64,000 nucleotides of DNA. It comes from an uncultured Acidobacteriota bacterium (lineage in GTDB: Bacteria; Acidobacteriota; Vicinamibacteria; Vicinamibacterales; UBA2999). This document shows, in pieces, positions 1-64,000 of this stretch. The stretch spans positions 198,999-262,998 of the forward strand of contig CAVRUW010000009.1 of NCBI GenBank assembly GCA_963724485.1, given 5' to 3'. Within the stretch, counting starts at the first letter, position 1. Every line of letters begins with the position of its first letter. The notes below the pieces were generated by a model, which was not told the origin of the DNA, made no database searches, and was given only the letters and a program-made list of their open reading frames with translations. The position numbers were made by a program, and so were the translations under genes.

Positions 1-83
1 ATCGAGAACCCGGCGTCCGCGAGGACCTTCTGAGCTACGTGTCGCGTGATCCGGTCGTCATCAACGATCAGGATTCTGCTCAT
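1..83 (-). CDS. response regulator receiver protein (N-terminal part only; runs off the window start)
   Basis: The minus-strand ATG at 83..81 overlaps the TGA of the upstream histidine kinase (ATGA). The translation [27 protein letters not shown] is a canonical CheY-like receiver N-terminus. Confidence 0.6.
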
Positions 84-3076
84 GAGCGCTTTCGCTTTCT
101 CGTAGACGATGAACTGCGAGGCTTTCGAATCGGGGAAGCGAGCCCAGCCCGAAGGAACTCCTGCTCGAGAAACGTGACCTGTCGGCTCAATGACTCGAGA
201 AACGGAGCTGCATCCGCGACGCGATGCGCACGCCCCAGCCGTTCGAGCTCGGCCGCCAGCCGACGCCCCTCTTGCCCGCCAATCGTCGCGATCGATCCCT
301 TCAAAGCATGCGCGGCCAGCGCGAGCGCTTCGTCATCACCCTTGTCGATCGCGCGCTTGATGGCTCGTAGCGACTTCGGACTGTCGGAGCGAAACAACGC
401 GACGATTTCCTTGAGCAATTCTCGATCGCCACCGGTATGCAGCAACGCCGCTTCTTCGTCGAAGATGACGGCCGAACGCTGGTCTGCCTCAGCAGGTTCA
501 GGGTCCTCGATGGGCTGGCGAGCGAATCCCTCGACCGTTGCAATGAGCTGATTCACGTCGATCGGTTTCGGAAGGTAGCCATCCATCCCGGCGTCGAGAC
601 AGCGCTCGCGGTCGCCCTTCATGGCATGCGCAGTGAGCGCGATGATTGGCAGGCGTGATGAGGTTGGGTGTTCGTTCGCGCGGATCGCGCGGGTCGCCTC
701 GATGCCGCCCATTTCCGGCATCTGAACGTCCATCAGGACGAGGTCGATGTCCTCTCTCGCCCTGCCGTCCAACGCGGCGAGGGCTTCGCGCCCATTCTCG
801 ACGGAACGGACGTCGTGACCACGCTTCTCGAGAAGCGTCGTCACGAGTTTCCGATTCACCAGATTGTCCTCGGCAACCAGTATCCGCAGCCGACGCTTCG
901 GCGCCTTGGCCGCTTGCGCCAGCGCTTGACTCACAATCTCGTCTTCCAAGGGCCGCCGCGTTGAAACGCCCACGCTGGAGGACAACGCCTCGAGAAGGTC
1001 GGAATGCTTGACTGGCTTGGTGAGGATGGCATCGACGCCGATGCGTCGACACCTTGCCGCATCTTCGGGACGGCCCACAGACGTCAGCATGACGATGGGT
1101 GTTTTCTCGAGGTCCTCATCGTCTTTGATGCTGCGAGCGAGTGCGAACCCGTCGACGTCGGGCATCTGGCAGTCGCAAACCACCACGTGAATCGGCTCGG
1201 CACGGAGCGCTTGACGCAGCCTGATCAGGGCCGTTGCCGAATCGGCCACTGATGCCGGCCGCATGTGCCAGCTCGCCAGCATCTCTTCGAGAATGCGTCG
1301 GTTCGTCGAGTTGTCGTCGACGATCAGCACTCTCAGCCCCTCGAGCGCCGCTGGACGGTCGATGACCGGGATCGCCGATGTGCGCTCGCGATCGAACACT
1401 GCGGTGAAATGAAACGTGCTGCCCTTTCCGACCGCGCTCTCGACCCACAGTCGACCACCCATCAGATCCACTAGCTTCCGCGCTATCGCGAGGCCGAGAC
1501 CCGTGCCGCCGTAGCGTCGGGTCGTCGAGCTATCGGCCTGGGTGAAGGCCTGGAAGATCTCTTCCTGTTTTTCCGGATCGATGCCTATTCCGGTGTCACG
1601 AACGCTAAACAACAGCGTGGCACTGGTCGGCATGAGCTTGCCGACTGACACCGAGAGCACTACCTCACCCTTGGACGTGAACTTGACGGCGTTACCAAGG
1701 ACGTTGATCAGGACCTGACGTAGTCGGCCCGCGTCTCCGACGAGGGCATTCGGAGCGCTCGCAGCGATGTCGACCGCCAGCTCGATCCCTTTTTCCGATG
1801 CGCGCAATGCCAACAGCTTCGCGGCATCGCCCACTGTTTCGCGCAAGTCGAACTCTTCGTGTTCGAGGTCGAGACGGCGGGCCTCGATCTTCGAAAAGTC
1901 GAGGATGTCGTTGATGATTTCGAGCAGCGACTCGCCGGAGGACCGGACCGTATTCAAGTATTCCTGTTGTTCGCCAGTGAGCGAGGTCCTGAGCGCCAGG
2001 TCTGTCATTCCGAGGATGGCATTGAGCGGCGTGCGGATCTCGTGGCTCATGTTGGCGAGAAACGCGCTTTTGGTTTCCGCTGCCTCTTCGGCCCGTCGTT
2101 TTGCGATCTCGAGCTCCTTGACGAGCTGAGCGAGCTCGACATGCGACGCTTCGAGGTCATGGGCATACCGCGACATCGTCTGCTCGGCAGCCTTGCGCTC
2201 GGTGATGTCGCGTGCCGCCGCGTAGAGCGCCTTCAACTCGGGAAACGTTGCGACCGACCACAGCAGCCAGCGGACGGTGCCGTCCTTGTGAAGGTAGCGA
2301 TTCTCGAAATAGACGAGGTCCTTTCCTTCGCGTAACCCTTGGGCGGCGGCCAGCGTCGCTTCGCGATCGTCGGGATGAACGAAGTCCATGTAGGGACGCG
2401 TGAGCAGATCCTCTTCGGTCCATCCGAGGACGCGTTCCCAAACCGGATTGACGCGTTTGAAATAGCCATCGAAGTCGGCGACACACAGCATGTCGAGGGA
2501 AAGTCTGAAGAACCGGTCGAGCTCGTCCTGCGCTCGGCGTCGATCGATGAACATCCCGATCTGATTGCCGACGGTCGTGAGCATCGCCAACAATTCTTGG
2601 TCGGGCTCGCGAATCTCGCGGCTGAAGAACTCCATGACGCCCAGGACCTCGTCGCGCAGCAGCACGGGAAATCCAAACGCCGCGTGGAGTCCCTCACGCG
2701 CACCAACGACAGCGCGAGGGAAGTTGGTGTCACGGGCGACGTCGGGAATCCACGCCGGTTCTGCAGTCGCCCAGACACGGCCGGGAAGGCCGATGCCGCG
2801 AGCAAACGTCATGCGGCGACTGACGGCGTTGAACTCGGGAAAGGCGGCAGACGCCGTCGTCCAAATCTCGGCGCAGCGCAGGGTGTCGGTTTCACGGTCG
2901 ACGATCCATAGCGCGCCGTGCTCCCAGCCGAGGGTCGAGCAGATGGTTTCGAGGATCTTGGGCGCTGCTTCCTCGAAGCTCGTCGCGTCGAGGAGGACAC
3001 GAGCGGCGACATACTCAGCGGTCAGCCGCCGCTCAGAAAACCGAGGGTCGCCGGGCCGTGCTGCCTCGCGGGTCAT
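80..3076 (-). CDS. hybrid sensor histidine kinase (GAF-PAS-HisKA-HATPase-REC-REC-HPt)
   Basis: 998-aa ORF with a GAF-like N-terminus and a PAS domain ([31 protein letters not shown]). It has the H-box [19 protein letters not shown] and ATPase boxes DTGIGI / GGTGLGLAI. Two receiver domains follow ([13 protein letters not shown]; [13 protein letters not shown]...[13 protein letters not shown]), then a C-terminal HPt motif HALKGS. Confidence 0.9.
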
Positions 3077-3118
3077 GTCAAACGCTTACGCCTTCTCTCA
3101 GATTCTGCGACGACGGGC

Positions 3119-3147
3119 GCATAAAAGGGGACTGTCCCCTTTTATGC
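3119..3147. repeat. 29-nt perfect palindrome GCATAAAAGGGGAC-T-GTCCCCTTTTATGC (copy 1 of 3)
   Basis: Read directly from the sequence. The same 25-nt core ATAAAAGGGGACNGTCCCCTTTTAT recurs at 8963..8991 and 9010..9040. It lies between a minus-strand stop (3188) and the next minus-strand start (3076). Confidence 0.85.
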
Positions 3148-3187
3148 AGTTGACACTCTTTGTCACACAGCGTGTCGGCGGGGGCGG

Positions 3188-4438
3188 CTATTGCGACCGC
3201 CCGCGTGCGGTCACGGGCCAGACCCCGACGACGCGATCATTTCGGGTCACGTACATTTGGTCGTAGAGATTCACGACCGGGTCGCAGTGAGGAACGATCA
3301 GCTCGAGCCGGTCGCCGATCTTGTAGCTCTTCGACGCCTCTTTCACGGTGATGACGCCAAACTCGTCGGACCCCGCGTTGTAGTCCATGTGCGGCTCGCC
3401 GATGACGCCCGCCCGCGGCGTGTTGAGCGTGAGCGCCTTGGCACCCGCATCGGTCGTCAGTCGGCCAGGGAATCGGTTGTTGAGAATCGTCGTCAACACG
3501 GTCAGCGACGTCGCGAAGTCGTTGTAGGTCGGTGAGCCATCCTCGCTGCCGATCGCGAGGTACTGCATGTCCATGAAGACATAGCTGCCAACCTGGACGT
3601 CGGTGAACCCGGGCGTCAGATGCTGCACGCTGTAGGTACCCGTGCCGCCGCCGCTGAAGATTTCCATGTTGAGACCGCCGGCTTTCAGCGCCTCGAACGT
3701 CTTCGCGTTCTCCTCCATGTTCTTCAGCGCCCGCTCCTTGCGCGCGGCGAATCCATCGACGTGTTGAGTCCCGCCGTCATACGACAGGACGCCGCGCAGT
3801 TTCAGATTCGGGAGCGTGTCGATCAGTTTGGCTAAAGCGATGGCGCCATCACCTGCGGGAATTCCGCTCCGCGTTCCGACTGCGACATCGATGACCACGT
3901 CGGCAACGACATCAGCTTCTTTCGCCGCCGCTGACAGATCCCGGGCATTCTGCTCTTCGTCGACCGCTTGAATGAAATGGGGAAAACGTTTCCGCAACTG
4001 CATCGCACGACGAATCTTGCTGACCGAGGGATTGCTGGTCGTCATGCAGATCCGGTCGATCCCGGCGCTGAGCAGCGACTCGGCTTCGCTGACCTTGGCG
4101 GTGCAAATGCCAATCGCCCCGGCCGCCAGCTGCAGCCGGGCGATGTCGGCTGACTTGTGGGTCTTCGCGTGCGGTCGAGTCGCGATGCCGTTCTTCTTCA
4201 CCACCGCCTGCATCTTGGCGATGTTGGCTTCGATCCGATCGAGATCGACACACAGCGCTGGCGTGTCCAGATCCCATTTCGAGATGCCAGTCTCGGCGCC
4301 CGTGGCACGAGCGAGCGCGGCTTGAACATCGCCGACGGAGTATCCGTTAACGACTCGAGGCATGTGCATAAGCGGGGCGACAACGACCGACGATGAGAGG
4401 AACGCGCGCCGTGAGATCGACCAGGATCCTGTGCTCAT
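3188..4438 (-). CDS. Tat-signal PLP enzyme, alanine-racemase-fold D-threonine aldolase / D-serine dehydratase (DSD1-like) family
   Basis: ORF 3188..4642 trimmed to the ATG at 4438, giving MSTGSWSISRRAFLSSS, a twin-arginine motif. The PLP-lysine motif RPHAKTHK and the C-terminal HCDPVVNLYD are typical of this family. Confidence 0.75.
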   Translation of the reverse strand: MSTGSWSISRRAFLSSSVVVAPLMHMPRVVNGYSVGDVQAALARATGAETGISKWDLDTPALCVDLDRIEANIAKMQAVVKKNGIATRPHAKTHKSADIARLQLAAGAIGICTAKVSEAESLLSAGIDRICMTTSNPSVSKIRRAMQLRKRFPHFIQAVDEEQNARDLSAAAKEADVVADVVIDVAVGTRSGIPAGDGAIALAKLIDTLPNLKLRGVLSYDGGTQHVDGFAARKERALKNMEENAKTFEALKAGGLNMEIFSGGGTGTYSVQHLTPGFTDVQVGSYVFMDMQYLAIGSEDGSPTYNDFATSLTVLTTILNNRFPGRLTTDAGAKALTLNTPRAGVIGEPHMDYNAGSDEFGVITVKEASKSYKIGDRLELIVPHCDPVVNLYDQMYVTRNDRVVGVWPVTARGRSQ

Positions 4439-4497
4439 CTGCGACCTCCTGCGAAGCAGGGTCATCTTAACGCGAGCCGAGTCGTGAACGACCCGGT

Positions 4498-4995
4498 TCA
4501 AGCCATCTCTGGATTCAGCCGGAGATGATCGACTTGGTACTGAGCGTAGCGGCCATCGCTCAGGAAGATGGTGAAGATCTCGTGAACGATGTTGACCGCC
4601 TTCCGCACCCCGTATGCGGCGTGGTCGCCCTTGAGCGTGCAAACGAGTGAGACCACACCGCCGCGGTTGAGAATCTGAACGTGGAGCTTGCGGCGATCGA
4701 TCCGGCGATGCTCCGGACGCGCGCGAGAGTGCTGTTCGTGCAAAAACCCTCGTAAATCCTTGTCCATGGCCGATCTAGGCGGCACACCCGGAAAGAGGTC
4801 CTGAAAGACCAACCGGCGGGAGGCCGGCACGAACGTGACGGTGAACGCCAGATCGCGGAACCACGTGAAGCGAAACACCGAGACGCGGCCACGTGGGGCC
4901 GCCTCCGCGAAGCTGCGAAACGTACCGAGGTTTGCGTAGTGCTCGAGACTGTGACGAACGACGGCCTGGTCACGGCCCGCGGCACGAATCGCCAT
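4498..4995 (-). CDS. hypothetical protein (165 aa, Arg-rich, no recognised motif)
   Basis: The only long non-repetitive ORF filling the gap between two supported genes. There are no motifs I can name. Confidence 0.45.
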   Translation of the reverse strand: MAIRAAGRDQAVVRHSLEHYANLGTFRSFAEAAPRGRVSVFRFTWFRDLAFTVTFVPASRRLVFQDLFPGVPPRSAMDKDLRGFLHEQHSRARPEHRRIDRRKLHVQILNRGGVVSLVCTLKGDHAAYGVRKAVNIVHEIFTIFLSDGRYAQYQVDHLRLNPEMA

Positions 4996-5084
4996 CCCGT
5001 AACAACCTTACCCGAACATTACGTGACGGAATCCGTCCTCTTGACCGATACTGGTAGTCACAAACTTTTGCAATAGAGGAACCC

Positions 5085-6461
5085 ATGACTCGAGCGATCG
5101 CGGGAATTTCGGCGGTTTTCGGGATTGTCTTGGCCGGCACGCTGGCCGTGACCGCGCAGGGCCAGGCGACTGGTCAGGCGGCAGCCAGCCGGCCGGCGCA
5201 GTCCACGGCCGCCAATGCTCCCACCTACAGCAAGGACGTCGCACCCGTCCTATACAAGCACTGCACCACGTGCCATCGACCGGGCGAGATTGCGCCCATG
5301 TCGCTGATGACCTACGAAGAGGCACGGCCCTGGGCTCGCGCCATTCGCGAGAATGTCGTCAGCGGCGCGATGCCGCCGTGGCACGCGGATCCGGCTCACG
5401 GCAAGTGGCTCAACGATCGTCGTTTGTCCGATGCAGAGAAAGATGTCATCAGTCGCTGGGTCGCGGCTGGCGCGCCACAGGGCGATCCGAAGGATCTGCC
5501 GGCGAAGCCGGTGTACGCGGAGGGCTGGGCGATCGGCGAACCGGATCTCGTCGCGAAGATGGAAACCGCATTCGAAGTGCCCGTAAGCGGCACCATCCCT
5601 TACCAGTACTTTGAAGTGCCGACGAACCTCACCGAAGACAAATGGGTCGAAGCACTCGAAGTGCGTGCTGGCGATCGCTCGGTGGTCCATCACGTGTTGG
5701 TCTACGTGCGTCATCCTGGAATGACGGCACCGACGGTAGCCTTCCGGCCAGCGAATCCTCCGGGAGGTCCAGCGCCGCCGCAGCAAGAGGATCCGTCGCA
5801 ACTCACCGGTTCGTCGCGCCCTCCTTCCGGAGCGCGTCGCGGTCCACTCATGACGCAAATCGCGCCCGGGACGCCGCCGACCGTCTACGTCCCTGGAACC
5901 GGGCTCTTGCTCAAAGCAGGCTCCGTGCTCACGTTCCAGATTCACTACACGACCAACGGCAAGGCAGCATCGGATCGCAGCATGGTCGGTTTCAGGTTTT
6001 CGAAGGAACGTCCCACGATTGAAGTGCGAACCAACGCGATGATGAACCCACGCTTCATGATTCCAGCGGGAGCGGAAAATCATCCGGTCGAATCCGGGGT
6101 TTCATTTGTCGAAGACGTGACGATTTACGGACTGATCCCGCACACTCATCTGCGCGGCAAGAGCTGGAACTACACAATGACGTGGCCCGACGGCAAGACG
6201 GAGACGATTCTCGCCGTTCCGAAGTACGACTTCGATTGGCAGACCGAGTACGTGTTTGCGACGCCACTTCGCGTGCCGAAGGGTTCGGTCCTGAAGGCAG
6301 TCGCGGTCTACGACAACTCGAAGAACAACAAGTCGAACCCCGATTCGACCAAGGACGTCTACTGGGGCGACCAGACGTGGGAAGAGATGCAGTACACCGG
6401 CATCACTTTCAGCATCGACAAGGAACGCGCCACGACGACCGCATCGGGACAGAAGCAGTAG
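5085..6461 (+). CDS. exported cytochrome c domain fused to a PHM/DBH-like type II copper monooxygenase fold
   Basis: GAGGA lies 5 nt before the ATG, and there is a signal peptide. The heme-c motif is CTTCH. Copper-ligand-like motifs are HHVLVY, FQIHYT, PHTHLRGK and EEMQY, matching the CuH His3 / CuM His2Met pattern. Confidence 0.7.
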   Translation: MTRAIAGISAVFGIVLAGTLAVTAQGQATGQAAASRPAQSTAANAPTYSKDVAPVLYKHCTTCHRPGEIAPMSLMTYEEARPWARAIRENVVSGAMPPWHADPAHGKWLNDRRLSDAEKDVISRWVAAGAPQGDPKDLPAKPVYAEGWAIGEPDLVAKMETAFEVPVSGTIPYQYFEVPTNLTEDKWVEALEVRAGDRSVVHHVLVYVRHPGMTAPTVAFRPANPPGGPAPPQQEDPSQLTGSSRPPSGARRGPLMTQIAPGTPPTVYVPGTGLLLKAGSVLTFQIHYTTNGKAASDRSMVGFRFSKERPTIEVRTNAMMNPRFMIPAGAENHPVESGVSFVEDVTIYGLIPHTHLRGKSWNYTMTWPDGKTETILAVPKYDFDWQTEYVFATPLRVPKGSVLKAVAVYDNSKNNKSNPDSTKDVYWGDQTWEEMQYTGITFSIDKERATTTASGQKQ

Positions 6462-6468
6462 AACCTAC

Positions 6469-6625
6469 AGGCCTCAGAAACACAGAGATCAGAGAGGGGA
6501 AGGGATAGCCACGAAGGACACGAAGTCACGACGACAGATCCAAATGGTTCTTCGTGCTCTTCGTGTTCTTCGTGGTTTCGTTTTGTACCGTTCCGTGGTC
6601 TCTGTGTCTCTTAGGTCTGAGGCCT
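6469..6625. repeat. nested word-repeat hairpin element (outer CACAGAG-type arms, inner CACGAAG-type arms)
   Basis: The termini AGGCCTCAG (6469) and CTGAGGCCT (6625) are perfect inverted repeats. The outer arm cacagagatcagagag pairs with tctctgtgtctct. The inner arm gccacgaaggacacgaagtcacg pairs with ttcgtgctcttcgtgttcttcgtgg. Confidence 0.85.
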
Positions 6626-6646
6626 GATCCGTTTTAGAATGACTCG

Positions 6647-7867
6647 ATGACCAACCGGGTGGCCGCGTGGATGACCTTTGCGGCTGCGGCGCTCGCCGCG
6701 GTCATCGTGCTGAGCCCCTCTCCCGTCTACTCGCACAAGCCAATTACCACGAGTGTTCTCTTCAAGAACGAGATCGCGCAGATCTTCCAGCGCAAGTGTT
6801 TCCAGTGCCACTCCGAGAACAACCTCGGCGTTTCGCTGACGACCTATACCGATGCCAGGCCGTGGGCCCGCGCGATCCGGGAAGAGATTCTCGAGCGAAA
6901 GATGCCGCCCTGGACCGCCGTGCCCGGGTACGGGCACTTCTCGAATGACATCAGCCTCAGCGCGCGCGAGATGGAGATCGTTCTCTCGTGGACGGATGGC
7001 GGTGCACCAAGCGGAGTCCTCAAAGTCGACGAATCGACACCGCCGGTGTACGTGCCACCGGCACCCGCATGGGATCGAGGCACGCCGGACAAGGTAGTAC
7101 CGATCGGCGGCGGTCAATCCATCGACGCTGGCGCCCCCTTCGAGGTCAAACGCTTCGTCGTCGACACGGGGTTTGATGCTGCGAAACGTGTGCGTGCACT
7201 TGCGTTGAAGCAAGGCGACAGGCGCGTGGTTCGTCACGCCGCTTTCTACGAGAACGCAACCGGCCGATGGCTCGGCGCATGGACACCCTGGCAAACGATC
7301 GCGACTCTCCCCGAGGCCGGTGCGTATCGACTTCCGGCACGGGCTCAGATCCTGGTTGAGATCGGGTACTCAGGCACAACGGAAGCAGTCACCGACAAGA
7401 GCGAGCTGGGGTTGTACTTCGACACCGGTTCGGGTCCCAGCGTCGACTCGATGGCGCTGCGCTCGCCGGAAACTTCATTGCCCGCGGGTGCGACGGCGCA
7501 TCGGGTTCGGACGGAGACGAAGATCTCGGCCGCGGTTTCGGTCGTCGCGCTGTGGCCGACACCAACGGATGGCGCGCGCTCGATCGAGATCGCCACGACC
7601 TCGCCGGATGGCGTGGTCTCGCCGTTGCTGTGGATCAAGGATTTCCGACCGGAGTGGCGCTCGCCCTACGTCCTGTCCTCGCCGGTTTCGCTGCCCGTGG
7701 GGACCCGCGTCACGATGACGACGTACTTCGACAACCCCTCCGACAAGACGAGCGTCGCACGAGCCCAGGCGTGGCTGGCGGTGGTGGCGAGTGGGACGGG
7801 AGGGACGGGTAGGTCGGGTGGGGCAGGTAGGGCTAGTGGGTCGGCTCGGTCCGGCCTACTGCGGTGA
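6647..7867 (+). CDS. paralog of 5085..6461: cytochrome c domain plus a degenerate (ligand-less) PHM-like domain
   Basis: CFQCH, ARPWARAIREE, MPPW and SWTDGGAPSG align with the upstream gene. The Cu-ligand positions read RH / EIGY / LWPT instead. The 3' end overlaps the convergent gene by 12 nt. Confidence 0.65.
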   Translation: MTNRVAAWMTFAAAALAAVIVLSPSPVYSHKPITTSVLFKNEIAQIFQRKCFQCHSENNLGVSLTTYTDARPWARAIREEILERKMPPWTAVPGYGHFSNDISLSAREMEIVLSWTDGGAPSGVLKVDESTPPVYVPPAPAWDRGTPDKVVPIGGGQSIDAGAPFEVKRFVVDTGFDAAKRVRALALKQGDRRVVRHAAFYENATGRWLGAWTPWQTIATLPEAGAYRLPARAQILVEIGYSGTTEAVTDKSELGLYFDTGSGPSVDSMALRSPETSLPAGATAHRVRTETKISAAVSVVALWPTPTDGARSIEIATTSPDGVVSPLLWIKDFRPEWRSPYVLSSPVSLPVGTRVTMTTYFDNPSDKTSVARAQAWLAVVASGTGGTGRSGGAGRASGSARSGLLR

Positions 7868-8920
7868 CGCGTCACCAGGTCGCGGCGCCGCAAAGGTAAA
7901 CGACACCGTCGACAACCGATCGTTGCGTTGGAACTGCAGCCACGCGCGGTAGCGGCCCGGCTTCGGCAGCAGCGCATCGAAGATCACTTCCGGGCCACCG
8001 GTGGGACCAGCATTCGGATCCGGCTGCGTCTCCTCGCGCGGGTGCGCGTGCACGTAATCGGTCATGTCTTCGCTCAGGATCAACAGGTGACCCCAGGCGC
8101 CTAGGTATCGTTGGAGATCCGTGATCGGCGCATCGGTCTTTGCGTCGTTGAAACGGAAGACCAAATCGATCTCTTCACCACCAAGAAACTGCGTCTGCTC
8201 GTTGAGCAGCGAAACCTTCACACCATCGGCGGTCCTGACCCACGGCATGTCCGGCTTCAGCTTGGCTTGCGCGGCGGTGATATCGGGATCCGCACCGGCC
8301 GTCACGATCGGAGTCGCCGTGATCTGCGCACCGCCACCGCGAGCGAGAAAGTCCGAGAAGAGCACGTAGTGACCGGGCTTCGGCAACGTGTGCTCGATCG
8401 TGAACGAGCCGTCTTTGTGCGGCTCCGGATGAATGTGCGCGAACTCCTCGAGATCGCGGCTGATCACGAATAGATGAAACAGCTTGTCGTGCACGGTAGC
8501 GAACTCGCTCGCCTGTTCGCCGGTGATCGGATGATGGGCGGTGAAACGGAACTTGATCGGTGTCCCGGCTTTGATCACCTTCGGCGTCGTCTCGACGCGG
8601 AGACGGAAATCCGGCATCGTGATCGGGCTGCCGGCGACAAGCTCCATGTCGCAGCGAGGGCACCTGCCAGGCGTTGCCGACATGACGTCAGGGTGCATAG
8701 GACAGACGTACACGCTCGCCGGGGCGGCCACGAGCTCCATGCCACATCGCGGGCACTTGCCCGGGACGGCCGACATGACGTCCGGGTGCATGGGGCAAAC
8801 ATAAACGGCGGCCGTCTGCCCTTCGCCGATGGGTGCCTGCTGGCTGGCGTGGCTGTGGACTGACAGGGCCGACGCGCCGATCGTCGCCACGAGCAGGAGA
8901 CTGGCCCAAACTTGTCGCAC
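7856..8920 (-). CDS. exported heavy-metal-binding-domain protein (two CPMHP...CPRC modules)
   Basis: ORF 7856..9010, whose first 30 codons read through the palindromic repeats. The in-frame GTG at 8920 gives the signal peptide VRQVWASLLLVATIGASALSVHSHA. It has tandem VYVCPMHPDVMS..PG.CPRC.MELV modules and then two His-rich repeats (FAHIHPEPH, YVHAHPRE). Confidence 0.7.
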   Translation of the reverse strand: MRQVWASLLLVATIGASALSVHSHASQQAPIGEGQTAAVYVCPMHPDVMSAVPGKCPRCGMELVAAPASVYVCPMHPDVMSATPGRCPRCDMELVAGSPITMPDFRLRVETTPKVIKAGTPIKFRFTAHHPITGEQASEFATVHDKLFHLFVISRDLEEFAHIHPEPHKDGSFTIEHTLPKPGHYVLFSDFLARGGGAQITATPIVTAGADPDITAAQAKLKPDMPWVRTADGVKVSLLNEQTQFLGGEEIDLVFRFNDAKTDAPITDLQRYLGAWGHLLILSEDMTDYVHAHPREETQPDPNAGPTGGPEVIFDALLPKPGRYRAWLQFQRNDRLSTVSFTFAAPRPGDASPQ

Positions 8921-8962
8921 TATCTGCTGATTGTAGGAACTTTCCGCCAGCCGCGCCAACTT

Positions 8963-8991
8963 GCATAAAAGGGGACAGTCCCCTTTTATGC
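8963..8991. repeat. 29-nt perfect palindrome GCATAAAAGGGGAC-A-GTCCCCTTTTATGC (copy 2)
   Basis: Read directly from the sequence. Identical to copy 1 except for the central base. Confidence 0.85.
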
Positions 8992-9009
8992 AGGTGACCA
9001 GTTTCGTCA

Positions 9010-9040
9010 ATGAATAAAAGGGGACAGTCCCCTTTTATTC
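9010..9040. repeat. 31-nt perfect palindrome TGAATAAAAGGGGAC-A-GTCCCCTTTTATTCA (copy 3)
   Basis: Read directly from the sequence. It lies 18 nt from copy 2 and has the same 25-nt core. Confidence 0.85.
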
Positions 9041-9070
9041 ATTCGTAGTGCGCGGGGACGATGACGGAGA

Positions 9071-9823
9071 TCACCGCGGGCGGCGGACCTCGACTTCGAC
9101 GACCTCGGCATCGCCGCCAACGCTGGCGATGGTGTGCTCCGCGTCCCCGTCGAACCAGGCGAACTGACCAGGCTTGTCGAGTGCCTTCGTCGAAGGTCCA
9201 CCAGCTGAAGCGCGACCGGTGATCAAGACGACGGCGACCGGATTGCGATGGCGATGGGGCTTGGCGTCGGCCGTGAGCGCCCATCGATAGCCTCGGAACC
9301 AGCGGTTGGTGATCTCAGGCTTCGCATCAAACCCCTCGCTGGGTGCTTCGGTCTCGTCTCCCGCGGAACGATTCAGGATGCCGATCAGCCGAAAGAGGCC
9401 TTGACCCACGTTGTTGACACGATGCGTGAGCGGTTGCTTTGCATAACTGGTCGTGCTCGTCATGCGACCTACGGCAGGTGCCGCAGGTGCCCCGGGTGCC
9501 GCAGCGGCACCGGACGACGGCTTGGCGCCAGCACCCTGGGCAGAATCGCCACCCGACCACTCGCCGCCGAGACTTTGTGATCTCGTTCGAGACTGGCTCA
9601 TCGAGACGTACAAGATCGGGTCGCTGTGCGTGTGGAACAGCGTTGTGTCGCCGGCGGGAATCTGCACGTCGAGAATTCGCGTCGCCGGCGCTTCGAACAC
9701 GAGATGATGACGAGGCTCTTCATGAACCGGTACAACTTTCTCGGATTGCGCAACACTGACGGGAACACGCAACACCAAGAAACACGCGACAACGGCTGCG
9801 TAACAGGCTGCTCGACGACCCAT
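9071..9823 (-). CDS. exported hypothetical protein with two cupin-like halves
   Basis: ORF 9071..9847 trimmed to the ATG at 9823, which is preceded by GAGGGAGG. It has a signal peptide and the motifs LFHTHSDP and FDGDAEHT. The function is unknown. Confidence 0.5.
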   Translation of the reverse strand: MGRRAACYAAVVACFLVLRVPVSVAQSEKVVPVHEEPRHHLVFEAPATRILDVQIPAGDTTLFHTHSDPILYVSMSQSRTRSQSLGGEWSGGDSAQGAGAKPSSGAAAAPGAPAAPAVGRMTSTTSYAKQPLTHRVNNVGQGLFRLIGILNRSAGDETEAPSEGFDAKPEITNRWFRGYRWALTADAKPHRHRNPVAVVLITGRASAGGPSTKALDKPGQFAWFDGDAEHTIASVGGDAEVVEVEVRRPR

Positions 9824-9849
9824 GATCAATGCCTCCCTCGAATCCACCG

Positions 9850-11361
9850 CTATTGCTTGGGCGATCCCGCTTTTGGCGGCACACGAACCTCAAAAACACG
9901 GTTGCGCCACTTCTTGAGATCAATCGCAACACTGGAGATTATCGTCTCGGTCCCCGGACGCTTGATTCGCACTTCGGCGTACACCTGAGTCACCATTGGG
10001 ACGGCAAAGTGTACCGGCAGATCGTTCTGCGAGTTGTAGCCGCTGCCAGCATCGACGAGCCGCGCACCCATCGGAACCTTCGAGCCGTTGATGAAAACGC
10101 TCACCTCCGCGCCAGGAAGCGTCGCACGTCCAGCTTCGTCGACGACACGAACGAAGAAAGCGTTGCTGGTTGGTGCCGTCGTCAGCGTGTTCCGCAGTAA
10201 CCAGTGCATCGCGTCCTTCTGAACGCCAGTCAGGGCGAGGTCTAGATCGCCATCACGGTCGTAGTCGGCCCATTGCGCGCCGTGGTCCCCGGCTGGTGAC
10301 CCGATCTCCGCCGGCGTCACATCCTCGAAAGCCTTGCCGCTGTTGCGAAACAGGTGGTCGCGGTAGCTCTGGCCACCCGTCACCGTACCGTTGACGTAGA
10401 GATCCAGGTTGCCGTCGTTGTCCATGTCACCGAAAACGCACGTGTCGTAGCGGGCGTCGATGGCAACCCCCCAGGCGCTCGATGCGTCCTCGAACTTCCC
10501 CTTGCCTCGATTAAGAAACAAGCCGTTCTTCCCATAGTTGGCGAAGAACAAGTCGAGATGTCGATCGTTGTTCACGTCGGCGACGCAAGGCCTCACGGTC
10601 CCGTTGGCTTTGTCGTTCGGTGTCCGTCCCCCCCAGGCAACGCCAACCGTTTCGGCGACGTCCACGAATCGACCGTCGGCATAGCTGTAGAGCCCGTTCG
10701 CATCCCCGTCCATGTTGCCGGTTATGACGTCGAGGTCGCCGTCCTCGTCGTGGTCGAACCAGACCGCGCCCACCGTTCGGCGCGGGTCTGCGAGACCGAC
10801 CTGTGGCGCTACGTCGACGAACTTCGCACTCTGATTCCGAAAGAGTGCGTTTGCCTTGTCGCGAAACGCGACGAACAAATCGAGGTCGTGGTCACCGTCG
10901 TAGTCGACCCACACGGGTTGGCGAACTGCACCAGTCGCGACCGTCAACCCGGCAGCCGTCGTGGAGTCGACGAACTTCCCTCCATCGTTGCGATACAAAC
11001 GTAGCAACGACGCGCCATCGGGCGAGGGGGTGAATCCGACGACCAAGTCCGGATCTCCATCCGCATCCGCGTCGCCCCATGCCACCGCACGCGTTGGTCG
11101 CGCATCGGCGATGCCAGCGGCGCCGGCGGCGTCCACGAACGTGCCGTTGTCGTTACGATACAAGCGATTGGGCATCCCGTCGAAGCCGACAAACAGGTCG
11201 GGATCGCCATCGGCATCGTAATCGGCCCAGGCATTGACGAACGACGACCCCGCCGCGAACAGATCCTTCTGCACATGCTCGAATCGAGCGCCCTGGGCGT
11301 TCGCGATCAGGAGTGCGCAGCATAGAATTCCCGACGTGACGCGAACTGTCATTCTCAGCAT
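9850..11361 (-). CDS. CRTAC1-type FG-GAP/VCBS repeat protein with a C-terminal ASPIC/UnbV-like module
   Basis: Repeated Ca-binding motifs: DYDADGDPDL, DYDGDHDLDL, DHDEDGDLDV, DMDNDGNLDL, DYDRDGDLDL. The C-terminal region reads FFVRVVDEAGRATLPGAEVSV...GSGYNSQND. The start is the ATG at 11361 or 11352 (signal MLRMTVRVTSGILCCALLIANAQG). Confidence 0.8.
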   Translation of the reverse strand: MLRMTVRVTSGILCCALLIANAQGARFEHVQKDLFAAGSSFVNAWADYDADGDPDLFVGFDGMPNRLYRNDNGTFVDAAGAAGIADARPTRAVAWGDADADGDPDLVVGFTPSPDGASLLRLYRNDGGKFVDSTTAAGLTVATGAVRQPVWVDYDGDHDLDLFVAFRDKANALFRNQSAKFVDVAPQVGLADPRRTVGAVWFDHDEDGDLDVITGNMDGDANGLYSYADGRFVDVAETVGVAWGGRTPNDKANGTVRPCVADVNNDRHLDLFFANYGKNGLFLNRGKGKFEDASSAWGVAIDARYDTCVFGDMDNDGNLDLYVNGTVTGGQSYRDHLFRNSGKAFEDVTPAEIGSPAGDHGAQWADYDRDGDLDLALTGVQKDAMHWLLRNTLTTAPTSNAFFVRVVDEAGRATLPGAEVSVFINGSKVPMGARLVDAGSGYNSQNDLPVHFAVPMVTQVYAEVRIKRPGTETIISSVAIDLKKWRNRVFEVRVPPKAGSPKQ

Positions 11362-12886
11362 TCTTCTACTCGTCTCCGCCGTAGGTTCCGCCCAGACGCC
11401 CCCGGCCTTTCGCGTCGAAGAGGTCAGCATCGCGGAGATCCACGCGGCGCTCAAAACCGGGCGGGTCACCTGCCGCGGGCTGGTCGAACACTATCTCCGT
11501 CGCATCGACACGTTCGACAAGAACGGCCCAGGAATCAACGCCATTGTCCTCACCAACCCGGAAGCGGTGCAGCAAGCCGACGCCCTCGACGCGCGAGCCA
11601 AACAGGGCAGCTTTGTTGGCCCCCTCCACTGCATCCCGGTGATCGTGAAGGATAACTTCGAGACGATTGGTTTGCAGAGTGCCAATGGTTCGCTGGCCCT
11701 GTCGGGGTTTGTCTCTGCCAAGGACGCCTTTCAGGTGCGGCGCGTCAAAGACGCCGGGGCTATCGTCCTGGCCAAGTCGAACATGGCGGAATGGGCGTTC
11801 ACCCCCTATGAAACACTCAGTTCCATCCTGCCGGGTTACACGAAGAACCCGTACGCCCTTGACCGAGTGACGGCCGGCTCCAGCGGCGGTACCGCCGCCG
11901 CCATTGCGGCCAGCTTTGGCGCTGTTGGATTGGGATCGGATACGGGCAATTCAATCCGCGGACCCTCATCGCATCAGGCGCTCGCCGGCATTCGCTCGAC
12001 GATGGGCCTGACGAGCCGGGCGGGGGTGATGCCCCTCAACCTGTTGGCCGACATCGCCGGGCCAATGGCGCGAACGGTCGCCGACGCCGTCGCGGTCTTC
12101 CAGGTGATCGTCGGAGAGGACCCTGATGATCCCGCGACAGCCGCAGCACGGAATCGCAAGCCAGAAAACTATGCTGCCGCCCTGGTCGCGGATGGCCTGC
12201 GTGGTGCTCGCATTGGCGTGCTGAGGCAAGCCTACGAGCGTGACACGACAGATGCCGAGATCGGGCAGGTTTTCATGAAGGCGGTCGAGGACCTTCGACG
12301 CGCTGGCGCCACCATCATCGATCCGGCCCGTGTTGATGGACTGGACAGCATTCGTCGTGCGCAAGGGATAGGACCGTGCATGGGGTTCAAGTACGACATC
12401 AATCGCTACCTTGCCTCACACGGCGACAAGATTCCGGTGAAGTCGCTAGCCGAGATCGTCAAGTCGGGGCGTTTTCATCCAACCGTGCAGCGGCGACTGG
12501 AGCAAGCGAATGACGGCGCCGAAAACGGTCCCGACACTCCGTCGTGCAAGGCTGAAACGGACTACCGCGAGCAGGTGCGCGCCGCGGTACTCAAGATGAT
12601 GGACGCGCAAAAGCTCGACGCGCTCGTCTATCCCACGTGGAGCAATCCACCGCGGTTGATTGGCGATCTCAACACACCGCACGGAGACAACAGCCAGTTC
12701 TTCTCGCCAACGACCGGGTTTCCGTCGATTCAAGTGCCGATGGGCTACACGCGAGGCGTGCTGCCGGCGGGAATCACGTTCTTCGGGCGTGCATGGTCGG
12801 AAGCGACACTGATACGGCTCGCGTATTCGTATGAGCAGGCCACACATCACCGAGTGTCGCCGTCCAGCACGCCGCCACTGCGGTGA
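11336..12886 (+). CDS. exported amidase (amidase-signature family)
   Basis: Amidase signature AGSSGGTAAAIAASFGAVGLGSDTGNSIRGPS. ORF 11234..12886 trimmed to the GTG at 11336, giving the signal peptide VTRTVILSILLLVSAVGSAQ. Confidence 0.8.
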   Translation: MTRTVILSILLLVSAVGSAQTPPAFRVEEVSIAEIHAALKTGRVTCRGLVEHYLRRIDTFDKNGPGINAIVLTNPEAVQQADALDARAKQGSFVGPLHCIPVIVKDNFETIGLQSANGSLALSGFVSAKDAFQVRRVKDAGAIVLAKSNMAEWAFTPYETLSSILPGYTKNPYALDRVTAGSSGGTAAAIAASFGAVGLGSDTGNSIRGPSSHQALAGIRSTMGLTSRAGVMPLNLLADIAGPMARTVADAVAVFQVIVGEDPDDPATAAARNRKPENYAAALVADGLRGARIGVLRQAYERDTTDAEIGQVFMKAVEDLRRAGATIIDPARVDGLDSIRRAQGIGPCMGFKYDINRYLASHGDKIPVKSLAEIVKSGRFHPTVQRRLEQANDGAENGPDTPSCKAETDYREQVRAAVLKMMDAQKLDALVYPTWSNPPRLIGDLNTPHGDNSQFFSPTTGFPSIQVPMGYTRGVLPAGITFFGRAWSEATLIRLAYSYEQATHHRVSPSSTPPLR

Positions 12887-12902
12887 GCAGCGAGCGCGAT
12901 GG

Positions 12903-13089
12903 GGGGATGCGGACCATTTGCTTCGGAAACCGGTTACGCAGGCCGGAAAAACGCTGCTCCGGCGTCTCGTCTCTGTTCAAGCGCGTGGGGACCCCCATCC
13001 CCACGCGGTGATACTCACCTGCGCAGCGTTTTTCGTGTCGCCTGACGGCCTGCTCCACACGGTTTCCTGCGCAAACGGTCCGCATCCCC
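12903..13089. repeat. 187-nt imperfect inverted repeat (rod-like multi-stem hairpin) in a convergent intergenic gap
   Basis: Complementary blocks: ggggatgcggacc 12903-15 / ggtccgcatcccc 13077-89; ggaaaccg 12925-32 / cggtttcc 13060-67; gcaggccg 12938-45 / cggcctgc 13046-53; gaaaaacgctgc 12946-57 / gcagcgtttttc 13023-34. The apical stem is cgcgtgggga 12982-91 / tccccacgcg 12998-13007. Confidence 0.8.
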
Positions 13090-13119
13090 TACCGCGAGGA
13101 CCGCACCCGTGCCGGCGAA

Positions 13120-14097
13120 TTATCTCGCCATCACGCCTCGCACCGCGGCGGCAATCATGCGATTGACGGCGGCGATCGAAAGGCCGCCTTCATCGGTCGG
13201 CGGAATCGTCGCAAAGCCAATCGCCGACGCTTTGTCGTAGCGCTTGAAGATCTCTTCGAACACTCGCGCCAACTGTTCACTCGACGGTCCGTTCGGCACT
13301 TTGTTGCCATGTGCCATGACCTCGCGAGGGTCGAGGACGTCCATGTCGATGTGAATGTAGATCTTGTCGGTCAGGCGGTTCAGCCGATCGAGTTGTGTCC
13401 AGATTGCAGGCGTCATGGTGCGCAGATCGTCGACGCTAATCTGCTCGATCATCGAGTTGTCGAGCAGGTGCTGCTCCAGCGGATCGGTGAGCCGTACACC
13501 GGCCATCACGATGTGACGATCGGGAAGCGGCGGATCGAGCTTGGCGTCGAGACGCATCACCTGCAACGCGCGCCCGGTGGCCACTGCGACCGGCATGCCG
13601 CCGAGCGATCCGCTGCGCGTGGTCTCCGGAGTGTTGAAGTCGGGATGTGCGTCGAGCCACAGCATGCCGATCTTCAGCGGCTCACGGGTAGACCCCGATC
13701 GTTGTAGTCCGGCAACCAGCCCTGGCATCGACGGGCACGTGGCCAGCAGTCCAACCGTGAAGTACCCGTCCCGCTCGTTCTTCGTCACGATGTCCGCGAA
13801 GTGACCGAGCGCCATGCCCAACCGCTTCCACCCGCCATACTCGGTGTCTTCCTCGGCGGTCAGGCGGGCTTCGTCGATTCGAATCGTCGCGCCGAGATCG
13901 GCAAGGATCTTCTGGATCCCTCCATCCGCCATCGTGGCCGGTCCCTTCGAGAGACCGTTGGGCGAGAACGGCTGCTTCGCGAGCGCGACGCGAAGTTTCC
14001 CATCCGGCCCTTGATACTTCTTCTGCTCAGCATTTGGCGATACGCCCAGGGTGACCGACAGAACAAAAGCGAGGAGAACGGGACCATGCCGTTTCAT
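13120..14097 (-). CDS. exported arginase/agmatinase/formiminoglutamase-family ureohydrolase
   Basis: Signal peptide MKRHGPVLLAFVLSVTLG. Mn-binding motifs LWLDAHPDFNTP and IHIDMDVLDP. Confidence 0.8.
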   Translation of the reverse strand: MKRHGPVLLAFVLSVTLGVSPNAEQKKYQGPDGKLRVALAKQPFSPNGLSKGPATMADGGIQKILADLGATIRIDEARLTAEEDTEYGGWKRLGMALGHFADIVTKNERDGYFTVGLLATCPSMPGLVAGLQRSGSTREPLKIGMLWLDAHPDFNTPETTRSGSLGGMPVAVATGRALQVMRLDAKLDPPLPDRHIVMAGVRLTDPLEQHLLDNSMIEQISVDDLRTMTPAIWTQLDRLNRLTDKIYIHIDMDVLDPREVMAHGNKVPNGPSSEQLARVFEEIFKRYDKASAIGFATIPPTDEGGLSIAAVNRMIAAAVRGVMAR

Positions 14098-14128
14098 CGG
14101 AAACTCCGTGGAGAACGATTGGAAGCCA

Positions 14129-15313
14129 TCACCGGCGTGACGAGCGAGCCTTGGGTTTGCCCGCGAGTCGCCAGAACTGCTCCTCGTTCAGGATCGTGAT
14201 TCGGTGACCTTTCTCGCGTAACCGCTTGATCTCCATCAACTTGATGCCAGCATCCCGGCCAGCCGCTTGAAGCTTGTTCGGACGTCCACGAATCACCACG
14301 GACGTCCGGGCCGACGGACCACTGTGCACGATCGCTCCAGCCTTTCGCGCCGCCTTTGCGGCCTCGCTGCGCAACGTGCTCAATATTCCCGTGAATGCGA
14401 CGTGCACGCCCTTTAGGGTTCGCAGCGCGCCAGCTTTGAGCGACGCCGGCGGATTCGTCAAGGCATCGATCAGTTCGTCCGCGTTTTCGTATCGCTTTCT
14501 CCGCTCACCGATGCAGCGATAGATGATCTCCTTCAGGTGGTCACTGCAGGGGAATCCTCGGACCTCCGGCGCCCGGATGCGGGCATGCGCGTCGCCCTTC
14601 ACCAGCATCCCCAGCAACTGACCGACCTGATACACGTCATCACGCGCCTGCCACTTGGGTGCGGCGCCATCGAAGATGTCGCTGGGCGCCATGTGCGGGT
14701 TGAGCGTGCGCGCGGTCACCCCGCGTCGATCGCTTTGCTGACGGACGATACCGAAGTCACCAAGTTTGAGGTGTGTCTGGTCGCAGACGAACACGTTGAG
14801 CGGGGTGAGATCGCGATGCAGCAGCTGCCCGCGGTGCAGCTTGACGAGGACCTGGAGGATCCCCGCAATCTCACGTCGGACAATCGTTTCCGCCCAGCGC
14901 TTGCTCGTCCGACGGAGGTAGCTGCTGAGGTCGCCTTCGCGCGCATACTCGAGCGCCAGGCAATAGAGCATTTGACCGTCACTCGTGATCAAGGGGAAGG
15001 CGTCGTACATCCTGATGGCGCGAGGATGTTCGCCCAGCAACTGTCCGAAGTAGGCCTCACGCAACCACCCGTCGATCCGCTCGCTGGCTTTGATGCAAAC
15101 GACTTCTGGAACGGACGCCGATCGGCCAAGCCGCGTCGACAAGTAGACCTGACCGAATCCACCCTGGCCGAGCAGCGGGCCTATCCGGTAACGCACACGC
15201 GACTCGGGACTCTCGATGACTTCCGCTTGATTCAACAGCAGTTGTCGGGGGCCGCCATTGCCTCGCGTCACACCTCGCGTGCGCGTGGTGGCGGCGCTGA
15301 TGCTTTTCACCAT
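14129..15313 (-). CDS. Hanks-type Ser/Thr protein kinase fused to a C-terminal BRCT-like domain
   Basis: Kinase motifs GQGGFGQVY, VCIK, HRDLTPLN and LGDFG. The C-terminal sequence GVHVAFTGILSTLRSEAAKAARKAGAIVHSGPSARTSVVIRG...ITILNEEQFWRL resembles the LigA-type BRCT. Confidence 0.75.
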   Translation of the reverse strand: MVKSISAATTRTRGVTRGNGGPRQLLLNQAEVIESPESRVRYRIGPLLGQGGFGQVYLSTRLGRSASVPEVVCIKASERIDGWLREAYFGQLLGEHPRAIRMYDAFPLITSDGQMLYCLALEYAREGDLSSYLRRTSKRWAETIVRREIAGILQVLVKLHRGQLLHRDLTPLNVFVCDQTHLKLGDFGIVRQQSDRRGVTARTLNPHMAPSDIFDGAAPKWQARDDVYQVGQLLGMLVKGDAHARIRAPEVRGFPCSDHLKEIIYRCIGERRKRYENADELIDALTNPPASLKAGALRTLKGVHVAFTGILSTLRSEAAKAARKAGAIVHSGPSARTSVVIRGRPNKLQAAGRDAGIKLMEIKRLREKGHRITILNEEQFWRLAGKPKARSSRR

Positions 15314-15389
15314 GAAGACTTCCCACCATCATATTCACAGATGACCGCCCATGACGCTTCGCGAGTCGCGATCGTCGTGACGGCTTCCC

Positions 15390-16964
15390 TCAGCGGCGCG
15401 ACTGATTGATAGCGTCCATGTTTCGACGCGCGTTCTCATGACGAGGATTGATGCGGAGGGCTTCGGCAAGATGTGCCCGCGCGGATTCCAGATCACCGAC
15501 ACGAGCACGGATGACACCAAGATTGGCATGCGCATCGGCGTGTGCCGGGTCAACGTCGATAGCCGTTCGCAACAGCTGCTCCGCGTCTTGAATCTTGCCC
15601 AGCTGCAGCAGGACGACCGAGAGATTCGAATAGGCGTCTGGCGAACCAGGGTCGAGCCGAATGGACTCCCGAAGATGACTCTCCGCTTCGCTCAACCGCT
15701 CGCTGCGCGCCAGGAGCAACCCGAGGTTGTTGCGAGCGCTCGCGAGCCCTGGGCCGAGCGATACCGCACGCCGGTAGCTGGCTTCGGCTTCCTGCAGGCG
15801 ATCACCGCGCTCGAGCACGAGCCCAAGGTTGTAGTAACCCACGGCATCGTCTCCCGCGGCTAAAGCCTCCCTGAGCGAGCGCTCGGCCTCGTCCAATCGG
15901 CCGAGATCGGTATAGCACTTGCCCAACTGGATCAACGACTGCTGGTCTCCCGGGACCATGCCGAGATGCTGCGTGAGATACGGCACTGCATCAGCGGGCC
16001 GGCCAAGCTGCTGCAACAGGGACGCGAGCTCGGAGAGGACGTCCGGATTGTCGCGATCGACTTCGACGGCGCGGCGAACCAGTTGTTCGCGACGGGCGGC
16101 GGACTGCCGGAGATCCAACGAGGCGGCGTGGCGGAGCAGAAAGACACTGCTGTGCGACTGATCCGCGAGCGCTTCGATCAAAGGGTCTCGTGGCGCCGTG
16201 TAGGCGCGTAGCGTTGCCGCCCGCGCTGCTCGTCGCTCCGCATCCTCTGGTCGGCCGATCGCACGGTAGGCATCCGCGAGTACGCGATGGATGGCGCCCA
16301 GACGTGGCCAGTCACCCGCCAGCTTCTCGAGAATCGCGATCGCACTCTTCGCATCTCCCTTGTTCAAGGCAATTCGTGCCTGGCCGACCGTCGCAAGAGG
16401 AACAAACTCGGCTTCCTCTTGAACCTGCGGCGGCTGCGACGCCGCCTGCTTGTAGGCAGCCTCCGCTTCGTCAAACTTTGCCTGCTTGAACGCGCTCTCT
16501 CCAGCACGCCACCAGGCGAGCCCGAACTGCGGTCGTGCTTGGACCACATCTCGCAGTGCATTGCTCGCCAGCGCCGCGTCGCCTCGCTCCAGGTGAACCA
16601 GGGCGCTGTAGTACGTCCAGCGCCAGTTCGAGGGCTCCAGCCTTGTGGCCTCGGCATACGCGGCGAGCGCCTCCTGGTAGAAGAGATCGGCGTGATAAGC
16701 CATGCCGAGAGCTCCGACCAGGGCGGGATCCCGCGGTGAACTCCGCGCTGCGGCGTCGGCAGTGGTCACGTGTTGCACAAGCGCCGGCGGCGCACCCGCC
16801 AGCGTCGGGGGCGCCGGCAATCGCGCAGCCGCCATGGACCTCTCGCGCTCGAGCCACGCGTAAGCCCCGCCAGCGGCCACGATGGCCGCGACAACGAACC
16901 AGACCAGCGGGCCGCGCGCGCGCTTTTTCGGAGCTTCAGCGGGACGTTGCCGCTGCCTGGCCAT
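15390..16964 (-). CDS. membrane-anchored TPR repeat protein
   Basis: 524 aa. An N-terminal hydrophobic segment (LVWFVVAAIVAAGGAYAW) is followed by more than 10 TPR-like 34-aa repeats. Confidence 0.8.
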   Translation of the reverse strand: MARQRQRPAEAPKKRARGPLVWFVVAAIVAAGGAYAWLERERSMAAARLPAPPTLAGAPPALVQHVTTADAAARSSPRDPALVGALGMAYHADLFYQEALAAYAEATRLEPSNWRWTYYSALVHLERGDAALASNALRDVVQARPQFGLAWWRAGESAFKQAKFDEAEAAYKQAASQPPQVQEEAEFVPLATVGQARIALNKGDAKSAIAILEKLAGDWPRLGAIHRVLADAYRAIGRPEDAERRAARAATLRAYTAPRDPLIEALADQSHSSVFLLRHAASLDLRQSAARREQLVRRAVEVDRDNPDVLSELASLLQQLGRPADAVPYLTQHLGMVPGDQQSLIQLGKCYTDLGRLDEAERSLREALAAGDDAVGYYNLGLVLERGDRLQEAEASYRRAVSLGPGLASARNNLGLLLARSERLSEAESHLRESIRLDPGSPDAYSNLSVVLLQLGKIQDAEQLLRTAIDVDPAHADAHANLGVIRARVGDLESARAHLAEALRINPRHENARRNMDAINQSRR

Positions 16965-18234
16965 GATTCCAGAGCGTAATGCGAGAAAGGCGGTCGAATG
17001 GCCGATTCATGTGCAGCCCGCCGGTTACGAGCTCGTCGCGGCCATCGCCGGTGAAGTCAGCAGCGCCCACCGAGATCAAGTGCGTTGGCGATCCCGCAAT
17101 CGGTCGGAGGGCAAACGTCATGTTGCCGGTGTTTTCGAGCCAGACGAGACTCTGCGCCGAGGGGTTGTCCCAGTCGTTGTAGGCGCTGACGACCGCGACG
17201 TCGAGATCGCCGTCTCCGTCGAGATCGACCGGCTGAGGGCTCGACGCGCCAGAGAACTCGGCAATGCGACGCACGGTGAAAACCAGGCCGCCGTTGTTCT
17301 CGATCCACTGCACTCCGTGCCAGGGTCGTCCGCCGCCCGTGGCATAGTCGAAACCGTCACCGTTGCTATAGAGGAAATCGATATCGCCGTCGCGATCGAG
17401 ATCGGTTGCGGTCAGCCAGCTCGAACCGAAGTCGTCGTTCGTCGATCCCCAGATCAACTTCGAGGTGAAGCGCCCTTTGCCGTCATTGACGTGAGCGTAG
17501 ACCTCTTCCCACTCCTGACTGACCAGTGAGGCGATATCCTGATCGCCGTCCTTGTCCAAGTCGACGATCTCCACGTTTATCGGACCCGAAAGGCTCTGCA
17601 AGACGGTGCTGGTGAATCGCCATCCGCCATCGTTGCGCATCCATCGCGTCTCGCCTTCGTTGTAGCCGAACTCCGCGACCGCGAGATCGAGATCGCCATC
17701 GCCGTCGAGATCGCCGGCTCGAACGTCAGAAACCCGTGCGATCTGATCGACCAGAACGCGGTTGACGAACTGTCCGTTGCCCCGATTCTCGAGCACCACC
17801 ACCGAACCGATCTTTGCGTTGTTCGGGAACAGCACTCCAAGGCTGGCAACCAGCACGTCGAGATCGCCGTCGCGATCGATATCGGCGGCTTCAGCATGGG
17901 CAGGCGCCAGGACGGTGTCACCCAAGATCGCTTCCGTGAACACGCCGCGTGGTGATTGTCGAATCCACACCACGCGGTGCTGAACGAGATCGCACGCCAG
18001 GACGTCCATCATGCCGTCTCGATCGAGATCGATAGGCTTGACGTGCGCAATTTGTGGTCGATCGCGCGGTGTAAAGGACTGGCCAATCGGCTGAGGCGCG
18101 AGTTTGAGGGATGGCGGTGTCGGCGCAGCTGGCCGCGGCCCACCGGACGGAACCGCCGGTGAGTCGCAAGCGGCCGCAAACATCAGACCGGCGACAAGCG
18201 ACGCCCAATGGGGCTTACGACGACGTTCGAGCAA
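16936..18234 (-). CDS. FG-GAP/VCBS repeat lipoprotein
   Basis: Lipobox-like LMFAAAC. Repeats: DLDRDGMMDV, DIDRDGDLDV, DLDGDGDLDL, DLDKDGDQDI, DLDRDGDIDF, DLDGDGDLDV. Confidence 0.75.
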   Translation of the reverse strand: MLERRRKPHWASLVAGLMFAAACDSPAVPSGGPRPAAPTPPSLKLAPQPIGQSFTPRDRPQIAHVKPIDLDRDGMMDVLACDLVQHRVVWIRQSPRGVFTEAILGDTVLAPAHAEAADIDRDGDLDVLVASLGVLFPNNAKIGSVVVLENRGNGQFVNRVLVDQIARVSDVRAGDLDGDGDLDLAVAEFGYNEGETRWMRNDGGWRFTSTVLQSLSGPINVEIVDLDKDGDQDIASLVSQEWEEVYAHVNDGKGRFTSKLIWGSTNDDFGSSWLTATDLDRDGDIDFLYSNGDGFDYATGGGRPWHGVQWIENNGGLVFTVRRIAEFSGASSPQPVDLDGDGDLDVAVVSAYNDWDNPSAQSLVWLENTGNMTFALRPIAGSPTHLISVGAADFTGDGRDELVTGGLHMNRPFDRLSRITLWNHGQAAATSR

Positions 18235-18826
18235 CCTTCAGGATCTTGATCGGCGGGGTCAGTCGTTGTGCTTCGGCGTTCGTCTGCCGATCAGCCGACG
18301 AAGGCGCCATCTGGATCTTGCGGACGACGTCCATCCCCGACACGACGCGCCCGAAGGCCGCAAACCCCTGACCATCGGGGTTGCGCTTGCCGCCGAAATC
18401 CAGCGAGGGTTGATCGTTGATGCATATGAACCATCCCGACGTGGCGCTGTCCGGCTCTCCACGAGCCATCGAGACGACACCGTCCTTGTGAAGAATCCCG
18501 GTTACGCTCGTGCGTTCGATCGGAATGGGCGGGAACCCGCTCTTCGCGACCTCCTGATTGACCCCAGCCTGGATCACTTCGATCTTCACGTCGCTCTGCG
18601 GCTGGTTGTCCATCTTCACGGTGCGATGGAACGTGCCACCGTTGTAATGACCGGCTTCGACGTACTTCAGGAAGTTCGCCGTGGTTCCTGGCGCCTTGGC
18701 GGCGTCAACCTCGATGACGATGTTGCCAAGTTCGGTCTGGACGAGCACACGAACAGGCTTGGTCTGCGCCCAGATGGGAGCCGACATCAGCGATACGGCG
18801 ATAAGGATGACAAGTCTTGGGATCAT
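18215..18826 (-). CDS. exported cyclophilin-type peptidyl-prolyl cis-trans isomerase
   Basis: Motifs GTFHRTV, GVVSMARG, GWFICINDQPSLD and FGRVVSGMDVVRKI. The ORF-track start at 18844 is a GTG inside the repeat element. The ATG at 18826 gives the signal MIPRLVILIAVSLMSAPIWAQ. Confidence 0.85.
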   Translation of the reverse strand: MIPRLVILIAVSLMSAPIWAQTKPVRVLVQTELGNIVIEVDAAKAPGTTANFLKYVEAGHYNGGTFHRTVKMDNQPQSDVKIEVIQAGVNQEVAKSGFPPIPIERTSVTGILHKDGVVSMARGEPDSATSGWFICINDQPSLDFGGKRNPDGQGFAAFGRVVSGMDVVRKIQMAPSSADRQTNAEAQRLTPPIKILKVARTSS

Positions 18827-18839
18827 TGGGAATACGTTA

Positions 18840-18908
18840 GCCACGAAGCACGAAGAACACGAAGGAAACGAATCAATGTTGTCTTCGTGTCTTCGTGCCC
18901 TTCGTGGC
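18840..18908. repeat. CACGAAG-family word-repeat hairpin
   Basis: The left arm gccacgaagcacgaagaacacgaagg pairs with the right arm gtcttcgtgtcttcgtgcccttcgtggc. Confidence 0.85.
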
Positions 18909-18921
18909 TACGTTCTACGAA

Positions 18922-21744
18922 TCAGAAGCGATACGTGCCGGCAAACTGGAACTGACGCCCCGGTAAGACGTTGGAGCCCCCCGAATGCTGGCCGAATCGC
19001 GCGTTCCCGACCAAGGCGAGCGTCTGGTAGCCGCCCGAGAGCAGGTTCTGGTTGTTGAACGCGTTGAACATCTCGGCGCGCACCTCGATCTTGTCTGTTC
19101 CCACAGCGAACACTCGGGCCAGCGACACGTCCGCGTAGTTGATGAATTTGCCGCGCTCCGTGTTCCGGGCTCCGGGCTGACTGAACTGGCAACCACGCGA
19201 GCTGCAGCCACCGGTCAATCCACCCCCCGTCGGGTCGCCCGCGTACCGGATCGTATAGGGGCTACCGCTCTGGTGGTGCGACACCGAGCTCAAGCGCCAG
19301 CCGCTCAGCACAGGGCCGCTGCCTGGCAGGTTCCATGTGATGCTGGTCACCAGATTGTGTGGCGTGTCGGCGCCCGTGGGCCCGCGATCGAGCTCCGGAT
19401 CGGCGCTGTTTTCTGGAGAGAACCAGTGGTTGAGACGGTCTTCCGAGTTGGAGAGCGTATAGGACGCCGTCAGCATGAGAGGGTTCGTCCGATGCTGGAC
19501 GGCGAACCGGATGCCCTCGTACCAGGACCGGCCTTCGTTGGTCAGCAGGTCCATTCGCCTGAAGCCGTTCGGGCCGGGCGCAATCGGGCGAGTCGCATCG
19601 GCCTGCGCCTGTGTCCGAATCGCGGCGTTGGGATTCGGAGCCAATGCTGCGTTCAGGACATCCTTGGGAATCGGCGCCGCCTGGTTCATGTCGAGGAACC
19701 CGTGCTTGACGCCGCGATTGATATTGGCGTCCACGGCGAGGCTGGTCCGCGGACCGAGTAGCCGCTGGAATCCCAAACTGGCCGTCCACGCGTGCTCATT
19801 CTCGAGATCGGGCGAGATCTCCTGGATGTCGCGCGCTGGCAGCACTGCTCCCGGCGGGAACGCCGGCAACGCATTCGGGAACGTTGGGAACAACGGATCC
19901 GTCGGCGTGAGTGACAAAGTGACCTGACCGTTGCGGCCGCCAACACCGCCCTTGACGATGGTGAAGATCGCGTATTGCTGGGTGAATCGACCGAAGCCGC
20001 CGCGAACTGACCATTTCTGATCACCCTTGGGGTCCCAGGCGAACCCGACACGAGGGTCGACATTATTCATGTCCGTCCCAGCCGGCCAGTCGGGGATGCC
20101 CTTGACGATCTCAACGTCGTAGCGGAGTCCGAGGTTGAGCGTCAGGTTGTTGCGCACGCGCCAGTCGTCCTGAATAAAGCTCGCGATCACGTAAGCCTTC
20201 GGGAACATCAGCGCGGCTTCCGGAACTAGCGCGAACGACTGCTGGAACTGGAACGGGTTGGGCGCTGCCGCAGGGCTGCCGGTGAAGCGGTACACGCCGT
20301 TTTGCAGCGGTTGATACAACTGCTCGGTCACGTCATAGGTGAACGATGCGCCGGTTTTGATCGAGTGGTTGCCCTTCCACAGCGACACCGTGTCCGAAAT
20401 GTCGTAGGTCTCCTCAGGCAACACGCCCCACGTGCCGAAATCGTACCCGCCAGTGGTGGCGTATCCAGCCCGCTGAATCGACACGCAGTCGCATTTCGCG
20501 GCGCGACGATCCGTGTATCGCGAGTATTGACCGCGGACCTCGTTCAGGAACCGATCGGAGACAACGGTCAAAAACGTGCCGTGGATAGTGTCCACGTTGT
20601 TGTCCCACAGGAAACCCGTGCCGGGGAGGTTCAACCCGCCAGTCTCGTTGTCCTTCTTCCACCTCACCATGTTGTAACGCACACCGAGCGTGTTCATTTC
20701 CGAGAACCGGATGTCGCCCTTGAAGTGACCCTGATGCTCGTCAGCCGGCGTCGGCACGACGAGGCCAAGCGCTTCCTGCGAGGTCACGATGACCTCGCTG
20801 CGCTCGCGACGACGCTCGTAACTGCCGAAGTAGAACGCTTTGTCCTTGATGAGTGGACCGCCAACGGTGCCGCCGAACTGTTGCTGGTTGTACGGCGCCT
20901 TGGTCTTCTCTCCATTCACGATGGGCGCCAGCGGCGGCGCCGCGTCCCAGTCGCCAGGCCGCACCATCACGAATGCCGACCCGTTCAGCTCGTTGGTGCC
21001 GCTCTTGGTGATCATGCTGGCCACGCCAGCGGAATGCCCACCGAACTCGGCGGAAAACTGGTTGGTAATGATCTGGACCTCTTTGACCGTTTCGATCGCG
21101 AACCCGCTGGAGCCAAGCTGTGGCGCCCGCTGCAGCGTCAGCCACTTCGAGTGGTTGTTCGTGCCGTCAACGTAAGTGCCGAAGTTCCACACTTCCTGGC
21201 CGCCGACATTCACCGCGTTCGAGCCGGTTCCGGTCGCGACGACGTTGGAGTCGAGGGTGAGGAGCCTGAAGTAGTTGCGCTCCTTGGCCGGAAGAGTCTC
21301 GAACGCCGTGCGGTCGATGGTGGTTGACACCTCCGCCGACGTCGTTTGCACGAGCGGCGACTCGCCGGCGACCGTGATGGTCTCCTGCACCGAGGACACC
21401 TTCAGCGTGAAATTGAGCACGACGTTCTGGCCGGCGTTGAAGACCAGGCCCTCCCGTCGCTCGGTCGCGAACCCAGGGATCTCGACCTGCACGTTGTAAC
21501 GGCCCTCGGGCGGCAGCGCCCGGACCACGAAGCGCCCGCCGTCGTCGGTCGTGACGGTGCGCGTCAGGCCGGTCGCCGTGTTTTGGACCGTGACGGTCGC
21601 GCCCGGCAGGACCGCCTGCTGCGCGTCGACGACAACGCCCTCGAGGGCGAATGTGGGGTTCTGGGCATACGCGATGTGACTCGCGCCCAAAGCCAGGAAC
21701 AGACCGATCGCGAGACCGAATCGTGGCAGCCTCAATTTGCGCAT
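18922..21744 (-). CDS. TonB-dependent receptor with an N-terminal carboxypeptidase-regulatory-like domain
   Basis: The ATG at 21744 is preceded by GGAGG, and there is a signal peptide. The sequence GVVVDAQQAVLPGATVTVQNTATGLTRTVTTDDGGRFVV is a CarboxypepD_reg-like domain. The protein is of barrel length and ends in a terminal aromatic (AGTYRF). Confidence 0.85.
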   Translation of the reverse strand: MRKLRLPRFGLAIGLFLALGASHIAYAQNPTFALEGVVVDAQQAVLPGATVTVQNTATGLTRTVTTDDGGRFVVRALPPEGRYNVQVEIPGFATERREGLVFNAGQNVVLNFTLKVSSVQETITVAGESPLVQTTSAEVSTTIDRTAFETLPAKERNYFRLLTLDSNVVATGTGSNAVNVGGQEVWNFGTYVDGTNNHSKWLTLQRAPQLGSSGFAIETVKEVQIITNQFSAEFGGHSAGVASMITKSGTNELNGSAFVMVRPGDWDAAPPLAPIVNGEKTKAPYNQQQFGGTVGGPLIKDKAFYFGSYERRRERSEVIVTSQEALGLVVPTPADEHQGHFKGDIRFSEMNTLGVRYNMVRWKKDNETGGLNLPGTGFLWDNNVDTIHGTFLTVVSDRFLNEVRGQYSRYTDRRAAKCDCVSIQRAGYATTGGYDFGTWGVLPEETYDISDTVSLWKGNHSIKTGASFTYDVTEQLYQPLQNGVYRFTGSPAAAPNPFQFQQSFALVPEAALMFPKAYVIASFIQDDWRVRNNLTLNLGLRYDVEIVKGIPDWPAGTDMNNVDPRVGFAWDPKGDQKWSVRGGFGRFTQQYAIFTIVKGGVGGRNGQVTLSLTPTDPLFPTFPNALPAFPPGAVLPARDIQEISPDLENEHAWTASLGFQRLLGPRTSLAVDANINRGVKHGFLDMNQAAPIPKDVLNAALAPNPNAAIRTQAQADATRPIAPGPNGFRRMDLLTNEGRSWYEGIRFAVQHRTNPLMLTASYTLSNSEDRLNHWFSPENSADPELDRGPTGADTPHNLVTSITWNLPGSGPVLSGWRLSSVSHHQSGSPYTIRYAGDPTGGGLTGGCSSRGCQFSQPGARNTERGKFINYADVSLARVFAVGTDKIEVRAEMFNAFNNQNLLSGGYQTLALVGNARFGQHSGGSNVLPGRQFQFAGTYRF

Positions 21745-21964
21745 GGCGCGCCTCCGCTGGGCGAAAAACAAGCAAGTTGGAGCAAACAGCTGAGGATGCT
21801 ACCACCAATGGGGGTGGATCGGCGCCATGGCCATCACTGGGATGGGCGCATTTCGCGAGGGGCCGGTGGCGGTGGCTCTCGAGGAGGAAGGAGTTGGGTG
21901 CAGTGCACACTCGGTGAAGCAAAGCTAGGACGCCTACTCCTGGGGCCGGCCGAACAAAACGAAA

Positions 21965-21990
21965 GGGCACAGGATCCATCTCCTGTGCCC
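21965..21990 (-). terminator. intrinsic terminator-like hairpin downstream of the aminotransferase gene
   Basis: GGGCACAGGA-tccatc-TCCTGTGCCC is flanked by an A-run on one side and TTTT on the other. On the minus strand it is followed by TTTCGTTTTG. Confidence 0.55.
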
Positions 21991-22027
21991 TTTTCAACTC
22001 TGCCCTAGGCCCGAGGCCCTACCCAAT

Positions 22028-23224
22028 TCAGCCGCGGCTCGCCGTCGTCGTCGGAGCGCCCATGACCTTCTTGAAGGCGACCATGAACCGATCCATCTCT
22101 TCCGGAGTCCCGACCGAGACGCGGAGATGCTGCGTCATCGGTGGGAAGGGACGGCCGACCAACACGCCTTCTTCGCGGAAGGCCTGAATCACTGGCTGCA
22201 CGTCACGACGCAGGTGGACCATGAAGAAATTGGTCTGCGACGGGATGACGTCGTAGCCGAGCGCCTTCAGGTCCTTGGCCGCCTTGTCGCGGCCAGCGAT
22301 CGTCTTGGCCTTCACTTCCGCCATCGCCGCCTTGTTCTTCAGTGCAGCGACGCCGCCGTACTGCGCGAGCACGTTGACGCTGCCGGTCGAGAACGGACGC
22401 ATCTTCTGCAGGAGGTCTGGCGTCGCCACGGCGTAGCCCAGGCGCATTGCCGCCATACCGGCGATCTTGGAGAACGTGCGTGCGACGATGACCGGACGTC
22501 CTTCGTTGACGTATGGCATCGCGGTCGCGTAGTTCGGATCGTCGACGTAGTGGTGATACGCCTCATCGATCAGGACGGGCATGTCCGCCGGAATATTGGC
22601 CAACAGCTCCTTGATCTCGTCCTTGGTGACGATCACGCCAGTCGGGTTGTTGGGGTTGCAGATGTAGACGAACCCGATCTCGCTGGCGCGCTTCTTGGCC
22701 GTATCGATGATCACGGCCATATCCTGGCGGTAATCCTTCGTCAGCGGCAGCTTGATCGCTTCGCTCTTGATAGTCGTCGCGTGTGAGTAAACGGAGTTGT
22801 ACGACGGCTCGACGCCGAGGACCTTCTTGCCTCCGAGCAGGAACGTGGTGCCCACCACCTGCAGCACTTCGCCGCTGCCAGCCGTAATCATCACGTTCTC
22901 GGACTTCACGCCATCGAATTCAGCGATGGCCTGTTGAATCCCGGCATTGGGGTAGCCGTAGCGACCAGCGTACTTCCAGGCGCCTTCCATGGCCTTCATC
23001 ACCGAGTCGGGTATGCCCCAGTTGTTCTCGTTGTTGGCCAGCTTGGCCAGCGCGTCGTAATCCGCCGCGGTCTGCTGCGGACGCGGTGCTCCACTTGGCC
23101 GTCCCTGTCCGGCGGCGCGCCCCTGTGCGAACACATCGAGACCAGTTCCGGCACTGACGTAGCCGAGTGCGGCTGCCAGTCCGCCCACGAACCTGCGTCG
23201 TGAAACCGCGTGCTTGAACTCCAT
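22028..23224 (-). CDS. Tat-signal class I/II aminotransferase (HisC-like)
   Basis: The ATG at 23224 has GGAGG 5 nt upstream. MEFKHAVSRRRFVGGLAAALG is a twin-arginine signal. Motifs NENNWG, NPNNPTG and FSKIAGMAAMRLGY (PLP Lys). Confidence 0.8.
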   Translation of the reverse strand: MEFKHAVSRRRFVGGLAAALGYVSAGTGLDVFAQGRAAGQGRPSGAPRPQQTAADYDALAKLANNENNWGIPDSVMKAMEGAWKYAGRYGYPNAGIQQAIAEFDGVKSENVMITAGSGEVLQVVGTTFLLGGKKVLGVEPSYNSVYSHATTIKSEAIKLPLTKDYRQDMAVIIDTAKKRASEIGFVYICNPNNPTGVIVTKDEIKELLANIPADMPVLIDEAYHHYVDDPNYATAMPYVNEGRPVIVARTFSKIAGMAAMRLGYAVATPDLLQKMRPFSTGSVNVLAQYGGVAALKNKAAMAEVKAKTIAGRDKAAKDLKALGYDVIPSQTNFFMVHLRRDVQPVIQAFREEGVLVGRPFPPMTQHLRVSVGTPEEMDRFMVAFKKVMGAPTTTASRG

Positions 23225-23274
23225 GAATTCCTCCGGTTTTTTGAGCCGACCTCGCATTCTACACCCGTTTAATT

Positions 23275-23577
23275 GCCACGATTGGGTGATTGGGCGAGTG
23301 AGGTGATTGCAGTGCGTGATTGGGGGATTGGGTGATTGCAGTAGGGGATTGGGTGATTACAGTGGGTGATTTGGTGATTGCAGGGGTGATTTGGTGATTG
23401 CGGGGATGGCCAGTGAGGGTAGCGGATAGGCAACTGGACGATTGAGAAACTGGGCAGTTCGAGGATAGCCGGTTTGGGCGAACCGGGCATTCTGCCTCAA
23501 TCGCTCAATCCAACCACCCAATCACTCAATCGCCATTGCAATCACCCACTCACCCACTCACCCAATCAATCAGTGTT
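23275..23577. repeat. about 300-bp composite inverted repeat built from about 20-nt GGTGATTGGGTGATTGCAG-type units
   Basis: The left arm (23275-23405) has about 6 degenerate tandem units. The right arm (23497-23577) is their reverse complement (caatcacccactcacccactcacccaatc). The central section is about 90 nt and contains the hairpin ccggtttgggcgaaccgg. Confidence 0.8.
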
Positions 23578-23578
23578 T

Positions 23579-25483
23579 CTAGGGCACTATGCGGAACGGC
23601 ACGTGCTGCTCCGCTTGCCGGTCCGCGGTGCGTGCTCTCACGCGGAGCACGTACACCGCGGGGGCGAGACTCTGAAGCGGAATCTCGAAGCGAACCTTGT
23701 TGTCGACAGCTGCCGGCACAGGAAGCGTGACGAGTGACTCGCCTTTTTGATTGAGTAGCTCGGTCACGAGCTCTGGAGCCCCACCGGCACTGTAATACTC
23801 GAGTTCCACGAGTAGCCGATCGGTCTTGCGCAGACGTCGCGACGCCGTCGGCGACGCCTCGGGAGCCTCACGAAGGCCACGCAGCTCGAACGCCGAGCGG
23901 GCGGCGAAAAACCGTGGCGTCGCCAGCGATAACGGATCCTTCGCGATCGCGGGCACGGTGAGTTCAGCTAACCATCGATCCAGAACCTCGCCTCGCGAGT
24001 CGTAGCTGGTCAGCCGAAAGTGAGTCTTTCCGGGGTTGAGCGCAAAGCGGGCCGCCGCGGTCGCCGCGGGCGAGTCTCGTCGATCGATCGATTGCGCCGC
24101 GCCGGTGACGGTTCCATCGCTCTGCACTTGCTGCACGTCGAGACGCGTTGCCGCAGACGATCCCGTTCTGGTCGTCGGATCCCAGGTGATCGTGAGGTCA
24201 GTGAGCGCCTCGTTGCCTCGCGTGAAACCCACCCAGACTTCCGCCGTCCGCCCAAGCTTCGGCTCGACGAGGTTCGTCAATGCGTCCATGACTTCGGCGG
24301 CGACCGGCACCACGGCGGGTACGTTCAGCTCTTCCGCGCGCGGCGCATAGTAGCCGCGCCGTGCGACGACGCGCGAACCGCGCCGTTTGACCTCGACGTC
24401 GATCTTGTGGAACTTGCCGTCCGCCATCTCACGAGACGGCGCGTAACCGACCAGGTAGTACGCGCTCGCATCTTCAATCACGTCGTCGAGATGCTCCGCA
24501 TGATCGTTCGTGTTGTGGATGGCGCGGCCTCCGGTTTCATCGGAGAACCGGCGCAGCACCATGTTGCCGCCAAACTCACTCGACCCGAGCGGTCGGGGGT
24601 CGAGCGTGTGAATCGTCACGTTGCCGCGGTTCGCGGAGTTGACGACATCCTCCATACGAGGCCAATTGATACTGCGAAGACTGACCGGAGGACCCTGACT
24701 GACGAAGAGGATCGACTTGCGTCCCTCGCGAAGCCCGCCAAGATGCGTTGCGACCGCGTTGACGGCGTCGAGCGTGACGCCAGCACGCAACTCCCAGATG
24801 TTGCGCTGCGTCTGCTGCATCTCTTCAGCGGCACTCTTGACCGGGAACAACTCGCCGCGGCGGCCTTCGAACTTCGAGACCCTCTCGAGCATGGCGTTTC
24901 GGTCGCGCGTGAACTCGATATGCGTGAGCGGCGTGAGCGGATCCACAATCGCCACGAGATCGTACGGTCCCAATTTCTCGACGAACGCACGCAACGTGCG
25001 CCGCAGCGGAATGATGATCTGCGGCGCCTTGTCGATGTGGTAATCGTCCAGGAACAAGACGAACAGCCGCACATCATCTCGCGCGGCTTGCACCCGGGCA
25101 TGCTCTGGCGATCTGATCTCGATTGATTCCTTGAGATCTTCGGGCACACCACCGTTGAGTCGAATGAACTGAGCCGTCTCGACCGTTTGCACGATCCCGT
25201 CTTCCTTGACCACGAAGTCGGATGGCTCGAGCGTTTGAATCGCATGACCATCGCGATCGGTGACCGACACGTCCACGCGCACGATGTTCACCTTGGCGCG
25301 GAAGATGGGCGATTCTGGCTGTTCTGGTGTTTGATTAGTTGGTTTCTGACCGGACGGCTTCGGCTCGGGCTTCTGCTGCTCCGCCTGTGAGACGGCCGCA
25401 GCTCCTGCAGTTGAGTAGGTAATGCCGTACAGCCCAATAGCCGTGCAAAACACAGGGACCAAGGCGAATCGAACGCGCATCAT
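23579..25483 (-). CDS. VWFA-related exported protein (acidobacterial VWFA family-like)
   Basis: Start at MMRVRF (25483/25480), with a signal or anchor. VNIVRVDVSVTDRDGHAIQTLEPSDFVVKEDG is followed by a VWA-like core (LFVLFLDDYH). The family assignment is from memory. Confidence 0.7.
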   Translation of the reverse strand: MMRVRFALVPVFCTAIGLYGITYSTAGAAAVSQAEQQKPEPKPSGQKPTNQTPEQPESPIFRAKVNIVRVDVSVTDRDGHAIQTLEPSDFVVKEDGIVQTVETAQFIRLNGGVPEDLKESIEIRSPEHARVQAARDDVRLFVLFLDDYHIDKAPQIIIPLRRTLRAFVEKLGPYDLVAIVDPLTPLTHIEFTRDRNAMLERVSKFEGRRGELFPVKSAAEEMQQTQRNIWELRAGVTLDAVNAVATHLGGLREGRKSILFVSQGPPVSLRSINWPRMEDVVNSANRGNVTIHTLDPRPLGSSEFGGNMVLRRFSDETGGRAIHNTNDHAEHLDDVIEDASAYYLVGYAPSREMADGKFHKIDVEVKRRGSRVVARRGYYAPRAEELNVPAVVPVAAEVMDALTNLVEPKLGRTAEVWVGFTRGNEALTDLTITWDPTTRTGSSAATRLDVQQVQSDGTVTGAAQSIDRRDSPAATAAARFALNPGKTHFRLTSYDSRGEVLDRWLAELTVPAIAKDPLSLATPRFFAARSAFELRGLREAPEASPTASRRLRKTDRLLVELEYYSAGGAPELVTELLNQKGESLVTLPVPAAVDNKVRFEIPLQSLAPAVYVLRVRARTADRQAEQHVPFRIVP

Positions 25484-25540
25484 GGCTTCACGTTTGTGCA
25501 GGCAGGGCAACCTTCATTCTACCTGCAGGCCAGACGAAGC

Positions 25541-26023
25541 CTAGACTCCTGGTTCCGCGAGTGAGGCGAGAGCCGCGCTGTCGGTAAATGCGAGCGATTC
25601 CGAATTGACGCAGTATCTCAGGCCAGTCGGCCGTGGGCCGTCCTCGAAAACGTGGCCCAGGTGGCAGTCGCAGCGCGCGCAGAGAATCTCGACGCGACGC
25701 ATTCCGTAGGTTTGGTCCTCTTCGTTGACGACATTCTCGTCGGCGATCGGCTGGAAGAAGCTGGGCCAGCCGGTGCCCGAGTTGAACTTGGAGTCCGACG
25801 TAAACAGCGGAAGCTGACAGCAGATGCAGCTGTAGACGCCCTGCTTCTTGTTGTCGAGCAACGTGCCACAGAAGGGCCGCTCGGTGCCCTTTCCACGTGC
25901 GACCTCGTACTGCTCGCGCGTCAATTGCGCGCGCCACTCGGCGTCGCTCTTCTCGACCCGCGGCATTTCGATCGGCCCGACGAGCTGTCCGGCCGTGTTG
26001 AAGACTTTGACTCGTACGTTCAC
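25541..26023 (-). CDS. msrB: peptide-methionine (R)-S-oxide reductase
   Basis: Zn CxxC pairs (CICCQ, CARCDCHLGHVF), GWPSF, and catalytic RYCVNS. The GTG start has GGAGG 5 nt upstream. Confidence 0.9.
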   Translation of the reverse strand: MNVRVKVFNTAGQLVGPIEMPRVEKSDAEWRAQLTREQYEVARGKGTERPFCGTLLDNKKQGVYSCICCQLPLFTSDSKFNSGTGWPSFFQPIADENVVNEEDQTYGMRRVEILCARCDCHLGHVFEDGPRPTGLRYCVNSESLAFTDSAALASLAEPGV

Positions 26024-26032
26024 CGGTTCCTC

Positions 26033-27448
26033 CTAGAACAACCCGACTCTGCCGGCGACCGATGCGATCAGCTTGGCCGGGTCGAATCCCACACCACGAC
26101 GAAACACGGTCTCGACCTTGCGAATGTCAGCGATGGTCGTCGAGGGATCTCCCGCGACGACGACCAGGTCGGCCTGTTTGCCCGCCGCAATAGTTCCGAT
26201 GCTTTTCTCGCGACCGAGATACACGGCACCGTTGAGCGTGCTGATGCGGATCGCCTCGAGCGGCGTGAATCCCGCATCGACCAGCAACTCGACCTGACGT
26301 TGATTGGAGAAGCCCGGAATGACCCCACCCGCCCCTGTGGGATCCGTTCCCGCGATCAACATCCCTCCGGCCCGTGCGAACGCTCGCTCGAGCGCCATTG
26401 CCTTGGGCAGCAGCTTGACGTAGTTCGATGTCGCGTTTTTAGCGACGCGGGCATGCGTTTCCTCGAACTGCTGTTTGAGGGAAGGCGTCAGCACCTCGAG
26501 ACCTGGTGGCATCGGACGGCCGGGTGTAAACGTCTCGAACACTGTCAACGTCGATGTGAGGGCAACGCGCTTGTCGACCAGTTTCTGTACAAGCGATTTG
26601 AATGCGGCACCCGTTTCGTCGACCGCCATCAGCGCTTGCTGACCGCGGCCCTGACCAGGACAACTGTCAGGCTGTTTATCGGTCACAAAATCGGTCGCGG
26701 CGAGAAACCCATGCTCGAGATTGTCGATTCCGAGATCGGCAGCCTCGCTGTAAGTGACCGAACAGAGATGGCCGGTCACCTTCAAACCACGTTTGTGCGC
26801 TTCTTCAACGGTTGTCCCGAGAGCCGCGCGGGATATTTGCATGTACGCCTTGAACGACGTCGCACCCTGGCCCGCCCAGTACGCCACATGCTGGCGGGCA
26901 TCGTCCGCCGTTGTCACCGTGTTCATCTGCTGAAACTGGTTGCGACCGTTGACGTACGGTGCCGTGGCATCGATTGCCGGGCCGGCTTTTTCACCCGCCT
27001 CGATGGCCCGCTTCAGGTTCAAGTCCATATACCCGTTGAGATTCCCGCCGGTGCGCATTGTCGTCACGCCACCCGCGAGATAGAGACGGGTGAAGCTTTC
27101 GCCGAGTTGTCCGTAGACGCCAGGTCCCGTCGGGTAATAGAGATGCTCGTGCACCATCACGAGCCCGGGGATCACGCTCTTTCCGGTGAGGTCGATTACT
27201 TCGGCGCCTGCCGGGGGCGTCAGGCGTGATGAATCGCCGACCTCCGCGATCGTGCCGTCGCGAATGAGGATCGTTTGCTTCTCTCGCGCCGGCGCGCCCG
27301 TGCCATCGATGACGCGCGCATTGGTGAGCGCAATGATCGGGGCGCTGGTCCGCACGTACGCCTTCACTGCCTCCGAGGGTTGCGCTTGTTCGGCGCTCCC
27401 GGATGAGGTCAACAGAGCCAGCACTATGGGTGCAATCAGTCGTTTCAT
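26033..27448 (-). CDS. exported metal-dependent amidohydrolase family protein
   Basis: Signal peptide MKRLIAPIVLALLTSSGSA. It has an HxH metal motif (VMVHEHLYY) and amidohydrolase-like length and composition. Confidence 0.8.
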   Translation of the reverse strand: MKRLIAPIVLALLTSSGSAEQAQPSEAVKAYVRTSAPIIALTNARVIDGTGAPAREKQTILIRDGTIAEVGDSSRLTPPAGAEVIDLTGKSVIPGLVMVHEHLYYPTGPGVYGQLGESFTRLYLAGGVTTMRTGGNLNGYMDLNLKRAIEAGEKAGPAIDATAPYVNGRNQFQQMNTVTTADDARQHVAYWAGQGATSFKAYMQISRAALGTTVEEAHKRGLKVTGHLCSVTYSEAADLGIDNLEHGFLAATDFVTDKQPDSCPGQGRGQQALMAVDETGAAFKSLVQKLVDKRVALTSTLTVFETFTPGRPMPPGLEVLTPSLKQQFEETHARVAKNATSNYVKLLPKAMALERAFARAGGMLIAGTDPTGAGGVIPGFSNQRQVELLVDAGFTPLEAIRISTLNGAVYLGREKSIGTIAAGKQADLVVVAGDPSTTIADIRKVETVFRRGVGFDPAKLIASVAGRVGLF

Positions 27449-27454
27449 CGCTAC

Positions 27455-28153
27455 TCAGTCCAAGGCCAGGGAACCTGTATAGATCGCCATTCCGACGACT
27501 GCGTCCACGCCCATCTCATGAAGGGCGTCGATCTCCTCACGTGTCGTAATACCACCGGCGGCCGTCACCTTACGAGCGGTCGCGTCGCGCAGCACGCGAA
27601 TCGCGTCCATATCGGTGCCTTGCATCAGTCCCTCCTTGTCGACGTGTGTGTAGAGGAACTCACCGCAGTACGGATCCAGGGCCTTCACCGCCTGGACGCT
27701 CGAGATCGCCAGCGGTGTCCGCCATCCGTGAATGACAACCCGGCCTTCCCTGGCGTCAACCGCGGCGACGATCTTGTCCAGACCGACCGCATCGCGAAGG
27801 GCTTCGGCAAAGTCGAACTTGATCACGCTTCCGCCATCCGCCCCACGCCGGACGTCAAAGAACGCCGATCCCACGATCACCGCTTTCGCGCCCGCCGCCA
27901 GGACATCCTCGGCACGTCCCACCGATCGGATCCCACCACCCACGCGGCACGGAAGGCGTGTCGAAACGTGACGCACCAATTCATCATTGGTGCCCGTCCC
28001 CATCGCCGCATCCAGATCGATCAACTGGATGGCTGGAAACTTGGAGAACCGTTCGATCCAGCCGTCGAGATCATTCGATTCGATCGCGACCTTCTCACCT
28101 TGCACGAGCTGGACAACCTTACCGCCTTTGAGATCTATCGATGGAATCAGCAT
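27455..28153 (-). CDS. hisA: ProFAR isomerase (HisA)
   Basis: The N-terminus MLIPSIDLKGGKVVQLVQGE and the (beta/alpha)8 phosphate-binding motifs (GGGIRS, AAGGITT) are present. It is the last gene of the his cluster. Confidence 0.85.
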   Translation of the reverse strand: MLIPSIDLKGGKVVQLVQGEKVAIESNDLDGWIERFSKFPAIQLIDLDAAMGTGTNDELVRHVSTRLPCRVGGGIRSVGRAEDVLAAGAKAVIVGSAFFDVRRGADGGSVIKFDFAEALRDAVGLDKIVAAVDAREGRVVIHGWRTPLAISSVQAVKALDPYCGEFLYTHVDKEGLMQGTDMDAIRVLRDATARKVTAAGGITTREEIDALHEMGVDAVVGMAIYTGSLALD

Positions 28154-28161
28154 GCGTCACA

Positions 28162-28257
28162 CACGAGGCACGGAAGCACAGAAACACGGAATCAAATCTT
28201 ACGATCAGTTGACAGGGCACTTGCCTAACCAGTTCCCGTGTTTCCGTGTTTCCGTGG
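28162..28257. repeat. CACGGAA-type word-repeat hairpin inside the his operon (hisF-hisA spacer)
   Basis: The left arm cacgaggcacggaagcacagaaacacggaa pairs with the right arm ttcccgtgtttccgtgtttccgtgg. The loop is about 40 nt. Confidence 0.8.
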
Positions 28258-28272
28258 CTTGTACGTTGGTCG

Positions 28273-29031
28273 TCACAGACGCACGGGAACGCCCCTCTTG
28301 AATAGGAACTCCTTCAGCTCGCGGACGCTCTTTTCCTTGAAGTGAAAGATCGAGGCGGCCAGGGCGGCGTCGGCCCGGCCGGTGGTGAACACCTCGGCAA
28401 AGTGATCGAATGTGCCAGCCCCACCGGATGCGATCACGGGAATTGGCACGGCGCTCGAGACCGCGGCGGTCAGATCGCAGTCGAACCCCGCCTTCGTCCC
28501 GTCCCGATCGATTGACGTGAGCAGAATCTCGCCGGCGCCTCGATCGGCTGCCTCCTGCGCCCACTCGACGGCGTCGCGCCGTGTTTGATCGGTGCCGCTA
28601 CGGGCATACACGTCGTATCGACCTGACTCTCCGCGTTTGGCGTCGATCGCCACAATCACCGCCTGGCTTCCATAACGTGACGCGAGACGTGAGATCAGGG
28701 AAGGCTCGGCGAGAGCGGCGGTGTTGAGACTCACTTTGTCCGCGCCGGCTTCGACGGCGGCCGCGGCATCATCTTCCGTACGAATCCCGCCGCCAACGCA
28801 CAGAGGCAGGAAGATTTCGCGGGCTACCGCCTGGATGGTGTGGGCGCGCGCGCGGCGAGCCTCGAGTGTGGCCGTCACATCGAGGATGACGATCTCGTCG
28901 ATACCTTCGCGGTTGTATCGCGCCGCGAGAGCTGCCGGATCTCCCGCCTGCCGCAGGTCCTCGAAGTTGATCCCTTTGACCACCTGGCCGTCACGAACGT
29001 CCAGGCACGCGATGATTCGTTTAGACAGCAC
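28273..29031 (-). CDS. hisF: imidazole glycerol phosphate synthase cyclase subunit
   Basis: [23 protein letters not shown]... is typical of HisF. The GTG at 29031 overlaps the hisH 3' end. Confidence 0.9.
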
Positions 29032-29647
29032 GGAGCCAGTTGCGGAGGACTCGAAGGCCGACGTCGCCGGATTTTTCTGGATGGAATTGCACGCCGGCAA
29101 TGCGGCCGCGCTCTACCGCCGAGGCGAAGGTGACGCCGTAACTGGTGGTCGCGACCGCGACTTCGGTCACCGGGGCGACGTAGGAGTGCGTGAAATACAC
29201 CTGCGCCTCGTCCGCAATCCCCTCCATCAGCCCCGACGCCCTCGGCATCTCCACCCCGTTCCACCCAACATGGGGAATCTTGCGACCCGGGGTCGGGTCT
29301 GTTTTCGGGTTCTGCGCACCTTCCTCGGCCAAATGGCTGCAGGCGCCTGAGAAGGCGCAGAATCCGCGTATTCCTGGGGCCTCGGTGCTCCCTTCGAATA
29401 GCCACTGCATTCCGAGGCAGATCCCGAAGAGGGCGGCGCCACCATCGAGCGCCGCCTGAATCGCGACGCGCCACCGGTCATCCAGCGCCTGCGTCGCCGC
29501 AAAGTGACCGACCCCCGGGACGATGATGCCGCGTGCCTCGACGAGATCGGCGGCGACGGCGGGCGTCTTGACGTCGGCGTCGAGCGCCGCCAGCGCCTTC
29601 CGGACCGATGCGAGGTTGCCTGCACCATAGTCGATCAGCGCGATCAC
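29021..29647 (-). CDS. hisH: imidazole glycerol phosphate synthase glutaminase subunit
   Basis: [15 protein letters not shown], the catalytic GICLGMQ, and HVGWN are present. The GTG at 29647 overlaps the hisB stop (GTGA). Confidence 0.9.
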
Positions 29648-30231
29648 AGCAGACCCTTCGTGCTCGGCAACTGTTTCGCCATCCGTCGATCCTTGGCGCA
29701 CGCCACACGCAAGGCGCGACCGAAGGCCTTGAAGCACGCTTCGATCTTGTGATGATTCGAACGCCCGTACATCACCTTGATGTGGACGTTGGCGCGTGCG
29801 GCGGAGGCGAACCCCTCGAAGAAGTCATGCACGAGCTCCGTCTGGAGATCGCCCACCAACCTGACCTTCACCTTGGTATCGACAACGGTGTGTGGCCGAC
29901 CACCAAGATCGATCGCCGCAACGGCCAGCGTCTCGTCCATCGGCATGACGAAATATCCCGCGCGATTGATCCCCCGCCGAGTGCCCAGCGCCTTCGTCAC
30001 GGCTTCACCGAGAGCGATCCCGACATCCTCGACGGTGTGATGTTGATCGACATCCAGATCACCAGTCGCTCTCACCGTCAGATCGAACCCGCCATGCTTC
30101 GCGACGAGGTCGAGCATGTGATCGAGGAAGCGAACTCCTGTGCGGTTATCGAAGCGGCCTCGCCCCTCGAGATTCAACGACACTCGAATCTGCGTTTCTC
30201 GGGTGACCCGCGCGATCAGAGCCTTGCGCAC
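29644..30231 (-). CDS. hisB: imidazoleglycerol-phosphate dehydratase
   Basis: [13 protein letters not shown]...RFLDHMLDL...[16 protein letters not shown] matches the IGPD motifs. Confidence 0.9.
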
Positions 30232-31292
30232 ACCGCCTCCAGCACTTCGATGGCCTTCTGCGTGTGTTCGACCGGACCGGCCGTGATGCGAAAACAGTTG
30301 GCACAGTGTGGTTCCCTGGTGCGATCGCGAACGAGCACACCCCCAGCGATCAGGCCGTCGATCAGCGCCCGTGCGTGGGCACCACCGTCAACCAGGATGA
30401 AGTTGGCGGCACTTCGCCAGTAGCGCAGACCATGCCGATCCAGCGCCTGATAGAACATCTCCTTCGATCGCGTCGCCTGATCGACGAACCACGGTGTGAA
30501 CTCGGTATCGGCGATCGCGGCACGCAGCGCGGCCACGGCAACGACATTCAGATTGAACAGCGGCATCACCCTGCGGATCGGCTCGAGTACATCCGGCTGG
30601 GCGATCATCACGCCGGCTCTCATGCCCGCAAGGCCGTGCGCCTTGGAAAACGTTCGACCCACGATAACGTTGGAGTACGTGAGCGCTTCATCGAGAAAGT
30701 TCTCGCCCATGAAGTCCTGATATGCCTCGTCCAGAAAGATGAGCGCGTGACCGGCCTCTCTGATGACACGACGGATATCGTCCTTCGAGACGCGCTGGCC
30801 GGTGGGGTTGTTGGGATTGTTGATGTAGATCAATCGCGTGTTCGTGTTGACGGCTGATAGCAGTGCATCAACAGGAAACGCGAAATCGGGACCTGGCGGC
30901 ACCGTGACCACGCGAGCGCCCATTGGTTTCGCGGTCGAGATGTAGGTCTCGAACGCCGGCAAGGCCATGACAACTTCCGGCTGACCGGACGGCGTCACGA
31001 GGGGCGCGCCAGCTGCCACCAACGGCGCGGGCGTTCGCGCACCGAGATATGCAATTGCCGTCAGCAGCACTCCCTCGTCCAGCCCGTTGGTCAGAACCAC
31101 CCATTCCGGATCGACACCGAGAAACGACGCGGTCTCCATCACCGCGTGACGGTAATCCGGATACGTCGCTAACCCACGAGCGTCGAAACCACGTACCGCT
31201 TCCACGACTTTCGGGGAACACCCGGAAGTGTTCTCGTTGAGATGCAGACGCAGGCCGGGACCGAGGTCGGGAATTCCCTGGATTCGAGGCAT
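30216..31292 (-). CDS. hisC: histidinol-phosphate aminotransferase
   Basis: ORF trimmed to the ATG at 31292 ([10 protein letters not shown]). Motifs [17 protein letters not shown] and [14 protein letters not shown]. Confidence 0.85.
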
Positions 31293-31300
31293 GGAAGTGT

Positions 31301-32542
31301 TCACGTGGTTGAAACCCTGATTGATATCGACGCTGCGTGTGCGGCGAGCCCTTCGGCACCGGCGAGCGTCAAGACGGTGGGCGCCAGCCGCTGGAGCCCC
31401 CGTCGCGACACGCGTTGGATGGAGACCTGACGGACGAAATCGGCGGTGTTCAACCCGCCCCTGAACCGCGCCGCCCCCGCGGTGGGAAGGACATGGTTGG
31501 ATCCGATCGCATAGTCGCCGGCAACCTGCGCCGTCCACGGGCCGACGAACACCGCACCGGCCGATCTGACCTGGCCAACCAACGATTCGCGATCGACGAC
31601 CAGATGCTCGGGCGCAGCGTCGTTGGCCAAGGCCATCGCCTCTTTTAGCGTGCGCGTCACGATCACGCCACCGTGTCGGGCAATCGACGCGCGCGCCGGA
31701 CCATCGGCCGGCAGCAACCGCTCTACGCGGCTCGCCACCTGCTCCGCAAGCCGCCGACTTGGCGTGATCAGCACCGCGCGAGCGTCCGGATCGTGCTCCG
31801 CCTGCGCCACCAGGTCCGCGGCAATCCAGTCGGCCGGTCCTGTCGCCGCCACTATGACGATTTCCGTCGGGCCGGCGTAGAAATCAATCGCGCAATCCGG
31901 GCTGACCAACGCTTTGGCCGCTGATACCCACTTGTTGCCCGGACCAACGATCTTGTCGACACGCGGCACCGTTGCAGTGCCGTAAGCCAGCGCCGCGACG
32001 GCATGGGCGCCGCCGACGCCGAACACGCGATCAACACCCGCCTCCATCGCCGCGGCCAGCACGACCGGATGAGGCTTGGGGCAGGTCACAACCACCTCGC
32101 CGACTCCAGCGACTCTCGCTGGGATCGCCGTCATCAACAAGGATGAAGGAAGTGGATAGCGGCCTCCTGGCACGTAACAGCCGACTCGGTCCAGTGCAAT
32201 CACTCGTTGTTGGACGACGACACCGGGTCTGACGGTTGTTCGAAACTCACGGGGCCGCTGAGCGCGAGCGACGTGACGAATGTTCCGGGCCGCACTTCGA
32301 ACCGCGCGGCGCACGCTAGGCGAGAGTGAAGCCGCCGCACGCTCCCAGGTTGTTGGAGGTATTTCCAGCGGCCCCTCCAAGTCGTCAAGAGCGACGGCAT
32401 ATCGCCTCAGGGCGCGATCCCCATTGCGGCGAACGTCGGCCACGATACGTCCCACGCGACGCTCGACGGACGCGTCGCGGGTCCGGCTGGCGGACAGGAG
32501 GGCGCGGACTGCGGCACGATTGCTGGAAGCGATGATCCGCAT
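31301..32542 (-). CDS. hisD: histidinol dehydrogenase
   Basis: ORF trimmed to the ATG at 32542 (MRIIASS). Motifs CYVPGGRYPLPSSLLM, QAEHD and NHVLPT. Confidence 0.9.
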   Translation of the reverse strand: MRIIASSNRAAVRALLSASRTRDASVERRVGRIVADVRRNGDRALRRYAVALDDLEGPLEIPPTTWERAAASLSPSVRRAVRSAARNIRHVARAQRPREFRTTVRPGVVVQQRVIALDRVGCYVPGGRYPLPSSLLMTAIPARVAGVGEVVVTCPKPHPVVLAAAMEAGVDRVFGVGGAHAVAALAYGTATVPRVDKIVGPGNKWVSAAKALVSPDCAIDFYAGPTEIVIVAATGPADWIAADLVAQAEHDPDARAVLITPSRRLAEQVASRVERLLPADGPARASIARHGGVIVTRTLKEAMALANDAAPEHLVVDRESLVGQVRSAGAVFVGPWTAQVAGDYAIGSNHVLPTAGAARFRGGLNTADFVRQVSIQRVSRRGLQRLAPTVLTLAGAEGLAAHAASISIRVSTT

Positions 32543-32547
32543 GCGAG

Positions 32548-33435
32548 TTACAGCACGATCTTGTTCAACGGATATTCGACGATGCCTTGACCACCAGCGA
32601 TCTTCAGCTTGGGAATGAGATCGCGGACGGTCCGCTCTTCGATGATCGTGTTGACCGCCACCCATTCGGGATCGCTCAGCGACGAAATCGTCGGTCGCTG
32701 CAAGGCCGGCAGCAAGCCAAGGACCGACAGCAGATCGGTCTGCCTCACGTTGAGCATCAGCCCGACCCGGCCCTGCGCCTCGATGGCGGCTTGGAGTAGC
32801 AGCGCGATGTTTTCAATCTTGGTGCGCTTCCAGGAGTCACCGAGCGCCGTCTGGTTGCCAATCAGCTGCGTGTTCGATTCGATGACGGTGTCGAGAATTC
32901 GCAGCCGATTGGCCCGCAGCGTCGACCCCGTTTCAGTCGCTTCGACAATCGCGTCTGCCAACACGGGTGGTTTGACCTCGGTCGCGCCCCACGAGAATTC
33001 GACGTCGACAGTCATCCCCTTCCGCGTGAAGTAGTTCTTCGTCACGCGAACAAGTTCGGTCGCTATCCGTTTGCCGTTGAGATCCTCAGCGCTCTTGAAC
33101 GGGGAGTCTTCGGGCGCGGCGAGAACCCAACGCACCTTGCCAAAACTCTGTTTCGCATAGATCAGGTTCGCCACCGGGATGAGCGGAACCTGCTCAGGGT
33201 GGCCGAGCTGATGCTCCTCGATCCAATCAGCCCCCGTGAGCCCCGCATCGAGGACGCCATCCGCGACATAGCGCGCCATCTCCTGAGCGCGAATGAGCAT
33301 GCATTCGATCTCGGGGTCGTCGATTGCGGGAAAGTACGATCGCGTGCTGACGAGCACATTGAACCCGGCACGCTGGAACAGCTGCACCGTCGCGGCTTCC
33401 AGCGACCCTTTGGGGATTCCCAACCGCAGCTTCAT
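32548..33435 (-). CDS. hisG: ATP phosphoribosyltransferase, long form
   Basis: ORF trimmed to the ATG at 33435 ([20 protein letters not shown]), which overlaps the hisI stop (ATGA). About 295 aa including a C-terminal regulatory domain. Confidence 0.9.
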
Positions 33436-33743
33436 CGGGGTAACTCCACGAAGCAGGAACGCGCGCCGGTATGACAGACGTTGCCATCGCCCTCGCGGTG
33501 GGCCTTGATCAACACCGTGTCCTCGTCGCAATCGACCAGCAGTTGTGCGACCGCCAGTCGATTTCCCGACGTCTCGCCCTTGGTCCACAGCCGGTTTCGC
33601 GTCCGGCTGAAGAAGGTGACGTAGCCAGTTTCCTGAGTAATCTCCCACGCCCGTTCGTTCATGAAACCGACCATCAGCACTTCGCTGCTGACGGCGTCCT
33701 GGACGACGGCCGGGATCAATCCATCGAGTTTGCTGAAATCCAT
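33432..33743 (-). CDS. hisI: phosphoribosyl-AMP cyclohydrolase (monofunctional, no HisE domain)
   Basis: LIPAVVQD...[11 protein letters not shown]...[18 protein letters not shown]...DCDEDTVL...CHTG. Confidence 0.9.
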
Positions 33744-33750
33744 AGCCCTG

Positions 33751-33781
33751 AAAACAAAAAGCCCGCCGGGTTCGGCGGGCC
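33751..33781 (-). terminator. attenuator terminator of the his leader
   Basis: On the minus strand it reads GCCCGCCG-AACC-CGGCGGGC followed by TTTTTGTTTT, ending 7 nt before the hisI ATG. No upstream co-directional gene exists for it to terminate. Confidence 0.65.
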
Positions 33782-33811
33782 TGTGCTTCTCACGAAACGG
33801 TCGCGTTTGCC

Positions 33812-33883
33812 TTACACGCGCAGCCCTGCCGACCCGCTCGTGGAGCGGTGGTGATGGGTATGGTGCGCGTGGACGGGAAACAT
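33812..33883 (-). CDS. putative his operon leader peptide (hisL-like), MFPVHAHHTHHHRSTSGSAGLRV
   Basis: 24-codon ORF (ATG 33883, TAA 33814-33812) with 6 His codons in an 8-codon stretch. It lies between a candidate promoter and the terminator hairpin. Confidence 0.6.
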   Translation of the reverse strand: MFPVHAHHTHHHRSTSGSAGLRV

Positions 33884-33892
33884 GGAAGCCCC

Positions 33893-33921
33893 AGCCTATC
33901 CGAACCGCATCGAGAGATCAA
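33893..33921 (-). promoter_or_regulatory. candidate sigma70-like promoter for the his leader (TTGATC-17 nt-TAGGCT)
   Basis: Hexamers read on the minus strand, with the -10 ending 9 nt before the leader ATG. The match is weak and it is a visual call only. Confidence 0.25.
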
Positions 33922-33972
33922 ACGCGGCTGGTGCTCCAGTCTGCTAGAGTGTCGGCGAAGTCCTTCGTCGCC

Positions 33973-36900
33973 ATGCTCACGGCTGGCCAAACCCTTTCCC
34001 ACTTCAGGATCCTCGGCGAAATCAGCCGCGGCGGCATGGGGATCGTCTATCGCGCCTTCGACACGCGCCTCGAGCGGGAGATTGCGTTGAAGGTGCTGCC
34101 GCCGGCGCTCCTCGCCGACCCCGACCGCAAGCGGCGATTCGTCCAGGAAGCCCGCGCCGCGGCAGCCCTCAACCATCCCCACATCGGCGTCGTTCACGAG
34201 ATCGACGAAGACAGCGGCGTGACCTTCATCGCCATGGAGCTGATTGAAGGGCGCCTGCTCACCGACACGATGAGGCGCGAACGGTTGACGATCGGACGCA
34301 TCCTGACACTGGCGATCGAGATCGCCGGCGGGCTGACACGCGCGCACGAGAAAGGAATCGTGCACCGCGACCTCAAACCCGGCAACGTGATGGTGACCGA
34401 GGAAGGCCACTCCAAGATCATCGACTTCGGCCTGGCCAAGCTGGTCGAAACGCCCGAACAGCCAGAGACGGAGCGTGGAGAAACCACTGTCGCACATCGC
34501 ACGCAGCCCGGCGTGGTCATGGGGACCACGGCCTACATGTCGCCGGAGCAGGCGCGTGGCGACCCCGTGGACTACCGAACGGACGTGTGGAGCTTCGGCG
34601 TGCTGCTCTACGAGATGGTGACGGGGAGCCTTCCTTTTCAAGGTCGCACCGGCACCGACGTGGTCAGCGCGATCCTTCGCGATCCCACGCCACGATTTCC
34701 CACCGTCGGCGACGAGGTGCCGCGCGGGACCTTGGAACAGCTGCAGCGCGTGGTCGACCGCTGCCTCGAGAAGAATCCGCGCGAACGCTATCAGAACATG
34801 CGGGACACGGTCCTCGATCTGCGAGCGATCGATCGGCACTCGGATGCATCGATGGCTTCGCACGTTGTCGATCGACGAGCTCCGTCGCGCACGGTGGTGT
34901 GGGCGGCCATCGCCGGTGCCGCGCTATTGGCGCTCGGTGGCTGGTTGTTCATGACCAGAGCACCGAGGGAAGGCGTAGATGCGGAAAACGCTCGACCGGC
35001 GGCAACGTTCCGTCGATCGGTGGCGGTGATGGAGTTCCAGAACTTGTCGGGACGGCCCGAAGCCGATTGGCTTTCAACCGCACTCTCGGAGCTGTTCTCC
35101 TCCGAGCTGGCCGCGGGCGAGACGCTGCGCACGATCCCTGGCGAAACCGTCGCGCGGGGACGGATCGAACTCGCGCTCGCGCGCAACGAGAGCTTCGGGC
35201 GCGAAACGTTGGCGCGCATCCGGACGAATCTGGGATGTGACATCGTGCTGGTCGGTTCGTACCTGTCGATGGGAGAAGCGGGCGGGCGCAAACTCCGGCT
35301 CGACCTTCGTCTCCAGGATGCGGTCATGGGCGAAACGGTGGCGTCCATCACTGACCTCGGCAACGAGTCGGATCTGCTCGAGCTCGTGTCACGCACGGGG
35401 GCTCGACTGCGCGAACGCCTCGGTGTCGCCGGCCTCTCCGCCGAGTCTGTCGCCACGGTTCGCGCGTCGCTGCCGGCGAACCAGGAAGCCACGCGTCTCT
35501 ATGCCGAAGGGCTCTCGCGACTTCGGCAGTTCGAGACCATGAAGGCGCGCGATCTTCTCCAGCAGGCGGCGACGGCTGACCCGAAGCACTCGTTGATCCG
35601 GTCGGCGCTCAGCGAAGCCTGGTCGGGCCTTGGATACGAAGCCACAGCTCGCCGTGAAGCGCAGGTCGCATTCGATCTTTCCGGCCCCCTCTCACGCGAG
35701 AACAAGCTGCTGGTCGAAGCCCGCTATCGCGTCGTCACTCGCGATTGGGACCGGGCCATCGCGATCTTCGGGACCCTCGTCGAGTTCTTCCCTGACAATC
35801 TCGAGTACGGCCTGGGACTCGCCAGTGCCCAAACATCCGCATCCAGGGCCCAGGCCGCTATGGGAACGGTCGAGAAGCTGCGTCAATTGCCGACGCCGGC
35901 CTCGCTCGACCCCCGCATCGATCTCGCCGAGGCCTCCGCTGCCTATTCGCTGTCCGACTACAAACGGGCAGAAACGGCGGCCGCGCGGGCCGCAACGAAG
36001 GGTGCGGCACACGGTGCTCCGCTGCTCGTCGCCCGGGCGAAGCTGCAACTGGGCAACGCGACCGATCGGCTGGGCGACAAAAAGAGCGCCGTCGCGGCCG
36101 CGGCCGAAGCCCGGCAACTGTTCGCCTCGGCAGGCGATGTCGCTGGTGTCGCCCGCTCGCAATTCCTCCAGGCCGTGATCCTTCGCGCGCAGGGGAATCT
36201 GACCGAGGCGAAGGCACTGGCCGAACAGATTCTCGCCACCGGACGCGAGACCGGCGATCAGCGGGTGATGGGGAACGTGCTCACCCAGCTGGGCATCATT
36301 CAGTCGCAACAGGGCGACATCGCGGGCTCGCTCGTCCCGCTGCGCGAGGCGCTCGCGCTATATCGAAAGCTCGGTGACAACAACGCATTGGCCAGAGCGT
36401 TGAACAACCTCGCCGCATCGCTTCAGTTGAGCGGGCAGCTGGACGAAGCGGCGACGATGTACGACGAGAGTCTGACGCTCTACCGCGGGTCCGGCGAACT
36501 TAGCGGCGTGGGTTACGCGCTGAACAACCTGGCCGAGGTTCGCGAGACGAAGGCAGAACTCAAGGAAGCCAGGCGCCTGTACGAAGAGGCGTTGACCATT
36601 CGGCGCGATCTGGGCTTCAAGGAAGGGATTGGATACACCGGCACGCGGCTGGGTGCGCTGCTGATTGCGCAGGATGACTTCGCGGGTGCACGGGCGAGGC
36701 TCGAGGAGGCAATCAAGGTTCGCACCGACCTCAACGCCGAGGGCGACGTCGCCGACACTCGATTGTTTCTCGGGACGCTGGCCATCGAGGAGCGTCGCCC
36801 GGCCGAAGCCGAGCAACTGGCACGACAGGCGGCGCAGGTGTTCGAGAAGGAACGCATGACCGATCGCTCAGCGGCGGCACATGACCTGCTCGCACGCGCC

Positions 36901-37248
36901 CTGCTGGCCCAGAAAAAGAACGCCGAGGCGCGCGCGGTGATCGATCGTGGTCGCACGCTAGCCGGTGACACGCAGGATCGATACGTGCAATTCGCCGTTC
37001 GACTCACCGCCGCACGGGTGCAAGCCGAAGAAGGTCAGCTCAAGGAAGCGCATACTGCGCTTCAGGCACTCCTGGCGGATACGCAGAAAGCCGGCTTTAC
37101 AGAGGTCGGGCTGCACGTCCAGTACGCGCTGGGTGAACTCGAGTCACGACTCGGACAAGGTCGTGGCCGTTTGACGGCGCTGCAAAAGGACGCCGCCAAT
37201 CGAGGCTATTTGCTCATCGCTCGAAAGGCCGGCCAGCCGCGCTCCTGA
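33973..37248 (+). CDS. Hanks-type Ser/Thr protein kinase with a TM segment and a long C-terminal TPR region
   Basis: Start at the ATG at 33973 (MLTAGQTLSHFRILGEISRGGMGIVYRA). Motifs ALKVL, HRDLKPGNVMV, DFGLAK and YMSPEQ. The TM segment is VVWAAIAGAALLALGGWLF, followed by about 600 aa of TPR. Confidence 0.85.
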   Translation: MLTAGQTLSHFRILGEISRGGMGIVYRAFDTRLEREIALKVLPPALLADPDRKRRFVQEARAAAALNHPHIGVVHEIDEDSGVTFIAMELIEGRLLTDTMRRERLTIGRILTLAIEIAGGLTRAHEKGIVHRDLKPGNVMVTEEGHSKIIDFGLAKLVETPEQPETERGETTVAHRTQPGVVMGTTAYMSPEQARGDPVDYRTDVWSFGVLLYEMVTGSLPFQGRTGTDVVSAILRDPTPRFPTVGDEVPRGTLEQLQRVVDRCLEKNPRERYQNMRDTVLDLRAIDRHSDASMASHVVDRRAPSRTVVWAAIAGAALLALGGWLFMTRAPREGVDAENARPAATFRRSVAVMEFQNLSGRPEADWLSTALSELFSSELAAGETLRTIPGETVARGRIELALARNESFGRETLARIRTNLGCDIVLVGSYLSMGEAGGRKLRLDLRLQDAVMGETVASITDLGNESDLLELVSRTGARLRERLGVAGLSAESVATVRASLPANQEATRLYAEGLSRLRQFETMKARDLLQQAATADPKHSLIRSALSEAWSGLGYEATARREAQVAFDLSGPLSRENKLLVEARYRVVTRDWDRAIAIFGTLVEFFPDNLEYGLGLASAQTSASRAQAAMGTVEKLRQLPTPASLDPRIDLAEASAAYSLSDYKRAETAAARAATKGAAHGAPLLVARAKLQLGNATDRLGDKKSAVAAAAEARQLFASAGDVAGVARSQFLQAVILRAQGNLTEAKALAEQILATGRETGDQRVMGNVLTQLGIIQSQQGDIAGSLVPLREALALYRKLGDNNALARALNNLAASLQLSGQLDEAATMYDESLTLYRGSGELSGVGYALNNLAEVRETKAELKEARRLYEEALTIRRDLGFKEGIGYTGTRLGALLIAQDDFAGARARLEEAIKVRTDLNAEGDVADTRLFLGTLAIEERRPAEAEQLARQAAQVFEKERMTDRSAAAHDLLARALLAQKKNAEARAVIDRGRTLAGDTQDRYVQFAVRLTAARVQAEEGQLKEAHTALQALLADTQKAGFTEVGLHVQYALGELESRLGQGRGRLTALQKDAANRGYLLIARKAGQPRS

Positions 37249-37251
37249 TGC

Positions 37252-38848
37252 TCATTGTGTCGCCGGTCGTCCCGCGATGACCTTTCGGGGAAGCTTCTCC
37301 GGCCAATTCGCGGTGTACCACGCGAAGACTGCCGCGACGGTCGCCTGCTGAATGAGATCGTCCCGCTGAACCCGATCCACGAAATCCATGTTGGAGTGAT
37401 GCGTCCGCGAGTTGTATTCGAGCCGTTCCTGGATGAACTGGAAACCCGGGATGCCAGCCGAATCAAACGACGAGTGATCGGTCGCACCGACCGAACGCGG
37501 ACCGACGAGCTCGGCATCGAGATCCTCGACTGCCTCGATCCATTCGCGGAACAGCGCCATCGCGCCGAGATTGCCTTGACCCCAGATGCCGCGGATCTTT
37601 CCGGTGCCATTATCGAGGTTGTAGTACGCCGCCACCTTCGCATGGGCCGGCTTCGGGCTGGTCTCGGTCCCGTAATGCTCTGCGACGTAGGCACGTGATC
37701 CCAGGAGCCCCTGTTCCTCACCACCCCACAGCGCGACGCGAATCGTGCGGCGAGGACGCAGCCCGAGGCTCTTGATGATGCGGACCGCTTCCATCATCGC
37801 CGCCGATCCCGTCGCATTGTCGGTGGCGCCCGTGGCGCCGGTCGTCGTGTCGAAGTGCGCGCCCATGATCACCACTTCGTCCGCGAGATCGGTTCCAGGG
37901 ATCTCGGCGAGCGTGTTGATCCCGTTCGGTGTCCCCGCGGCTTCAGGATAGAACGTCGCTTGAATGTTCATCTCGACGCGAACCGGAATGTTCTTCTCGA
38001 GAATGCGAACCATTCGGTTGTAGTGCTCGACGGCAATCGTCGCCGATGGCACCTGGGCCGGGATCTTGGGATCGCGGCTGCCGCCACCACTCGGGAAGAT
38101 CGTGCCGCCATCGATGCGTTGCGTCTGCCACGACAGGTCGCTGCCGCCCGCCGACATGTCGCTATCGGAGCCGCGCTCGAGAACCGCGGCCACGCCTTCG
38201 GCCACGTAGAACTGCGCGATGCGCTCGCTTGTCAGAGGCGCAGCCCCACTCGCCCCAGTAGCCCCACCAGCTCGCACCGGTCCCACCAGCCGAAGGGATC
38301 GGCGTCGAAAGCGCTTCGGCGATGTCTTCCTCATTCATCCGAAGAATGATTCGGTCCTCGAGCATCCGCACGCGACGAACCGGCTGCGGCAGGACGATCT
38401 TGTCCTTGAGCGTGCCCTTGTACTTGGCGAGATCCGCTTCGCTGCGGATGTCGACACGAATGACGTCGCCGCTGATGGTGCCCTTGGTCGAGGGCGAGAA
38501 CGTACGCGGATAGCCGATGATCGGCTGCGGCTCGGGCGCAATCATGTGCACCGAAAACCGCTCGACGCGCCAGCCCTGGCCAAACGCAAAACGTTCCTGA
38601 TGAACGTTGGCCAGCCCCCACTCGGTGAGCTGCTTCATCGCCCATTCGCTGGCCCGCTGAAAGTTCGGCGTGCCCGTGACCCGCGGCCCGTAAACGTCGC
38701 TCATCCAGCCGACGTGTTCCATCACCCGCGAGCGCGTCAGGGCTTCCTGCTTGATGCGCGAGATAGTGCCAAGATCGATGGGGGCCTGCGCAGGAACTGT
38801 TACGACGGCTAACGCCAGGCCGGCAAGCAGAGCAAACGCGCGTTTCAT
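37252..38848 (-). pseudogene. M28-family (PA-domain) aminopeptidase interrupted by a +1 frameshift near 38250-38290
   Basis: The N-terminal part is in frame 38848 (signal MKRAFALLAGLALAVV, running to ...MNEEDIAEALSTPIPSAGGTGAS). The C-terminal part is in frame 38334 (GGATGASGAAPLTSERIAQFY...HFDTTTGATGATDNATGSAAMMEA...WGGEEQGLLGS). The join lies in the G-rich gctggtgggg repeats. Confidence 0.7.
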
Positions 38849-38889
38849 CTGAGTCCTCGAACGAAGAAACCGGGCCAATAAAAAAGACA

Positions 38890-38957
38890 GCCACGAAGGG
38901 CACGAAGTCACGAAGGAGGATCCAACCATTTCTTCGTGTTCTTCGTGCCTTCGTGGC
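38890..38957. repeat. CACGAAG-family word-repeat hairpin
   Basis: The left arm gccacgaagggcacgaagtcacgaagga pairs with the right arm cttcgtgttcttcgtgccttcgtggc. Confidence 0.85.
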
Positions 38958-38987
38958 TACGTTTTTCGGGAGCCGCCGTCTCCCTGC

Positions 38988-41024
38988 CTACTGCTGCTGC
39001 GCGGTCGTTGTGACCGCCGGCGATCTCTTGTGCTTCTCGAACCAATGCCGCAGATATAACTGCGTGCGAATGAAGTTCGACGGCCGTGACGTCGTGCCGT
39101 GCCACTCCTCGTTGAAGCGAATCATCGCCGTTGGCACCTTCAGCAGCTTCAGCGCGCTGTAGAACTGCTCGGTCTGCGGCATCGGCGTGCGCAGGTCCTG
39201 CACGCCGGTCATCAACATCGTCGGCGTCTTGACGTTGCCAACGTAGGTGAGCGGGGAGCGTCGCAGGTGCTCCGACGGGTCTTCCCACGGCAGCTTCTCG
39301 AAGTTGTAGTACCAGCTCGCACCGTCGGTCGTTCCGACGAAACTGACCCAGTCGATGACGGGACAGTTGGAGGATGCCGCGGCAAAGCGATCGGTGTGAC
39401 CAACGACCCACGCCGTGAGCACGCCACCGCCGCTGCAACCGGTCACGAACATGTTGCGGGGATCGACGAAGCCCTTCTTCAACAGCTCGTCCACACCAGC
39501 CATCAGGTCGTCGTAGTCCTTGCTCGGATACGCGCGCATGATCTGGTTGCCAAACGAGCTGCCATAACCCGTGCTGCCTCGCGGGTTCGTGTAGAGAATC
39601 ACATAGCCATTGGCAGCGTGTTCTTGCCAGCCGTAGTTGAAGCCGACGCCGTACATGCTGTGCGGCCCGCCATGGATGTGCAGCTGCATTGGGTACTTCT
39701 TGGCGGGATCGAAATCCGGCGGCGTGACGTACCAACCCTGAACTTTCAGGCCGTCCGGCGCCGTGTACCACATCTCAGTGACCTGGCCGAGCTTCTTGCC
39801 AGCAAGAATGTCGTCGTTGACGGACGTCAACTGCTTCACCTGCCCGGGCGCGCTCAAGTCGTAGCTGACGATGTCAGCGGGCTTCTGCGGTGAGGACAGT
39901 GTGCCAACCGCTTTGCCTTTGGCCATGCTCGACGTCGTGAGCATGTGCGTGCCCTTGGTGACGACCTGAACCTCGTCGGGCCGGCTTCCAGCCAACGGCA
40001 GGAAGTACAAGTTTTGCGAGCCCGAGTCCTGCGCGGTGAAATACAGGCCCGTGCCGTCTTCCTTCCACATCACGCTCTGCGGCGAACGATCCCAGGCGCC
40101 GGAGACCATCCGTGGACTACCGCCGTCGATGTTCATGACGTACAGCTTGCTGTCCTGCCACGTGTCCTTCGACCAGTCGTTGCCGGTGTAGGCAATGCGC
40201 TTGCCGTCCGGTGACACCTGCGGATTGCCGTCGGGACCCTTTCGTTTCGTCAGCTGCGTGATCGCACCGGTCTCGGTGTTGACGGAGTAGATCTCCGACT
40301 CGCGCCACTGGTATTCAGCGTCCTCGGTGCGCAGCGAGCCAAAGAGGATCTGCTTGCCGTCCGGGGTCCACTCGACCCCGTTGTGGTGCCAGTTGCCATC
40401 GGTGAGCTGGCGGGGCGTCCCGCCGGTCGCGGGCACGACAAAGATGTGCCGATACACATCGTCATCAAAGCCCGTGCCGTCCTGCCGATAGTCGAGCCGT
40501 TCGACAATGCGCGGGGTTTCGACCCAGCGAGCGCCTTCGGGAGCTCGCGGCATCTTGATCGGCCACGACACTTTCGATTCGACGTTCATCACGAACCCGA
40601 CACGCGTGCCATCAGGCGACCAGGCGATTGCACTCGGCGCCTTTTCAACGCGTGTGATCTGCGATGTAGCGCCTTCCGCATCCATGTAGCGAACGAAAAT
40701 CTGCGAACCGCGCGGCTCGCCGGTGGCCGTGTAGGCGATTCGGTCGCCGCTTGGCGACCATCGGGCGTTGCTGCCTCGAACCAGGAAGCGGTTCTTGGTG
40801 CCGTCCGCATTCATGATCCAGAGCGAGGTCTCGCGGCGGTCCGCCTGTTTGTCGACCCAGCCGCGGGTATAGATGATTTGCGTGCCGTCCGGTGAGACTT
40901 GCGGATCGGTCACGGTTTCCAGCTCGAGATACAGGTCGAGGTTCAGGCGGTCCGAACCGGGTGCCTGAGCTGCGATCAATGTCGGCAAGCACGCGAGCGC
41001 GAAGGCTCCCGCCAGTCGCTTCAT
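38988..41024 (-). CDS. exported S9-family serine peptidase with a TolB-like propeller
   Basis: The ATG at 41024 is preceded by GGGGGAGGG. Propeller motifs VSPDGTQIIY, WSPSGDRIAY, WSPDGTRVGF, WTPDGKQILF and VSPDGKRIAY. The nucleophile elbow is GCSGGG. Confidence 0.85.
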   Translation of the reverse strand: MKRLAGAFALACLPTLIAAQAPGSDRLNLDLYLELETVTDPQVSPDGTQIIYTRGWVDKQADRRETSLWIMNADGTKNRFLVRGSNARWSPSGDRIAYTATGEPRGSQIFVRYMDAEGATSQITRVEKAPSAIAWSPDGTRVGFVMNVESKVSWPIKMPRAPEGARWVETPRIVERLDYRQDGTGFDDDVYRHIFVVPATGGTPRQLTDGNWHHNGVEWTPDGKQILFGSLRTEDAEYQWRESEIYSVNTETGAITQLTKRKGPDGNPQVSPDGKRIAYTGNDWSKDTWQDSKLYVMNIDGGSPRMVSGAWDRSPQSVMWKEDGTGLYFTAQDSGSQNLYFLPLAGSRPDEVQVVTKGTHMLTTSSMAKGKAVGTLSSPQKPADIVSYDLSAPGQVKQLTSVNDDILAGKKLGQVTEMWYTAPDGLKVQGWYVTPPDFDPAKKYPMQLHIHGGPHSMYGVGFNYGWQEHAANGYVILYTNPRGSTGYGSSFGNQIMRAYPSKDYDDLMAGVDELLKKGFVDPRNMFVTGCSGGGVLTAWVVGHTDRFAAASSNCPVIDWVSFVGTTDGASWYYNFEKLPWEDPSEHLRRSPLTYVGNVKTPTMLMTGVQDLRTPMPQTEQFYSALKLLKVPTAMIRFNEEWHGTTSRPSNFIRTQLYLRHWFEKHKRSPAVTTTAQQQ

Positions 41025-41128
41025 AAACCCTCCCCCTTTTTCTGGCGCAGATTGTAGCGCGGGTGCCCATGCCTGGAACCGGCTCAAAGCGTCCGCCCTG
41101 GCGCTCGAAGTCATACTAAACTGCTTAG

Positions 41129-41908
41129 GTGGCGACCAGCGCGCGTCGAATGCTCATGTTCGGGCTGCTCGTGGCATTTGCCGCCAGCCCTGCCGCGCAG
41201 CGACCAGTGCGCAAGGAGCTGCTCGTTGCCGCCGCTGCCAGTCTGAGCGTTCTAGGACCACAACTCGCGAAAGCACTACACGACGCGACTGCGATCGACG
41301 TGCGGTTCAACTTCGCTGGATCGAACACCCTGGCGCGTCAGATCATCGAAGGCGCTCGAATCGAGATATTCATCAGCGCTGATCCGACGCAAATGGACGT
41401 CGTTGAACGCGCCGGGCGGCTCGTACCCCACACGCGCGTCGACGTCATCAGCAACCAACTCGTGGTGATCACGTCGGTCGGACAACGACCGCAGCAGTGG
41501 CCGGACGCGTTGGGATCCCCGGCGATCCCTCGTGTCGCGATGGGCGATCCGGCGGCAGTGCCGGCTGGCGTGTACGGCCGTCAGTGGCTCGAGACCGTCC
41601 GACTCTGGCCGGCTGTCGGTTCGAAGGTGGTGCCGCTTCCCACGAGCCCGGCCGTGTTTGCTGCGGTTCGTGCCGGAGGCGCGCAAGCGGGCATCCTCTA
41701 CTCGACCGATGTCCCTTCTGGAGAGCAATCGCAAGGCGTCTCAATCGTGCATCGTGTCTCCGATGCCGATGCTCCGGAGATTGTGTATCCGGCGGCCGCG
41801 ATAGTCGGCGGCCGCGTATCCGAGGCGCGAAAAGTCGTCGAGTTCCTCCGTACCAAGGAAGCGCTCGAGGTTTTCGTTGCCGCGGGGTTTCGGCCGCTCT
41901 CCCGCTGA
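41129..41908 (+). CDS. modA: molybdate ABC transporter substrate-binding protein
   Basis: LLVAAAASLSVLGPQLAKA...RFNFAGSNTLARQIIEGARIEIFISAD is typical of ModA. The start may instead be the ATG at 41150. Confidence 0.85.
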   Translation: MATSARRMLMFGLLVAFAASPAAQRPVRKELLVAAAASLSVLGPQLAKALHDATAIDVRFNFAGSNTLARQIIEGARIEIFISADPTQMDVVERAGRLVPHTRVDVISNQLVVITSVGQRPQQWPDALGSPAIPRVAMGDPAAVPAGVYGRQWLETVRLWPAVGSKVVPLPTSPAVFAAVRAGGAQAGILYSTDVPSGEQSQGVSIVHRVSDADAPEIVYPAAAIVGGRVSEARKVVEFLRTKEALEVFVAAGFRPLSR

Positions 41909-42209
41909 ATGAGCGCGCCTGCCCTCGGCATTGCGGGTTTCAGTGCCCTGGTGGCATTGGTCGCGACGCCGTCGTCCTGCCACCGGGTGTCACGCTCGGA
42001 TGGGCAAGCAGTTTCCCGGTCGCACAATCGTTGAAACGCTCGCGATGCTCCCGATGGTGATGCCACCGGTAGCGACTGGTCTCATCCTGCTGCATTTGTT
42101 TGGTCGACGAAATGCACTCGGACCTCTCGTTCGAAATTCGGCTCGAGCAAGGCGAGTTCGTCTTGCGCGCAGGTTCGCCGTCACAGGTGCTATAGCCGGG
42201 CGGCGACGT
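41909..42209 (+). pseudogene. decayed modB (and possibly a modC N-terminal fragment)
   Basis: ModB-like segments lie in three different frames: MSAPALGIAGFSALVALVATP; PPGVTLGWA; KQFPGRTIVETLAMLPMVMPPVATGLILLHLFGRRNALGPL. A short DLSFEIRLEQGEFVLRAG piece then ends in a stop. Confidence 0.55.
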
Positions 42210-43382
42210 ATGCTAGATGGCAGGAACGTGCTGACAAGAGGCATTCCACATCTCGTGATGGGGATGGGACTCGCGGCTTGGATGTCCGTCGCGGCGCAGG
42301 CCCAGCAACCCGCCGATGGGCCGAAAGCTGTCGTGCTGGTCAAGACCTTTGCCGACGGTCGAATCACTCGCACGGTCGTCAGCGCCCGCAAGACCGGATC
42401 GTGGACGCCGTTTTTCCCGCGACTCAAGAGCTGGACGCCACCGCCTGGGAAAGCGCCGATCAGCGCTCTGCGGGTGTCGCACGTTCTCACCGAACAAGGC
42501 GTGCTCGTGCAGGTCTCGATCCTGCGCGGATCCCCGCATCAGGAGGAAGAACAAGTCGAGTCCGTGACCGTGCGGGCGGATCAACCCACGGTCGTTGAAC
42601 GACTGCGCGACTTTGGTCTCGAACCAGTAACGTTCTCCTTGATCCCGCTCGATGCGACGACGCTGGTTCCTCCTCGAGTGGACAACCAGACAGCAGGACT
42701 TTCGGTTGAAAACATCGAAATGGTCCTCGATCCCGACCCAAGGTATCGCGTGACGGTCAGGAACCTGACGCAGAAACCCGCGATCATGTTTTTCGTGAAG
42801 ACGTTCGTGGCCGATCAACTGACCTCGAGCGGGCGGCAAGGCAACCAAGACGGCACTGCCTTGATCGGCCCTGGAGACGCCTTTGAATTCCTTGTTAGTG
42901 GGTCGAGCCGTTCGAACCCCACGGCGAGCGGCTGGTCACCCGGTTCGCTCGACGCGATTGAGCTCGCGGCGGTGCTGTGGGATGACGGCACGTTCGAAGG
43001 AGAGCCCGAACATGTCGCGACCTCTCTTCTGCTGTACGTGGGTCGTCGCGCCCAGCTTCGGCGAGTGGTCGACATCATGAACGCCGCGATGGATCCGGCG
43101 GACGCGGTAAAGACAATTACCCGCCTGCGGACGCAGTTCGAGGCGCTGCCCGTAAGGGTAGACGCAACGACACGCGAAGCGGCTCTCGAGCGACTCAAGA
43201 TGGTTCTTTCAACGCCGCCGGCGGACTACGAGCAAATCATCGAAGCTGCACTGGCCTCTGTGAGGACTGGTGCCCTTCGAGACGTCGGCGACGCACCAAC
43301 GTCCTCACCGGCATTTTCACAGTGGCATCGCGAGATGGTGGCGCAGTACAACACCGCCCGAGCCAATTTGGCGAGGCGCTGA
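42210..43382 (+). CDS. hypothetical exported protein
   Basis: In-frame ATG at 42210, with alternative Met codons in VMGMGLAAWMSVAAQAQQ giving a signal peptide. There is no recognisable motif. Confidence 0.5.
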   Translation: MLDGRNVLTRGIPHLVMGMGLAAWMSVAAQAQQPADGPKAVVLVKTFADGRITRTVVSARKTGSWTPFFPRLKSWTPPPGKAPISALRVSHVLTEQGVLVQVSILRGSPHQEEEQVESVTVRADQPTVVERLRDFGLEPVTFSLIPLDATTLVPPRVDNQTAGLSVENIEMVLDPDPRYRVTVRNLTQKPAIMFFVKTFVADQLTSSGRQGNQDGTALIGPGDAFEFLVSGSSRSNPTASGWSPGSLDAIELAAVLWDDGTFEGEPEHVATSLLLYVGRRAQLRRVVDIMNAAMDPADAVKTITRLRTQFEALPVRVDATTREAALERLKMVLSTPPADYEQIIEAALASVRTGALRDVGDAPTSSPAFSQWHREMVAQYNTARANLARR

Positions 43383-43384
43383 TC

Positions 43385-43885
43385 TTGCCTGTGATTTTGG
43401 AAAAAGCACACGCTCAAGACGTCCCGGGCATCGCCGCTCTTCGAACAGCGGTCGCCGAGCGTCTGACCCGCGATTTCGGTAAGGGACACTGGTCACAGGG
43501 CGGCACCGAGAGCGGCGTCATCCGGGATATGGCCATCCCCGGCCTCTATGTCGCGCGGGATGGTGGAAAGTTGATCGCAAGCCTGCGGCTGGCTGCCAAG
43601 AAGCCATGGGCGATCGATCCCGCCTACTTCAGCGCCAGCCAGTCGCCGCTCTACCTGACCAGTATGGCCGTGGATCCGGATCGGCAACGTCAGGGGGTTG
43701 GTCGCGGCTGCATGATCGACGCGCTACGGATTGCGCGCGAGCGCTCTGCCAACGCGATTCGTCTCGATGCCTACGACAGCGTGGCCGGCGCCGGGGGTTT
43801 TTACGAAAAGTGCGGATTTCGCGAGGTCGGTCGCGTCGTCTATCGAAACACCCCGCTCATCTACTACGAGATGTTAATCGGATAG
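43385..43885 (+). CDS. GNAT-family N-acetyltransferase
   Basis: The acetyl-CoA motif is RQRQGVGRGCMIDALRIA and the length is GNAT-like. The start is the TTG at 43385 (GAGG 8 nt upstream) or the GTG at 43391. Confidence 0.7.
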   Translation: MPVILEKAHAQDVPGIAALRTAVAERLTRDFGKGHWSQGGTESGVIRDMAIPGLYVARDGGKLIASLRLAAKKPWAIDPAYFSASQSPLYLTSMAVDPDRQRQGVGRGCMIDALRIARERSANAIRLDAYDSVAGAGGFYEKCGFREVGRVVYRNTPLIYYEMLIG

Positions 43886-43964
43886 TTACAAGTTCCAAGT
43901 TACAAGTTACCAACCAAGGAACTCTGAACTGAACTTGTAACTTGTAACTTGTAACTTGTAACTT
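43885..43964. repeat. CAAGTTAC-family word-repeat hairpin
   Basis: The left arm gttacaagttccaagttacaagttacc pairs with the right arm gaacttgtaacttgtaacttgtaacttgtaactt. It ends 6 nt before the next ATG. Confidence 0.85.
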
Positions 43965-43970
43965 ATCGCC

Positions 43971-45371
43971 ATGATCCACTCACCACCGGTGATCGCTCTC
44001 TTCTTCACGCTGATCGTTAGCAGCGATGCGTTCGCGCAGCGAACGATGCGCTTCGACTACTTCCACACCGGAAATGCGAAGCAGGAGATGTTCAGCGTCG
44101 ACCGCGTGGTGATCGAACCGCTCGAATGGCCGGGCAGCCCCTCGAAGACCATCGATCGCACGAACCTTGGCAAGTACTTCTTCGAGGTTCAGGATCGCGG
44201 GAGCGGTCGCGTCCACTACTCGCGCGGCTTTGCGTCGGTCTACGGCGAGTGGGAGACGACAGACGAGGCGCAGAAGGTCAATCGAACCTTCCACGAGTCA
44301 CTACGATTTCCCGAACCCTCTGGACCCGTACGGATTGTCGTCCGGAAGCGCGACGCGAAGAATCAGTTTCAGGAAGTGTGGAGCGCCGAGGTCGATCCCA
44401 AGGACATGTTCGTGGATCCCTCGACGCCGCCGTCGCCAGGCCCGCTCATCACGATCGAACGAAACGGCGACCCCTCGACGAAAGTGGATTTCCTGCTGCT
44501 TGGCGATGGCTACACCGCCGCCGAACGCGGCAAGTTCGAACGTGATGCGCGCAGGATGGTCGACATTCTCTTTGCCACATCACCCTTCAAGGAGCGTCGC
44601 CGCGACTTCAACATTTGGGGGCTGGTGCCGGCCTCGGCCGACTCCGGCATCTCTCGCCCCTCCACGAACGTCCATCGTGCCTCGCCGATCGGTACGACTT
44701 ACGACGCTTTTGGTTCTGAACGCTACATCCTGACATTCAACAACCGTGCGTTCCGCGACATCGCGGCATTTGCGCCCTATGAGTTCGTGGAGATTCTGAC
44801 CAACACCCGGACCTATGGCGGCGGTGGCATCTTCGGACAATACGGAACGGTCGCCGCGGACAGCGACCAGGCGCCCTATGTGTTCGTCCACGAGTTCGCT
44901 CATCACTTTGCCGCGCTCGCGGACGAGTACTACACGTCGCCGGTCGCGTATGCGGCTGCGACGGGCCCCCGCATCGAGCCGTGGGAACCCAACGTCACGG
45001 CTCTCCTCGATCCCAAGACATTGAAGTGGCGCGATTTGGCAGAACCGGGAACTCCCCTGCCCACACCATGGTTGAAGGAGGAGTTCGAGAAGGCCTCGCG
45101 GGCGTTTCAGGAACGGCGCGGGAAGATCCGAGCCGAGAATCGTCCGGAGTCCGAGATGGAGGCGCTGTTTGCCGAGGTCCGCGGCTTCGAGCTGAAGCTT
45201 TTCGCGCGCGAGAAATATGCAGGGAAGGTTGGGGCCTTCGAAGGTGCCAACTACGAGGCCACCGGCTATTTCCGGCCCGAGGTCGATTGCATCATGTTCA
45301 CGCGTAGCCCGGCGTTTTGCGCCGTCTGCAAACGCGCGATCGAGAGCATCATCGCGATGTATACAAACTGA
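43971..45371 (+). CDS. M64-family (IgA-peptidase-like) zinc metallopeptidase
   Basis: HEFAHHFAALADEY is the zinc motif. The N-terminal FDYFHTGN module is present. Confidence 0.8.
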   Translation: MIHSPPVIALFFTLIVSSDAFAQRTMRFDYFHTGNAKQEMFSVDRVVIEPLEWPGSPSKTIDRTNLGKYFFEVQDRGSGRVHYSRGFASVYGEWETTDEAQKVNRTFHESLRFPEPSGPVRIVVRKRDAKNQFQEVWSAEVDPKDMFVDPSTPPSPGPLITIERNGDPSTKVDFLLLGDGYTAAERGKFERDARRMVDILFATSPFKERRRDFNIWGLVPASADSGISRPSTNVHRASPIGTTYDAFGSERYILTFNNRAFRDIAAFAPYEFVEILTNTRTYGGGGIFGQYGTVAADSDQAPYVFVHEFAHHFAALADEYYTSPVAYAAATGPRIEPWEPNVTALLDPKTLKWRDLAEPGTPLPTPWLKEEFEKASRAFQERRGKIRAENRPESEMEALFAEVRGFELKLFAREKYAGKVGAFEGANYEATGYFRPEVDCIMFTRSPAFCAVCKRAIESIIAMYTN

Positions 45372-45376
45372 CGGAC

Positions 45377-45482
45377 GAGCCTCAGAGACTCAGAGAGTAA
45401 TCAAGTTACGAGAATTGAGCCACGAAGGGCACGAAGTCACGTCCTTCGTGGCTGACTTCGTCCTGTGTCTCTTACTCAGTGA
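45377..45482. repeat. composite word-repeat element (outer CTCAGAG arms, inner CACGAAG arms) between convergent genes
   Basis: The outer arm gagcctcagagactcagagagtaa pairs with cctgtgtctcttactcagtga. The inner segments are ccacgaagg (45420-28), acgaagtca (45431-39), ccttcgtgg (45443-51) and tgacttcgt (45453-61). Confidence 0.8.
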
Positions 45483-47042
45483 TCACTGCTGCGTCGTCGG
45501 TGTCGCGCTCTTCCGCTTCGAATCGAAAAAGTCGAAAGCCTTCGGAATATTCGGCACCACCATGTCGGTGTGATTGCCGCCAGGCACTTCGATGTAGACG
45601 TGGTCGACACCAAGCTTCTTCATCTCGGCCACCATCGTGCGCGATCCGGAGACATTGACGGTTGGATCCGCATCACCGTGCACGACGATTTGCGGGATGT
45701 GCTTGAACGTCGCAATCGTCGAAGGATTGCCAAGCCCTGAAAACGGCGCCAATGCCGCCCAGATGGTCGGATGCTTCGCGGCAATGGCCCAAGTGCCGAT
45801 GGCGCCCATCGAATGGCCCATCAAGTAAATGCGTGATTCGTCGATCTTGTAGTCGGCGCGTGCTCGCTTCAGTACTTCCATCACATCCTGCTCGCTCAGC
45901 TCCACGCGCCGGCGATCCGCTGGCGATGCATCCGTCGGCAGGCTGAACCCATAGAAGCCATCGACTCGGAATCCCAGCGGCGCTACGACGATGTAGCCGC
46001 GCTGCTCGGCGAGGGTGGGAACGGTCTTGGCGTAGCCGTCCATGAACGAGTCTTCGTTGGCGCCGAGGCCATGGAGCGCGACGATCAGCGGGTATGGCTT
46101 GCTGCCGTTGTAGCTGGTGGGGATGTACACGCGGTACGGCATGATCTCTTTCGCGGCGTCCAGCACGTAGTGGCGTTCGAAACCTCCTGTCCGGCCAACG
46201 AACGGATTCTTGCCACCCTTGGCCGCCGCTGCGATCGACTCTGCGGCTGCGATTTCGGTCGCGACGTTGAACTGACCCAACTCCACGGCGCCGCGATTGA
46301 TCTTCCGGATGTAGTCGGCCGGGTAATGAAGGTCGTCACGGATCTCGGCCGGCGCCGCCGCCACGGCGGCCTCGATCTGACGCAATCTGGCGTCGAGACC
46401 CCTCTGGAGCGACATCCTGAGGCTGACCGTTCCGAGCGATCGCTCACCGTCCCTGACCTCGACACTCAATACCTGGGGGCCGTCGGCAATCTTCGAGAAA
46501 TCCAGATCCATCGCGTAGGGCGATTCGCGCAGATCGCGAGCCACCTGTTCGAACTTGCCGATCTCTGTTCCCGGTTCGCTCGTAGCTGGTTGTCCAGGAG
46601 GGCCTGGAGCAGCAGGCGGCCGGATCGTGGCGATGGCCGTCAGCGGTTTCGTGAGCGTCGTCGCGGGCGCGAAGATCTGCTCGATCCGGACCGTCTGGGG
46701 CTGCGAGGAGTCCAGGACGACGTTGCTCGTCCGAAGCACCAGCGAGCTCTGGAACTCCTCGACCTCGGTCCAGGGGCGGCCCGCCAGTAAGGCGAGACCC
46801 TTCGCGAAGAGTCTTCGTACGTCGCCGGTCCGGCCTGCACGCGTGGCCTCCGCCAGCTCCTTGTCGACCTGATCGAGCTGTACTTTGAGCTCGCCGTCAG
46901 GCTTGGTCGTACTTTTCTGCGTGTTGTAACGAACACGCAAGGAGTTCAGGTTGGGGAGCGCCTGCGCCCACGCACTGGTCGACCCGACGAGAAGAGCAAT
47001 CAAGGGAAGCGCAGCCGTCCAAGTCTTCAAACGTGTGGACAT
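45483..47042 (-). CDS. exported protein with a C-terminal alpha/beta-hydrolase (esterase/peptidase) domain
   Basis: Start at the ATG at 47042 (MSTRLKTWTAALPLIALLVGSTSAWA). Motifs LIVALHGLGANE, GHSMGA and VVHGDADPTV. Confidence 0.75.
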   Translation of the reverse strand: MSTRLKTWTAALPLIALLVGSTSAWAQALPNLNSLRVRYNTQKSTTKPDGELKVQLDQVDKELAEATRAGRTGDVRRLFAKGLALLAGRPWTEVEEFQSSLVLRTSNVVLDSSQPQTVRIEQIFAPATTLTKPLTAIATIRPPAAPGPPGQPATSEPGTEIGKFEQVARDLRESPYAMDLDFSKIADGPQVLSVEVRDGERSLGTVSLRMSLQRGLDARLRQIEAAVAAAPAEIRDDLHYPADYIRKINRGAVELGQFNVATEIAAAESIAAAAKGGKNPFVGRTGGFERHYVLDAAKEIMPYRVYIPTSYNGSKPYPLIVALHGLGANEDSFMDGYAKTVPTLAEQRGYIVVAPLGFRVDGFYGFSLPTDASPADRRRVELSEQDVMEVLKRARADYKIDESRIYLMGHSMGAIGTWAIAAKHPTIWAALAPFSGLGNPSTIATFKHIPQIVVHGDADPTVNVSGSRTMVAEMKKLGVDHVYIEVPGGNHTDMVVPNIPKAFDFFDSKRKSATPTTQQ

Positions 47043-47046
47043 CGGT

Positions 47047-49002
47047 CTACTCCAGGCTGAAAGCGACGAGCTCGGCGTTGAGTCCGCCACCAATGGCAAT
47101 CACCACGAATTGGCGGCCCTGATAGAGATACGTCATTGGGGCGTGAGCCGGCGACAGCGGCATCTCGTGCTCCCACACAATGGCACCGGTCCGTTTGTCG
47201 AGCGCCCGGATCTTGGGGGTCTCGCGCGGCAACGGCTTGCTCAACGGACGACCCTGAAAGGGCTCTGCCGCTTCACCGCCGCGAAGGCCCTCGCCGCCGT
47301 GCGTGTGAAACAGCAGCGTGCGCGTCACGATTGTATATCCGCGCGCGTCGACACCCAGTGGCGGGAGCTTGAGATGCTCGATCAACGGATGATTGCGCGG
47401 GCCATCGCCGGTTGCCGTCATCCACGCAATCGTGCCGGCATTGAGATCGTAGGCGGTGATGCGACTGTATGGGCCCTTCCAAATCGGCAATCCGTCGATG
47501 GTCGGCAATGATTGCACCCCGCCCCGCCGATAACGAAAGTTGCTCTTCGCTGAATCGGGCTCGACCAGTTGGACGACGATCGGACTGCGATACGACGGCA
47601 CATACAACAGGCCGGTTTCAGGGTCGAAGGCGGCGCCGCCGAAATTGGCGCCGCCCGCCCATCCCGGCATTTGCACGGCGCCTCGAAGCGACGGGGGTGT
47701 GAACAACGGGCCGTAATCGAACCGCTTGAGCAGTTCGAGCGCTTGCGAGCGTAGCTCCGGCGTGTAGTCGATCAAGTCGTCTTCGCCGAAGCCCTGCGAT
47801 TCAAAGGGTGGCGGTTTGGTTGGAAATGGCTGCGTGGCGGATAGCCGTTCACCCGGCACCGTTGAAGGTGGCACCTTGCGCTCCTCGATAGGCCACACCG
47901 GCGTGCCAGTACGGCGGTCGAAGACATATGCAAAGCCTTGCTTGCTGACCTGTATGGCGGCACGGATTCGTTTCCCACTCACCGTGATATCAGCCAACGT
48001 CGGCGCAGCCGGAAAGTCGTAGTCCCAGACACCGTGATGCACGCCTTGAAAATGCCAGACGCGCTTACCGGTGCGCGCGTCGAGCACGACCAGGCTCTCG
48101 GCAAACAGGTTGTCACCCGGTCGATGTCCGCCGTAGAAATCGTTCGTCGGCGTGCCAAACGGCAAATACACATAGCCGAGATCTTCGTCGGCGCTCATGT
48201 ACGTCCAGACGTTGGTGTTCCCCGTGTACTCCCACGATCCGTCTTCCCAGGTGTTGTGGCCGAACTCGTCCGGGCGCGGAATGGAATGAAACGTCCACAG
48301 TCGCTTGCCGGTCACCACATCGAAACCGCTGATATCGCCCTTGGGCGCCTCCTTCCTCATTGGTCCATCGCTGATGCTCGCTCCGACCACGAGCACGTTG
48401 CGACAGATCACCGGTGCGGAGGTCACCGCGTAGTTGGTTGCCCGCGTGACGTGGCTGAGGCCGTCGACGAGGTCGATTCGTCCACCCTGGCCAAAGCCTG
48501 GGTCGAGCTTTCCGGTTGTGGCATCAATCGCCAGCAGATAGGCGTCGCCCGTGCCCATGAACAGCCGCTCGCGACTGCCGTCGGTCCAGTAAGCAAGTCC
48601 GCGATGCACAAAGCCAAGATTGGTGGGCCGTCCCGCCTTCCAGCTTTCAGGATCGAAGGACCACCGCAAGGCTCCACTACCTGGATCCAGAGCGGCCACC
48701 TGTCCGAGCGAGGTCACGGTGTAGAGCAGACCGTTCGCCATGATCGGAGTGTCCTGGTAGGCACCGGGCCTGGACAACGGATTGGCGCTGACGATGGCGT
48801 TGTCCGGAGAGATCCACCGCCACGCGATCCTGAGTTTGCCGACGTTGTCCTTGGTGATTTGATCCAGCGGCGAGTACTTCTGGCTCAAAGCGTTGCCGGC
48901 GTAGTGGCGCCACTCTCCGGGCGTGCCAGAAGGATTGTTCTGTCCTTGTATGTCGAAGGTGACCAAAACGGCGAGGGTCAGAGCGAGCCTGTGTGGTCGC
49001 AT
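47047..49002 (-). CDS. PQQ-dependent dehydrogenase (8-bladed propeller quinoprotein)
   Basis: ORF trimmed to the ATG at 49002 (MRPHRLALTLAVLV). EWRHYAGNALSQKYSPLDQITKDNVGKLRIAWRW and repeated W-motif blades are present. Confidence 0.85.
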   Translation of the reverse strand: MRPHRLALTLAVLVTFDIQGQNNPSGTPGEWRHYAGNALSQKYSPLDQITKDNVGKLRIAWRWISPDNAIVSANPLSRPGAYQDTPIMANGLLYTVTSLGQVAALDPGSGALRWSFDPESWKAGRPTNLGFVHRGLAYWTDGSRERLFMGTGDAYLLAIDATTGKLDPGFGQGGRIDLVDGLSHVTRATNYAVTSAPVICRNVLVVGASISDGPMRKEAPKGDISGFDVVTGKRLWTFHSIPRPDEFGHNTWEDGSWEYTGNTNVWTYMSADEDLGYVYLPFGTPTNDFYGGHRPGDNLFAESLVVLDARTGKRVWHFQGVHHGVWDYDFPAAPTLADITVSGKRIRAAIQVSKQGFAYVFDRRTGTPVWPIEERKVPPSTVPGERLSATQPFPTKPPPFESQGFGEDDLIDYTPELRSQALELLKRFDYGPLFTPPSLRGAVQMPGWAGGANFGGAAFDPETGLLYVPSYRSPIVVQLVEPDSAKSNFRYRRGGVQSLPTIDGLPIWKGPYSRITAYDLNAGTIAWMTATGDGPRNHPLIEHLKLPPLGVDARGYTIVTRTLLFHTHGGEGLRGGEAAEPFQGRPLSKPLPRETPKIRALDKRTGAIVWEHEMPLSPAHAPMTYLYQGRQFVVIAIGGGLNAELVAFSLE

Positions 49003-49090
49003 GGCGTCCCTTCTACGCGCGCATCCTACATCACCGCGGTAAGTTACACTCTCGCGCGACTGGCCGCGGCGCCAGTATGAGGGCCTATCG

Positions 49091-49594
49091 ATGCGAACAC
49101 GCACCTTTCTGATCTCTGTGTCCCTGTGTCTCTGTGGCCTGTATGCGATCGCCGGCGCACAATCGAAGGCCAACGACTCCGAGGTGCAAAAGCGCTTTGT
49201 CGGCCACTGGCGCCTCGTCAAGTTCGAGAATTTTGACGAGAAAGGGGGCGCCCGGCTCGCTGCATACGACGGCGGCCGAATCATGTATGACACCGGCGGG
49301 AACATGTCGGCACAGCTGATGCGCTCGGAGCGGAAGCCGCTGGCGACACCGTCAACCGAGCCCGAGAGAGCTGCCGCCTATGCCACATACACGGCGTACT
49401 ACGGCAAGTACACGATCGATCCCGCGCTCGGGAAAGTGACGCACCACGTGGAAGGCGCGCTCAATCACAGCTGGGTCAAGACCGACCTCGTGCGGTACTA
49501 CGCGTTCGCGCCAGATGGCAACCAGCTGATGCTGTCGATCAAGAACGCAGAAGGTCGCGTCACCGGGACGCTCACCTGGGAGCGACTGCGCTGA
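49091..49594 (+). CDS. exported lipocalin-like domain protein
   Basis: FVGHWRLVKFENFDEKGG...GRIMYDTGGNMS resembles the lipocalin-like domain. The signal-peptide codons are repeat-derived. Confidence 0.55.
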   Translation: MRTRTFLISVSLCLCGLYAIAGAQSKANDSEVQKRFVGHWRLVKFENFDEKGGARLAAYDGGRIMYDTGGNMSAQLMRSERKPLATPSTEPERAAAYATYTAYYGKYTIDPALGKVTHHVEGALNHSWVKTDLVRYYAFAPDGNQLMLSIKNAEGRVTGTLTWERLR

Positions 49595-49615
49595 CGAAGC
49601 GGTGTCTAACGTGAC

Positions 49616-50143
49616 ATGCCCAACGAGCTCGACGACCTGAGAGAGCACCTCGATCGCTATCGCGCGGTCACGCTGCAGCACTTCGACCTGTTGTCAGATC
49701 AGGATCTCTCCTGGCGCCCGCGGCCCGATGCCTTTTCATGCGCGCAGCAGTTGCTGCACATCCTGCAGAACGAAGACTTCTACGTTCGTGGTCTGTCGAT
49801 AAACGAGTGGGACATCGAGCGCCTTCGGTTCCCTCGGCCGCTCCCATCGAAAGCCGCGCTGCGGCGGATGTTCGATGAGGTTCGACAGACGACTCACAGC
49901 TATCTCGACACGCTGACCGCCGACAGTCTCAACGAGATGCGTCGACCGGGACACGCACCCATCGATGCCACCGTACGAACATGGCTGTGGTTCGTGCTGG
50001 AGCATGAGATCCATCACAAGGCACAACTCGCCGAGTATCTCCGCGCGTTGGGACACGTGCCACCGTACTTCGGCATGCCACTGCCGCTCGGCACGCGGCC
50101 CGATATTGCTGCGCGAGAGAACCTTGGAGGGGTCGGCCAGTGA
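49616..50143 (+). CDS. DinB-family protein
   Basis: Four-helix-bundle His motifs (QQLLHILQNEDFY, LEHEIHHKAQL). Confidence 0.7.
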   Translation: MPNELDDLREHLDRYRAVTLQHFDLLSDQDLSWRPRPDAFSCAQQLLHILQNEDFYVRGLSINEWDIERLRFPRPLPSKAALRRMFDEVRQTTHSYLDTLTADSLNEMRRPGHAPIDATVRTWLWFVLEHEIHHKAQLAEYLRALGHVPPYFGMPLPLGTRPDIAARENLGGVGQ

Positions 50144-50153
50144 CCGGTGGCCG

Positions 50154-50242
50154 GTGTCAGTTGTCAGTTGCCAGTTGTCAGTTCAAAGGCAACCGAGTGC
50201 TTCTCTGAACTGGGAACTGGTAACTGATAACTGGAAACTGAC
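50154..50242. repeat. CAGTTGY-family word-repeat hairpin between convergent genes
   Basis: The left arm gtgtcagttgtcagttgccagttgtcagttcaaagg pairs with the right arm ctctgaactgggaactggtaactgataactggaaactgac. Confidence 0.85.
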
Positions 50243-50250
50243 GGCGCTAC

Positions 50251-51393
50251 CTATCGGCTTTTTGCTTTTCCGTAGGCTTTCGACTGCTGCCCGACGATCT
50301 CGACGAGGTTGCCGATCGCGAGATGGACGTCGATCAAGTGCAGGCCCCAGCTTGGTACGACCTTGCCGTTGGTGACGACGTCGCCACCGATCTCGTCGGT
50401 TCGAGGGTCGTGTGGATCTTCGTTGACCGTCACTTCGAGGTACGACCCCTGGTCGTTCGAGACGCACTGAGCCGTCAGCAATCGCGGAAGGCTGACGAAC
50501 GGTGTGTTCACTGCTTGCGGCGGCGTCACCCACTCGCGGCCGGCGGCGCTCAAGTGCGCCTTCAGCTGACCCTTTCCGCCGGCTAATGCCGCGGGATTCG
50601 TGCACGCCGCCTCCATGCCTTCGCCCTGCACCTTGCCAAATCGCGAATCGGCAGGAGGTGGAGTCGTTGAGCGGAACGACACGTATGAGATCACGCAGCC
50701 CGTCTGATCCGACGCACGGCAGAGCGGAATGCTCTTGAACGCTCCGCCCACGTCCTTGCCCTTGGGCACGGCGACATTGGAGCCGGCGAGGATGGCAGAC
50801 ACGATCTGTGACTGAATCGGCTTGCCCTCAATCTCTCGTCGGATCAGTTCAGCAAGCACGCCCGACCCTTGCGAGTGGCCAATCAGCACGATGCCCCGGC
50901 CCTGGTTGTCGTTCTTGAGGTAGTGGGTCCAGGCGTTGAGTACGTCGCTGTAAGCGAGCGGGCGGTCGTTCGCGATCGGCTTGCCGGCAGTCGCTGCGCG
51001 GAGTGACGTCAGCGTGATCTGCCGGTACAGAGGCGCGTAGAGCCGGCACGTTGCAGCAAACCGGGCGAACTGCGCACGAATGACGTTGCGCTCCTCCGCC
51101 CCTGCCGTCATGTCGCTATTGCCCGTCGCATCGAGCGAGACGGTTGGATAGACGTAGAAGCAATCGATTGGCGGACTCGAGTGAGCGGCAAACGCTTCTC
51201 TGGTGAATCGCCCATCTTCGGTGACGACCGTGGTCGTCTGATCGACGGCGCACGCATCTTGCGCGGCGGACAGGCCGGGACGGCAGAGCCACGACTCGGG
51301 CTTGCCGTAGTCGTTTGGCGGCGCGGTCGTCTGCGCGGAGACACTTGCCGCCAGAGCGAACGCGATGGGCAGAGCGGTTGCGAGTGTTCTCAT
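50251..51393 (-). CDS. exported DUF3089-like alpha/beta-hydrolase
   Basis: ORF trimmed to the ATG at 51393 (MRTLATALPIAFALAASVSAQ). Motifs WLCRPG, DCFYVYPTVS and GHSQGS. Confidence 0.7.
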   Translation of the reverse strand: MRTLATALPIAFALAASVSAQTTAPPNDYGKPESWLCRPGLSAAQDACAVDQTTTVVTEDGRFTREAFAAHSSPPIDCFYVYPTVSLDATGNSDMTAGAEERNVIRAQFARFAATCRLYAPLYRQITLTSLRAATAGKPIANDRPLAYSDVLNAWTHYLKNDNQGRGIVLIGHSQGSGVLAELIRREIEGKPIQSQIVSAILAGSNVAVPKGKDVGGAFKSIPLCRASDQTGCVISYVSFRSTTPPPADSRFGKVQGEGMEAACTNPAALAGGKGQLKAHLSAAGREWVTPPQAVNTPFVSLPRLLTAQCVSNDQGSYLEVTVNEDPHDPRTDEIGGDVVTNGKVVPSWGLHLIDVHLAIGNLVEIVGQQSKAYGKAKSR

Positions 51394-52559
51394 TTCTTTT
51401 TCGCCAGGTACGCTTTCGACTGTTTGCTCACGATATCCAGAAGATTTCCCATCGTCAGGTTGACGTCGATCAGGTGCAGCCCCCAATTCGCCTGCGGCTT
51501 CCCGGCCATCCCGAGATCGCCGGGGATATCGTCGGCGCGTGGGTCGGCTGGATCCCCGTTCACCGTGATCTTGAGGAAGTGTCCGTTCTCGTTGGTGGCG
51601 CACTCGGCGGTCAAGAGGCCGGGCACGCTGACAAACGGCGTATCAATCGCCGCGCCCGTGCTGACCCACTGGTGTTTCTGTGGTGCGCCGCTCGCGATCA
51701 GGGTGCCCACGCCGGTCAGGTACGAGTGCAAGGGAGCGCTCCCGCCGGCGAGTGCCGCCGGGTTGGTGCAAATCGCCTCCATCCCTTCACCAGGAACGCG
51801 ACCGAAGAGCGTGTTTGCCGGCGGCTGGATGGTCGAGCGGAACGACGCGAAGGAGATGACGCAGCCGGTTTGCTCGGCCGATTTGCAGGTCGGTATGGTT
51901 TTGAAGGCACCGCCGACTCCCTTGCCCTTCGCTGCAGCGACGCTCGCTCCCATCAGAATCGCGGAGATGACTCGCGGCTGCGCGGGAGAGCCCTCGATCT
52001 CGCGAGCGATGAGGCCGGTCAGCACGTACGAACCTTGCGAGTGGCCAATCAGGACAACGCCACGACCGTTGTTGTCATTTTTCAGGTAGTAGTTCCAGGC
52101 GTCCTTGACGTCGTCGTAGCCGACGCCCTGATCGAGCGACACCGTTCCCCCCGCAAGGGCGGCCCGGAGTCCCGTGAGTGAGACCTGGCGATAAAGGGGC
52201 GCGTATGGGCGGCACTGCGAAGCAAAGCGCGCGAACTGCTGACGGATCACGTTGCGCTCTTCGTTGCCCGCGGCCATATCGCTGTTGGGCGTCGGGTCAG
52301 CCGACACGGTCGGGTAGACGTAGAAGCAGTCAATGGGCGCCTTCGGATTGCCGGTCCACGTCTCTTTCGTCAGCGTCCCATCCGCCGCGACGACGGTCGT
52401 CGTCAAGTCGATGGCGCAGGCATCGTCTGTGCGTCCGGGGCGGCACAGCCAGTTCTCTGCCTTGCTGTAGTCGTTTTTCTCTGGTGGCGCTTGCGCGAAA
52501 GTGGTGCCGCCGAAGGTCGTCGCAATCAAGCTCGCCGCTATCAAAAAGTGCCGCACCAT
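51390..52559 (-). CDS. exported DUF3089-like alpha/beta-hydrolase (tandem paralog)
   Basis: ATG at 52559 (MVRHFLIAASLIATTFGGTTFAQA), with the same motif set. Its stop overlaps the downstream start (ATGA). Confidence 0.7.
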   Translation of the reverse strand: MVRHFLIAASLIATTFGGTTFAQAPPEKNDYSKAENWLCRPGRTDDACAIDLTTTVVAADGTLTKETWTGNPKAPIDCFYVYPTVSADPTPNSDMAAGNEERNVIRQQFARFASQCRPYAPLYRQVSLTGLRAALAGGTVSLDQGVGYDDVKDAWNYYLKNDNNGRGVVLIGHSQGSYVLTGLIAREIEGSPAQPRVISAILMGASVAAAKGKGVGGAFKTIPTCKSAEQTGCVISFASFRSTIQPPANTLFGRVPGEGMEAICTNPAALAGGSAPLHSYLTGVGTLIASGAPQKHQWVSTGAAIDTPFVSVPGLLTAECATNENGHFLKITVNGDPADPRADDIPGDLGMAGKPQANWGLHLIDVNLTMGNLLDIVSKQSKAYLAKKK

Positions 52560-52579
52560 CGGGATTTCCTTTCGACTGG

Positions 52580-52672
52580 GAGTTGCAAGTTCCACAGTTC
52601 CAAGTTACAAGTTCAGTTTGCCAGTTGCGCAGCGCACGCGGTTTGTAACTTGAAACTTGTAACTTGTAACTA
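52580..52672. repeat. CAAGTTAC-family word-repeat hairpin
   Basis: The left arm gagttgcaagttccacagttccaagttacaagttcag pairs with the right arm gtttgtaacttgaaacttgtaacttgtaacta. Confidence 0.85.
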
Positions 52673-52687
52673 TCCCCACCACTCACT

Positions 52688-53509
52688 CTAGTGGGTCATT
52701 GAATAAAGAACGACGTTGATCCCCACCGCATAACCATCGATCGCGAAGTGATAGAAGTAATTGGGATCATCGCCTTCGCGCTCCCAGGAATCGCCGACGT
52801 CGGTGTTATGCGTCATCAGCACCATCATGCGACCGCCTTCGTCGAATATCGCGCGCGCCGTGGGCGTTGCACTATCGGCGCCGCGCTCTGATGTATCACC
52901 ACCGCTGCCCATCCAATAGTTGATCGATGGTATCTGCGGGACCTTCTGCACCACGAAGTGCGTGCGGAAGAGTGGATGATCAAGCGGCAGTTCAACGATT
53001 GGATATTGCCCTGACGGGAAGACGCGTCGGATCTGGTTCTCCCACGACTGCCAGGCATAGCTTCCCCAGAAGTCATCAGCCCAGAGAAATCCGCCCTTCA
53101 ACAGATACGCCCGCAGTTTTTCGACTTCCTCATCATCGAAGTAAGTTGCCCCCACTTCGGTCATCATCACGAACGGGCACTGAAACAGCGCTTCGTCCGT
53201 GAGCCGTACGACGAGGTGATTCGGATCGCGATTGGTGTCGAAGCTGACGGGTGTGCGCGTGAGCTCGGACAATCGAATCGATAGATTGACGTCGGCCTGC
53301 GGATAGTCGACGCCCCAGCCTCCGCCGTCGCCGCGTCCGCTGCGATAGGCGGCGCGGCAGAAATGAAAGGCGCCATCGGAGTCGGTGACTTCCGCCATCC
53401 GTACCGATGACGTGAACCGGCCACGGCGTTGCGCTTCGCCGTCGGATACGCCGGCGAGCAGCGCCACTAGTATCAATCCCGGAATAGCACGGGAGGCCGA
53501 CACAGGCAC
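52688..53509 (-). CDS. exported DUF4159-like protein
   Basis: It has a signal peptide. FHFCRAAYRSGRGDGGGWGVDYPQADVNLSIRLSELTRTPV resembles DUF4159 (from memory). Confidence 0.55.
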   Translation of the reverse strand: MPVSASRAIPGLILVALLAGVSDGEAQRRGRFTSSVRMAEVTDSDGAFHFCRAAYRSGRGDGGGWGVDYPQADVNLSIRLSELTRTPVSFDTNRDPNHLVVRLTDEALFQCPFVMMTEVGATYFDDEEVEKLRAYLLKGGFLWADDFWGSYAWQSWENQIRRVFPSGQYPIVELPLDHPLFRTHFVVQKVPQIPSINYWMGSGGDTSERGADSATPTARAIFDEGGRMMVLMTHNTDVGDSWEREGDDPNYFYHFAIDGYAVGINVVLYSMTH

Positions 53510-53532
53510 AGTCTATTCCGGTTTGCGGTTAG

Positions 53533-54042
53533 GTGGCCGGTCGCCAGTCGGCCCGCGGCGCGAGTGCTTCTGTCCGATCCGGACCGACTACACTCCTCAC
53601 GGTGGCTGACGACTCGACGGCGCGGACACTCAGGGCTTTGCTTCTGCTCCTGACGGGCGGCGGGACGCTTGCCGTTTGCACCGATCTGCTGCTGCTCGGT
53701 CACTACAAGGACTCCAATCAGCTCATCCCTCTGACCGTCGCGGCCGCCGGCCTGCTCAGCATCGCCTGGGTCGCCACAGCGCCGCGTCCTGGCTCGCTGC
53801 GAACCTTCCAGTTTGTGATGTTGTGCTTCATTGGCACCGGCCTCATTGGCGTCACTCTGCACAGCAAAGGCGGCATCACAGCCCAGCGCGAAGTCGATCC
53901 GTCACTCGAGGGGCGAAATCTGTTCTGGAAAGTGGTGGCTGCCCCCGACCCACCCGTCCTGTCGCCGGGCATCATGGTGCAGCTGGGCCTCCTTGGGCTC
54001 GCCTATACGTATCGCCACCCGGGGCTGCGGGAGCGGGACTAG
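53533..54042 (+). CDS. hypothetical membrane protein (about 4 TM segments)
   Basis: Hydrophobic segments: ALLLLLTGGGTLAVCTDLLLL, LIPLTVAAAGLLSIAWV, FVMLCFIGTGLIGV, MVQLGLLGLAY. GTG start, which is uncertain. Confidence 0.5.
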   Translation: MAGRQSARGASASVRSGPTTLLTVADDSTARTLRALLLLLTGGGTLAVCTDLLLLGHYKDSNQLIPLTVAAAGLLSIAWVATAPRPGSLRTFQFVMLCFIGTGLIGVTLHSKGGITAQREVDPSLEGRNLFWKVVAAPDPPVLSPGIMVQLGLLGLAYTYRHPGLRERD

Positions 54043-54047
54043 ACCCA

Positions 54048-54134
54048 CAGTTTCCAGTTACCAGTTACCAGTTCAAAGGGGGTTGCGAGTTAGCCTGAAC
54101 GTCTCTTTGAACTGACAACTGGCAACTGACAAAC
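54048..54134. repeat. CAGTTAC-family word-repeat hairpin
   Basis: The left arm cagtttccagttaccagttaccagttcaaagg pairs with the right arm ctctttgaactgacaactggcaactgacaaac. Confidence 0.85.
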
Positions 54135-54269
54135 GCTTCCGCCTATGCCCTTTGCAGATGGTACGCATCGACATTCGAGTTGCCGTGGCGTAAAGTCGCC
54201 CTGCTGAGCGTTTTCTCGCGCTCGACGCGTTGACGCGGCGCGGCTGCTTAGGCTATACGGAGGCTTCTC

Positions 54270-56453
54270 ATGAACTCGCGGCCCGCCCCTCCCGCTCAAC
54301 GTGTCTCGCGACGCCGGTTCCTGCGCGACGCGACGGTCGGCGCGGGTTCGGTGGCCGCTGCGTCCAGCGCCCTCGAGGCGAAGCAGGCCACACGCCAGAG
54401 CAGGGCCGCCGGTGCCCTCGACCGGACGGCCAGAACCACTACGCCACCCGCCGCCCTCGACATTCGAATTCCCGATGAGCTGACCTCAGGATCCAACGCC
54501 GCCGCGAGCGAGATCCAATTCCCCATGACCGGCGCGCAGGTCTTTGCCCGGGCATGCAAGGAAGAAGGCGTGGCCGCGCTGTTTTGTTGCCCCGGCAACT
54601 ATGGCGTCATCCATGCAATCGCGAGCGCGGGGATTCCGACCTACTCGGGAAGGCACGAAGGCGCAATGACCCACGCGGCGGACGCGTTCATTCGCGTGAC
54701 CGGCGAGATTGCGGTGGCCTCCGGGACCGAAGGGCCGGGGTTCACCGACATGATTTGCGGCATCGCCTGTGCGAACGCCGCCCGCACGCCATTGCTCGTC
54801 GTCGCCAGCAACATGGCGCTGTTCCAGGAAGATACCGAGGCCGGCATCCAGCTCGCCTATCAGCAGCCCACCACGGTCGGGATGAAGAAGTACGGCAAGC
54901 GGTTGGTCACCCCCGGCCGTGTGCACGAGTACGCCGCGTATGCCTTCCGGCAGTTGCGAAGCGGCGTGCCGGGACCTGTGCATCTCGACTTTCCTGCTGA
55001 AGTCGCCTCTGCGCGATTCAAGGACGCCAGCGAGCTGTCCTATTACTTCGAGAAAGGCAAATACCGCACGGAGAGCTGGCCGCACCCGTCGCCCAAGCAA
55101 ATTGACGCCGCGGTCGCAATGCTCAAGGCCGCCGAGCGGCCGATCATCGTCTCCAGCAATGGTGTCTTCTATCGCCGCGGATGGGACGCACTGAAGCGTC
55201 TCGCCGAGAAGGCTCAGATTCCGGTCGTCGAATCGGGGGCGATGAAGGGGCAGTTCTCCGACGCGCACCCGCTCAGCGCGAACACGGCTCCAACCGCGCT
55301 CGCCAGCGCGGATGTCGTGGTGCTCGTTGGACAGCACTGCATGCCGACGGTCGGCGAGTTCGCGTTCGGCCCCGACGCCCGCTACATCCGCATCGATCAG
55401 TCGCATGAAGACATCGGTCGCAACCTGCCCATCGAGCTTGGCATCGTGAGTTGCGAGAAGGCAGCGCTCGAAGCATTGGCCGATGCGATGCCAGCAACGC
55501 GGCATGACGCATGGGTGGCGGAAATTGCAGCCGCGCGGGACAAGTTCGAGGCGCAAAACGACGAGTACTACAAGATCGGCGCGAGTTATACCGACGCGCT
55601 TCATCCGGCCGTGATCGCGAAGGAGCTATCGGATTTCTTGTATCGCGGCAGCATTCCTCGCGAACAGGTGACAATCGCGTCCGGCGGCTACGGGATTGCG
55701 CGCTACACGCGGCGCTGGCTGCGGGGCTATCGGCCCGGGCAGATCATGAATGGCGCTTATCAGTACGGCGCCATCGGACCCGATGTGGGCTACTCGTTAG
55801 GTGTGGCCGCCGCGGTTCATCACGGCATCGGACCTCAGGCGGCCGCCAAGGGCAGTCCCATTGTCTGCATTACAGGGGACGCAGGCTTCGGATACACGGC
55901 CATGGAGATGGAAACGCTGAGCAAATACCGTCTCCCGGTGATTGTGCTGGTTTACAACAACAATGCGTGGGGCACCTGGACGACGGCCCGGGAGGCCAAG
56001 GCGCTGCCATTGCATCTTTTCCAGGAGAACGTCCGATACGACAAGGTGGGCGAGGCCTTGGGCGCCCACGGAGAATACGTCACCAAACCGGGGGATTTCC
56101 GGCCCGCTCTCGAACGGGCCTGGCAAGTTGCCATCAAGGAAAGCCGCCCGTCGGTGATTAACTGTCAGGGCAAGAAGGAGTTTTGGCTTCGCGACCAGTA
56201 CCCGCCGGGGATGCTTGGCAAGATCGAGCCCGGGTGCATGTCGGTACTACCACTAGGGGCTGCCACGTTGCGGCCGCACGGTCCACGGTCCCACGGTCGC
56301 ACGGATCGAACGGTGGCTCCCGGGAGTCCTACCGTAGACCGTAGGCCCGAATTGGAGACCGGGGACCGGAGACGATGCGACGGCGCGAAGCCGCCGTCGC
56401 GAACAATGCGGCGCGCGCCTCGCCGCTGCTGGCTGATGTGCAGACGTTCGTAG
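54270..56453 (+). CDS. Tat-signal thiamine-diphosphate enzyme (acetolactate-synthase/pyruvate-oxidase superfamily)
   Basis: [26 protein letters not shown] is a twin-arginine signal. The catalytic Glu motif is GRHEGAM and the ThDP motif is [33 protein letters not shown]. The last 70 or so codons read through a repeat element. Confidence 0.8.
56277..56373. repeat. CACGGTC word-repeat region (weaker hairpin)
   Basis: gcacggtccacggtcccacggtcgcacgg has partially complementary ctaccgtagaccgtagg and ggagaccggggaccggagac downstream. It lies inside the 3' end of the ThDP ORF. Confidence 0.5.
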
Positions 56454-56510
56454 AGGTGATTCGCGTCGATGGGGGGCCCCGACGCGCGGACTCAGCGCGG
56501 TGGGGTGCAG

Positions 56511-56981
56511 ATGGATCGGTTCGCGGCGTCGTCCCGTATGGTGTGCGCAGCAGTCTTGTGGCTGGGCGCGTTCACCGTGCAGACACAGGACGCCCATCCA
56601 CCCCGCCCGCACCGTCATCCGTCAGCACAGCAGCTCGTGAATCCGGTGCCGTCGACGCCGGTGTCGATCGCAGCCGGGCGGCGCACTTACGTCACGCTCT
56701 GCGTGCGCTGCCACGGCCCGAGCGGCAAGGGTGACGGTGGTGGCGCAGGAGGCGGCGGACAACCCGCCGATTTGACCGATGAAGTCTGGGACCACGGGTC
56801 GAGCGATGGCGAGATCTTCGTGGTGCTCAGGGATGGCACGTCAGTGGACATGGAGGGATACGGCGAACGCGTCAGTGAGACCGATTTGTGGCACTTGGTG
56901 AACTACTTGAAAAGCTTGGCGGCGGCGCCCGCGACGCCTGGGTCGCGCGCCCCATTTGGAGACCGATCGATTAACCAGTAG
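56511..56981 (+). CDS. exported mono-heme c-type cytochrome
   Basis: ATG at 56511 (MDRFAASSRMVCAAVLWLGAFTVQT). Heme motif CVRCHGPSGKGDG. Confidence 0.75.
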   Translation: MDRFAASSRMVCAAVLWLGAFTVQTQDAHPPRPHRHPSAQQLVNPVPSTPVSIAAGRRTYVTLCVRCHGPSGKGDGGGAGGGGQPADLTDEVWDHGSSDGEIFVVLRDGTSVDMEGYGERVSETDLWHLVNYLKSLAAAPATPGSRAPFGDRSINQ

Positions 56982-57036
56982 CAGGCAAGCCATCGTTTCG
57001 GGCCCGCCCGTCGATGGCTCAGAAAGGGGCTGGGTG

Positions 57037-60000
57037 ATGCGTAGGTTGTGGTTGCGTACTTTCCTCGCACTGTCGTGCGTGGTAGCGCCGGCGATAGCCG
57101 CGGCGCAGACGAGTAGCATCTCGGGTCAAGTCCGTGATGCCTCTGGTGCAGTCTTGCCGGGAGTTACGGTGGAGGTCGCCAGTCCGGCGCTCATCGAAAA
57201 GGTCCGCACGGCGGTGACCAACGATGAGGGTCGTTACTCCATCGTCAGCCTTCGACCAGGCACGTATACGGTGACCTTCACGCTTCCCGGGTTCGGTGTG
57301 GTGAAGCAGGAGGGGATCGAGCTCACGTCGGACTTCACCGCCAACGTGAATGCCGACATGAAGGTCGGCACGCTCGAAGAAACGATCACGGTGACTGGTG
57401 AATCACCCATCGTCGACACCCAGGCCATCACGCAGCGCCACGTGATGACCCGCGATGTGCTCGACGCCCTGCCCACGGGCCGCAACATTCAGGCAGTCGG
57501 CATCATGATCCCTGGCACGGCGCTCGCGCTTGGCGGCGGCGGCGCGCTGTCGCGCGACGTCGGCGGATCGGGCTCATTGCAGCAATCACCGTTGCAGTAC
57601 CGCGGCTCGGGCGACACGGTGCAGACCATCGAAGGACTGCGATTGAACAACTTGTGCGCGCAAGGTGCCTACAGCGGCGTCTACTGGAACGACGCCAGCT
57701 TCGAAGAGCTGAGTTACGTCACCGGCGCCGATTCGGCGGAAATGGGCCAGGGGGGCATGCGCGTCAACATGGTGCCGCGCGATGGCGCCAACCAGTTCCG
57801 CGGCCAGCTCATGGGCAACTTCGCCGGAGACTGGGGCTCTGACAACTGCGATTCGGGCGGAATCGGGCAGGCGTGCTCGCGATCGAACCTGAGCGGCAGC
57901 CGATCGTTCAATGCGAACAATTTCCTGACCAACGTCAGCGTGATCGAGAAGATCTGGGACTTCAACCCGTCGTTGGGCGGCCCGATCCTGCGCGACAAGC
58001 TGTGGTTCAACTACACGTTCCGCCACCAGGGCGTCGAGAAGACGGTCGCCAACAGCTACGCCGACTTGAATCCGTCACAGTTCATTTACGAGCCGGACTT
58101 CTCGAGCCCCGGTATCGACGACGGGCGAATCGTCAGCAATGCCGTTCGCGTGTCGTGGGCCGCTTCCGGCAAGGACAAGCTGTCCGTGTATCACGACAAC
58201 CAGCGTAAGTATCGCGACCACTGGGGCATCAACGCGACGCGCCCGCCGGACGCGACCGCCATTCAGGTCACACCGACCAGCTTCGTGAACGTCACGAAGT
58301 GGACCCGCACGCACACCAATCGCTTGCTGCTCGAAGCTGGCTTCGGCATCTACAACCAGGAATACACCGAGTTGTATCAGCCGATCGTCACTGGTCTCGA
58401 AGAAAAGGTGTGGGACCTCGAGGCGATTCGGAGATCGACCGTCTACAACGTGATCGACACGTCGAACAACCAGCAGACCAACGCGTTCTCCGCGCCTGCG
58501 GACCACTTCTCGGTGCTGCGGACGTTCATGGGCGCGGCATCCTACGTCACTGGTTCACACAACTTCCGGTTCGGCGCGACGCTGAGCAATGGCGACTGGC
58601 GCCTGATCGAAGCGTGGACCGGCGACGTGCAGCCGATCAACTTCAACGGTGGCGCGCCACAGTCGGCCACGCTGCGTCTGCCGAGGGATATGCGCAACGG
58701 CATCAAGCGCGATCTCGGCCTGTTCGTGCAGGATCGCTGGACCTTTAGTCGCATCACGCTGAACCTTGGGCTGCGGTACGACCAATTCATCGGCGAGACG
58801 CGCGAGAGTGAAGTCCTGCCGAATCGTTTCACCTTCACGGACCTGGCCAATGGCGTGAAGTACGGAGAATGCCCGGACGGCAAGGCGGGGCGCGGCTGCT
58901 ACGGCGAGGTGCAGAACTGGAAGGACATCTCTCCTCGCGTTGGCTTTGCGATGGACGTTTTCGGCGATGGCCGCACAGCTCTGAAAGCCAGCGTCGCTCG
59001 GTACGTCGCCGGCCAGAACGTCGCGGTGGCGCGAGAGATCAATCCTGTCGAAGGCCTCACTTCCACCGATACCCGCACGTGGACCGATCGGGACGGCAAC
59101 CGTCTGCCACTCGATGCCAGTGGTGCAATTCAGATCGACGAACTCGCACCCTCGACGTCAACGGCCACTTTCGGACGCAACGTGTCGACGACGTCCTACG
59201 ATCCTGGTGTGCTCAACGGCTGGCACAAGCGCGGCTACAACATGGAGTACACGATCGCGGCTCAGCATCAGCTCGCGGATCGAGTATCGGTGAACGGTGG
59301 CTATTACCGCCGCGAGTTCGGAAACCAGACGTTCACCGACGACCTGCGTTTCGATGCCAGCAGCTACAACTACTTCTGCCTCAACGCTCCGAGCGATGGC
59401 GATCTGCCCGGCGGCGGTGGCTATCAAGTGTGTGGACTCCCGGATTTGAAGCCGGAGATCTTTGCCCTGAACCTTCCGCAGAATAGCTTGATTCGCTTCT
59501 CCGATGACGTTGGCGGCGAAACCAACATCTATCAGGGATTCGACATCAACCTCGAGGGTCGATTCCGCAACGGCGCCTTCCTGAAAGGCGGCATCGGGGC
59601 AACCACGCGCACCTTCGACCAGTGCAATCTGCTCGCGGCTGGTCCGGAAGCCACAACGGTGGCGTTGACATCTCTTGGGACCGAGACGTACAGCGACGGC
59701 ACCAACTATTGTCACCGCGAGTACCCCTATCGGCCCGATGTGAAGCTCTCAGGCAACTATCCGTTGCCGTGGGGTATCCAGCTGGCCGGCACGTACCAGT
59801 TCAGCCGCGGTGTTCAGACTGGTGGCGCTGGACCTGCCATTCTTGCCAGCTACACGCTGAGCAACGCGCTGGTCACTCCGATCAAGGGGAGTGCGTGGAC
59901 CGGCGTGGCATCACGAACCGTCGCGTTGATTCGTGAAGGCCTCGAGTACGGCGAGCACAATTTGAGCCAGCTCGATATTCGACTCGGCAAGCGTTTCGAA

Positions 60001-60171
60001 GTTGGTCGCGCCCGTCTGCGCGTGGACTTCGATCTCTACAACGTCTTCAACAGCAGCTGGCCCTACACCGTGACGAACACCTACTCGGCGACGGCAACCA
60101 GCCAGTGGCTGCGTCCGACCAACGTGCTGCAGCACCGCTTCTTCAAGTTTGGAGGGCAGTTGTCATTCTGA
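57037..60171 (+). CDS. TonB-dependent receptor with an N-terminal carboxypeptidase-regulatory-like domain
   Basis: ATG at 57037 (MRRLWLRTFLALSCVVAPAIAAAQT). ISGQVRDASGAVLPGVTVEVASPALIEKVRTAVTNDEGRYSI is the CarboxypepD_reg-like domain. The protein ends in a terminal Phe (GGQLSF). Confidence 0.85.
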   Translation: MRRLWLRTFLALSCVVAPAIAAAQTSSISGQVRDASGAVLPGVTVEVASPALIEKVRTAVTNDEGRYSIVSLRPGTYTVTFTLPGFGVVKQEGIELTSDFTANVNADMKVGTLEETITVTGESPIVDTQAITQRHVMTRDVLDALPTGRNIQAVGIMIPGTALALGGGGALSRDVGGSGSLQQSPLQYRGSGDTVQTIEGLRLNNLCAQGAYSGVYWNDASFEELSYVTGADSAEMGQGGMRVNMVPRDGANQFRGQLMGNFAGDWGSDNCDSGGIGQACSRSNLSGSRSFNANNFLTNVSVIEKIWDFNPSLGGPILRDKLWFNYTFRHQGVEKTVANSYADLNPSQFIYEPDFSSPGIDDGRIVSNAVRVSWAASGKDKLSVYHDNQRKYRDHWGINATRPPDATAIQVTPTSFVNVTKWTRTHTNRLLLEAGFGIYNQEYTELYQPIVTGLEEKVWDLEAIRRSTVYNVIDTSNNQQTNAFSAPADHFSVLRTFMGAASYVTGSHNFRFGATLSNGDWRLIEAWTGDVQPINFNGGAPQSATLRLPRDMRNGIKRDLGLFVQDRWTFSRITLNLGLRYDQFIGETRESEVLPNRFTFTDLANGVKYGECPDGKAGRGCYGEVQNWKDISPRVGFAMDVFGDGRTALKASVARYVAGQNVAVAREINPVEGLTSTDTRTWTDRDGNRLPLDASGAIQIDELAPSTSTATFGRNVSTTSYDPGVLNGWHKRGYNMEYTIAAQHQLADRVSVNGGYYRREFGNQTFTDDLRFDASSYNYFCLNAPSDGDLPGGGGYQVCGLPDLKPEIFALNLPQNSLIRFSDDVGGETNIYQGFDINLEGRFRNGAFLKGGIGATTRTFDQCNLLAAGPEATTVALTSLGTETYSDGTNYCHREYPYRPDVKLSGNYPLPWGIQLAGTYQFSRGVQTGGAGPAILASYTLSNALVTPIKGSAWTGVASRTVALIREGLEYGEHNLSQLDIRLGKRFEVGRARLRVDFDLYNVFNSSWPYTVTNTYSATATSQWLRPTNVLQHRFFKFGGQLSF

Positions 60172-60181
60172 GGGCCGAGAA

Positions 60182-60241
60182 CAGGGAGATCGGGGAGATC
60201 AGGGAGTTGGAATTTTCTCCCTGAACTCCCTGAACTCCCAG
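60182..60241. repeat. GGGAGAT/CAGGGAGTT word-repeat hairpin
   Basis: The left arm cagggagatcggggagatcagggagttgg pairs with the right arm ttctccctgaactccctgaactcccag. Confidence 0.85.
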
Positions 60242-60307
60242 TCCTCGTCCCGCGTTAGGCTGGTAGGGCGGGTGGGCCAGTTCGGTCCACTCGCCCTTTC
60301 TCTTCGT

Positions 60308-61921
60308 ATGAAACGTCCCGGGCTACTACGGCCTTCCTGCCTCGTCCTCGTTGTCCTCGCTCTCGCACCTTCGGCTGTTGCGCAGCACGCGGCGCATCGC
60401 CTCGCGCCGATTGCGTTGGAGATTCTCGAACGGCCGCTCTCCATTCGAACCGCGATCGGGCGCGCGCCCGACGCTGTGTCGACGACGTCGAAGGACGCAC
60501 AGGCGTTTTACGATCAAGGGCTCGCTTTCCTTCATTCGTTTACGTGGATTGAAGCCGCCAGGTCATTCCACACAGCACTCCGGCACGACCCGAAACTGGC
60601 ATTGGCGCACGTCGGGTTGAGTGTTGCCTACGTCGAGCTCAATCGACCGGCCGAGGCGCGCAAGGCAATCGACACCGCGCGTGCAATGGCGGGAACACTC
60701 CCCGATCACGATCGTCGTCACGTGGACGCGCGCGAACTGCAAATGCGCGCGGAGGATGCGCCCGGTGACGCTTCGCGGCTCGCCGCGTATCGCAAGTCGC
60801 TCGACGACGCGATCGCGGCGTTGCCGAAAGACGTCGAGTTTCTCTTGCTGCGCGGCATCGCGGAGTCGCCTGATCCAGCGGACCGCGGTCAAGGCAGCGT
60901 CGCGACGGCCATGCCGTATTACGAGAAAGCCCTCGCGATTGCGCCGGGCTCGTTCGCCGCGCATCACTACATGGCGCACGCCTACGAGAACACCAACCGT
61001 GCGGCCCAGGCCTTGCCTCACGCGAGCGCCTTTGCCAAAGAAGCATCGACGATTCCGCACGCCCGGCATATGCACGGACACAGCTTGTGGCGGCTTGGTC
61101 GTGTGTTCGAAGCCATCGCGGAGTTCGAAGCCGCAGACCGGATTCATCGCGAATACGCGAAGACCGAGAAAATTCCTCTCGAAGCGGATTGGCACGTCGA
61201 GCACAATCTCGGTCTGTTGGGAACCTCGCTTTCCTACACCGGCCAAGTGAAGCGCGCCGAGACACTCCTGAAATTCTCGTTCGCTTTGCCGACCAACCTG
61301 CTGGTGCAGGCGTACAACAAACGGGAGTGGCCGATGTTCCTGCGCGCGCGTGGGCGTTACGCCGAAGCAGAAGCCGCAGCCAAAGCGCTTCTGGCGGATC
61401 CCAACCCCGTCGTGCAGGCGACCGGTCACATCGAAGTCGGACACGTGCTGCTGGCGCAGAATCGTTGGGGCGATGCGGCCACTGCCTCGAACGCTGCACT
61501 ACGCCTCTTGCGGAACGCGCCAGGTGGCGGGATCGCCGCCGCCGCATTGCTCGCCCTTCAAGGCGAGTTCAACCTCCGCACCGCCGAACGTACGAAAGGC
61601 CGTGCGACGCTCGAGGAGGCCGTTCGTCGAATGCGTGCGGCAGCCGGGCCCGATGCTTGGGTGCAGGCGACTTTTCAGATCGAGGCCATCGCACGCGCCG
61701 CACGAGCCGTGGGCGACTGGGAACTGGCCGGAGGAATGGCCAAACAGCTGATCGATCATGATCCGTCGTACGCCGGATCGCATTACGCCATGGCTCTCGT
61801 GGCCGAGCACGATGGCGACGCCGCGGCCGCGAAGACGGAGTTTGCGTTGGCGACCAAACACTGGGCGAAGGCGGATCCGGATCTTGCGGAATTGGTGGAG
61901 TCGAGGAGGAAGGCGAAATGA
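60308..61921 (+). CDS. exported TPR repeat protein
   Basis: ATG at 60308 (MKRPGLLRPSCLVLVVLALAPSAVA). It has TPR-like repeats (AQAFYDQGLAFLHSFTWIEAARSFHTALRHDPKLALA...). Confidence 0.7.
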   Translation: MKRPGLLRPSCLVLVVLALAPSAVAQHAAHRLAPIALEILERPLSIRTAIGRAPDAVSTTSKDAQAFYDQGLAFLHSFTWIEAARSFHTALRHDPKLALAHVGLSVAYVELNRPAEARKAIDTARAMAGTLPDHDRRHVDARELQMRAEDAPGDASRLAAYRKSLDDAIAALPKDVEFLLLRGIAESPDPADRGQGSVATAMPYYEKALAIAPGSFAAHHYMAHAYENTNRAAQALPHASAFAKEASTIPHARHMHGHSLWRLGRVFEAIAEFEAADRIHREYAKTEKIPLEADWHVEHNLGLLGTSLSYTGQVKRAETLLKFSFALPTNLLVQAYNKREWPMFLRARGRYAEAEAAAKALLADPNPVVQATGHIEVGHVLLAQNRWGDAATASNAALRLLRNAPGGGIAAAALLALQGEFNLRTAERTKGRATLEEAVRRMRAAAGPDAWVQATFQIEAIARAARAVGDWELAGGMAKQLIDHDPSYAGSHYAMALVAEHDGDAAAAKTEFALATKHWAKADPDLAELVESRRKAK

Positions 61922-62842
61922 GAAAGTTGTCAGTTACCAGTAACTGGAAACTGATTCTGCCGGCGGCACTAGTTCTTTCGGGGACGCTGGCCGGAGCGCA
62001 AACCTCGCCGCCAGCGCAGCCGACCGGCTTCCACCATCTCCACCTGAACTCCACAGACCCCCCGGCTGCCATCGCCTGGTACACCAAGACCTTCGCCGTG
62101 ACCTCTCGCGCGACGGTGGCGGGATTCGAGGGCATCGCGACCGAGAAGATTCATTTGCTGTTCACGCGAACTGACAAAGCGCCTAGCAGCGCACTGGACT
62201 CGCCAATCTGGCATTTCGGTTGGGGCAGCCCGGACATGCCGGGCGACTTTGCGATGCATCAAACCAACGGCGTGAAGTTCGCGACCCCCCTCAGCAAGCT
62301 CGCGCAGGGGACGGTGTTTGCCTACATGAACGCGCCCGATGGCGCGCTCGTCGAAATCAATTCGGCTCAGAGCCGCGCCTTTGTACACGTCCACCTGTAC
62401 AGCGAGCATCCGGTGTGTGCGGCTGACTGGTATGTGACGCACCTCGGGGCGGCACGACGCGGCGCTGCACGGGAGGTGCCCCTCGACTTCGCTCGGGACA
62501 AGCCCCTCGACTCCGCTAGGGGCAAGCCCCTGCGAGGCGCCTTATGCCGCGCCGAGCGAACCGCTGGCCGTCATCCGCTCGCCTGCCGCGACCGTGCGTT
62601 TTGACGACATCAGCCTCATAATCTACCCACGCCAGCGGCCCGGGGCGCTGGTTTCCTCAGCCGGACACGTTGTCGACCATCTCGCTCTTTCGGTGGCGGA
62701 TCTTGCCGCGACCGTCAAGCGTCTGGAAGCCACAGGCGTGAAGGTGCTGCGCGGCGTGCATCCGTTTGGCAGTGGACAGGGCAAGGCAGCGTTGATAGAA
62801 GGTCCAGACTCGATCGTCATTGAACTTGTGGAGCAGCCATGA
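61918..62842 (+). pseudogene. exported four-module VOC (glyoxalase/dioxygenase-fold) protein split by a +1 frameshift
   Basis: Modules 1-3 are in frame 61918 (GFHHLHLNS..., IWHFGWGS..., FVHVHLYSEHPVCAADWYVTHLGA). The rest of module 3 plus module 4 is in frame 62594 (TVRFDDISLIIYP..., HVVDHLALSVADLAATVKRLE...). A 24-nt tandem repeat lies at the junction. Confidence 0.6.
62478..62531. repeat. 24-nt tandem repeat (2.25 copies) gcccctcgacttcgctcgggacaa / gcccctcgactccgctaggggcaa / gcccct
   Basis: Read directly from the sequence. Copies start at 62478, 62502 and 62526. Confidence 0.85.
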
Positions 62843-63225
62843 CCAGACGTTTTCTCTTCGTCGTTGTAGTAGGACTCTTGACAGCAATACCGATGGCGAT
62901 GGGCACCTCAGCCCAGGCCAAGATTGACGTGAGCGGAGAATGGGCCTTCGAGGTCCAAACCGACGGCGGCGCCGGCAGCCCGACCTTTGTGTTCAATCAG
63001 GCTGGCGACAAGCTGACCGGAAAGTACAAAGGCACGTTTGGTGAGGCCGATCTCGCTGGCACGGTCACCGGTAAGACCATCAAGTTTTCGATCAAAGTCG
63101 ACGCGCAGGGTACGCCGTTGACGATCGTTTACGACGGTGAGGTCGAGAGCAACACCGCCATGAAAGGCAAGGTCGATCTCGGCGGGATGGGCGCCGGGAC
63201 CTTTACGGGAAAGCGAACCAAGTGA
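62839..63225 (+). CDS. small exported hypothetical protein (128 aa, beta-rich)
   Basis: The ATG overlaps the upstream stop (ATGA). Signal peptide MTRRFLFVVVVGLLTAIPMAMGTSAQA. Non-repetitive composition. Confidence 0.6.
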   Translation: MTRRFLFVVVVGLLTAIPMAMGTSAQAKIDVSGEWAFEVQTDGGAGSPTFVFNQAGDKLTGKYKGTFGEADLAGTVTGKTIKFSIKVDAQGTPLTIVYDGEVESNTAMKGKVDLGGMGAGTFTGKRTK

Positions 63226-64000
63226 TGTCGCGCCGCGCCGTTTCGCTCGGGCTGCTCGGCGCAGTCGTGACGCTCTCGGCGGTGGTGCTGAGCGCCACAA
63301 TCGGGTCGCCTGAACGAACAGCCTCACTGGAGGGACGGGGCTTTAGCCCCGTCGATTCCGTCCAGGCCGCCGACGGCGCTCGCGTCTACAACGAACGGTG
63401 CGCGACCTGCCACGATGCGCCCGACAGTACACGCTCGCCCGGGCGAGAGCAGTTACGCACGCGAACGGTCGCGCAAATCGTCGCAGCGCTCGATTCGGGT
63501 GGCGTGATGGCCGCACAGGGTCAACCGCTCTCGCCGGCTGAGAGACAATCCGTCGCTGCGTTCCTGGCGACGATGACCGACGCGGCCGCGGCGACAACAG
63601 CCAAACCAACGCCACCGGCGACACCACCAGCCGCACCCGCGGCTGCTGCGGTTGATCCCGCAGTCGGCGCTTGCGCGCCCTCCATGATGAACTCATCGTT
63701 GCCAAATCTCTCCGCTCACCCGATGTGGAACGGTTGGGGCAACGATCTGGCGAACACGCGATTCCAACCCGCCAAGGCTGCCGGGTTGACCGCCACCGAT
63801 GTCCCCAAGCTCACGTTGAAATGGGCATTCGGTTTTGCCGGCACGGCCGCTTCGTCAGGACAACCAACCGTCGCGGGCGGGCGAGTGTTCGTGGGAAATC
63901 CCAACGGGTTCGTGTACTCGCTCGACGCGACTACGGGATGCACCTATTGGTCGTTCAAGGCGGATGGCGGCGTTCGTACCGCGGTCAGCATCGCGCCCAT
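63225..64000 (+). CDS. exported cytochrome c domain fused to a PQQ-type beta-propeller (5' part; open to the window end)
   Basis: The ATG at 63225 shares one base with the upstream TGA. Heme motif CATCH, then a Pro/Ala linker. The propeller start is LKWAFGFAGTAASSGQPTVAGGRVFVGNPNGFVYSLDATTGCTYWSF. It is not in the ORF track because no stop is reached. Confidence 0.75.
   Translation, partial: MSRRAVSLGLLGAVVTLSAVVLSATIGSPERTASLEGRGFSPVDSVQAADGARVYNERCATCHDAPDSTRSPGREQLRTRTVAQIVAALDSGGVMAAQGQPLSPAERQSVAAFLATMTDAAAATTAKPTPPATPPAAPAAAAVDPAVGACAPSMMNSSLPNLSAHPMWNGWGNDLANTRFQPAKAAGLTATDVPKLTLKWAFGFAGTAASSGQPTVAGGRVFVGNPNGFVYSLDATTGCTYWSFKADGGVRTAVSIAP

Follow-up and report, generated by a model that had tools for sequence, protein, structure and literature searches.

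What are the long hairpins, with arms built from tandem 7-8-nt words, that recur between the genes of an uncultured Acidobacteriota bacterium? We examined this question in the window, i.e., the whole 64,000-nt stretch of DNA that was analyzed, for which the first-pass annotation had listed 13 such loci (Table 1). The hairpin content described was present at all 13. By RNA folding, 11 are solid hairpins, one is weak (E11), and one is doubtful (E13), with predicted fold energies between -33.9 and -141 kcal/mol in 12 of the 13. Tandem-repeat analysis (TRF) found arrays of period 7-9 in both arms, and the inverted arms were recovered by a repeat search. Under a strict criterion, the window holds six inverted array pairs versus none in each of 30 dinucleotide shuffles, and its hairpins therefore exceed chance. 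The word CACGAAG occurs 32 times (12.6 ± 3.6 expected), and 20 of these occurrences belong to four hairpins, the left arm invariably having the word on the + strand and the right arm having it on the - strand. A more permissive detector of hairpins from arrays was set aside, since it falsely flagged too much GC-rich coding sequence.

Table 1. Hairpin elements of the window and their parts. Positions are those of the window; bounds listed originally are given in brackets where they differ
Feature	Position	Arms or words	Placement	Predicted fold energy (kcal/mol)
E1, composite nested element	6468..6626 (6469-6625)		between two + strand genes; 7 nt past stop at 6461, 20 nt ahead of ATG at 6647	-85.8
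E1 termini, perfect 11 nt	6468-6478 / 6616-6626	CAGGCCTCAGA / TCTGAGGCCTG	outer palindrome	
E1 outer arms		CACAGAG/CAGAGAG-type words	enclose inner CACGAAG hairpin	
E1 inner CACGAAG hairpin	6507..6578 (arms 6509-6525, 6559-6575)	GCCACGAAGG A CACGAAG T CACGA ... 3 x CTTCGTG		
E2	18840..18908	CACGAAG x3 / CTTCGTG x3	13 nt past stop of TonB-type receptor gene (- strand); abuts cyclophilin gene start	-40.5
E3, 303-nt hairpin	23275..23577	5' arm GGTGATTG-type words, 3' arm CAATCACC-type words	between two - strand genes; conserved in L399	-141
E4	28162..28262 (28162-28257)	CACGGAA/TTCCGTG	hisF-hisA spacer, - strand operon	-38.7
E5, hairpin	38881..38966 (38890-38957)	CACGAAG x3; A-run + T-run flanks	22 nt past stop of S9 peptidase gene (- strand)	-42.9
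E6, pure heptamer	43884..43964 (43885-43964)	(AGTTACA)n / (AACTTGT)n	between GNAT gene stop and M64 peptidase ATG (6 nt downstream)	-33.9
E7, nested	45377..45482	outer CTCAGAG-type arms, inner CACGAAG hairpin	convergent genes	-41.4
E8	50154..50242	(TGTCAGT)n / (NAACTGR)n	between convergent genes	-49.2
E9	52580..52672	(CAAGTTN)n / (AACTTGT)n	between two - strand genes	-34.6
E10	54048..54134	(CAGTTAC)n / (CAACTGR)n	6 nt after a stop	-35.2
E11, weaker hairpin	56277..56373	CACGGTC / GACCG	low-complexity C-terminal tail of thiamine-pyrophosphate (TPP) enzyme ORF	-48.9
E12, hairpin	60172..60251 (60182-60241)	GGGAGATC-type / CTCCCTGAA	just past stop of CarboxypepD_reg protein gene	-51.6
E13, doubtful 28-nt mini-hairpin	61927..61954	CAGTTAC/AACTG words	inside ORF start	-10.3
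Lone half-array, + strand, absent from first list	49112..49137	CTCTGTG-type x3, without complementary arm		
		

Some of these loci need qualification. E4, E5, and E12 are real, but their bounds had been drawn too short, with pairing running a few bases further. At E11 a hairpin is present but it is weaker and imperfect, and it lies within an ORF tail; E13 is a doubtful family member given its size, its fold energy, and its position inside a coding start. That several word families coexist was borne out, at least six unrelated words being used within these 64 kb. The half-array at 49112-49137 is analogous to half-arrays in L122 and in the L001 copy of E10 (L numbers designate sequences outside the window).

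The arms have a consistent anatomy. Each consists of repeats of a polar 7-nt core word with 0-3 spacer bases between them, at a period of 7 in E6, E8, E9, and E10 and of 8-9 in the other copies, which makes the arms tandem repeats as in the STRR hairpins discussed below. Facing words pair as 7-bp helices separated by small internal loops. Whichever word is used (more than 20 were seen), the 3' arm complements the 5' arm of the same element, i.e., the arms co-vary between copies. Facing spacers show no complementarity, with 32/90 and 24/73 Watson-Crick pairs as in the shuffled expectation, which makes it unlikely that the arms are maintained by fold-back copying or by arm-to-arm template-switch correction. 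Mismatches cluster in few columns (0.725 versus 0.670, p = 0.015, in arrays chosen without any pattern). CACGAAG and CACAGAG hairpins have a flank consensus in common, TT[A/C]AC before the words and GT[T/G]AA after them. Across phyla, flanks are A-rich upstream and T-rich downstream (the T-enrichment starting at +7), and the bases at -1/+1 and at -2/+2 can pair in 65-89% of copies, so that they prolong the palindrome; no direct repeat is present. L038 has a 22-nt perfect flank palindrome, and L335 and L361 have terminator-like flanks. Nested copies are seen in E1, E7, L010, L326, and L338, and E10 and E8 have the apex CAGTTCAAAGG...TTGAACTG in common.

These elements are not confined to the window. 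A scan of a genome collection gave at least 120 matches, which represent 15 phyla or more, and CACGAAG hairpins of this same build were found in MAGs, isolates, and phages. Nor are they assembly artefacts, a concern raised by the first-pass annotation, since three independent assemblies of the population contain them, as do long-read MAGs and cultured isolates; cultured carriers include Thiohalophilus thiocyanatoxydans DSM 16326, Desulfobacter vibrioformis DSM 8776, Herpetosiphon sp. NSE202, and Bowmanella denitrificans JCM 13378. Word order is strongly polar: in viral stretches, CACGAAG comes first 59 times and its reverse twice, while the corresponding counts are 96 versus 21 for CACAGAG and 6 versus 0 for AGTTAC, with 5 for a permuted control word. 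CACGAAG and CACAGAG exceed the permuted word 10- to 20-fold. Neither this fixed polarity nor the non-pairing of spacers had been noticed at first reading. The elements are members of a widespread class that is absent from the libraries searched: Rfam gave no match at gathering thresholds (E-value hits were only sub-threshold miRNA-precursor look-alikes), and consensus BLAST found no match among PLSDB plasmids and four unannotated faecal phage records among GenBank phages. A literature search with 15-16-mers of the two main families returned no bacterial paper, and cross-phylum CACRRAG families with common termini and phage presence appear in no paper searched. More general literature searches yielded papers on STRR, TAACTGA, REP, and BoxC/PIT elements only, and the BoxC/PIT triplex motifs have a different sequence.

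How are the copies related to one another? The inner hairpins of E1 and E7, E2, E5, and an element of the independent Acidobacteriota MAG L013 align with a mean column identity of 76%, over an alignment that covers termini and apex, and the closest element to the window copies is one from an Acidobacteriota MAG. Copies in a single genome have spacers and apex in common, and the likeness of non-word parts at the same locus is 0.58 versus 0.51 ± 0.016, and 0.53 versus 0.46 ± 0.014, expected from composition. No transposase was found next to or between copies: ordinary enzymes and transporters are all that is encoded by the 10 genes situated between two copies in other genomes, and the same holds for the 20 proteins of the window that were scanned. 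We found no direct target-site duplication across the copies aligned and no clean filled/empty site pair among the related loci compared. Given these three absences, it is sequence similarity that speaks for dispersal, and the copies appear to have spread among the 3' spacers of unrelated genes.

Individual copies change quickly. Against L001, a 99.3%-identical contig, about 10 of 17 gap openings fall inside hairpins, and a hand count gave 14 substitutions in ~520 nt of hairpins versus 68 in ~20.8 kb elsewhere, an ~8-fold higher rate. The differences include a 1-nt indel in E5, 31 nt of apex present in L001 and missing from E7 in the window, one additional 7-nt word in the 5' arm of E8 in L001, many substitutions in the 5' arm of E9, and the loss of one arm in E10, whose L001 copy is without the loop and the entire 3' arm. 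The decay of E9 and E10 between such close strains implies weak constraint on any single copy. Between two 99.35%-identical phages, indels of 5 nt or more number just two, and each corresponds to a single 8-nt word of a CACAGAG array. In L225 and L013, successive words of a single arm carry an identical change. Spacers downstream of the M64 peptidase gene have different words in related lineages, a given spacer can hold one family in one phage and a different family in a related phage, and an element is present in one of L190 and L192 but absent from the other. In the sister contig L399, which is indel-rich and was compared only qualitatively, E1 is retained with small changes. The elements are thus strain-to-strain mutation hotspots, through whole-word indels and arm loss.

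Placement relative to genes is also characteristic. The window has 16 intergenic spacers that measure 40 nt or more; 10 of them hold an element, and the single divergent one holds none. Four of the five other non-divergent spacers carry a different strong hairpin (three classical A-tract/T-tract hairpins and one 30-nt inverted repeat), and this mutual exclusion between elements and classical terminators suggests that the elements fill a role. Among 116 intergenic copies from many genomes, with genes outside the window called by a crude codon model, divergent contexts account for 8.6% versus 16.8% of background spacers. The stop lies a median of 6 nt ahead of the hairpin, and the next start a median of 8 nt beyond it. 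As the first-pass annotation had proposed, elements lie past stops, between convergent genes, and inside operons. The in-operon case in the window is correctly the hisF-hisA spacer; others separate CO-dehydrogenase subunits in L075 and genes of phage structural modules, phages having several copies between structural genes.

Its view that most copies lack a T-tract and are not plain intrinsic terminators was likewise supported. A U-tract accompanies one or two of 12 window copies, with a clear T-run on the transcribed strand only at E5, the sole window element with classical bidirectional-terminator flanks, and a weak T-run at E1; in phage L371, it is A-runs that come after the copies. Terminator-like sites in positions 1-20000 number 11 versus 13.7 expected. 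We detected no sense-strand bias: where the two strands differed, the sense RNA was the more stable one 35 times out of 85 among genomic copies and 42 times out of 89 among viral copies (90 viral cases tested), and G-U pairs number 214 sense versus 249 antisense in genomic copies and 208 versus 209 in viral ones.

Several known systems resemble these elements in part. The view that the architecture is undescribed was not supported: tandem 7-bp STRR hairpins are reported between the genes of filamentous cyanobacteria, e.g., hupS-hupL, where they have been proposed to act in transcript stability, translational coupling, or termination (PMC2670836). Both are hairpins of tandem 7-bp repeats located in intergenic spacers or close to where the preceding gene ends, and one family here (family B: E6 and E8-E10) is a pure heptamer array like STRR. 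However, most window families combine a 7-nt core with a variable spacer at a period of 8-10, unlike STRR, and the STRR hosts are cyanobacterial, whereas the gene content of the window is of acidobacterial type. CCCCAGT, TTGGTCA, and CAACAGT, which we take to be STRR units, never occur in tandem in the window.

Among the candidate roles put forward at first reading, a REP/BIME-like one fits best by position and behavior, but not by the features of the REP stem and head. With 11-13 hairpin copies per 64 kb, the window elements resemble REP/BIME sequences in being dense, high-copy, extragenic palindromes with imperfect arms that lie at the 3' ends of genes and in operons; in both cases, one genome has several families. 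A link to RAYT, a Y1 transposase whose gene is flanked by the repeats, is typical of REPs, and no RAYT was seen in the sequence examined (64 kb of the genome plus interposed genes). REP elements have been proposed to act in mRNA stabilization and termination, and each is one stem of 20-40 bp whose head, GTAG or CGTC, is conserved (PMC3733652). In contrast, the window elements are 60-303 nt long with arms of tandem words, their flank consensus is TT[A/C]AC rather than GTAG, and CTAC follows only E2 and E5.

A third parallel is offered by the TAACTGA repeats of Beggiatoaceae, cyanobacteria, and Bacteroidetes, with 169 direct sets versus one inverted, whose cross-phylum sharing has been interpreted as horizontal transfer by an unspecified mechanism (MacGregor 2015, PMC4679880). 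Both are intergenic tandem heptamers, often a few bases before a start codon, and NAACTGR, with TAACTGA among its forms, is the sequence of the 3' arms in E8, E10, and E13. In the window, however, the inverted partner is the rule, whereas TAACTGA arrays have no complementary arm; TAACTGA never occurs in tandem there, and NAACTGR arrays always come with a complementary arm. Correia/NEMIS, ERIC, RUP, and Nezha MITEs can be co-transcribed and can act as RNA hairpins. Like them, the window elements are short, non-coding, palindromic, multi-copy, and intergenic, but the unique-sequence inverted terminal repeats, target-site duplication, and parent IS that characterize MITEs were not found in the sequence examined here. 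Bidirectional terminators are alike in being A-rich 5' and T-rich 3' of a strong stem, after stops or between convergent genes. They differ in that the window elements mostly have no U-tract, have stems far longer than termination needs, and have periodic arms.

What, then, are these elements? The reading that we prefer, and to which we give an even chance, is that they form a REP/STRR-like family of palindromes that is dispersed over gene 3' ends, behaves like a microsatellite, and probably works at the RNA level as a 3'-end hairpin. Whole words are gained and lost from the arrays in the manner of a microsatellite, with words homogenized within one arm, and copies of one family, with their common termini, spacer pattern, and apex, are distributed over the 3' spacers of unrelated genes, sometimes in nested form. 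Because they fold, the elements would be tolerated in a spacer, most probably serving as RNA 3'-end hairpins, as has been suggested for enterobacterial REP elements and cyanobacterial STRR hairpins. Such a hairpin may attenuate read-through and block 3'-to-5' decay, and the base of its stem would bring the upstream stop and the next start side by side. Several observations weigh against this reading: for the ~9% of copies that lie between divergent genes, a 3'-end function is impossible; a one-directional RNA element should show the sense-strand bias that we did not find; few window copies have a U-tract; close strains differ through decay of single copies; and neither a transposase, a target-site duplication, nor a clean empty site was found.

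A broader proposal, possible but tentative enough that we would sooner doubt than adopt it, is that the CACGAAG, CACAGAG, and AGTTAC hairpins form one cross-phylum superfamily of polar word repeats, with a sequence-specific factor that makes, moves, or reads it. The candidate factor might be a new mobilizing enzyme or a conserved word-binding protein or RNA. Such a superfamily would explain the common words, the polarity, and the TT[A/C]AC termini, while spacers and loops would be free to vary.

We consider it unlikely that the elements are selfish, non-autonomous MITE- or REP-like palindromes with no host role, moved preferentially into existing hairpins or terminators by an enzyme encoded elsewhere. 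Termini of the type TT[A/C]AC-CAC..., conserved in two word families and many phyla, would be expected of such palindromes, as would fixed polarity, nesting, frequently complementary flanks (e.g., L038, L335, and L361), the family swap at one phage spacer, the L190/L192 difference, the lack of strand bias, the fast decay of copies, and carriage by phages. However, the flanks are inverted rather than direct and show no target-site duplication, and word number, spacers, and loops are too variable for simple copy-and-paste. Moreover, there is neither a transposase by the copies nor a clean filled/empty pair, and the exclusion of classical terminators by window copies suggests a role.

A further explanation, which we regard as quite improbable, is that the elements offer rows of recognition sites to a sequence-specific protein or guide RNA, which would read the 7-nt word as duplex DNA or as single-stranded or hairpin RNA; for example, a cold-shock or S1-type protein might melt the stem and so tune read-through or translation of the next gene. 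Conserved words set between free, unpaired spacers, the concentration of mismatches in few columns, fixed polarity, and identical words in distant phyla are all in keeping with this, and the footprint of a cold-shock domain matches the 7-9-nt period. For the TAACTGA repeats, MacGregor proposed S1, Csp, and CsrA (PMC4679880). Against it, unrelated words abound in one window and other words occupy the same site in relatives, so that many factors would be needed; both arms are present, which normally buries the words in the stem; and no candidate protein was identified.

Neutral replication slippage, in which ordinary 3' hairpins would grow in place by duplication of stem segments in either arm, independently at each locus and with neither dispersal nor special words, has a similarly poor chance of being the explanation. 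It would account well for whole-word indels between close strains, homogenized words within an arm, half-arrays, the more than 20 words, and different words at orthologous sites. It leaves unexplained the 59:2 and 6:0 polarity, the excess of CACGAAG and CACAGAG over the permuted word, the common flank consensus, and the spacers and apex common to unrelated loci; slippage would also duplicate word plus spacer, yet adjacent spacers differ. Finally, that these are the ordinary Rho-independent terminators of a high-GC organism is scarcely credible: they do lie directly after stops, with A- and T-rich flanks across phyla and an A-run plus T-run at E5, but a U-tract is absent in 10-11 of 12 window copies, separate classical A-tract/T-tract hairpins exist in the window, several copies are in operons, sense-strand bias is lacking, and tandem-word arms, polarity, and cross-phylum words are not terminator features. 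More speculative ideas would link the elements to attC sites, piggyBac-like TTAA ends, or an IS608-like TTAC target, to Shine-Dalgarno/anti-Shine-Dalgarno mimicry or a likeness of GTAAC words to the 16S 3' region, or to Rho utilization (rut) sites, RNase III sites, or the pause consensus of RNA polymerase.

These elements occupy most intergenic spacers of this genome and are found in phages and in 15 or more phyla, which makes them a major feature of environmental bacterial genomes that goes unannotated. They are probable breakpoints for assemblers. Their whole-word indels can serve to tell strains apart and are likely to tune the expression of downstream genes heritably. Should the elements shape the 3' ends of mRNAs, the prediction of operons, models of terminators, and the design of expression would all be affected, in groups that include Acidobacteriota, Desulfobacterota, Chloroflexota, Planctomycetota, and methanotrophs. 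Words shared across phyla with a fixed polarity repeat, at a larger scale, the puzzle posed by the TAACTGA and STRR repeats, and the mechanism by which they spread or are recognized would be new.

The target element E1 (Table) is a composite palindrome with perfect termini of 11 nt each (CAGGCCTCAGA and TCTGAGGCCTG). In the outer arm pair, the words are of CACAGAG/CAGAGAG type; in the inner hairpin, the 5' arm reads GCCACGAAGG-A-CACGAAG-T-CACGA and the 3' arm consists of three CTTCGTG words at 9-nt spacing. We refer to such hairpins, with arms of tandem 7-nt core words and 0-3 spacer bases, as word hairpins (E1-E13 along the window). At all 12 other loci listed by the first-pass annotation, the described structure is present. 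RNA folding predicts a single long stem-loop for 12/13 loci (-34 to -141 kcal/mol), and Tandem Repeats Finder shows both arms to be arrays of period 7, 8 or 9. The word hairpins are not due to chance since 1) a strict test detects six inverted array pairs in the window vs. 0 in each of 30 dinucleotide shuffles, and 2) CACGAAG occurs 32 times in the window (12.6 ± 3.6 expected), with 20 of these words sitting in four hairpins, where the word is always on the + strand in the left arm and on the - strand in the right arm.

Coordinates of word hairpins and other features of the window
Feature	Position	Remark
E1, composite palindrome (target)	6469-6625	157 nt; outer arm pair and inner hairpin
E2	18840-18908	
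E3	23275-23577	
E4	28162-28262	
E5	38881-38966	
E6	43884-43964	
E7	45377-45482	
E8	50154-50242	
E9	52580-52672	
E10	54048-54134	
E11, imperfect hairpin	56277-56373	inside junk-like C-terminal tail of an ORF; caution needed
E12	60172-60251	
E13, 28-nt mini-hairpin	61927-61954	within coding start; caution needed
Lone half-array, CTCTGTG x3	49112-49137	not in the first-pass annotation
Palindrome AAAAGGGGACnGTCCCCTTTT, three copies	3123-3143, 8967-8987, 9016-9036	classical bidirectional-terminator shape
Classical A-tract/T-tract hairpin GAAAGGGCACAGGATCCATCTCCTGTGCCCTTTTC, different	about 21957-21997	spacer after TonB-type receptor gene
30-nt inverted repeat, 87% complementary	12903-12932 and 13060-13089	convergent spacer
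Proteins without Pfam match	23579-25510 (- strand), 53533-54042 (+ strand)	

At window 56230-56453, the TPP-enzyme ORF extends ~95 residues beyond its last Pfam domain, across E11, with an Arg/Pro-rich, junk-like tail. Since a TAG in another frame (56253-56255) would stop the enzyme ~20 nt ahead of E11, this suggests that E11 has caused a frameshift or an extension by read-through. The lone half-array reads ATCTCTGTG TCCCTGTG TCTCTGTGG and has no complementary arm. Its location is either a divergent region or the start (5' end) of a lipocalin-like ORF, and it resembles what would remain of a CACAGAG-type hairpin, namely the 3' arm, after loss of the 5' arm.

The genes of the window (G+C 62%), among them those for CarboxypepD_reg/TonB-type outer-membrane proteins, DUF3089 and an M64 peptidase, point towards Acidobacteriota. 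According to our own gene calls, the window has 16 intergenic spacers of at least 40 nt. Word hairpins are found in 10 of these (five and three between tandem genes on the - and + strand, respectively, and two convergent), and none in the sole divergent spacer of this set. Four of the five other non-divergent spacers contain a different strong hairpin, three classical and one a 30-nt inverted repeat. Taking word and classical hairpins together, almost every non-divergent spacer of the window therefore has a strong hairpin. One word hairpin lies within the hisF-hisA operon, in line with the earlier report of a copy inside an operon. The prior observation that most lack a T-tract also stands, with a clear T-run on the transcribed strand at E5 only. 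Two proteins without Pfam match (643 and 169 aa) are both bordered by word hairpins, and a feature at window 62478-62531 is unrelated to the hairpin families.

The classical hairpins (A-tract, GC stem, T-tract) occupy three spacers, two of which contain AAAAGGGGACnGTCCCCTTTT. The copies of this palindrome form a second repeat family, with consensus (G/T)(C/A)ATAAAAGGGGACnGTCCCCTTTTAT(G/T)C, and two are in tandem, 18 nt apart; at these copies, Rfam gives a sub-threshold Plastid-psbJ-5 look-alike and nothing else. The presence of GAAAGGGCACAGGATCCATCTCCTGTGCCCTTTTC shows that ordinary terminators are used alongside word hairpins in this genome. Terminator-like consensus sites are not enriched in 1-20000 (11 found vs. 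13.7 expected). The 30-nt inverted repeat, without word periodicity, encloses a highly structured 127-nt interior, and the entire spacer folds at -126 kcal/mol; its copy in the related contig L399 is identical save one base inside.

How variable are word hairpins between close strains? L001, a 1.01-Mb ENA contig (ERZ25039547 contig_12550), is 99.3% identical to window 33968-55371. By our count, E5-E10 (roughly 520 nt) hold about 10/17 gap openings and 14/82 substitutions, so that substitutions are about eight times denser there than elsewhere in the alignment. The differences are an additional 7-nt word in the E8 5' arm that makes the two arms equal, a 31-nt indel at the E7 apex, a 1-nt indel in E5, many substitutions within one arm of E9, and loss of the E10 loop together with the entire 3' arm. 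Likewise, between two phage contigs with 99.35% identity, just two indels reach 5 nt or more, and each corresponds to exactly one 8-nt word in a CACAGAG array. L399 (ENA ERZ25039591 contig_34297), 96.5% identical to the window and indel-noisy, retains E1-E3, and in its E1 an A-to-G change in a 5'-arm spacer is matched by T-to-C in the facing spacer; its many short fragmented gene calls suggest an indel-rich long-read assembly. Words inside one arm are homogenised: three successive 5'-arm words are CACAAGG or CACAAAGG in one locus (L225) and CACGGAGG or CACGAAGG in its relative L219, with partial changes in the 3' arm, while another locus (L013) has CAGGAAG words in the 5' arm and still CTTCGTG in the 3' arm. 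Word hairpins are thus hypervariable mutation hotspots.

Word hairpins are neither confined to the window nor specific to one lineage, as CACGAAG hairpins occur in many phyla and in phages. Scanning a 596-Gb collection (one genome per species) for CACGAAG-N(1-3)-CACGAAG-N(5-35)-CTTCGTG yielded at least 120 matches, where we estimate ~25 by chance for the whole collection assuming uniform base composition. Nearly all listed matches show the full architecture, including extra words beyond those the pattern demanded. Among the matches listed, record titles indicate ~39 Acidobacteriota, ~18 Desulfobacterota or "delta" proteobacteria, 12 Chloroflexota, 10 Gammaproteobacteria, and 8 Planctomycetota, along with Bacteroidota, Verrucomicrobiota, Nitrospirota, Alphaproteobacteria, Firmicutes, Binatia, Hydrogenedentota, Sumerlaeota, and others. 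Cultured carriers among them are Desulfobacter vibrioformis DSM 8776, Thiohalophilus thiocyanatoxydans DSM 16326, Herpetosiphon sp. NSE202, Bowmanella denitrificans JCM 13378, and a Fulvivirgaceae isolate. The matched 8-kb loci contain 36 more word hairpins with other words, including the window words AGTTACA and CACAGAG. In IMG/VR, capsid, portal, and tape-measure proteins are encoded on the contigs richest in copies, where the hairpins lie between structural genes. In phage contigs L338 (6399-6752 and 3631-3992) and L326 (701-1810), CACAGAG hairpins are nested in CGCAAAG-word outer arms, and these units are tandemly repeated with a period of ~150 nt, three in a row. CACAGAG-type hairpins are also present in four unannotated 5-6-kb human-faecal "Bacteriophage sp." genomes (MT838283, MT837672, MT840006, and MT838077), the only matches among 50,697 GenBank phage records.

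A common anatomy is seen across phyla. CACGAAG and CACAGAG hairpins share one flank consensus, TT[A/C]AC, words, GT[T/G]AA, outside which sequences are A-rich at -12 to -6 and T-rich at +7 to +12. Complementarity at -1/+1 and -2/+2, seen in 65-89% of copies, extends the palindrome, with no direct duplication. Some copies are flanked by a long unique palindrome (22 nt, locus L038) or by terminator-like AAAAGCCTAAC...GTTAGGCTTTT, and nesting is common (E1, E7, L010, L326, and L338). The words are the conserved part and the spacers are not. Complementarity of facing spacers across the stem does not exceed purine/pyrimidine composition on shuffling (Watson-Crick pairs 32/90 vs. 30.4 ± 4.4, and 24/73 vs. 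24.7), which makes the stem a series of identical 7-bp helices joined through small internal loops. In arrays selected by no pattern, mismatches cluster in few columns (0.725 vs. 0.670, p = 0.015).

Word polarity was quantified as matching stretches in IMG/VR. We found 59 with CACGAAG first and 2 with CTTCGTG first (reverse), 96 with CACAGAG first and 21 with CTCTGTG first (reverse), and 6 with AGTTACnAGTTAC first and 0 with GTAACTnGTAACT first (reverse). The permuted control AGCCAAG gave 5 and the GCAACAG control 35, all 35 on a single strand only, which were taken to be coding CAG/CAA repeats. Since at least 7/21 reverse CACAGAG matches are in loci also matching the forward pattern, part of these may represent neighbouring hairpins. 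There is therefore a strong preference for particular words in one polarity.

Among 116 intergenic copies from the window and genome loci, with genes called by our own codon model, tandem genes flank 85, convergent genes 21, and divergent genes 10 (8.6%), vs. 16.8% divergent for background spacers. Copies fill the spacer, the stop being a median of 6 nt and the next start a median of 8 nt away. Neither the genomic nor the viral set shows a sense-strand signature: the sense RNA fold is more stable in 35/85 genomic and 42/89 viral cases that differed (90 viral tested), and G-U pairs number 214 vs. 249 and 208 vs. 209. Any role is therefore symmetric, or the transcript constraint is weak.

Family relationships link distinct loci. 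E1 inner, E5, E7 inner (L001 version), E2, and an element from an independent Acidobacteriota MAG align with 76% mean column identity and have the same termini AGCCACGAAGG...CCTTCGTGGCTA, the same spacer pattern, and GATC at the apex; the apex CAGTTCAAAGG...TTGAACTG is common to E8 and E10. Over all loci, non-word parts of copies of one locus have a likeness of 0.58 vs. 0.51 ± 0.016 and 0.53 vs. 0.46 ± 0.014 by composition. We infer that word hairpins disperse. Spacers also turn over. Downstream of 80 metagenomic M64 peptidase gene orthologues (65-75% amino-acid identity), content differs between related lineages, with hairpin words CACAAAAAG/CACATAAAG, CGCAGATRAA, CACAGATTA, CTTTGCG, or GACCG-type, a half-array, a REP-like GC hairpin, or nothing at all. 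In one spacer, two phages that are 82% identical have a CAGG-type and a CACGAAG-type hairpin, respectively, and L192 has a short GCCGCGGC palindrome at the site of the L190 word hairpin. In some relatives (L150 about 4390-4500; L146 about 4376-4450), the E7-orthologous spacer holds other long perfect palindromes, one of them GGGGCGGCCCTCCGTGGGCCGCCCC-type (-102 kcal/mol). This spacer seems to draw in a strong hairpin of one kind or another every time. Flanks, orthologous spacers, and genes near copies revealed no target-site duplication, no clean empty site, and no neighbouring transposase.

Are word hairpins a known element? Rfam has no match to them, and in the searchable literature no paper was found placing characteristic 15-16-mers in a bacterial context. 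Word hairpins depart from the MITE and from the classical-terminator definition in a tested feature each. TAACTGA direct repeats, found in Beggiatoaceae, cyanobacteria, and Bacteroidetes, have units related to window words and pose the same puzzle of cross-phylum sharing but, unlike word hairpins, have no inverted arm (PMC4679880). REP/BIME are similar in position and abundance but differ in size, in their GTAG/CGTC head and, as far as visible, in having a RAYT partner (PMC3733652). Among described architectures, the cyanobacterial STRR hairpin comes closest: it is made of 7-bp repeats, occurs in the hupS-hupL spacer and near the 3' ends of genes, and has been proposed to act in stability, translational coupling, or termination (PMC2670836).

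Word hairpins are real, widespread, and not ordinary. They are best read as dispersed palindromes of a REP/STRR-like class, with microsatellite-like arms, sitting in gene 3' spacers, where they probably act as RNA 3'-end hairpins.

Follow-up and report, generated by a model that had tools for sequence, protein, structure and literature searches.

The window (the whole stretch of DNA analysed, 64,000 nucleotides) carries on its minus strand a histidine biosynthesis operon, hisIGDCBHFA, which begins with hisI and extends to about position 27455. The identity of HisI follows from a match to NCBIfam model NF000768 (128.9 bits; cut-off 126), and hisG and hisD come next according to their own NCBIfam matches, while hisC, hisB, hisH, hisF and hisA were assigned from ORF translations alone. 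The hisI ATG lies at 33743 and is preceded by a weak Shine–Dalgarno (SD)-like AGGG. The gene upstream of the hisI leader encodes a Ser/Thr kinase and is divergent, its plus-strand reading frame beginning at 33973; as a first-pass annotation of this DNA had pointed out, there is thus no co-directional upstream gene in need of a terminator. The interval in between holds the features collected in Table 1.

Table 1. Features of the hisI leader region (positions of the window)
Feature	Position	Strand	Basis
-35-like hexamer TTGATC, 17 nt upstream of the -10 hexamer	33916–33921	-	sequence and comparison with relatives
-10-like hexamer TAGGCT (TAnnnT), 9 nt before the leader ATG	33893–33898	-	sequence and comparison with relatives
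Leader peptide ORF, 23 codons + TAA, MFPVHAHHTHHHRSTSGSAGLRV	33812–33883	-	sequence reading and equivalents in relatives
Regulatory His codons 5, 7, 8, 10, 11 and 12, proposed ribosome stall sites	33848–33871	-	sequence reading
Segment 1, CACGCGCA, 5′ strand of the protector (anti-antiterminator) helix	33864–33871	-	MFE folds, alignment A1
Inner hairpin CCGCUC-CAC-GAGCGG, immediately 3′ of the last His codon	33834–33848	-	folds
Segment 2a, GGGUCGGCAGGGCU, antiterminator strand, partner 33781–33769	33822–33835	-	nascent-transcript fold
Segment 2b, UGCGCGUG, 3′ strand of the protector helix, ends at the stop codon	33815–33822	-	MFE folds, alignment A1
Intrinsic terminator hairpin (segments 3 and 4), AGGCCCGCCG-AACC-CGGCGGGCUU, G+C-rich, 10-bp stem, AACC loop, -19.6 kcal/mol	33759–33782	-	terminator scan, folding
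Terminator U-tract UUUUUGUUUU	33751–33760	-	sequence reading, terminator scan
hisI (phosphoribosyl-AMP cyclohydrolase)	33432–33743	-	NCBIfam NF000768 and ORF reading

Re-reading of the sequence bore out the initial description of a 23-codon minus-strand ORF with six His codons in eight, whose start lies 140 nt upstream of the hisI ATG (start codon at 33883, TAA at 33814–33812). The six His codons fall within codons 5–12 in an interrupted run, H-A-H-H-T-H-H-H. In a six-frame search this ORF is the sole site of the 64-kb window with at least five His in eight codons, and dinucleotide shuffles of the window yield 0.1 such sites, and 0.0 with at least six, so the cluster exceeds what chance would produce. 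Further downstream, the hairpin is followed by TTTTTGTTTT (33760–33751), then by 7 nt (CAGGGCT) and the hisI ATG. The G+C-rich hairpin and the U-rich stretch ending 7 nt before hisI had likewise been noted from the letters, and they were seen here both in the sequence and in the output of the terminator scan.

The arrangement recurs in related genomes, as the first-pass annotation had suggested might be found upstream of orthologous his operons. Among the best 80 of roughly 600 hisI-linked loci, a His-rich ORF together with a terminator precedes hisI in at least 62 of the 64 assessable Acidobacteriota loci, which belong to the Vicinamibacterales and the Terriglobia; 59 of the compared loci were used for most per-locus measures. 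The combination was found in none of the 13 non-acidobacterial hisI loci retrieved by the identical search (11 Bacteroidota-labelled or unclassified, one Chloroflexota and one Woesearchaeota). Within about 480 kb of loci, 58 of 66 His-dense stretches lie directly upstream of hisI. The leader ORFs of the 59 loci encode 20–31 amino acids, apart from two longer ones, with a median of 24, and their His density is 4–7 per eight codons. A covariance model (R1), built from 26 Vicinamibacterales leaders with the window excluded, matches 33751–33883 on the minus strand with all of its positions (1–147 of 147), scoring 77.4 bits (E = 1.6e-17). This is its only significant match in the window, and it also detects the Terriglobia leaders. 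A weak second match (53692–53819, plus strand) lies inside a coding ORF, has no terminator and was taken as a chance hit.

Comparison of the relatives also brought out a putative promoter immediately upstream of the leader ATG that had been overlooked in the first reading. The motif TTGACA-17/18-TAnnnT directly precedes the leader in 53 of the 59 loci, TTGACA at a spacing of 17–18 nt being the equivalent -35 hexamer in most relatives, and in these 53 loci the end of TAnnnT is separated from the leader start codon by 6–11 nt (mode 9). The -35 hexamer of the window agrees with the consensus at four of six positions. A consensus promoter scan reported nothing at the window locus, because TAGGCT agrees with TATAAT at just three of six positions; the promoter was recognized only through the comparison of the 59 loci. 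An SD-like motif between TAnnnT and the start codon occurs in one of the 59 loci (L046), and there is none before the leader ATG of the window. The promoter spacing implies a predicted leader 5′ UTR of 0 to about 4 nt, and the proximity of the -10 hexamer to the ATG, together with the lack of an SD sequence, suggests that the leader mRNA is probably leaderless or nearly so. The 9-nt gap of the window exceeds the canonical 6–7 nt of a strictly leaderless start. TAnnnT near the start codon is a recognized signature of leaderless genes, and about 13% of the genes in three Acidobacteria genomes have been predicted to be leaderless (PMC3160421). The same pattern of promoter and start codon occurs three times in the window, one occurrence being the his leader; the other two, at 23374 on the plus strand (7-aa ORF) and 58194 on the minus strand (39-aa ORF), have no amino-acid run.

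The RNA from the His codons to hisI is predicted to adopt mutually exclusive helices. The terminator is present with its U-tract in essentially every one of the 59 loci: 94–95% of cells are paired in the terminator alignments (95.2% in alignment A1, with compensatory changes), and it is the sole helix recovered by RNAalifold on the MAFFT alignment. The protector consists of two nested helices, namely the pairing of segment 1, which spans the His5-Ala6-His7 codons, with segment 2b, and the inner hairpin (arms 33848–33843 and 33839–33834), the 3′ half of which overlaps the start of the antiterminator strand. The longer of the two is paired in register in 81.9% of the cells of alignment A1, and seven of its eight pairs are changed on both sides. 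The corresponding 1:2 helix of the Terriglobia (73.5% paired, with zero double-sided changes) is weaker evidence than alignment A1. The inner hairpin keeps its position in relatives with other sequence, for example as CCGUUC/GAACGG in locus L001 and GGCCAC/GUGGCC in locus L003. It corresponds to the CCGCTC/GAGCGG pairing that the first-pass annotation had proposed to sequester the antiterminator; the hairpin is indeed present, but the anti-antiterminator is mainly the longer CACGCGCA/UGCGCGUG helix, which had been missed. The antiterminator itself also required some revision. The proposed segment does pair with the 5′ arm of the terminator, but GGGTCGGCAGGGCTG lies at 33835–33821 rather than at 33838–33824, and GGGTTCGGCGGGCCTG, which had been called the 3′ side of the terminator, is actually the reverse complement of the 5′ arm plus loop.

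In silico, whether the antiterminator forms depends on where the ribosome is placed. Folds of the nascent RNA were computed on a transcript truncated before the 3′ arm of the terminator, with the ribosome-covered nucleotides masked and with ViennaRNA energies, which ignore pseudoknots. In the window, the antiterminator forms when the ribosome masks nt 1–33, 1–39 or 1–48, and not otherwise; the 5′ arm of the terminator stays essentially free if the RNA carries no ribosome or if the ribosome has reached the stop codon. The duplex of segment 2a with the 5′ arm and loop amounts to -20.5 kcal/mol, and the resulting stabilization in the window, -12.3 kcal/mol, was equalled by three of 100 shuffles. 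Averaged over the 59 loci, the 5′ arm is stabilized by -13.5 kcal/mol with a stalled ribosome, as compared with -5.3 kcal/mol on ribosome-free RNA, -5.5 kcal/mol once the ribosome occupies the stop codon and -7.2 kcal/mol when segment 2 is shuffled; in 42 of the 59 loci the stabilization was matched by at most five of 100 shuffles. The folding comparison proposed at the outset therefore gives an antiterminator only with ribosome-masked His codons, in the window as well as across the 59 loci.

The antiterminator strand also co-varies with its own terminator, as does the protector helix; a test for covariation had been proposed in the first-pass annotation. Each segment 2 pairs better with its own terminator arm than with permuted ones (permutations doing as well: 0 of 5000 for the Vicinamibacterales and 19 of 5000 for the Terriglobia). 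In the Terriglobia, the antiterminator is 93.5% paired in register, as compared with 27–60% when slid. The column-wise count for the Vicinamibacterales is modest (63% overall, 88.5% in the 4-bp core), being blurred because the pairing register differs between sequences, and the per-locus energy and permutation tests were used in its place. Equilibrium folds of the full-length RNA with ribosome masks never removed the terminator: with nt 1–48 masked, for example, the balance is -36.1 against -30.2 kcal/mol in its favour. Since equilibrium favours the terminator in every ribosome state, the switch must be kinetic. The switch of the E. coli attenuator systems is kinetic as well.

Taken at the level of sequence, these data make it very probable that the element is a classical histidine-responsive, ribosome-mediated transcription attenuator of hisIGDCBHFA. 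The first-pass annotation had arrived at the same mechanism, with its 1:2, 2:3 and 3:4 logic, and all the parts of that proposal that can be tested in silico hold. In the scheme that we infer, which comprises promoter use, translation of the leader ORF, ribosome stalling and kinetic competition, transcription would start from the sigma-70-type promoter at, or a few nucleotides before, the leader AUG. If His-tRNA is plentiful, the ribosome would reach the UAA and cover segment 2 (33835–33815). The 5′ arm would then be free, the hairpin and U-tract would form and transcription would end about 10 nt before hisI. The outcome would be the same if no ribosome is loaded, segment 2 being locked in that case by the protector (segment 1 with segment 2b) and the inner hairpin. 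If His-tRNA is scarce, the ribosome would stall on the six His codons, the protector would melt and segment 2a would be freed; once the 5′ arm and loop of the terminator are transcribed, segment 2a may pair with them, so that no terminator forms and the polymerase enters the operon.

A leader that senses histidine might alternatively control hisI mainly at the level of translation, or with the help of Rho, instead of by intrinsic termination. In the window, just 7–15 nt separate the end of the terminator hairpin from the hisI AUG, and the hairpin could keep ribosomes off those transcripts that extend into the operon. The end of the U-tract, 7 nt from the ATG, and the weakness of the AGGG would fit such a view, an untranslated leader could recruit Rho, and translational attenuation by leaderless short ORFs has been documented in mycobacteria (10.1101/834739). 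This proximity is, however, not a conserved trait: between the terminator and hisI there are anywhere from 4 to 244 nt, depending on the locus (median 40), so that masking of the ribosome-binding site would not be a shared property. A U-tract behind a canonical G+C-rich hairpin is seen in essentially every locus. By contrast with this variable distance, the geometry of the leader is tight, with a median of 27 nt between the leader stop codon and the terminator, which speaks for regulated termination and against a masked ribosome-binding site. We therefore regard an action mainly on translation or via Rho as improbable.

It is more improbable still that a His-rich micro-protein with a function of its own, such as metal binding, is the product of the short ORF and that the hairpin is its mere terminator, with no regulatory tie to the his operon. 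His-rich peptides are able to bind Ni or Zn, and the position of the ORF is conserved. The amino acids outside the His run are not, however, and they vary in such a way that the RNA pairing is kept (GLRV, GLCV, GLHV and RSCA are among the variants). Moreover, the strand that encodes the C-terminus is complementary to the 5′ arm of the terminator and co-varies with it, and a stand-alone gene would have no need of an antiterminator, nor would it be expected always to lie immediately upstream of hisI in the same orientation. Least probable of all, and effectively refuted by conservation, is a chance His ORF beside an ordinary or leftover terminator, or a regulatory RNA of another type (small RNA, riboswitch or T-box, for example), for which weak sub-threshold matches to Burkholderia sRNAs could be cited (BcKCsr7, E = 0.014; anti-hemB, E = 0.2), but against which stand the rarity of such His clusters in shuffled sequence, the silence of Rfam described below and the recurrence of the full arrangement in about 60 species of two classes.

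The element is not matched by any Rfam family. In an Rfam scan of 33400–34300, no family reached its gathering score, and neither RF00514 (His_leader) nor the T-box (RF00230) was matched even at E ≤ 10, which settles the leader-model check proposed initially: no Rfam family, His_leader included, fits. The sub-threshold matches in this interval were to BcKCsr7, Phe_leader, anti-hemB, Trp_leader and RNAI, and in three of these alignments the matching positions lie mostly in the terminator hairpin. The likeness to enterobacterial hisL is one of design: a short ORF with His codons upstream of a his biosynthetic operon, an intrinsic terminator just before the first structural gene, and mutually exclusive protector, antiterminator and terminator helices between which the position of the ribosome on the leader decides. 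There is, on the other hand, no detectable similarity in sequence or structure, as the lack of an RF00514 match indicates. The first regulated gene is hisI here and hisG in the enterobacterial operon; the His run is interrupted, unlike the seven consecutive His codons of E. coli hisL; the promoter abuts the start codon with no SD sequence, whereas a conventional 5′ UTR with an SD precedes E. coli hisL; and the protector, unlike that of enterobacterial hisL, is made of two nested helices.

Other amino-acid-sensing leaders share some of these traits. His leader-peptide attenuators have been predicted in Firmicutes, namely for hisZ/hisS of the Bacillus cereus group, in Peptostreptococcaceae and in Erysipelotrichales (PMC9413887; PMC2965389). 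These are likewise lineage-specific combinations of a His-codon ORF with a terminator and antiterminator, recognized by comparative genomics and unmatched by RF00514, but they belong to another phylum, are unrelated in sequence and contain 3–5 consecutive His codons; nothing is reported for them on promoter-proximal or leaderless starts. In this last respect, the closer parallel is with the leaderless sensory sORFs of Actinobacteria, exemplified by the Corynebacterium glutamicum ilvB leader, which has no ribosome-binding site, and by the mycobacterial poly-Cys leaderless sORFs. There the ORF starts right at the transcript's 5′ end, or beside it, and lacks an SD; in the present case no SD is seen either, and the leaderless status is deduced from promoter spacing. 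The mycobacterial Cys system differs in that sequestering of an SD acts on translation, whereas here the predicted output is a canonical intrinsic terminator and the amino acid is His. Finally, the His-specific T-boxes of Firmicutes and Actinobacteria also place a terminator and antiterminator upstream of his genes and respond to the charging of His-tRNA, but they bind uncharged tRNA directly and have no leader ORF, in contrast to the His-codon ORF found here, which lies in a region with no T-box match. The searchable literature, the coverage of which stops short of one 2010 survey (Lopatovskaya et al., Mol Biol 44:128), yielded no description of a his attenuator in Acidobacteria; together with Rfam, this is consistent with the earlier impression that the mechanism has not been described in this group.

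The mechanism is a textbook device, and in this respect the advance is incremental. To our knowledge, however, gene regulation in Acidobacteriota is almost unstudied, and one conserved 5′ leader, present in two classes of this phylum, is now given a concrete function that can be tested. The known range of His leader-peptide attenuation is widened past Proteobacteria, Firmicutes and Actinobacteria. The covariance model, together with a simple signature (promoter, start codon with no SD, run of His codons and, about 27 nt past the stop codon, a terminator), could be used to annotate such leaders in metagenome-assembled acidobacterial genomes. The his leader probably exemplifies a promoter-proximal start of the leaderless type in Acidobacteriota, and it suggests that intrinsic terminators and transcription–translation coupling operate there. 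It is tempting to go further and to speculate that the Acidobacteriota possess a phylum-wide family of his attenuators that is not detectably related to hisL and in which the sensory ORF sits on a leaderless or nearly leaderless transcript, a generalization to which we would give slightly less than even chances. If it is true, ribosome loading on the nascent 5′ end would set up the coupling of transcription and translation on which the switch depends, and these leaders would offer a natural test-bed for the synchrony of leaderless initiation with RNA polymerase in a little-studied phylum.

The 229-bp intergenic region between hisI and a divergent Ser/Thr kinase gene carries, on the minus strand, a promoter-like site, a short His-rich open reading frame (ORF) and a terminator hairpin followed by a U-tract. 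The first-pass annotation had read the ORF and the hairpin region as a ribosome-mediated his attenuator, and its descriptive statements all hold with two small corrections: the complementary strand GGGTCGGCAGGGCTG is present but lies at 33835-33821, 3 nt from where it had been placed, and the string with which it was compared is the reverse complement of the terminator 5' arm plus loop. No Shine-Dalgarno (SD) motif occurs in the 9 nt between the -10-like hexamer and the leader ATG. The leader is the sole site in the 64 kb window, read in six frames, with at least five His in eight codons, and dinucleotide shuffles of the window yield 0.1 such sites; the His cluster is thus a non-chance feature. 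Two long mechanical ORFs overlapping the region are typical high-G+C artefacts, which could bury the leader in automatic annotation.

Features of the his leader region and adjoining ORFs (window positions)
Feature	Position	Strand	Remarks
Kinase gene start (ATG)	33973	+	
-35-like hexamer TTGATC	33921-33916	-	17-nt spacer to -10-like hexamer
-10-like hexamer TAGGCT	33898-33893	-	9 nt before leader ATG
Leader ORF, MFPVHAHHTHHHRSTSGSAGLRV	33883 (ATG) to 33812 (TAA)	-	23 codons
Protector 5' strand CACGCGCA	33871-33864	-	His5-Ala6-His7 codons
Inner hairpin CCGCUC/GAGCGG	33848-33834	-	
Antiterminator strand GGGUCGGCAGGGCU	33835-33822	-	
Protector 3' strand UGCGCGUG	33822-33815	-	right before stop codon
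Terminator AGGCCCGCCG-AACC-CGGCGGGCUU	33782-33759	-	-19.6 kcal/mol; 29-nt spacer from stop codon
U-tract UUUUUGUUUU	33760-33751	-	directly follows hairpin; 7 nt to hisI ATG
Covariance model match	33751-33883	-	full length
BcKCsr7 and anti-hemB sub-threshold matches	33756-33880	-	whole leader
hisI	33432-33743	-	ATG 33743; 103 aa
hisG	32548-33438	-	ATG 33438; 7-nt overlap with hisI end
Amidohydrolase-like ORF	26033-27448	-	3' of hisA
msrB-like ORF	25541-26023	-	after hisA
Mechanical ORF	33661-37248	+	1195 aa; extends kinase gene upstream of likely ATG
Mechanical ORF, antisense	33790-34863	-	357 aa; across intergenic region and leader

By itself, the leader ORF folds into a protector (anti-antiterminator) structure, in which CACGCGCA pairs with UGCGCGUG, CCC/GGG pairing is added, and the helices and the inner hairpin jointly sequester the antiterminator strand. 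The proposed alternation of structures was recovered in nascent-transcript folds, where the RNA ended before the terminator 3' arm and the ribosome mask was varied. Without a ribosome the protector is present and the terminator 5' arm essentially free, and the arm is likewise free with a ribosome at the stop codon; when nt 1-33, 1-39 or 1-48 are covered, as by a ribosome stalled on the His codons, the antiterminator strand pairs with 33781-33769 (5' arm plus loop). Since the complete RNA at equilibrium favours the terminator (-36.1 vs -30.2 kcal/mol), these models imply that the outcome would have to be settled by kinetics, like that of the classical trp and his systems.

The nearest HisI relatives belong to the Vicinamibacterales of the phylum Acidobacteriota (identity up to 82%). 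The best 80 hisI loci of roughly 600 comprised 64 assessable acidobacterial ones, three whose sequence ends too near hisI, and 13 with other labels (mostly Bacteroidota, also Chloroflexota, Woesearchaeota and one unclassified). As the attenuator reading had predicted, a His-rich short ORF directly precedes hisI at no fewer than 62 of the 64. None of the 13 has such a leader, and a hisF-like ORF stands before hisI in many of the Bacteroidota-type loci. With the window, 59 loci (58 of the 64 and the window itself) show 4-7 His in eight codons and a clear hairpin with U-tract; at L024 the promoter and terminator are the same and the His ORF is weaker. Leader length is mostly 20-31 aa (median 24) and the stop codon lies a median of 27 nt from the terminator, so that leader geometry is constrained, while the terminator stands 4 to 244 nt from hisI. 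In ~480 kb of loci, 58 of 66 His-dense windows are hisI leaders. With 26 Vicinamibacterales leaders as input and the window left out, a covariance model gave its sole significant match in the window at the leader (77.4 bits, E = 1.6e-17); it also detects Terriglobia leaders (E = 2e-9 to 2e-3) and picked up those of L006, L027, L010 and L031.

Individual loci deserve comment. L053 (2670-3000; Acidobacteriaceae MAG CAXUDF010000008.1) is the only assessable acidobacterial locus without the element, having neither a His-rich leader ORF nor a model match; its hisI is preceded by a promoter-like TTGACA site and by a long hairpin rich in G+C, GGGCCCGCC...GGCGGGCCC, then a T-rich stretch, which may be a different or degenerate leader. 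In L010 (2012-3000; Vicinamibacterales MAG CAWERD010000002.1) the leader (model match 2012-2147, 64 bits) lies ~850 nt from hisI, and the 330 nt just 5' of hisI form a tandem ~95-bp repeat (gattgccgctaacaacgccgagcgaccgaaggtcgcgaaggcacaggtcg..., at least three copies visible), as if a repeat element had inserted or expanded 3' of the attenuator. L002 (CAZGLC010000124.1) has a HisI 82% identical to that of the window and a typical Vicinamibacterales-type leader; its label, 'uncultured Bifidobacteriaceae', is probably a binning error. L050 bears the label 'Woesearchaeota archaeon', likewise unexpected given that its hisI is of bacterial type and 65% identical to that of the window.

The switch logic extends to the 59 loci. 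Upstream pairing stabilises the terminator 5' arm by a mean of -13.5 kcal/mol with the ribosome stalled on the His codons, as compared with -5.3 without a ribosome, -5.5 with one at the stop codon and -7.2 when, in the stalled state, segment 2 (antiterminator and protector 3' strands) is dinucleotide-shuffled; the real sequence is equalled by no more than 5 of 100 shuffles in 42 of the 59 loci. Segment 2 pairs better with its own terminator arm than with permuted partners (0/5000 permutations as good in Vicinamibacterales, 19/5000 in Terriglobia), and therefore antiterminator and terminator co-evolve, as in GUCAGCGG with CCGCUGAC and GCCGGCGG with CCGCCGGC. In the Vicinamibacterales alignment the protector, for which co-variation was likewise found, has 81.9% of cells paired (9-11% when slid by 1), seven of eight pairs changing on both sides; the terminator reaches 95.2% and the antiterminator core 88.5%, the whole helix only 63% because its register varies. 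In the Terriglobia alignment the antiterminator has 93.5% (27-60% when slid), the terminator 94.2%, and the protector 73.5% with no double-sided changes. There segment 1 (codons 2-5, e.g. CUUCGCUGAC) mimics the terminator 5' arm and is a direct competitor for the same strand. RNAalifold alone recovered the terminator and no other helix.

At 53 of the 59 loci the leader start codon lies 6-11 nt (mode 9) beyond the end of a TAnnnT hexamer, in most cases with TTGACA or a one-mismatch hexamer 17-18 nt farther upstream of the latter; several seeming exceptions (L004, L055, L058) fit after start-codon reassignment. An SD-like motif precedes the leader start at a single one of the 59 loci (L046). TAnnnT near the start codon is known to mark genes with no 5' leader or a very short one; such genes were predicted to account for ~13% of the total in three genomes of Acidobacteria (PMC3160421). 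If this promoter is used, the 9-nt gap in the window would give a 5' UTR of 0-3 nt.

The best explanation, and a very likely one, is a classical His-tRNA-sensing attenuator. The analysis shows its elements, with their conservation, co-variation and ribosome-dependent folding; use of the promoter, translation of the leader, stalling and the kinetic race are inferred. A ribosome stalling on the His codons would allow the antiterminator to form and transcription to read through, while termination would follow if the ribosome ran on to the stop codon or if the leader carried none. Control of hisI translation or Rho-dependent control is unlikely, since every leader has a canonical terminator, at a distance from hisI that shows no conservation. 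That the short ORF encodes a functional His-rich micro-protein is also unlikely, given that the variation seen in the peptide beyond its His run preserves the RNA pairing. The last rival, a T-box, some other RNA family or coincidence, is unlikely too, being excluded by Rfam and by conservation.

Rfam His_leader gave no match in the leader region even at E <= 10. Two Burkholderia sRNA models span the whole leader below threshold, BcKCsr7 (24.1 bits, E = 0.014; gathering score 59) and anti-hemB (E = 0.2), probably driven by the G+C-rich helices and terminator. In functional terms the window leader and enterobacterial hisL are one and the same device. The SD-less, possibly leaderless sensory ORF is not new in kind either, since SD-less ones are known in Actinobacteria, and leaderless leader peptides have been reported at Corynebacterium glutamicum attenuators. 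Attenuators with His leaders have been described in Proteobacteria, Firmicutes and Actinobacteria (PMC9413887; PMC2965389; PMC4833913). For Acidobacteria/Acidobacteriota none was found in the searchable literature, one 2010 survey lying outside its coverage, in keeping with the first-pass annotation.

Downstream, hisI, hisG and hisD were confirmed by NCBIfam and are followed by abutting or overlapping hisC-hisB-hisH-hisF-hisA, assigned from ORF translations alone. The hisI gene is monofunctional, coding for the cyclohydrolase alone; the ORFs of the operon showed no hisE. HisD overlaps hisG much as hisG overlaps hisI, an arrangement that suggests translational coupling along the operon. The amidohydrolase-like and msrB-like ORFs, named from their translations, follow on the same strand with very short gaps in between; they may share the transcript of the his genes and hence its attenuator. 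The his leader is a genuine element, conserved and well supported, of an already known type.

Follow-up and report, generated by a model that had tools for sequence, protein, structure and literature searches.

The four CACGAAG loci in the window, the 64,000-nucleotide stretch of DNA analysed here (C9:198999-262998 of an assembly of 6.78 Mb with 63% G+C), belong to one family of non-coding foldback elements that is probably a non-autonomous version, without the gene, of a GxxExxY nuclease cassette. A probability of about 60% was assigned to this reading, which includes the inferred copying of the elements by the nuclease or by a host enzyme. The comparisons described below established the common descent and dispersal of the copies, the arms that they have in common with the nuclease cassette, their location at gene 3' ends, their very fast turnover and the replacement of one word family by another at one site. 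How the elements are copied, whether by mobility, gene conversion or templated synthesis, is unsettled and the mechanism is inferred. What is added here is the recognition that the copies correspond to a nuclease cassette without its gene, the complete cassette being kept as a conserved resident copy, and that no DNA in the region is more unstable. The literature searched yielded no description of the arms, nor of their link to GxxExxY genes.

CACGAAG hairpins in the window

The original prediction was that a 23-nt core, GCCACGAAGG(A/G)CACGAAGTCACG, is present at three positions of the window with a close variant at a fourth, 18840. Exact matches were recovered at 6508-6530, 38890-38912 and 45419-45441, all on the plus strand, against an expectation of 0 derived from 100 dinucleotide shuffles. 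The fourth locus is real but calls for a new description, as its best match to the 23-mer lies on the minus strand at 18886-18908 with one mismatch and represents the right arm, the left arm of this copy (18840-18864) being a variant without one spacer (GCCACGAAGCACGAAGAACACGAAG). The right arms of the 18840 and 38890 loci do both terminate in CTTCGTGGCTACG, as had been noted, at 18900-18912 and 38949-38961, respectively. The CACGAAG heptamer occurs 32 times in the window (12.6 +/- 3.6 expected), clustered at the four loci, which on reading consist of two to three CACGAAG words, a short loop and two to three CTTCGTG words. All four copies are intergenic, lying between protein genes and near a stop codon. 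These copies, the arms that enclose two of them and the further hairpins built from other words are as follows, none having been assigned a strand:

6501-6581, CACGAAG hairpin copy 1, with left arm 6508-6530, right arm 6550-6576 and a loop with GATCCAAA
6466-6627, composite hairpin around copy 1, with outer arms of CTCAGAG/CACAGAG words at 6470-6497 and 6599-6625
18833-18919, CACGAAG hairpin copy 2, with left arm 18840-18864 and right arm 18883-18912 (MFE -46.9 kcal/mol)
38883-38964, CACGAAG hairpin copy 3, with left arm 38890-38915, loop GAGGATCCAACCATTT, right arm 38932-38957 and clamp GCTACGTTTTT
43884-43965, hairpin of the same build with the word GTTACAA, ending 6 nt upstream of the ATG at 43971
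45376-45482, outer CTCAGAG-word arms enclosing copy 4 (MFE -41.2 kcal/mol)
45412-45462, CACGAAG copy 4, an internally deleted remnant with two left words (45421-45436) and one right word (45444-45450)
50153-50242, CAGTTNC-word hairpin with centre CAGTTCAAAGG...CTGAACTG
52580-52672, CAAGTTC/GTTACAA-word hairpin
54046-54131, CAGTTAC-word hairpin

Copy 1, in which the third word of the left arm is degenerate (CACGACG), lies 47 nt past the stop of gene 5085-6461 and has an RNA MFE of -42.6 kcal/mol. The composite hairpin around it occupies the gap between genes 5085-6461 and 6647-7867, with an MFE of -89.5 kcal/mol and a z score of -5.3 for the outer complementarity. Copy 2 was placed between the stop of the minus-strand gene 18922-21771 and the following gene on that strand, which starts at about 18827, and copy 3 (MFE -45.6 kcal/mol) 33 nt past the stop of gene 38988-41114, also on the minus strand. 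Copy 4 (MFE -27.0 kcal/mol) and its outer arms are found in the convergent gap between genes 43971-45371 (plus strand) and 45483-47099 (minus strand), which the outer arms occupy. Scanning of the whole window against Rfam gave no match to any family at the gathering score, only sub-threshold look-alikes of microRNA precursors being returned for 38887-38960, and no match to rRNA was found within the window.

Genome-wide census and element anatomy

A search of the whole genome with the 23-mer, the check that had been proposed for the dispersed-repeat claim, returned 16 exact copies on 10 contigs and 54 copies at no more than one mismatch, with 0 for the reversed control. Restriction of the 23-mer to the window sites would have refuted the claim; since it was found far beyond them, this outcome can be set aside. 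A total of 117 word clusters were identified, of which 74 contained at least three words and 24 were complete with the order +++---; this order was the dominant pattern, and the reverse order, with CTTCGTG leading, was essentially absent. Arms, defined as two or more tandem words, numbered 126, of which 47 were paired, with loops of 6-53 nt in 45 of the 47 pairs, and the total number of hairpins was estimated at ~60-75. These numbers, together with clamps outside the words that are common to the copies and a loop motif present in a subset, bear out the claim that the loci represent one dispersed repeat and not hairpins that evolved independently. When tandem 7-mers were scanned without regard to the word, CACGAAG led the compact hairpins with 45 copies, the next family having 9.

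The elements are non-coding, measure 60-100 nt with arms of 24-27 nt, and follow the design aaACGTAGC-(CACGAAG+1-2 nt)x3, a loop 15-40 nt long that is AT-rich, and (CTTCGTG+1-2 nt)x3-GCTACGTTt. Alignment of the flanks of 57 copies extended the palindrome into aaACGTAGC...GCTACGTTt, with A and T tracts mirrored about the stem; aaACGTAGC, itself within the palindrome, is the majority consensus of the clamp, for which the variants GATAGC, TTGAGC and TTTAGC were also found. The median predicted RNA folding energy was -42.7 kcal/mol. The AT-rich loops are mostly unrelated between copies, apart from a motif, AAGATCCAA, that was present in ~14 of 65 gene-less loops, including those of copies 1 and 3 of the window.

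Words and spacers differ in their conservation. In complete copies the words are identical (more than 90% conserved) and the 1-2-nt spacers are nearly random; only 4 of 24 complete copies are symmetric, facing spacers show no complementarity in length or sequence, and decayed words are not matched by a compensating change on the opposite arm. Plain decay from a single master would have blurred words and spacers alike; the words are either directly constrained, as by binding, or renewed word by word. A word array of another family was found within 70 nt of 21 of 56 copies (38%), compared with 32 of 323 control gaps (10%; p = 1e-6). Systematic nesting of the copies within outer arms, as seen for copy 1, was considered and rejected, as it holds for only 1-3 of 56 copies in the genome.

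Genomic position

The preference for sites immediately after stop codons that had been suggested was also found genome-wide. All 66 hairpins lay outside called genes, at a median of 46 nt from the closest gene end, and convergent gaps were 2.4-fold enriched. The gaps holding these hairpins were tail-tail in 33 cases, tail-head in 30 and head-head in 3, with 13.8, 37.2 and 15.0 expected, respectively (p = 6e-9). The gene calls used were crude, being long ORFs with high third-position G+C that cover only 50% of the genome. Intrinsic terminators were examined as a possible identity of the elements and rejected: a scan of 36000-47000 flagged neither the 38890 nor the 45419 copy, and the loops are 15-40 nt long. 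A run of at least four T after the stem was present in only 12 of 57 copies.

Turnover between strains and species

Among species of the same genus, the site orthologous to 38890 was found to have a CACGAAG hairpin with an unrelated loop in one (G010), a hairpin of CTCAGAG/CACAGAG words in four (G005, G006, G008 and G011) and nothing comparable in five (G001, G002, G004, G007 and G009). Comparison of 20 loci of G005 with G006 and G008, whose flanks are 83-100% identical (mostly at least 92%), revealed deletions of half a hairpin, gaps that differ entirely and a further switch of word.

The same instability was observed between near-identical strains. Strain ERZ25039547 (ENA; 99.3-99.9% identity) has, instead of the whole 194-nt gap that contains copy 1 and its outer arms, a composite of CAGTTNC words centred on a G+C-rich hairpin; the two flanks show just 3 differences in 2876 positions and 3 in 1346. 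The exchanged tract (6461-6654) begins at the final base of the stop codon and extends through codon 5 of the next gene. A more distant strain, ERZ25039591 (96.5%), retains the composite of the window type at copy 1, and the exchange in the closer strain is therefore the derived state; its copy 2 has one base changed. Relative to ERZ25039547, copy 3 has a 1-nt indel in a spacer, at 38947, and copy 4 is the product of a 31-nt internal deletion, a strain of 99.3% identity having 31 more bases between 45439 and 45440. Hairpins of the other words have changed likewise when compared with the sister strain: that at 43884-43965 carries four differences, that at 50153-50242 has one additional 7-nt unit in the sister strain (at 50153-50171), that at 52580-52672 is overlapped in its left arm by ten differences at 52565-52606, and that at 54046-54131 has no right half in the sister strain (44-nt gap). 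Across a 21.4-kb stretch aligned with ERZ25039547, word hairpins make up 2.5% of the sequence and contain 111 of the 195 differing alignment columns (57%) and 7 of the 55 clusters of differences (p = 5e-4). Two more copies outside the window showed 4 and 2 differences against a background of 0.3%. Word hairpins are thus the main sites of change and the most unstable DNA in the region.

No clean empty site or simple insertion, and no target-site duplication, was found in about 25 orthologous comparisons (11 same-genus genomes, 20 G005 loci and, over about 88 kb, three near-identical strains). Since the clamp's ACGT is self-complementary, it cannot be read as a target-site duplication. In the absence of a clean filled and empty pair and of a duplication, transposition has not been demonstrated and the copying mechanism can only be inferred. 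As the fastest-changing DNA between near-identical strains, the hairpins can be used as strain markers. They can also mislead gene callers, with ORFs running through the arms, and probably cause breaks in short-read assemblies, as suggested by the many homologues found on contigs of 1-2 kb.

The GxxExxY nuclease cassette

At C18:51243-51707, between comEC and mazG, a three-word left arm and a two-word right arm (at 51243 and 51691) bracket an ORF of 132 aa that scored 130.7 bits against PF13366 and 133.7 bits against TIGR04256 (GxxExxY). The left arm is one base off the 23-mer, and the sequence from this arm to the start codon, GGGGATGATCCAATG, resembles the loop motif AAGATCCAA of the gene-less copies, which fits an origin of the latter by internal deletion. 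The same cassette lies between the ComEC gene and a convergent MazG gene in two metagenome contigs encoding proteins 83% and 72% identical to that of C18. Its layout there is aaaCGTAGC-(CACGAAG)3, ribosome-binding site, gene and (CTTCGTG)3-GCTACGTTTTT, with ends that match the gene-less consensus. Neighbouring ORFs read through the arms in both contigs. Among relatives from several genera and one other family, armed genes are intact in G013, G016 and G029 and broken or truncated in G006, G008, G010, G023 and G005, and several of them share the neighbourhood. By analogy with the RAYT gene for REPINs, the armed comEC-mazG copy behaves like a vertically kept master copy.

The GxxExxY family is of unknown function and has undergone multiple transfers between divisions (PMC3424549). 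Four residues of catalytic type (E37, D76, E86 and K88) were invariant across 52 homologues, and the AF2 model (pLDDT 92.7) has a minimal PD-(D/E)XK fold, the nearest solved folds being those of Cas4 SSO0001 and lambda exonuclease, which are only distant (E about 0.01). A sequence search of the PDB gave no match for the 132-aa protein. Two further GxxExxY genes of the genome are associated with inverted arrays of other words (CAGGGAG-type and CACGGAA-type), and most of its seven PF05635 genes (four-helix-bundle, "23S rRNA IVS protein") lie between inverted arrays of yet other words. Carriage on cultured phages or plasmids was rejected for lack of any blastn match, in a search where matches may be masked by the low-complexity filter.

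Association and distribution across genomes

Arm counts in 41 relatives were all-or-nothing even inside one genus, ranging from 0 to 124. Of the 10 arm-rich genomes, 8 had an armed GxxExxY gene, intact or decayed, as did 2 of the 31 arm-poor ones (Fisher nominal p = 2e-5). Among 121 genomes of the family, a protein like that of C18 was encoded in 13 of the 19 that are arm-rich and in 36 of the 102 that are arm-poor (chi-square estimate about 7, p about 0.01). Neither test was corrected for phylogenetic relatedness. Exceptions occur on both sides, with arm-poor genomes that have an armed gene (G029 and G014 and, by coordinates, G085 and G115) and arm-rich genomes without a CACGAAG-armed gene (G001 and G015). 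Because armed genes are found where gene-less copies are almost absent (e.g. G085 and G029), the gene is not sufficient.

A scan of species genomes for GCC(CACGAAG N1-2)x3 returned at least 117 stretches. Among the matches listed were MAGs labelled as Acidobacteriota/Vicinamibacterales, Phycisphaerae, Planctomycetota, Opitutaceae, Bacteroidota, Deltaproteobacteria, Gemmatimonadota and Actinomycetota, as well as isolates of Dyella, Streptomyces and Verrucomicrobia LW23. Single matches in isolates may be unrelated tandem repeats, an explanation that does not extend to multi-copy inverted pairs. CACGAAG arms bracket a GxxExxY gene in a deltaproteobacterial MAG and a four-helix-bundle PF05635 gene in a Planctomycetota MAG. 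The deltaproteobacterial protein is 50% identical to both the CACGAAG-armed and the CAGGGAG-armed paralogues of the present genome. A tracking of the arm word by protein clade was considered and, given this equal identity to paralogues with different words, found to be unsupported. Given two types of cargo and equal paralogue identity, the word follows neither cargo type nor protein clade, which argues against a simple model in which each nuclease reads its own word.

Proposed mechanism and alternative explanations

In the proposed scheme, the full cassette consists of arms bracketing a gene of ~130 aa for a minimal PD-(D/E)XK nuclease (GxxExxY, PF13366/TIGR04256), and the gene-less copies would be non-autonomous derivatives with the same arms. 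It is inferred that copying of the elements into new sites is carried out by the nuclease or by a host enzyme that acts on the hairpin. Gene-less copies are tolerated in their position just downstream of genes. A transcript of such a copy would fold into a hairpin of about -43 kcal/mol, and it is further inferred, without expression or cleavage data, that this RNA hairpin may act as a 3'-end or RNase III processing structure.

Much of the positional evidence could also be accommodated by structural elements selected by the host (3'-end stabilisers, weak bidirectional terminators or RNase III sites) that were spread by ordinary recombination or gene conversion without a mobility enzyme, the cassette merely having similar flanks. 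The strong bias to gene 3' ends and convergent gaps, the stable folds (median -42.7 kcal/mol) with A/T tracts mirrored around the stem, and the orthologous sites that keep a hairpin while the word changes are all consistent with this, and the exchange at 6461-6654 extends into the stop codon on one side and into the first five codons of the following gene on the other, which is how a short tract of recombination would look. The 7-bp repeat hairpins of cyanobacteria have been proposed as transcript stabilisers (PMC2670836). However, structure by itself does not demand that one 7-mer recur at about 100 sites and across many phyla, decayed words are uncompensated on the other arm, many close relatives have no hairpin in the same gaps, and the patchy range of 0 to 114 arms within one genus looks like bursts; in addition, at least four T in a row were found in only 12 of 57 copies, and the terminator scan does not flag the elements. 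Selection by the host alone was judged unlikely, though it is the strongest of the alternatives. An improbable reading is that the word arrays are recognised by an oligomeric protein that binds DNA or RNA, with word conservation reflecting this recognition and dispersal being secondary. Heptads bound by omega/RHH (ribbon-helix-helix) proteins and spaced triplets bound by TRAP provide analogies for such arrays. Words conserved to more than 90% beside spacers and loops that are free to vary, the symmetry of only 4 of 24 complete copies, an orthologous site of G000 and G010 at which the same word is kept and the loop cannot be aligned, and the many different words, each with its own arrays, would be expected of binding sites; yet no candidate binder has been identified, the 8-9 bp spacing matches no obvious DNA-face periodicity, the dozen words of one genome would need a dozen specificities, and one and the same word accompanies both cargo proteins.

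Word-wise templated synthesis or local slippage, by which arms would be built in place from a 7-nt template with 1-2 untemplated bases or from a seed palindrome, was given very little weight. It would explain why words are identical and spacers and loops unrelated between copies, the change in unit number between near-identical strains (one more unit at 50153-50171), the long uninterrupted (CACGAAGC)n(CACGAAGA)n arrays of a verrucomicrobial genome and the minimal GCCTCAGAGGC palindrome of one genome where relatives have full arrays. Against it, the clamps outside the words are common to the copies and a loop motif is common to some, no polymerase or reverse transcriptase is linked to the elements, and slippage should duplicate spacers together with words, which was not seen. 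The least credible reading is that of classical REP/REPIN elements moved by a RAYT (Y1, IS200-like) transposase. It is suggested by the palindromes being extragenic, by the GTAG-containing head (CGTAGC) that most copies have, and by the one Y1_Tnp gene of the genome. That gene, the sole PF01797 gene (C1:544594-544935), was rejected as the driver: a different palindrome, GGGACTGTCCCC..., borders it on either side, which constitutes a classical REP/RAYT arrangement of another family, and no CACGAAG cluster lies near it. Furthermore, one relative (G023) has 67 arms and no PF01797 match, and Y1_Tnp does not track the arms, being present in 9 of 10 arm-rich and 22 of 31 other relatives (p = 0.4).

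Comparison with known repeat systems

The derivation of the gene-less copies from the nuclease cassette, which remains the preferred reading, has its closest functional analogy in the REPIN/RAYT system, although the link to RAYT itself failed the test. In both systems, short extragenic palindromes number tens to hundreds and mostly follow genes, a single gene with the same repeats on its flanks is inherited vertically, the repeat populations are patchy between close relatives, and copies cluster with other repeat families in BIME-like mosaics. They differ in that the flanked gene here encodes a 130-aa PD-(D/E)XK nuclease and not a Y1 transposase, in that the arms here are phased 7-mers with free spacers, and in that the same word crosses phyla. 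A broader and only tentative proposal is that of a REPIN/RAYT-like partnership built on another enzyme. The single-copy, vertically inherited comEC-mazG GxxExxY nuclease would recognise hairpins of phased 7-nt words and copy, convert or maintain them genome-wide, and the same design, with interchangeable words and a four-helix-bundle protein as alternative cargo, would recur across most phyla, making rRNA intervening sequences (IVS) and STRR members of one superfamily. Were they linked to a hairpin repeat that is mobile or maintained, the very abundant GxxExxY/PDDEXK_3 and four-helix-bundle "23S rRNA IVS" families would gain a function, none having been assigned to them so far. The rRNA intervening sequences, the cyanobacterial STRRs and the soil-bacterial repeats described here may then be one kind of element.

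Bacterial MITEs, such as Correia/NEMIS, Nezha and Chunjie, are likewise small and non-coding with terminal inverted repeats, and resemble deletion derivatives of a gene-carrying element with the same ends. In contrast to these, no target-site duplication was seen here, no recognised transposase is involved, and the inverted repeats consist of tandem words and not of unique sequence. The STRR of heterocyst-forming cyanobacteria are tandem 7-bp units that form intergenic hairpins of unknown function (PMC2670836). The present elements share with them the arrangement of tandem heptanucleotide units as intergenic hairpins and differ in phylum (the host here being an acidobacterial MAG, as judged by the names of close homologues, Vicinamibacterales, and of related contigs), in their words and in having 1-2-nt spacers where STRR units are contiguous. 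No link of STRR to GxxExxY or four-helix-bundle genes was found in the literature searched. STRR inside the RNase P RNA gene were reportedly described by Vioque (1997).

In the 23S rRNA IVS of Coxiella, an S23p ORF lies between inverted repeats in an element regarded as selfish and horizontally acquired, the stem of which is cut by RNase III (PMC4990558; bioRxiv 10.1101/2024.02.27.582315). Unlike the IVS with S23p / 23S_rRNA_IVP ORFs (Coxiella, Leptospira), the copies described here are intergenic, not in helix 25 or 45 of 23S rRNA, and most have no ORF; cutting by RNase III is only inferred, and the cargo in this lineage is a nuclease and not a four-helix-bundle protein. A small ORF between inverted repeats that form a long stem is common to these IVS and the cassette, and the PF05635 genes of the present genome lie mostly between inverted word arrays, with one such gene between CACGAAG arms in the Planctomycetota MAG.

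Differences from the sister strain beside the 38890 hairpin

The window was compared with a near-identical sister strain (ENA ERZ25039547) around the third copy of the CACGAAG hairpin (38883-38964). A 1-nt indel at 38271-38274 relative to this strain, which is 99.3% identical, converts the gene for a 526-aa Peptidase_M28 protein into two overlapping ORFs, and may be a genuine frameshift or else an error in the long-read assembly. Closer to the hairpin, 17 differences were found within 64 nt (38765-38828), far exceeding the background of 0.7% and falling in the signal-peptide coding portion of the adjoining gene. The same contig also carries, beyond the window, a segment of 2.6 kb (C9:181995-184638) that the sister strain lacks. 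The split gene and two other putative word-repeat hairpins of the window are as follows:

37252..38334 and 38162..38848, Peptidase_M28 gene, split into two ORFs by the 1-nt indel at 38271-38274
23275-23577, word-repeat hairpin, GGTGATTG composite
28162-28257, word-repeat hairpin, CACGGAA-type, within the his operon

A separate REP/RAYT system

The sole Y1-transposase (RAYT-like) gene of the genome, located outside the window (C1:544300-545100), carries its own palindromic repeats, GGGACTGTCCCC / GTCATCGGGGGACAGTCC, on both flanks and constitutes a separate, classical REP/RAYT system. Its REP type was found again at C9:179398-179500.

CACGAAG arms and arrays in other genomes

At the GxxExxY cassette of two other loci (L217:1-404 and L218:1-404), the ComEC ORF in public gene calls extends across the left CACGAAG arm and apparently overlaps the GxxExxY start, and CACGAAG arms are thus concealed within annotated coding sequence. 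In a Phycisphaeraceae MAG (L081:1673-1990 and 5293-5522), CACGAAG arms spaced 180-270 nt enclose inner inverted arrays of a different word, AACGCCAGG, and no ORF of the GxxExxY or PF05635 cargo families was detected between them. Verrucomicrobia bacterium LW23 contains an unbroken tandem array consisting of (CACGAAGC)n and then (CACGAAGA)n (L064:6165-6320), with no inverted partner within the stretch read. A tandem run of seven CACGAAG hairpin units with a period of ~155 nt, observed in a Vicinamibacterales MAG (JBFWOG010000008.1, L013:6450-7700), is a locally amplified cluster.
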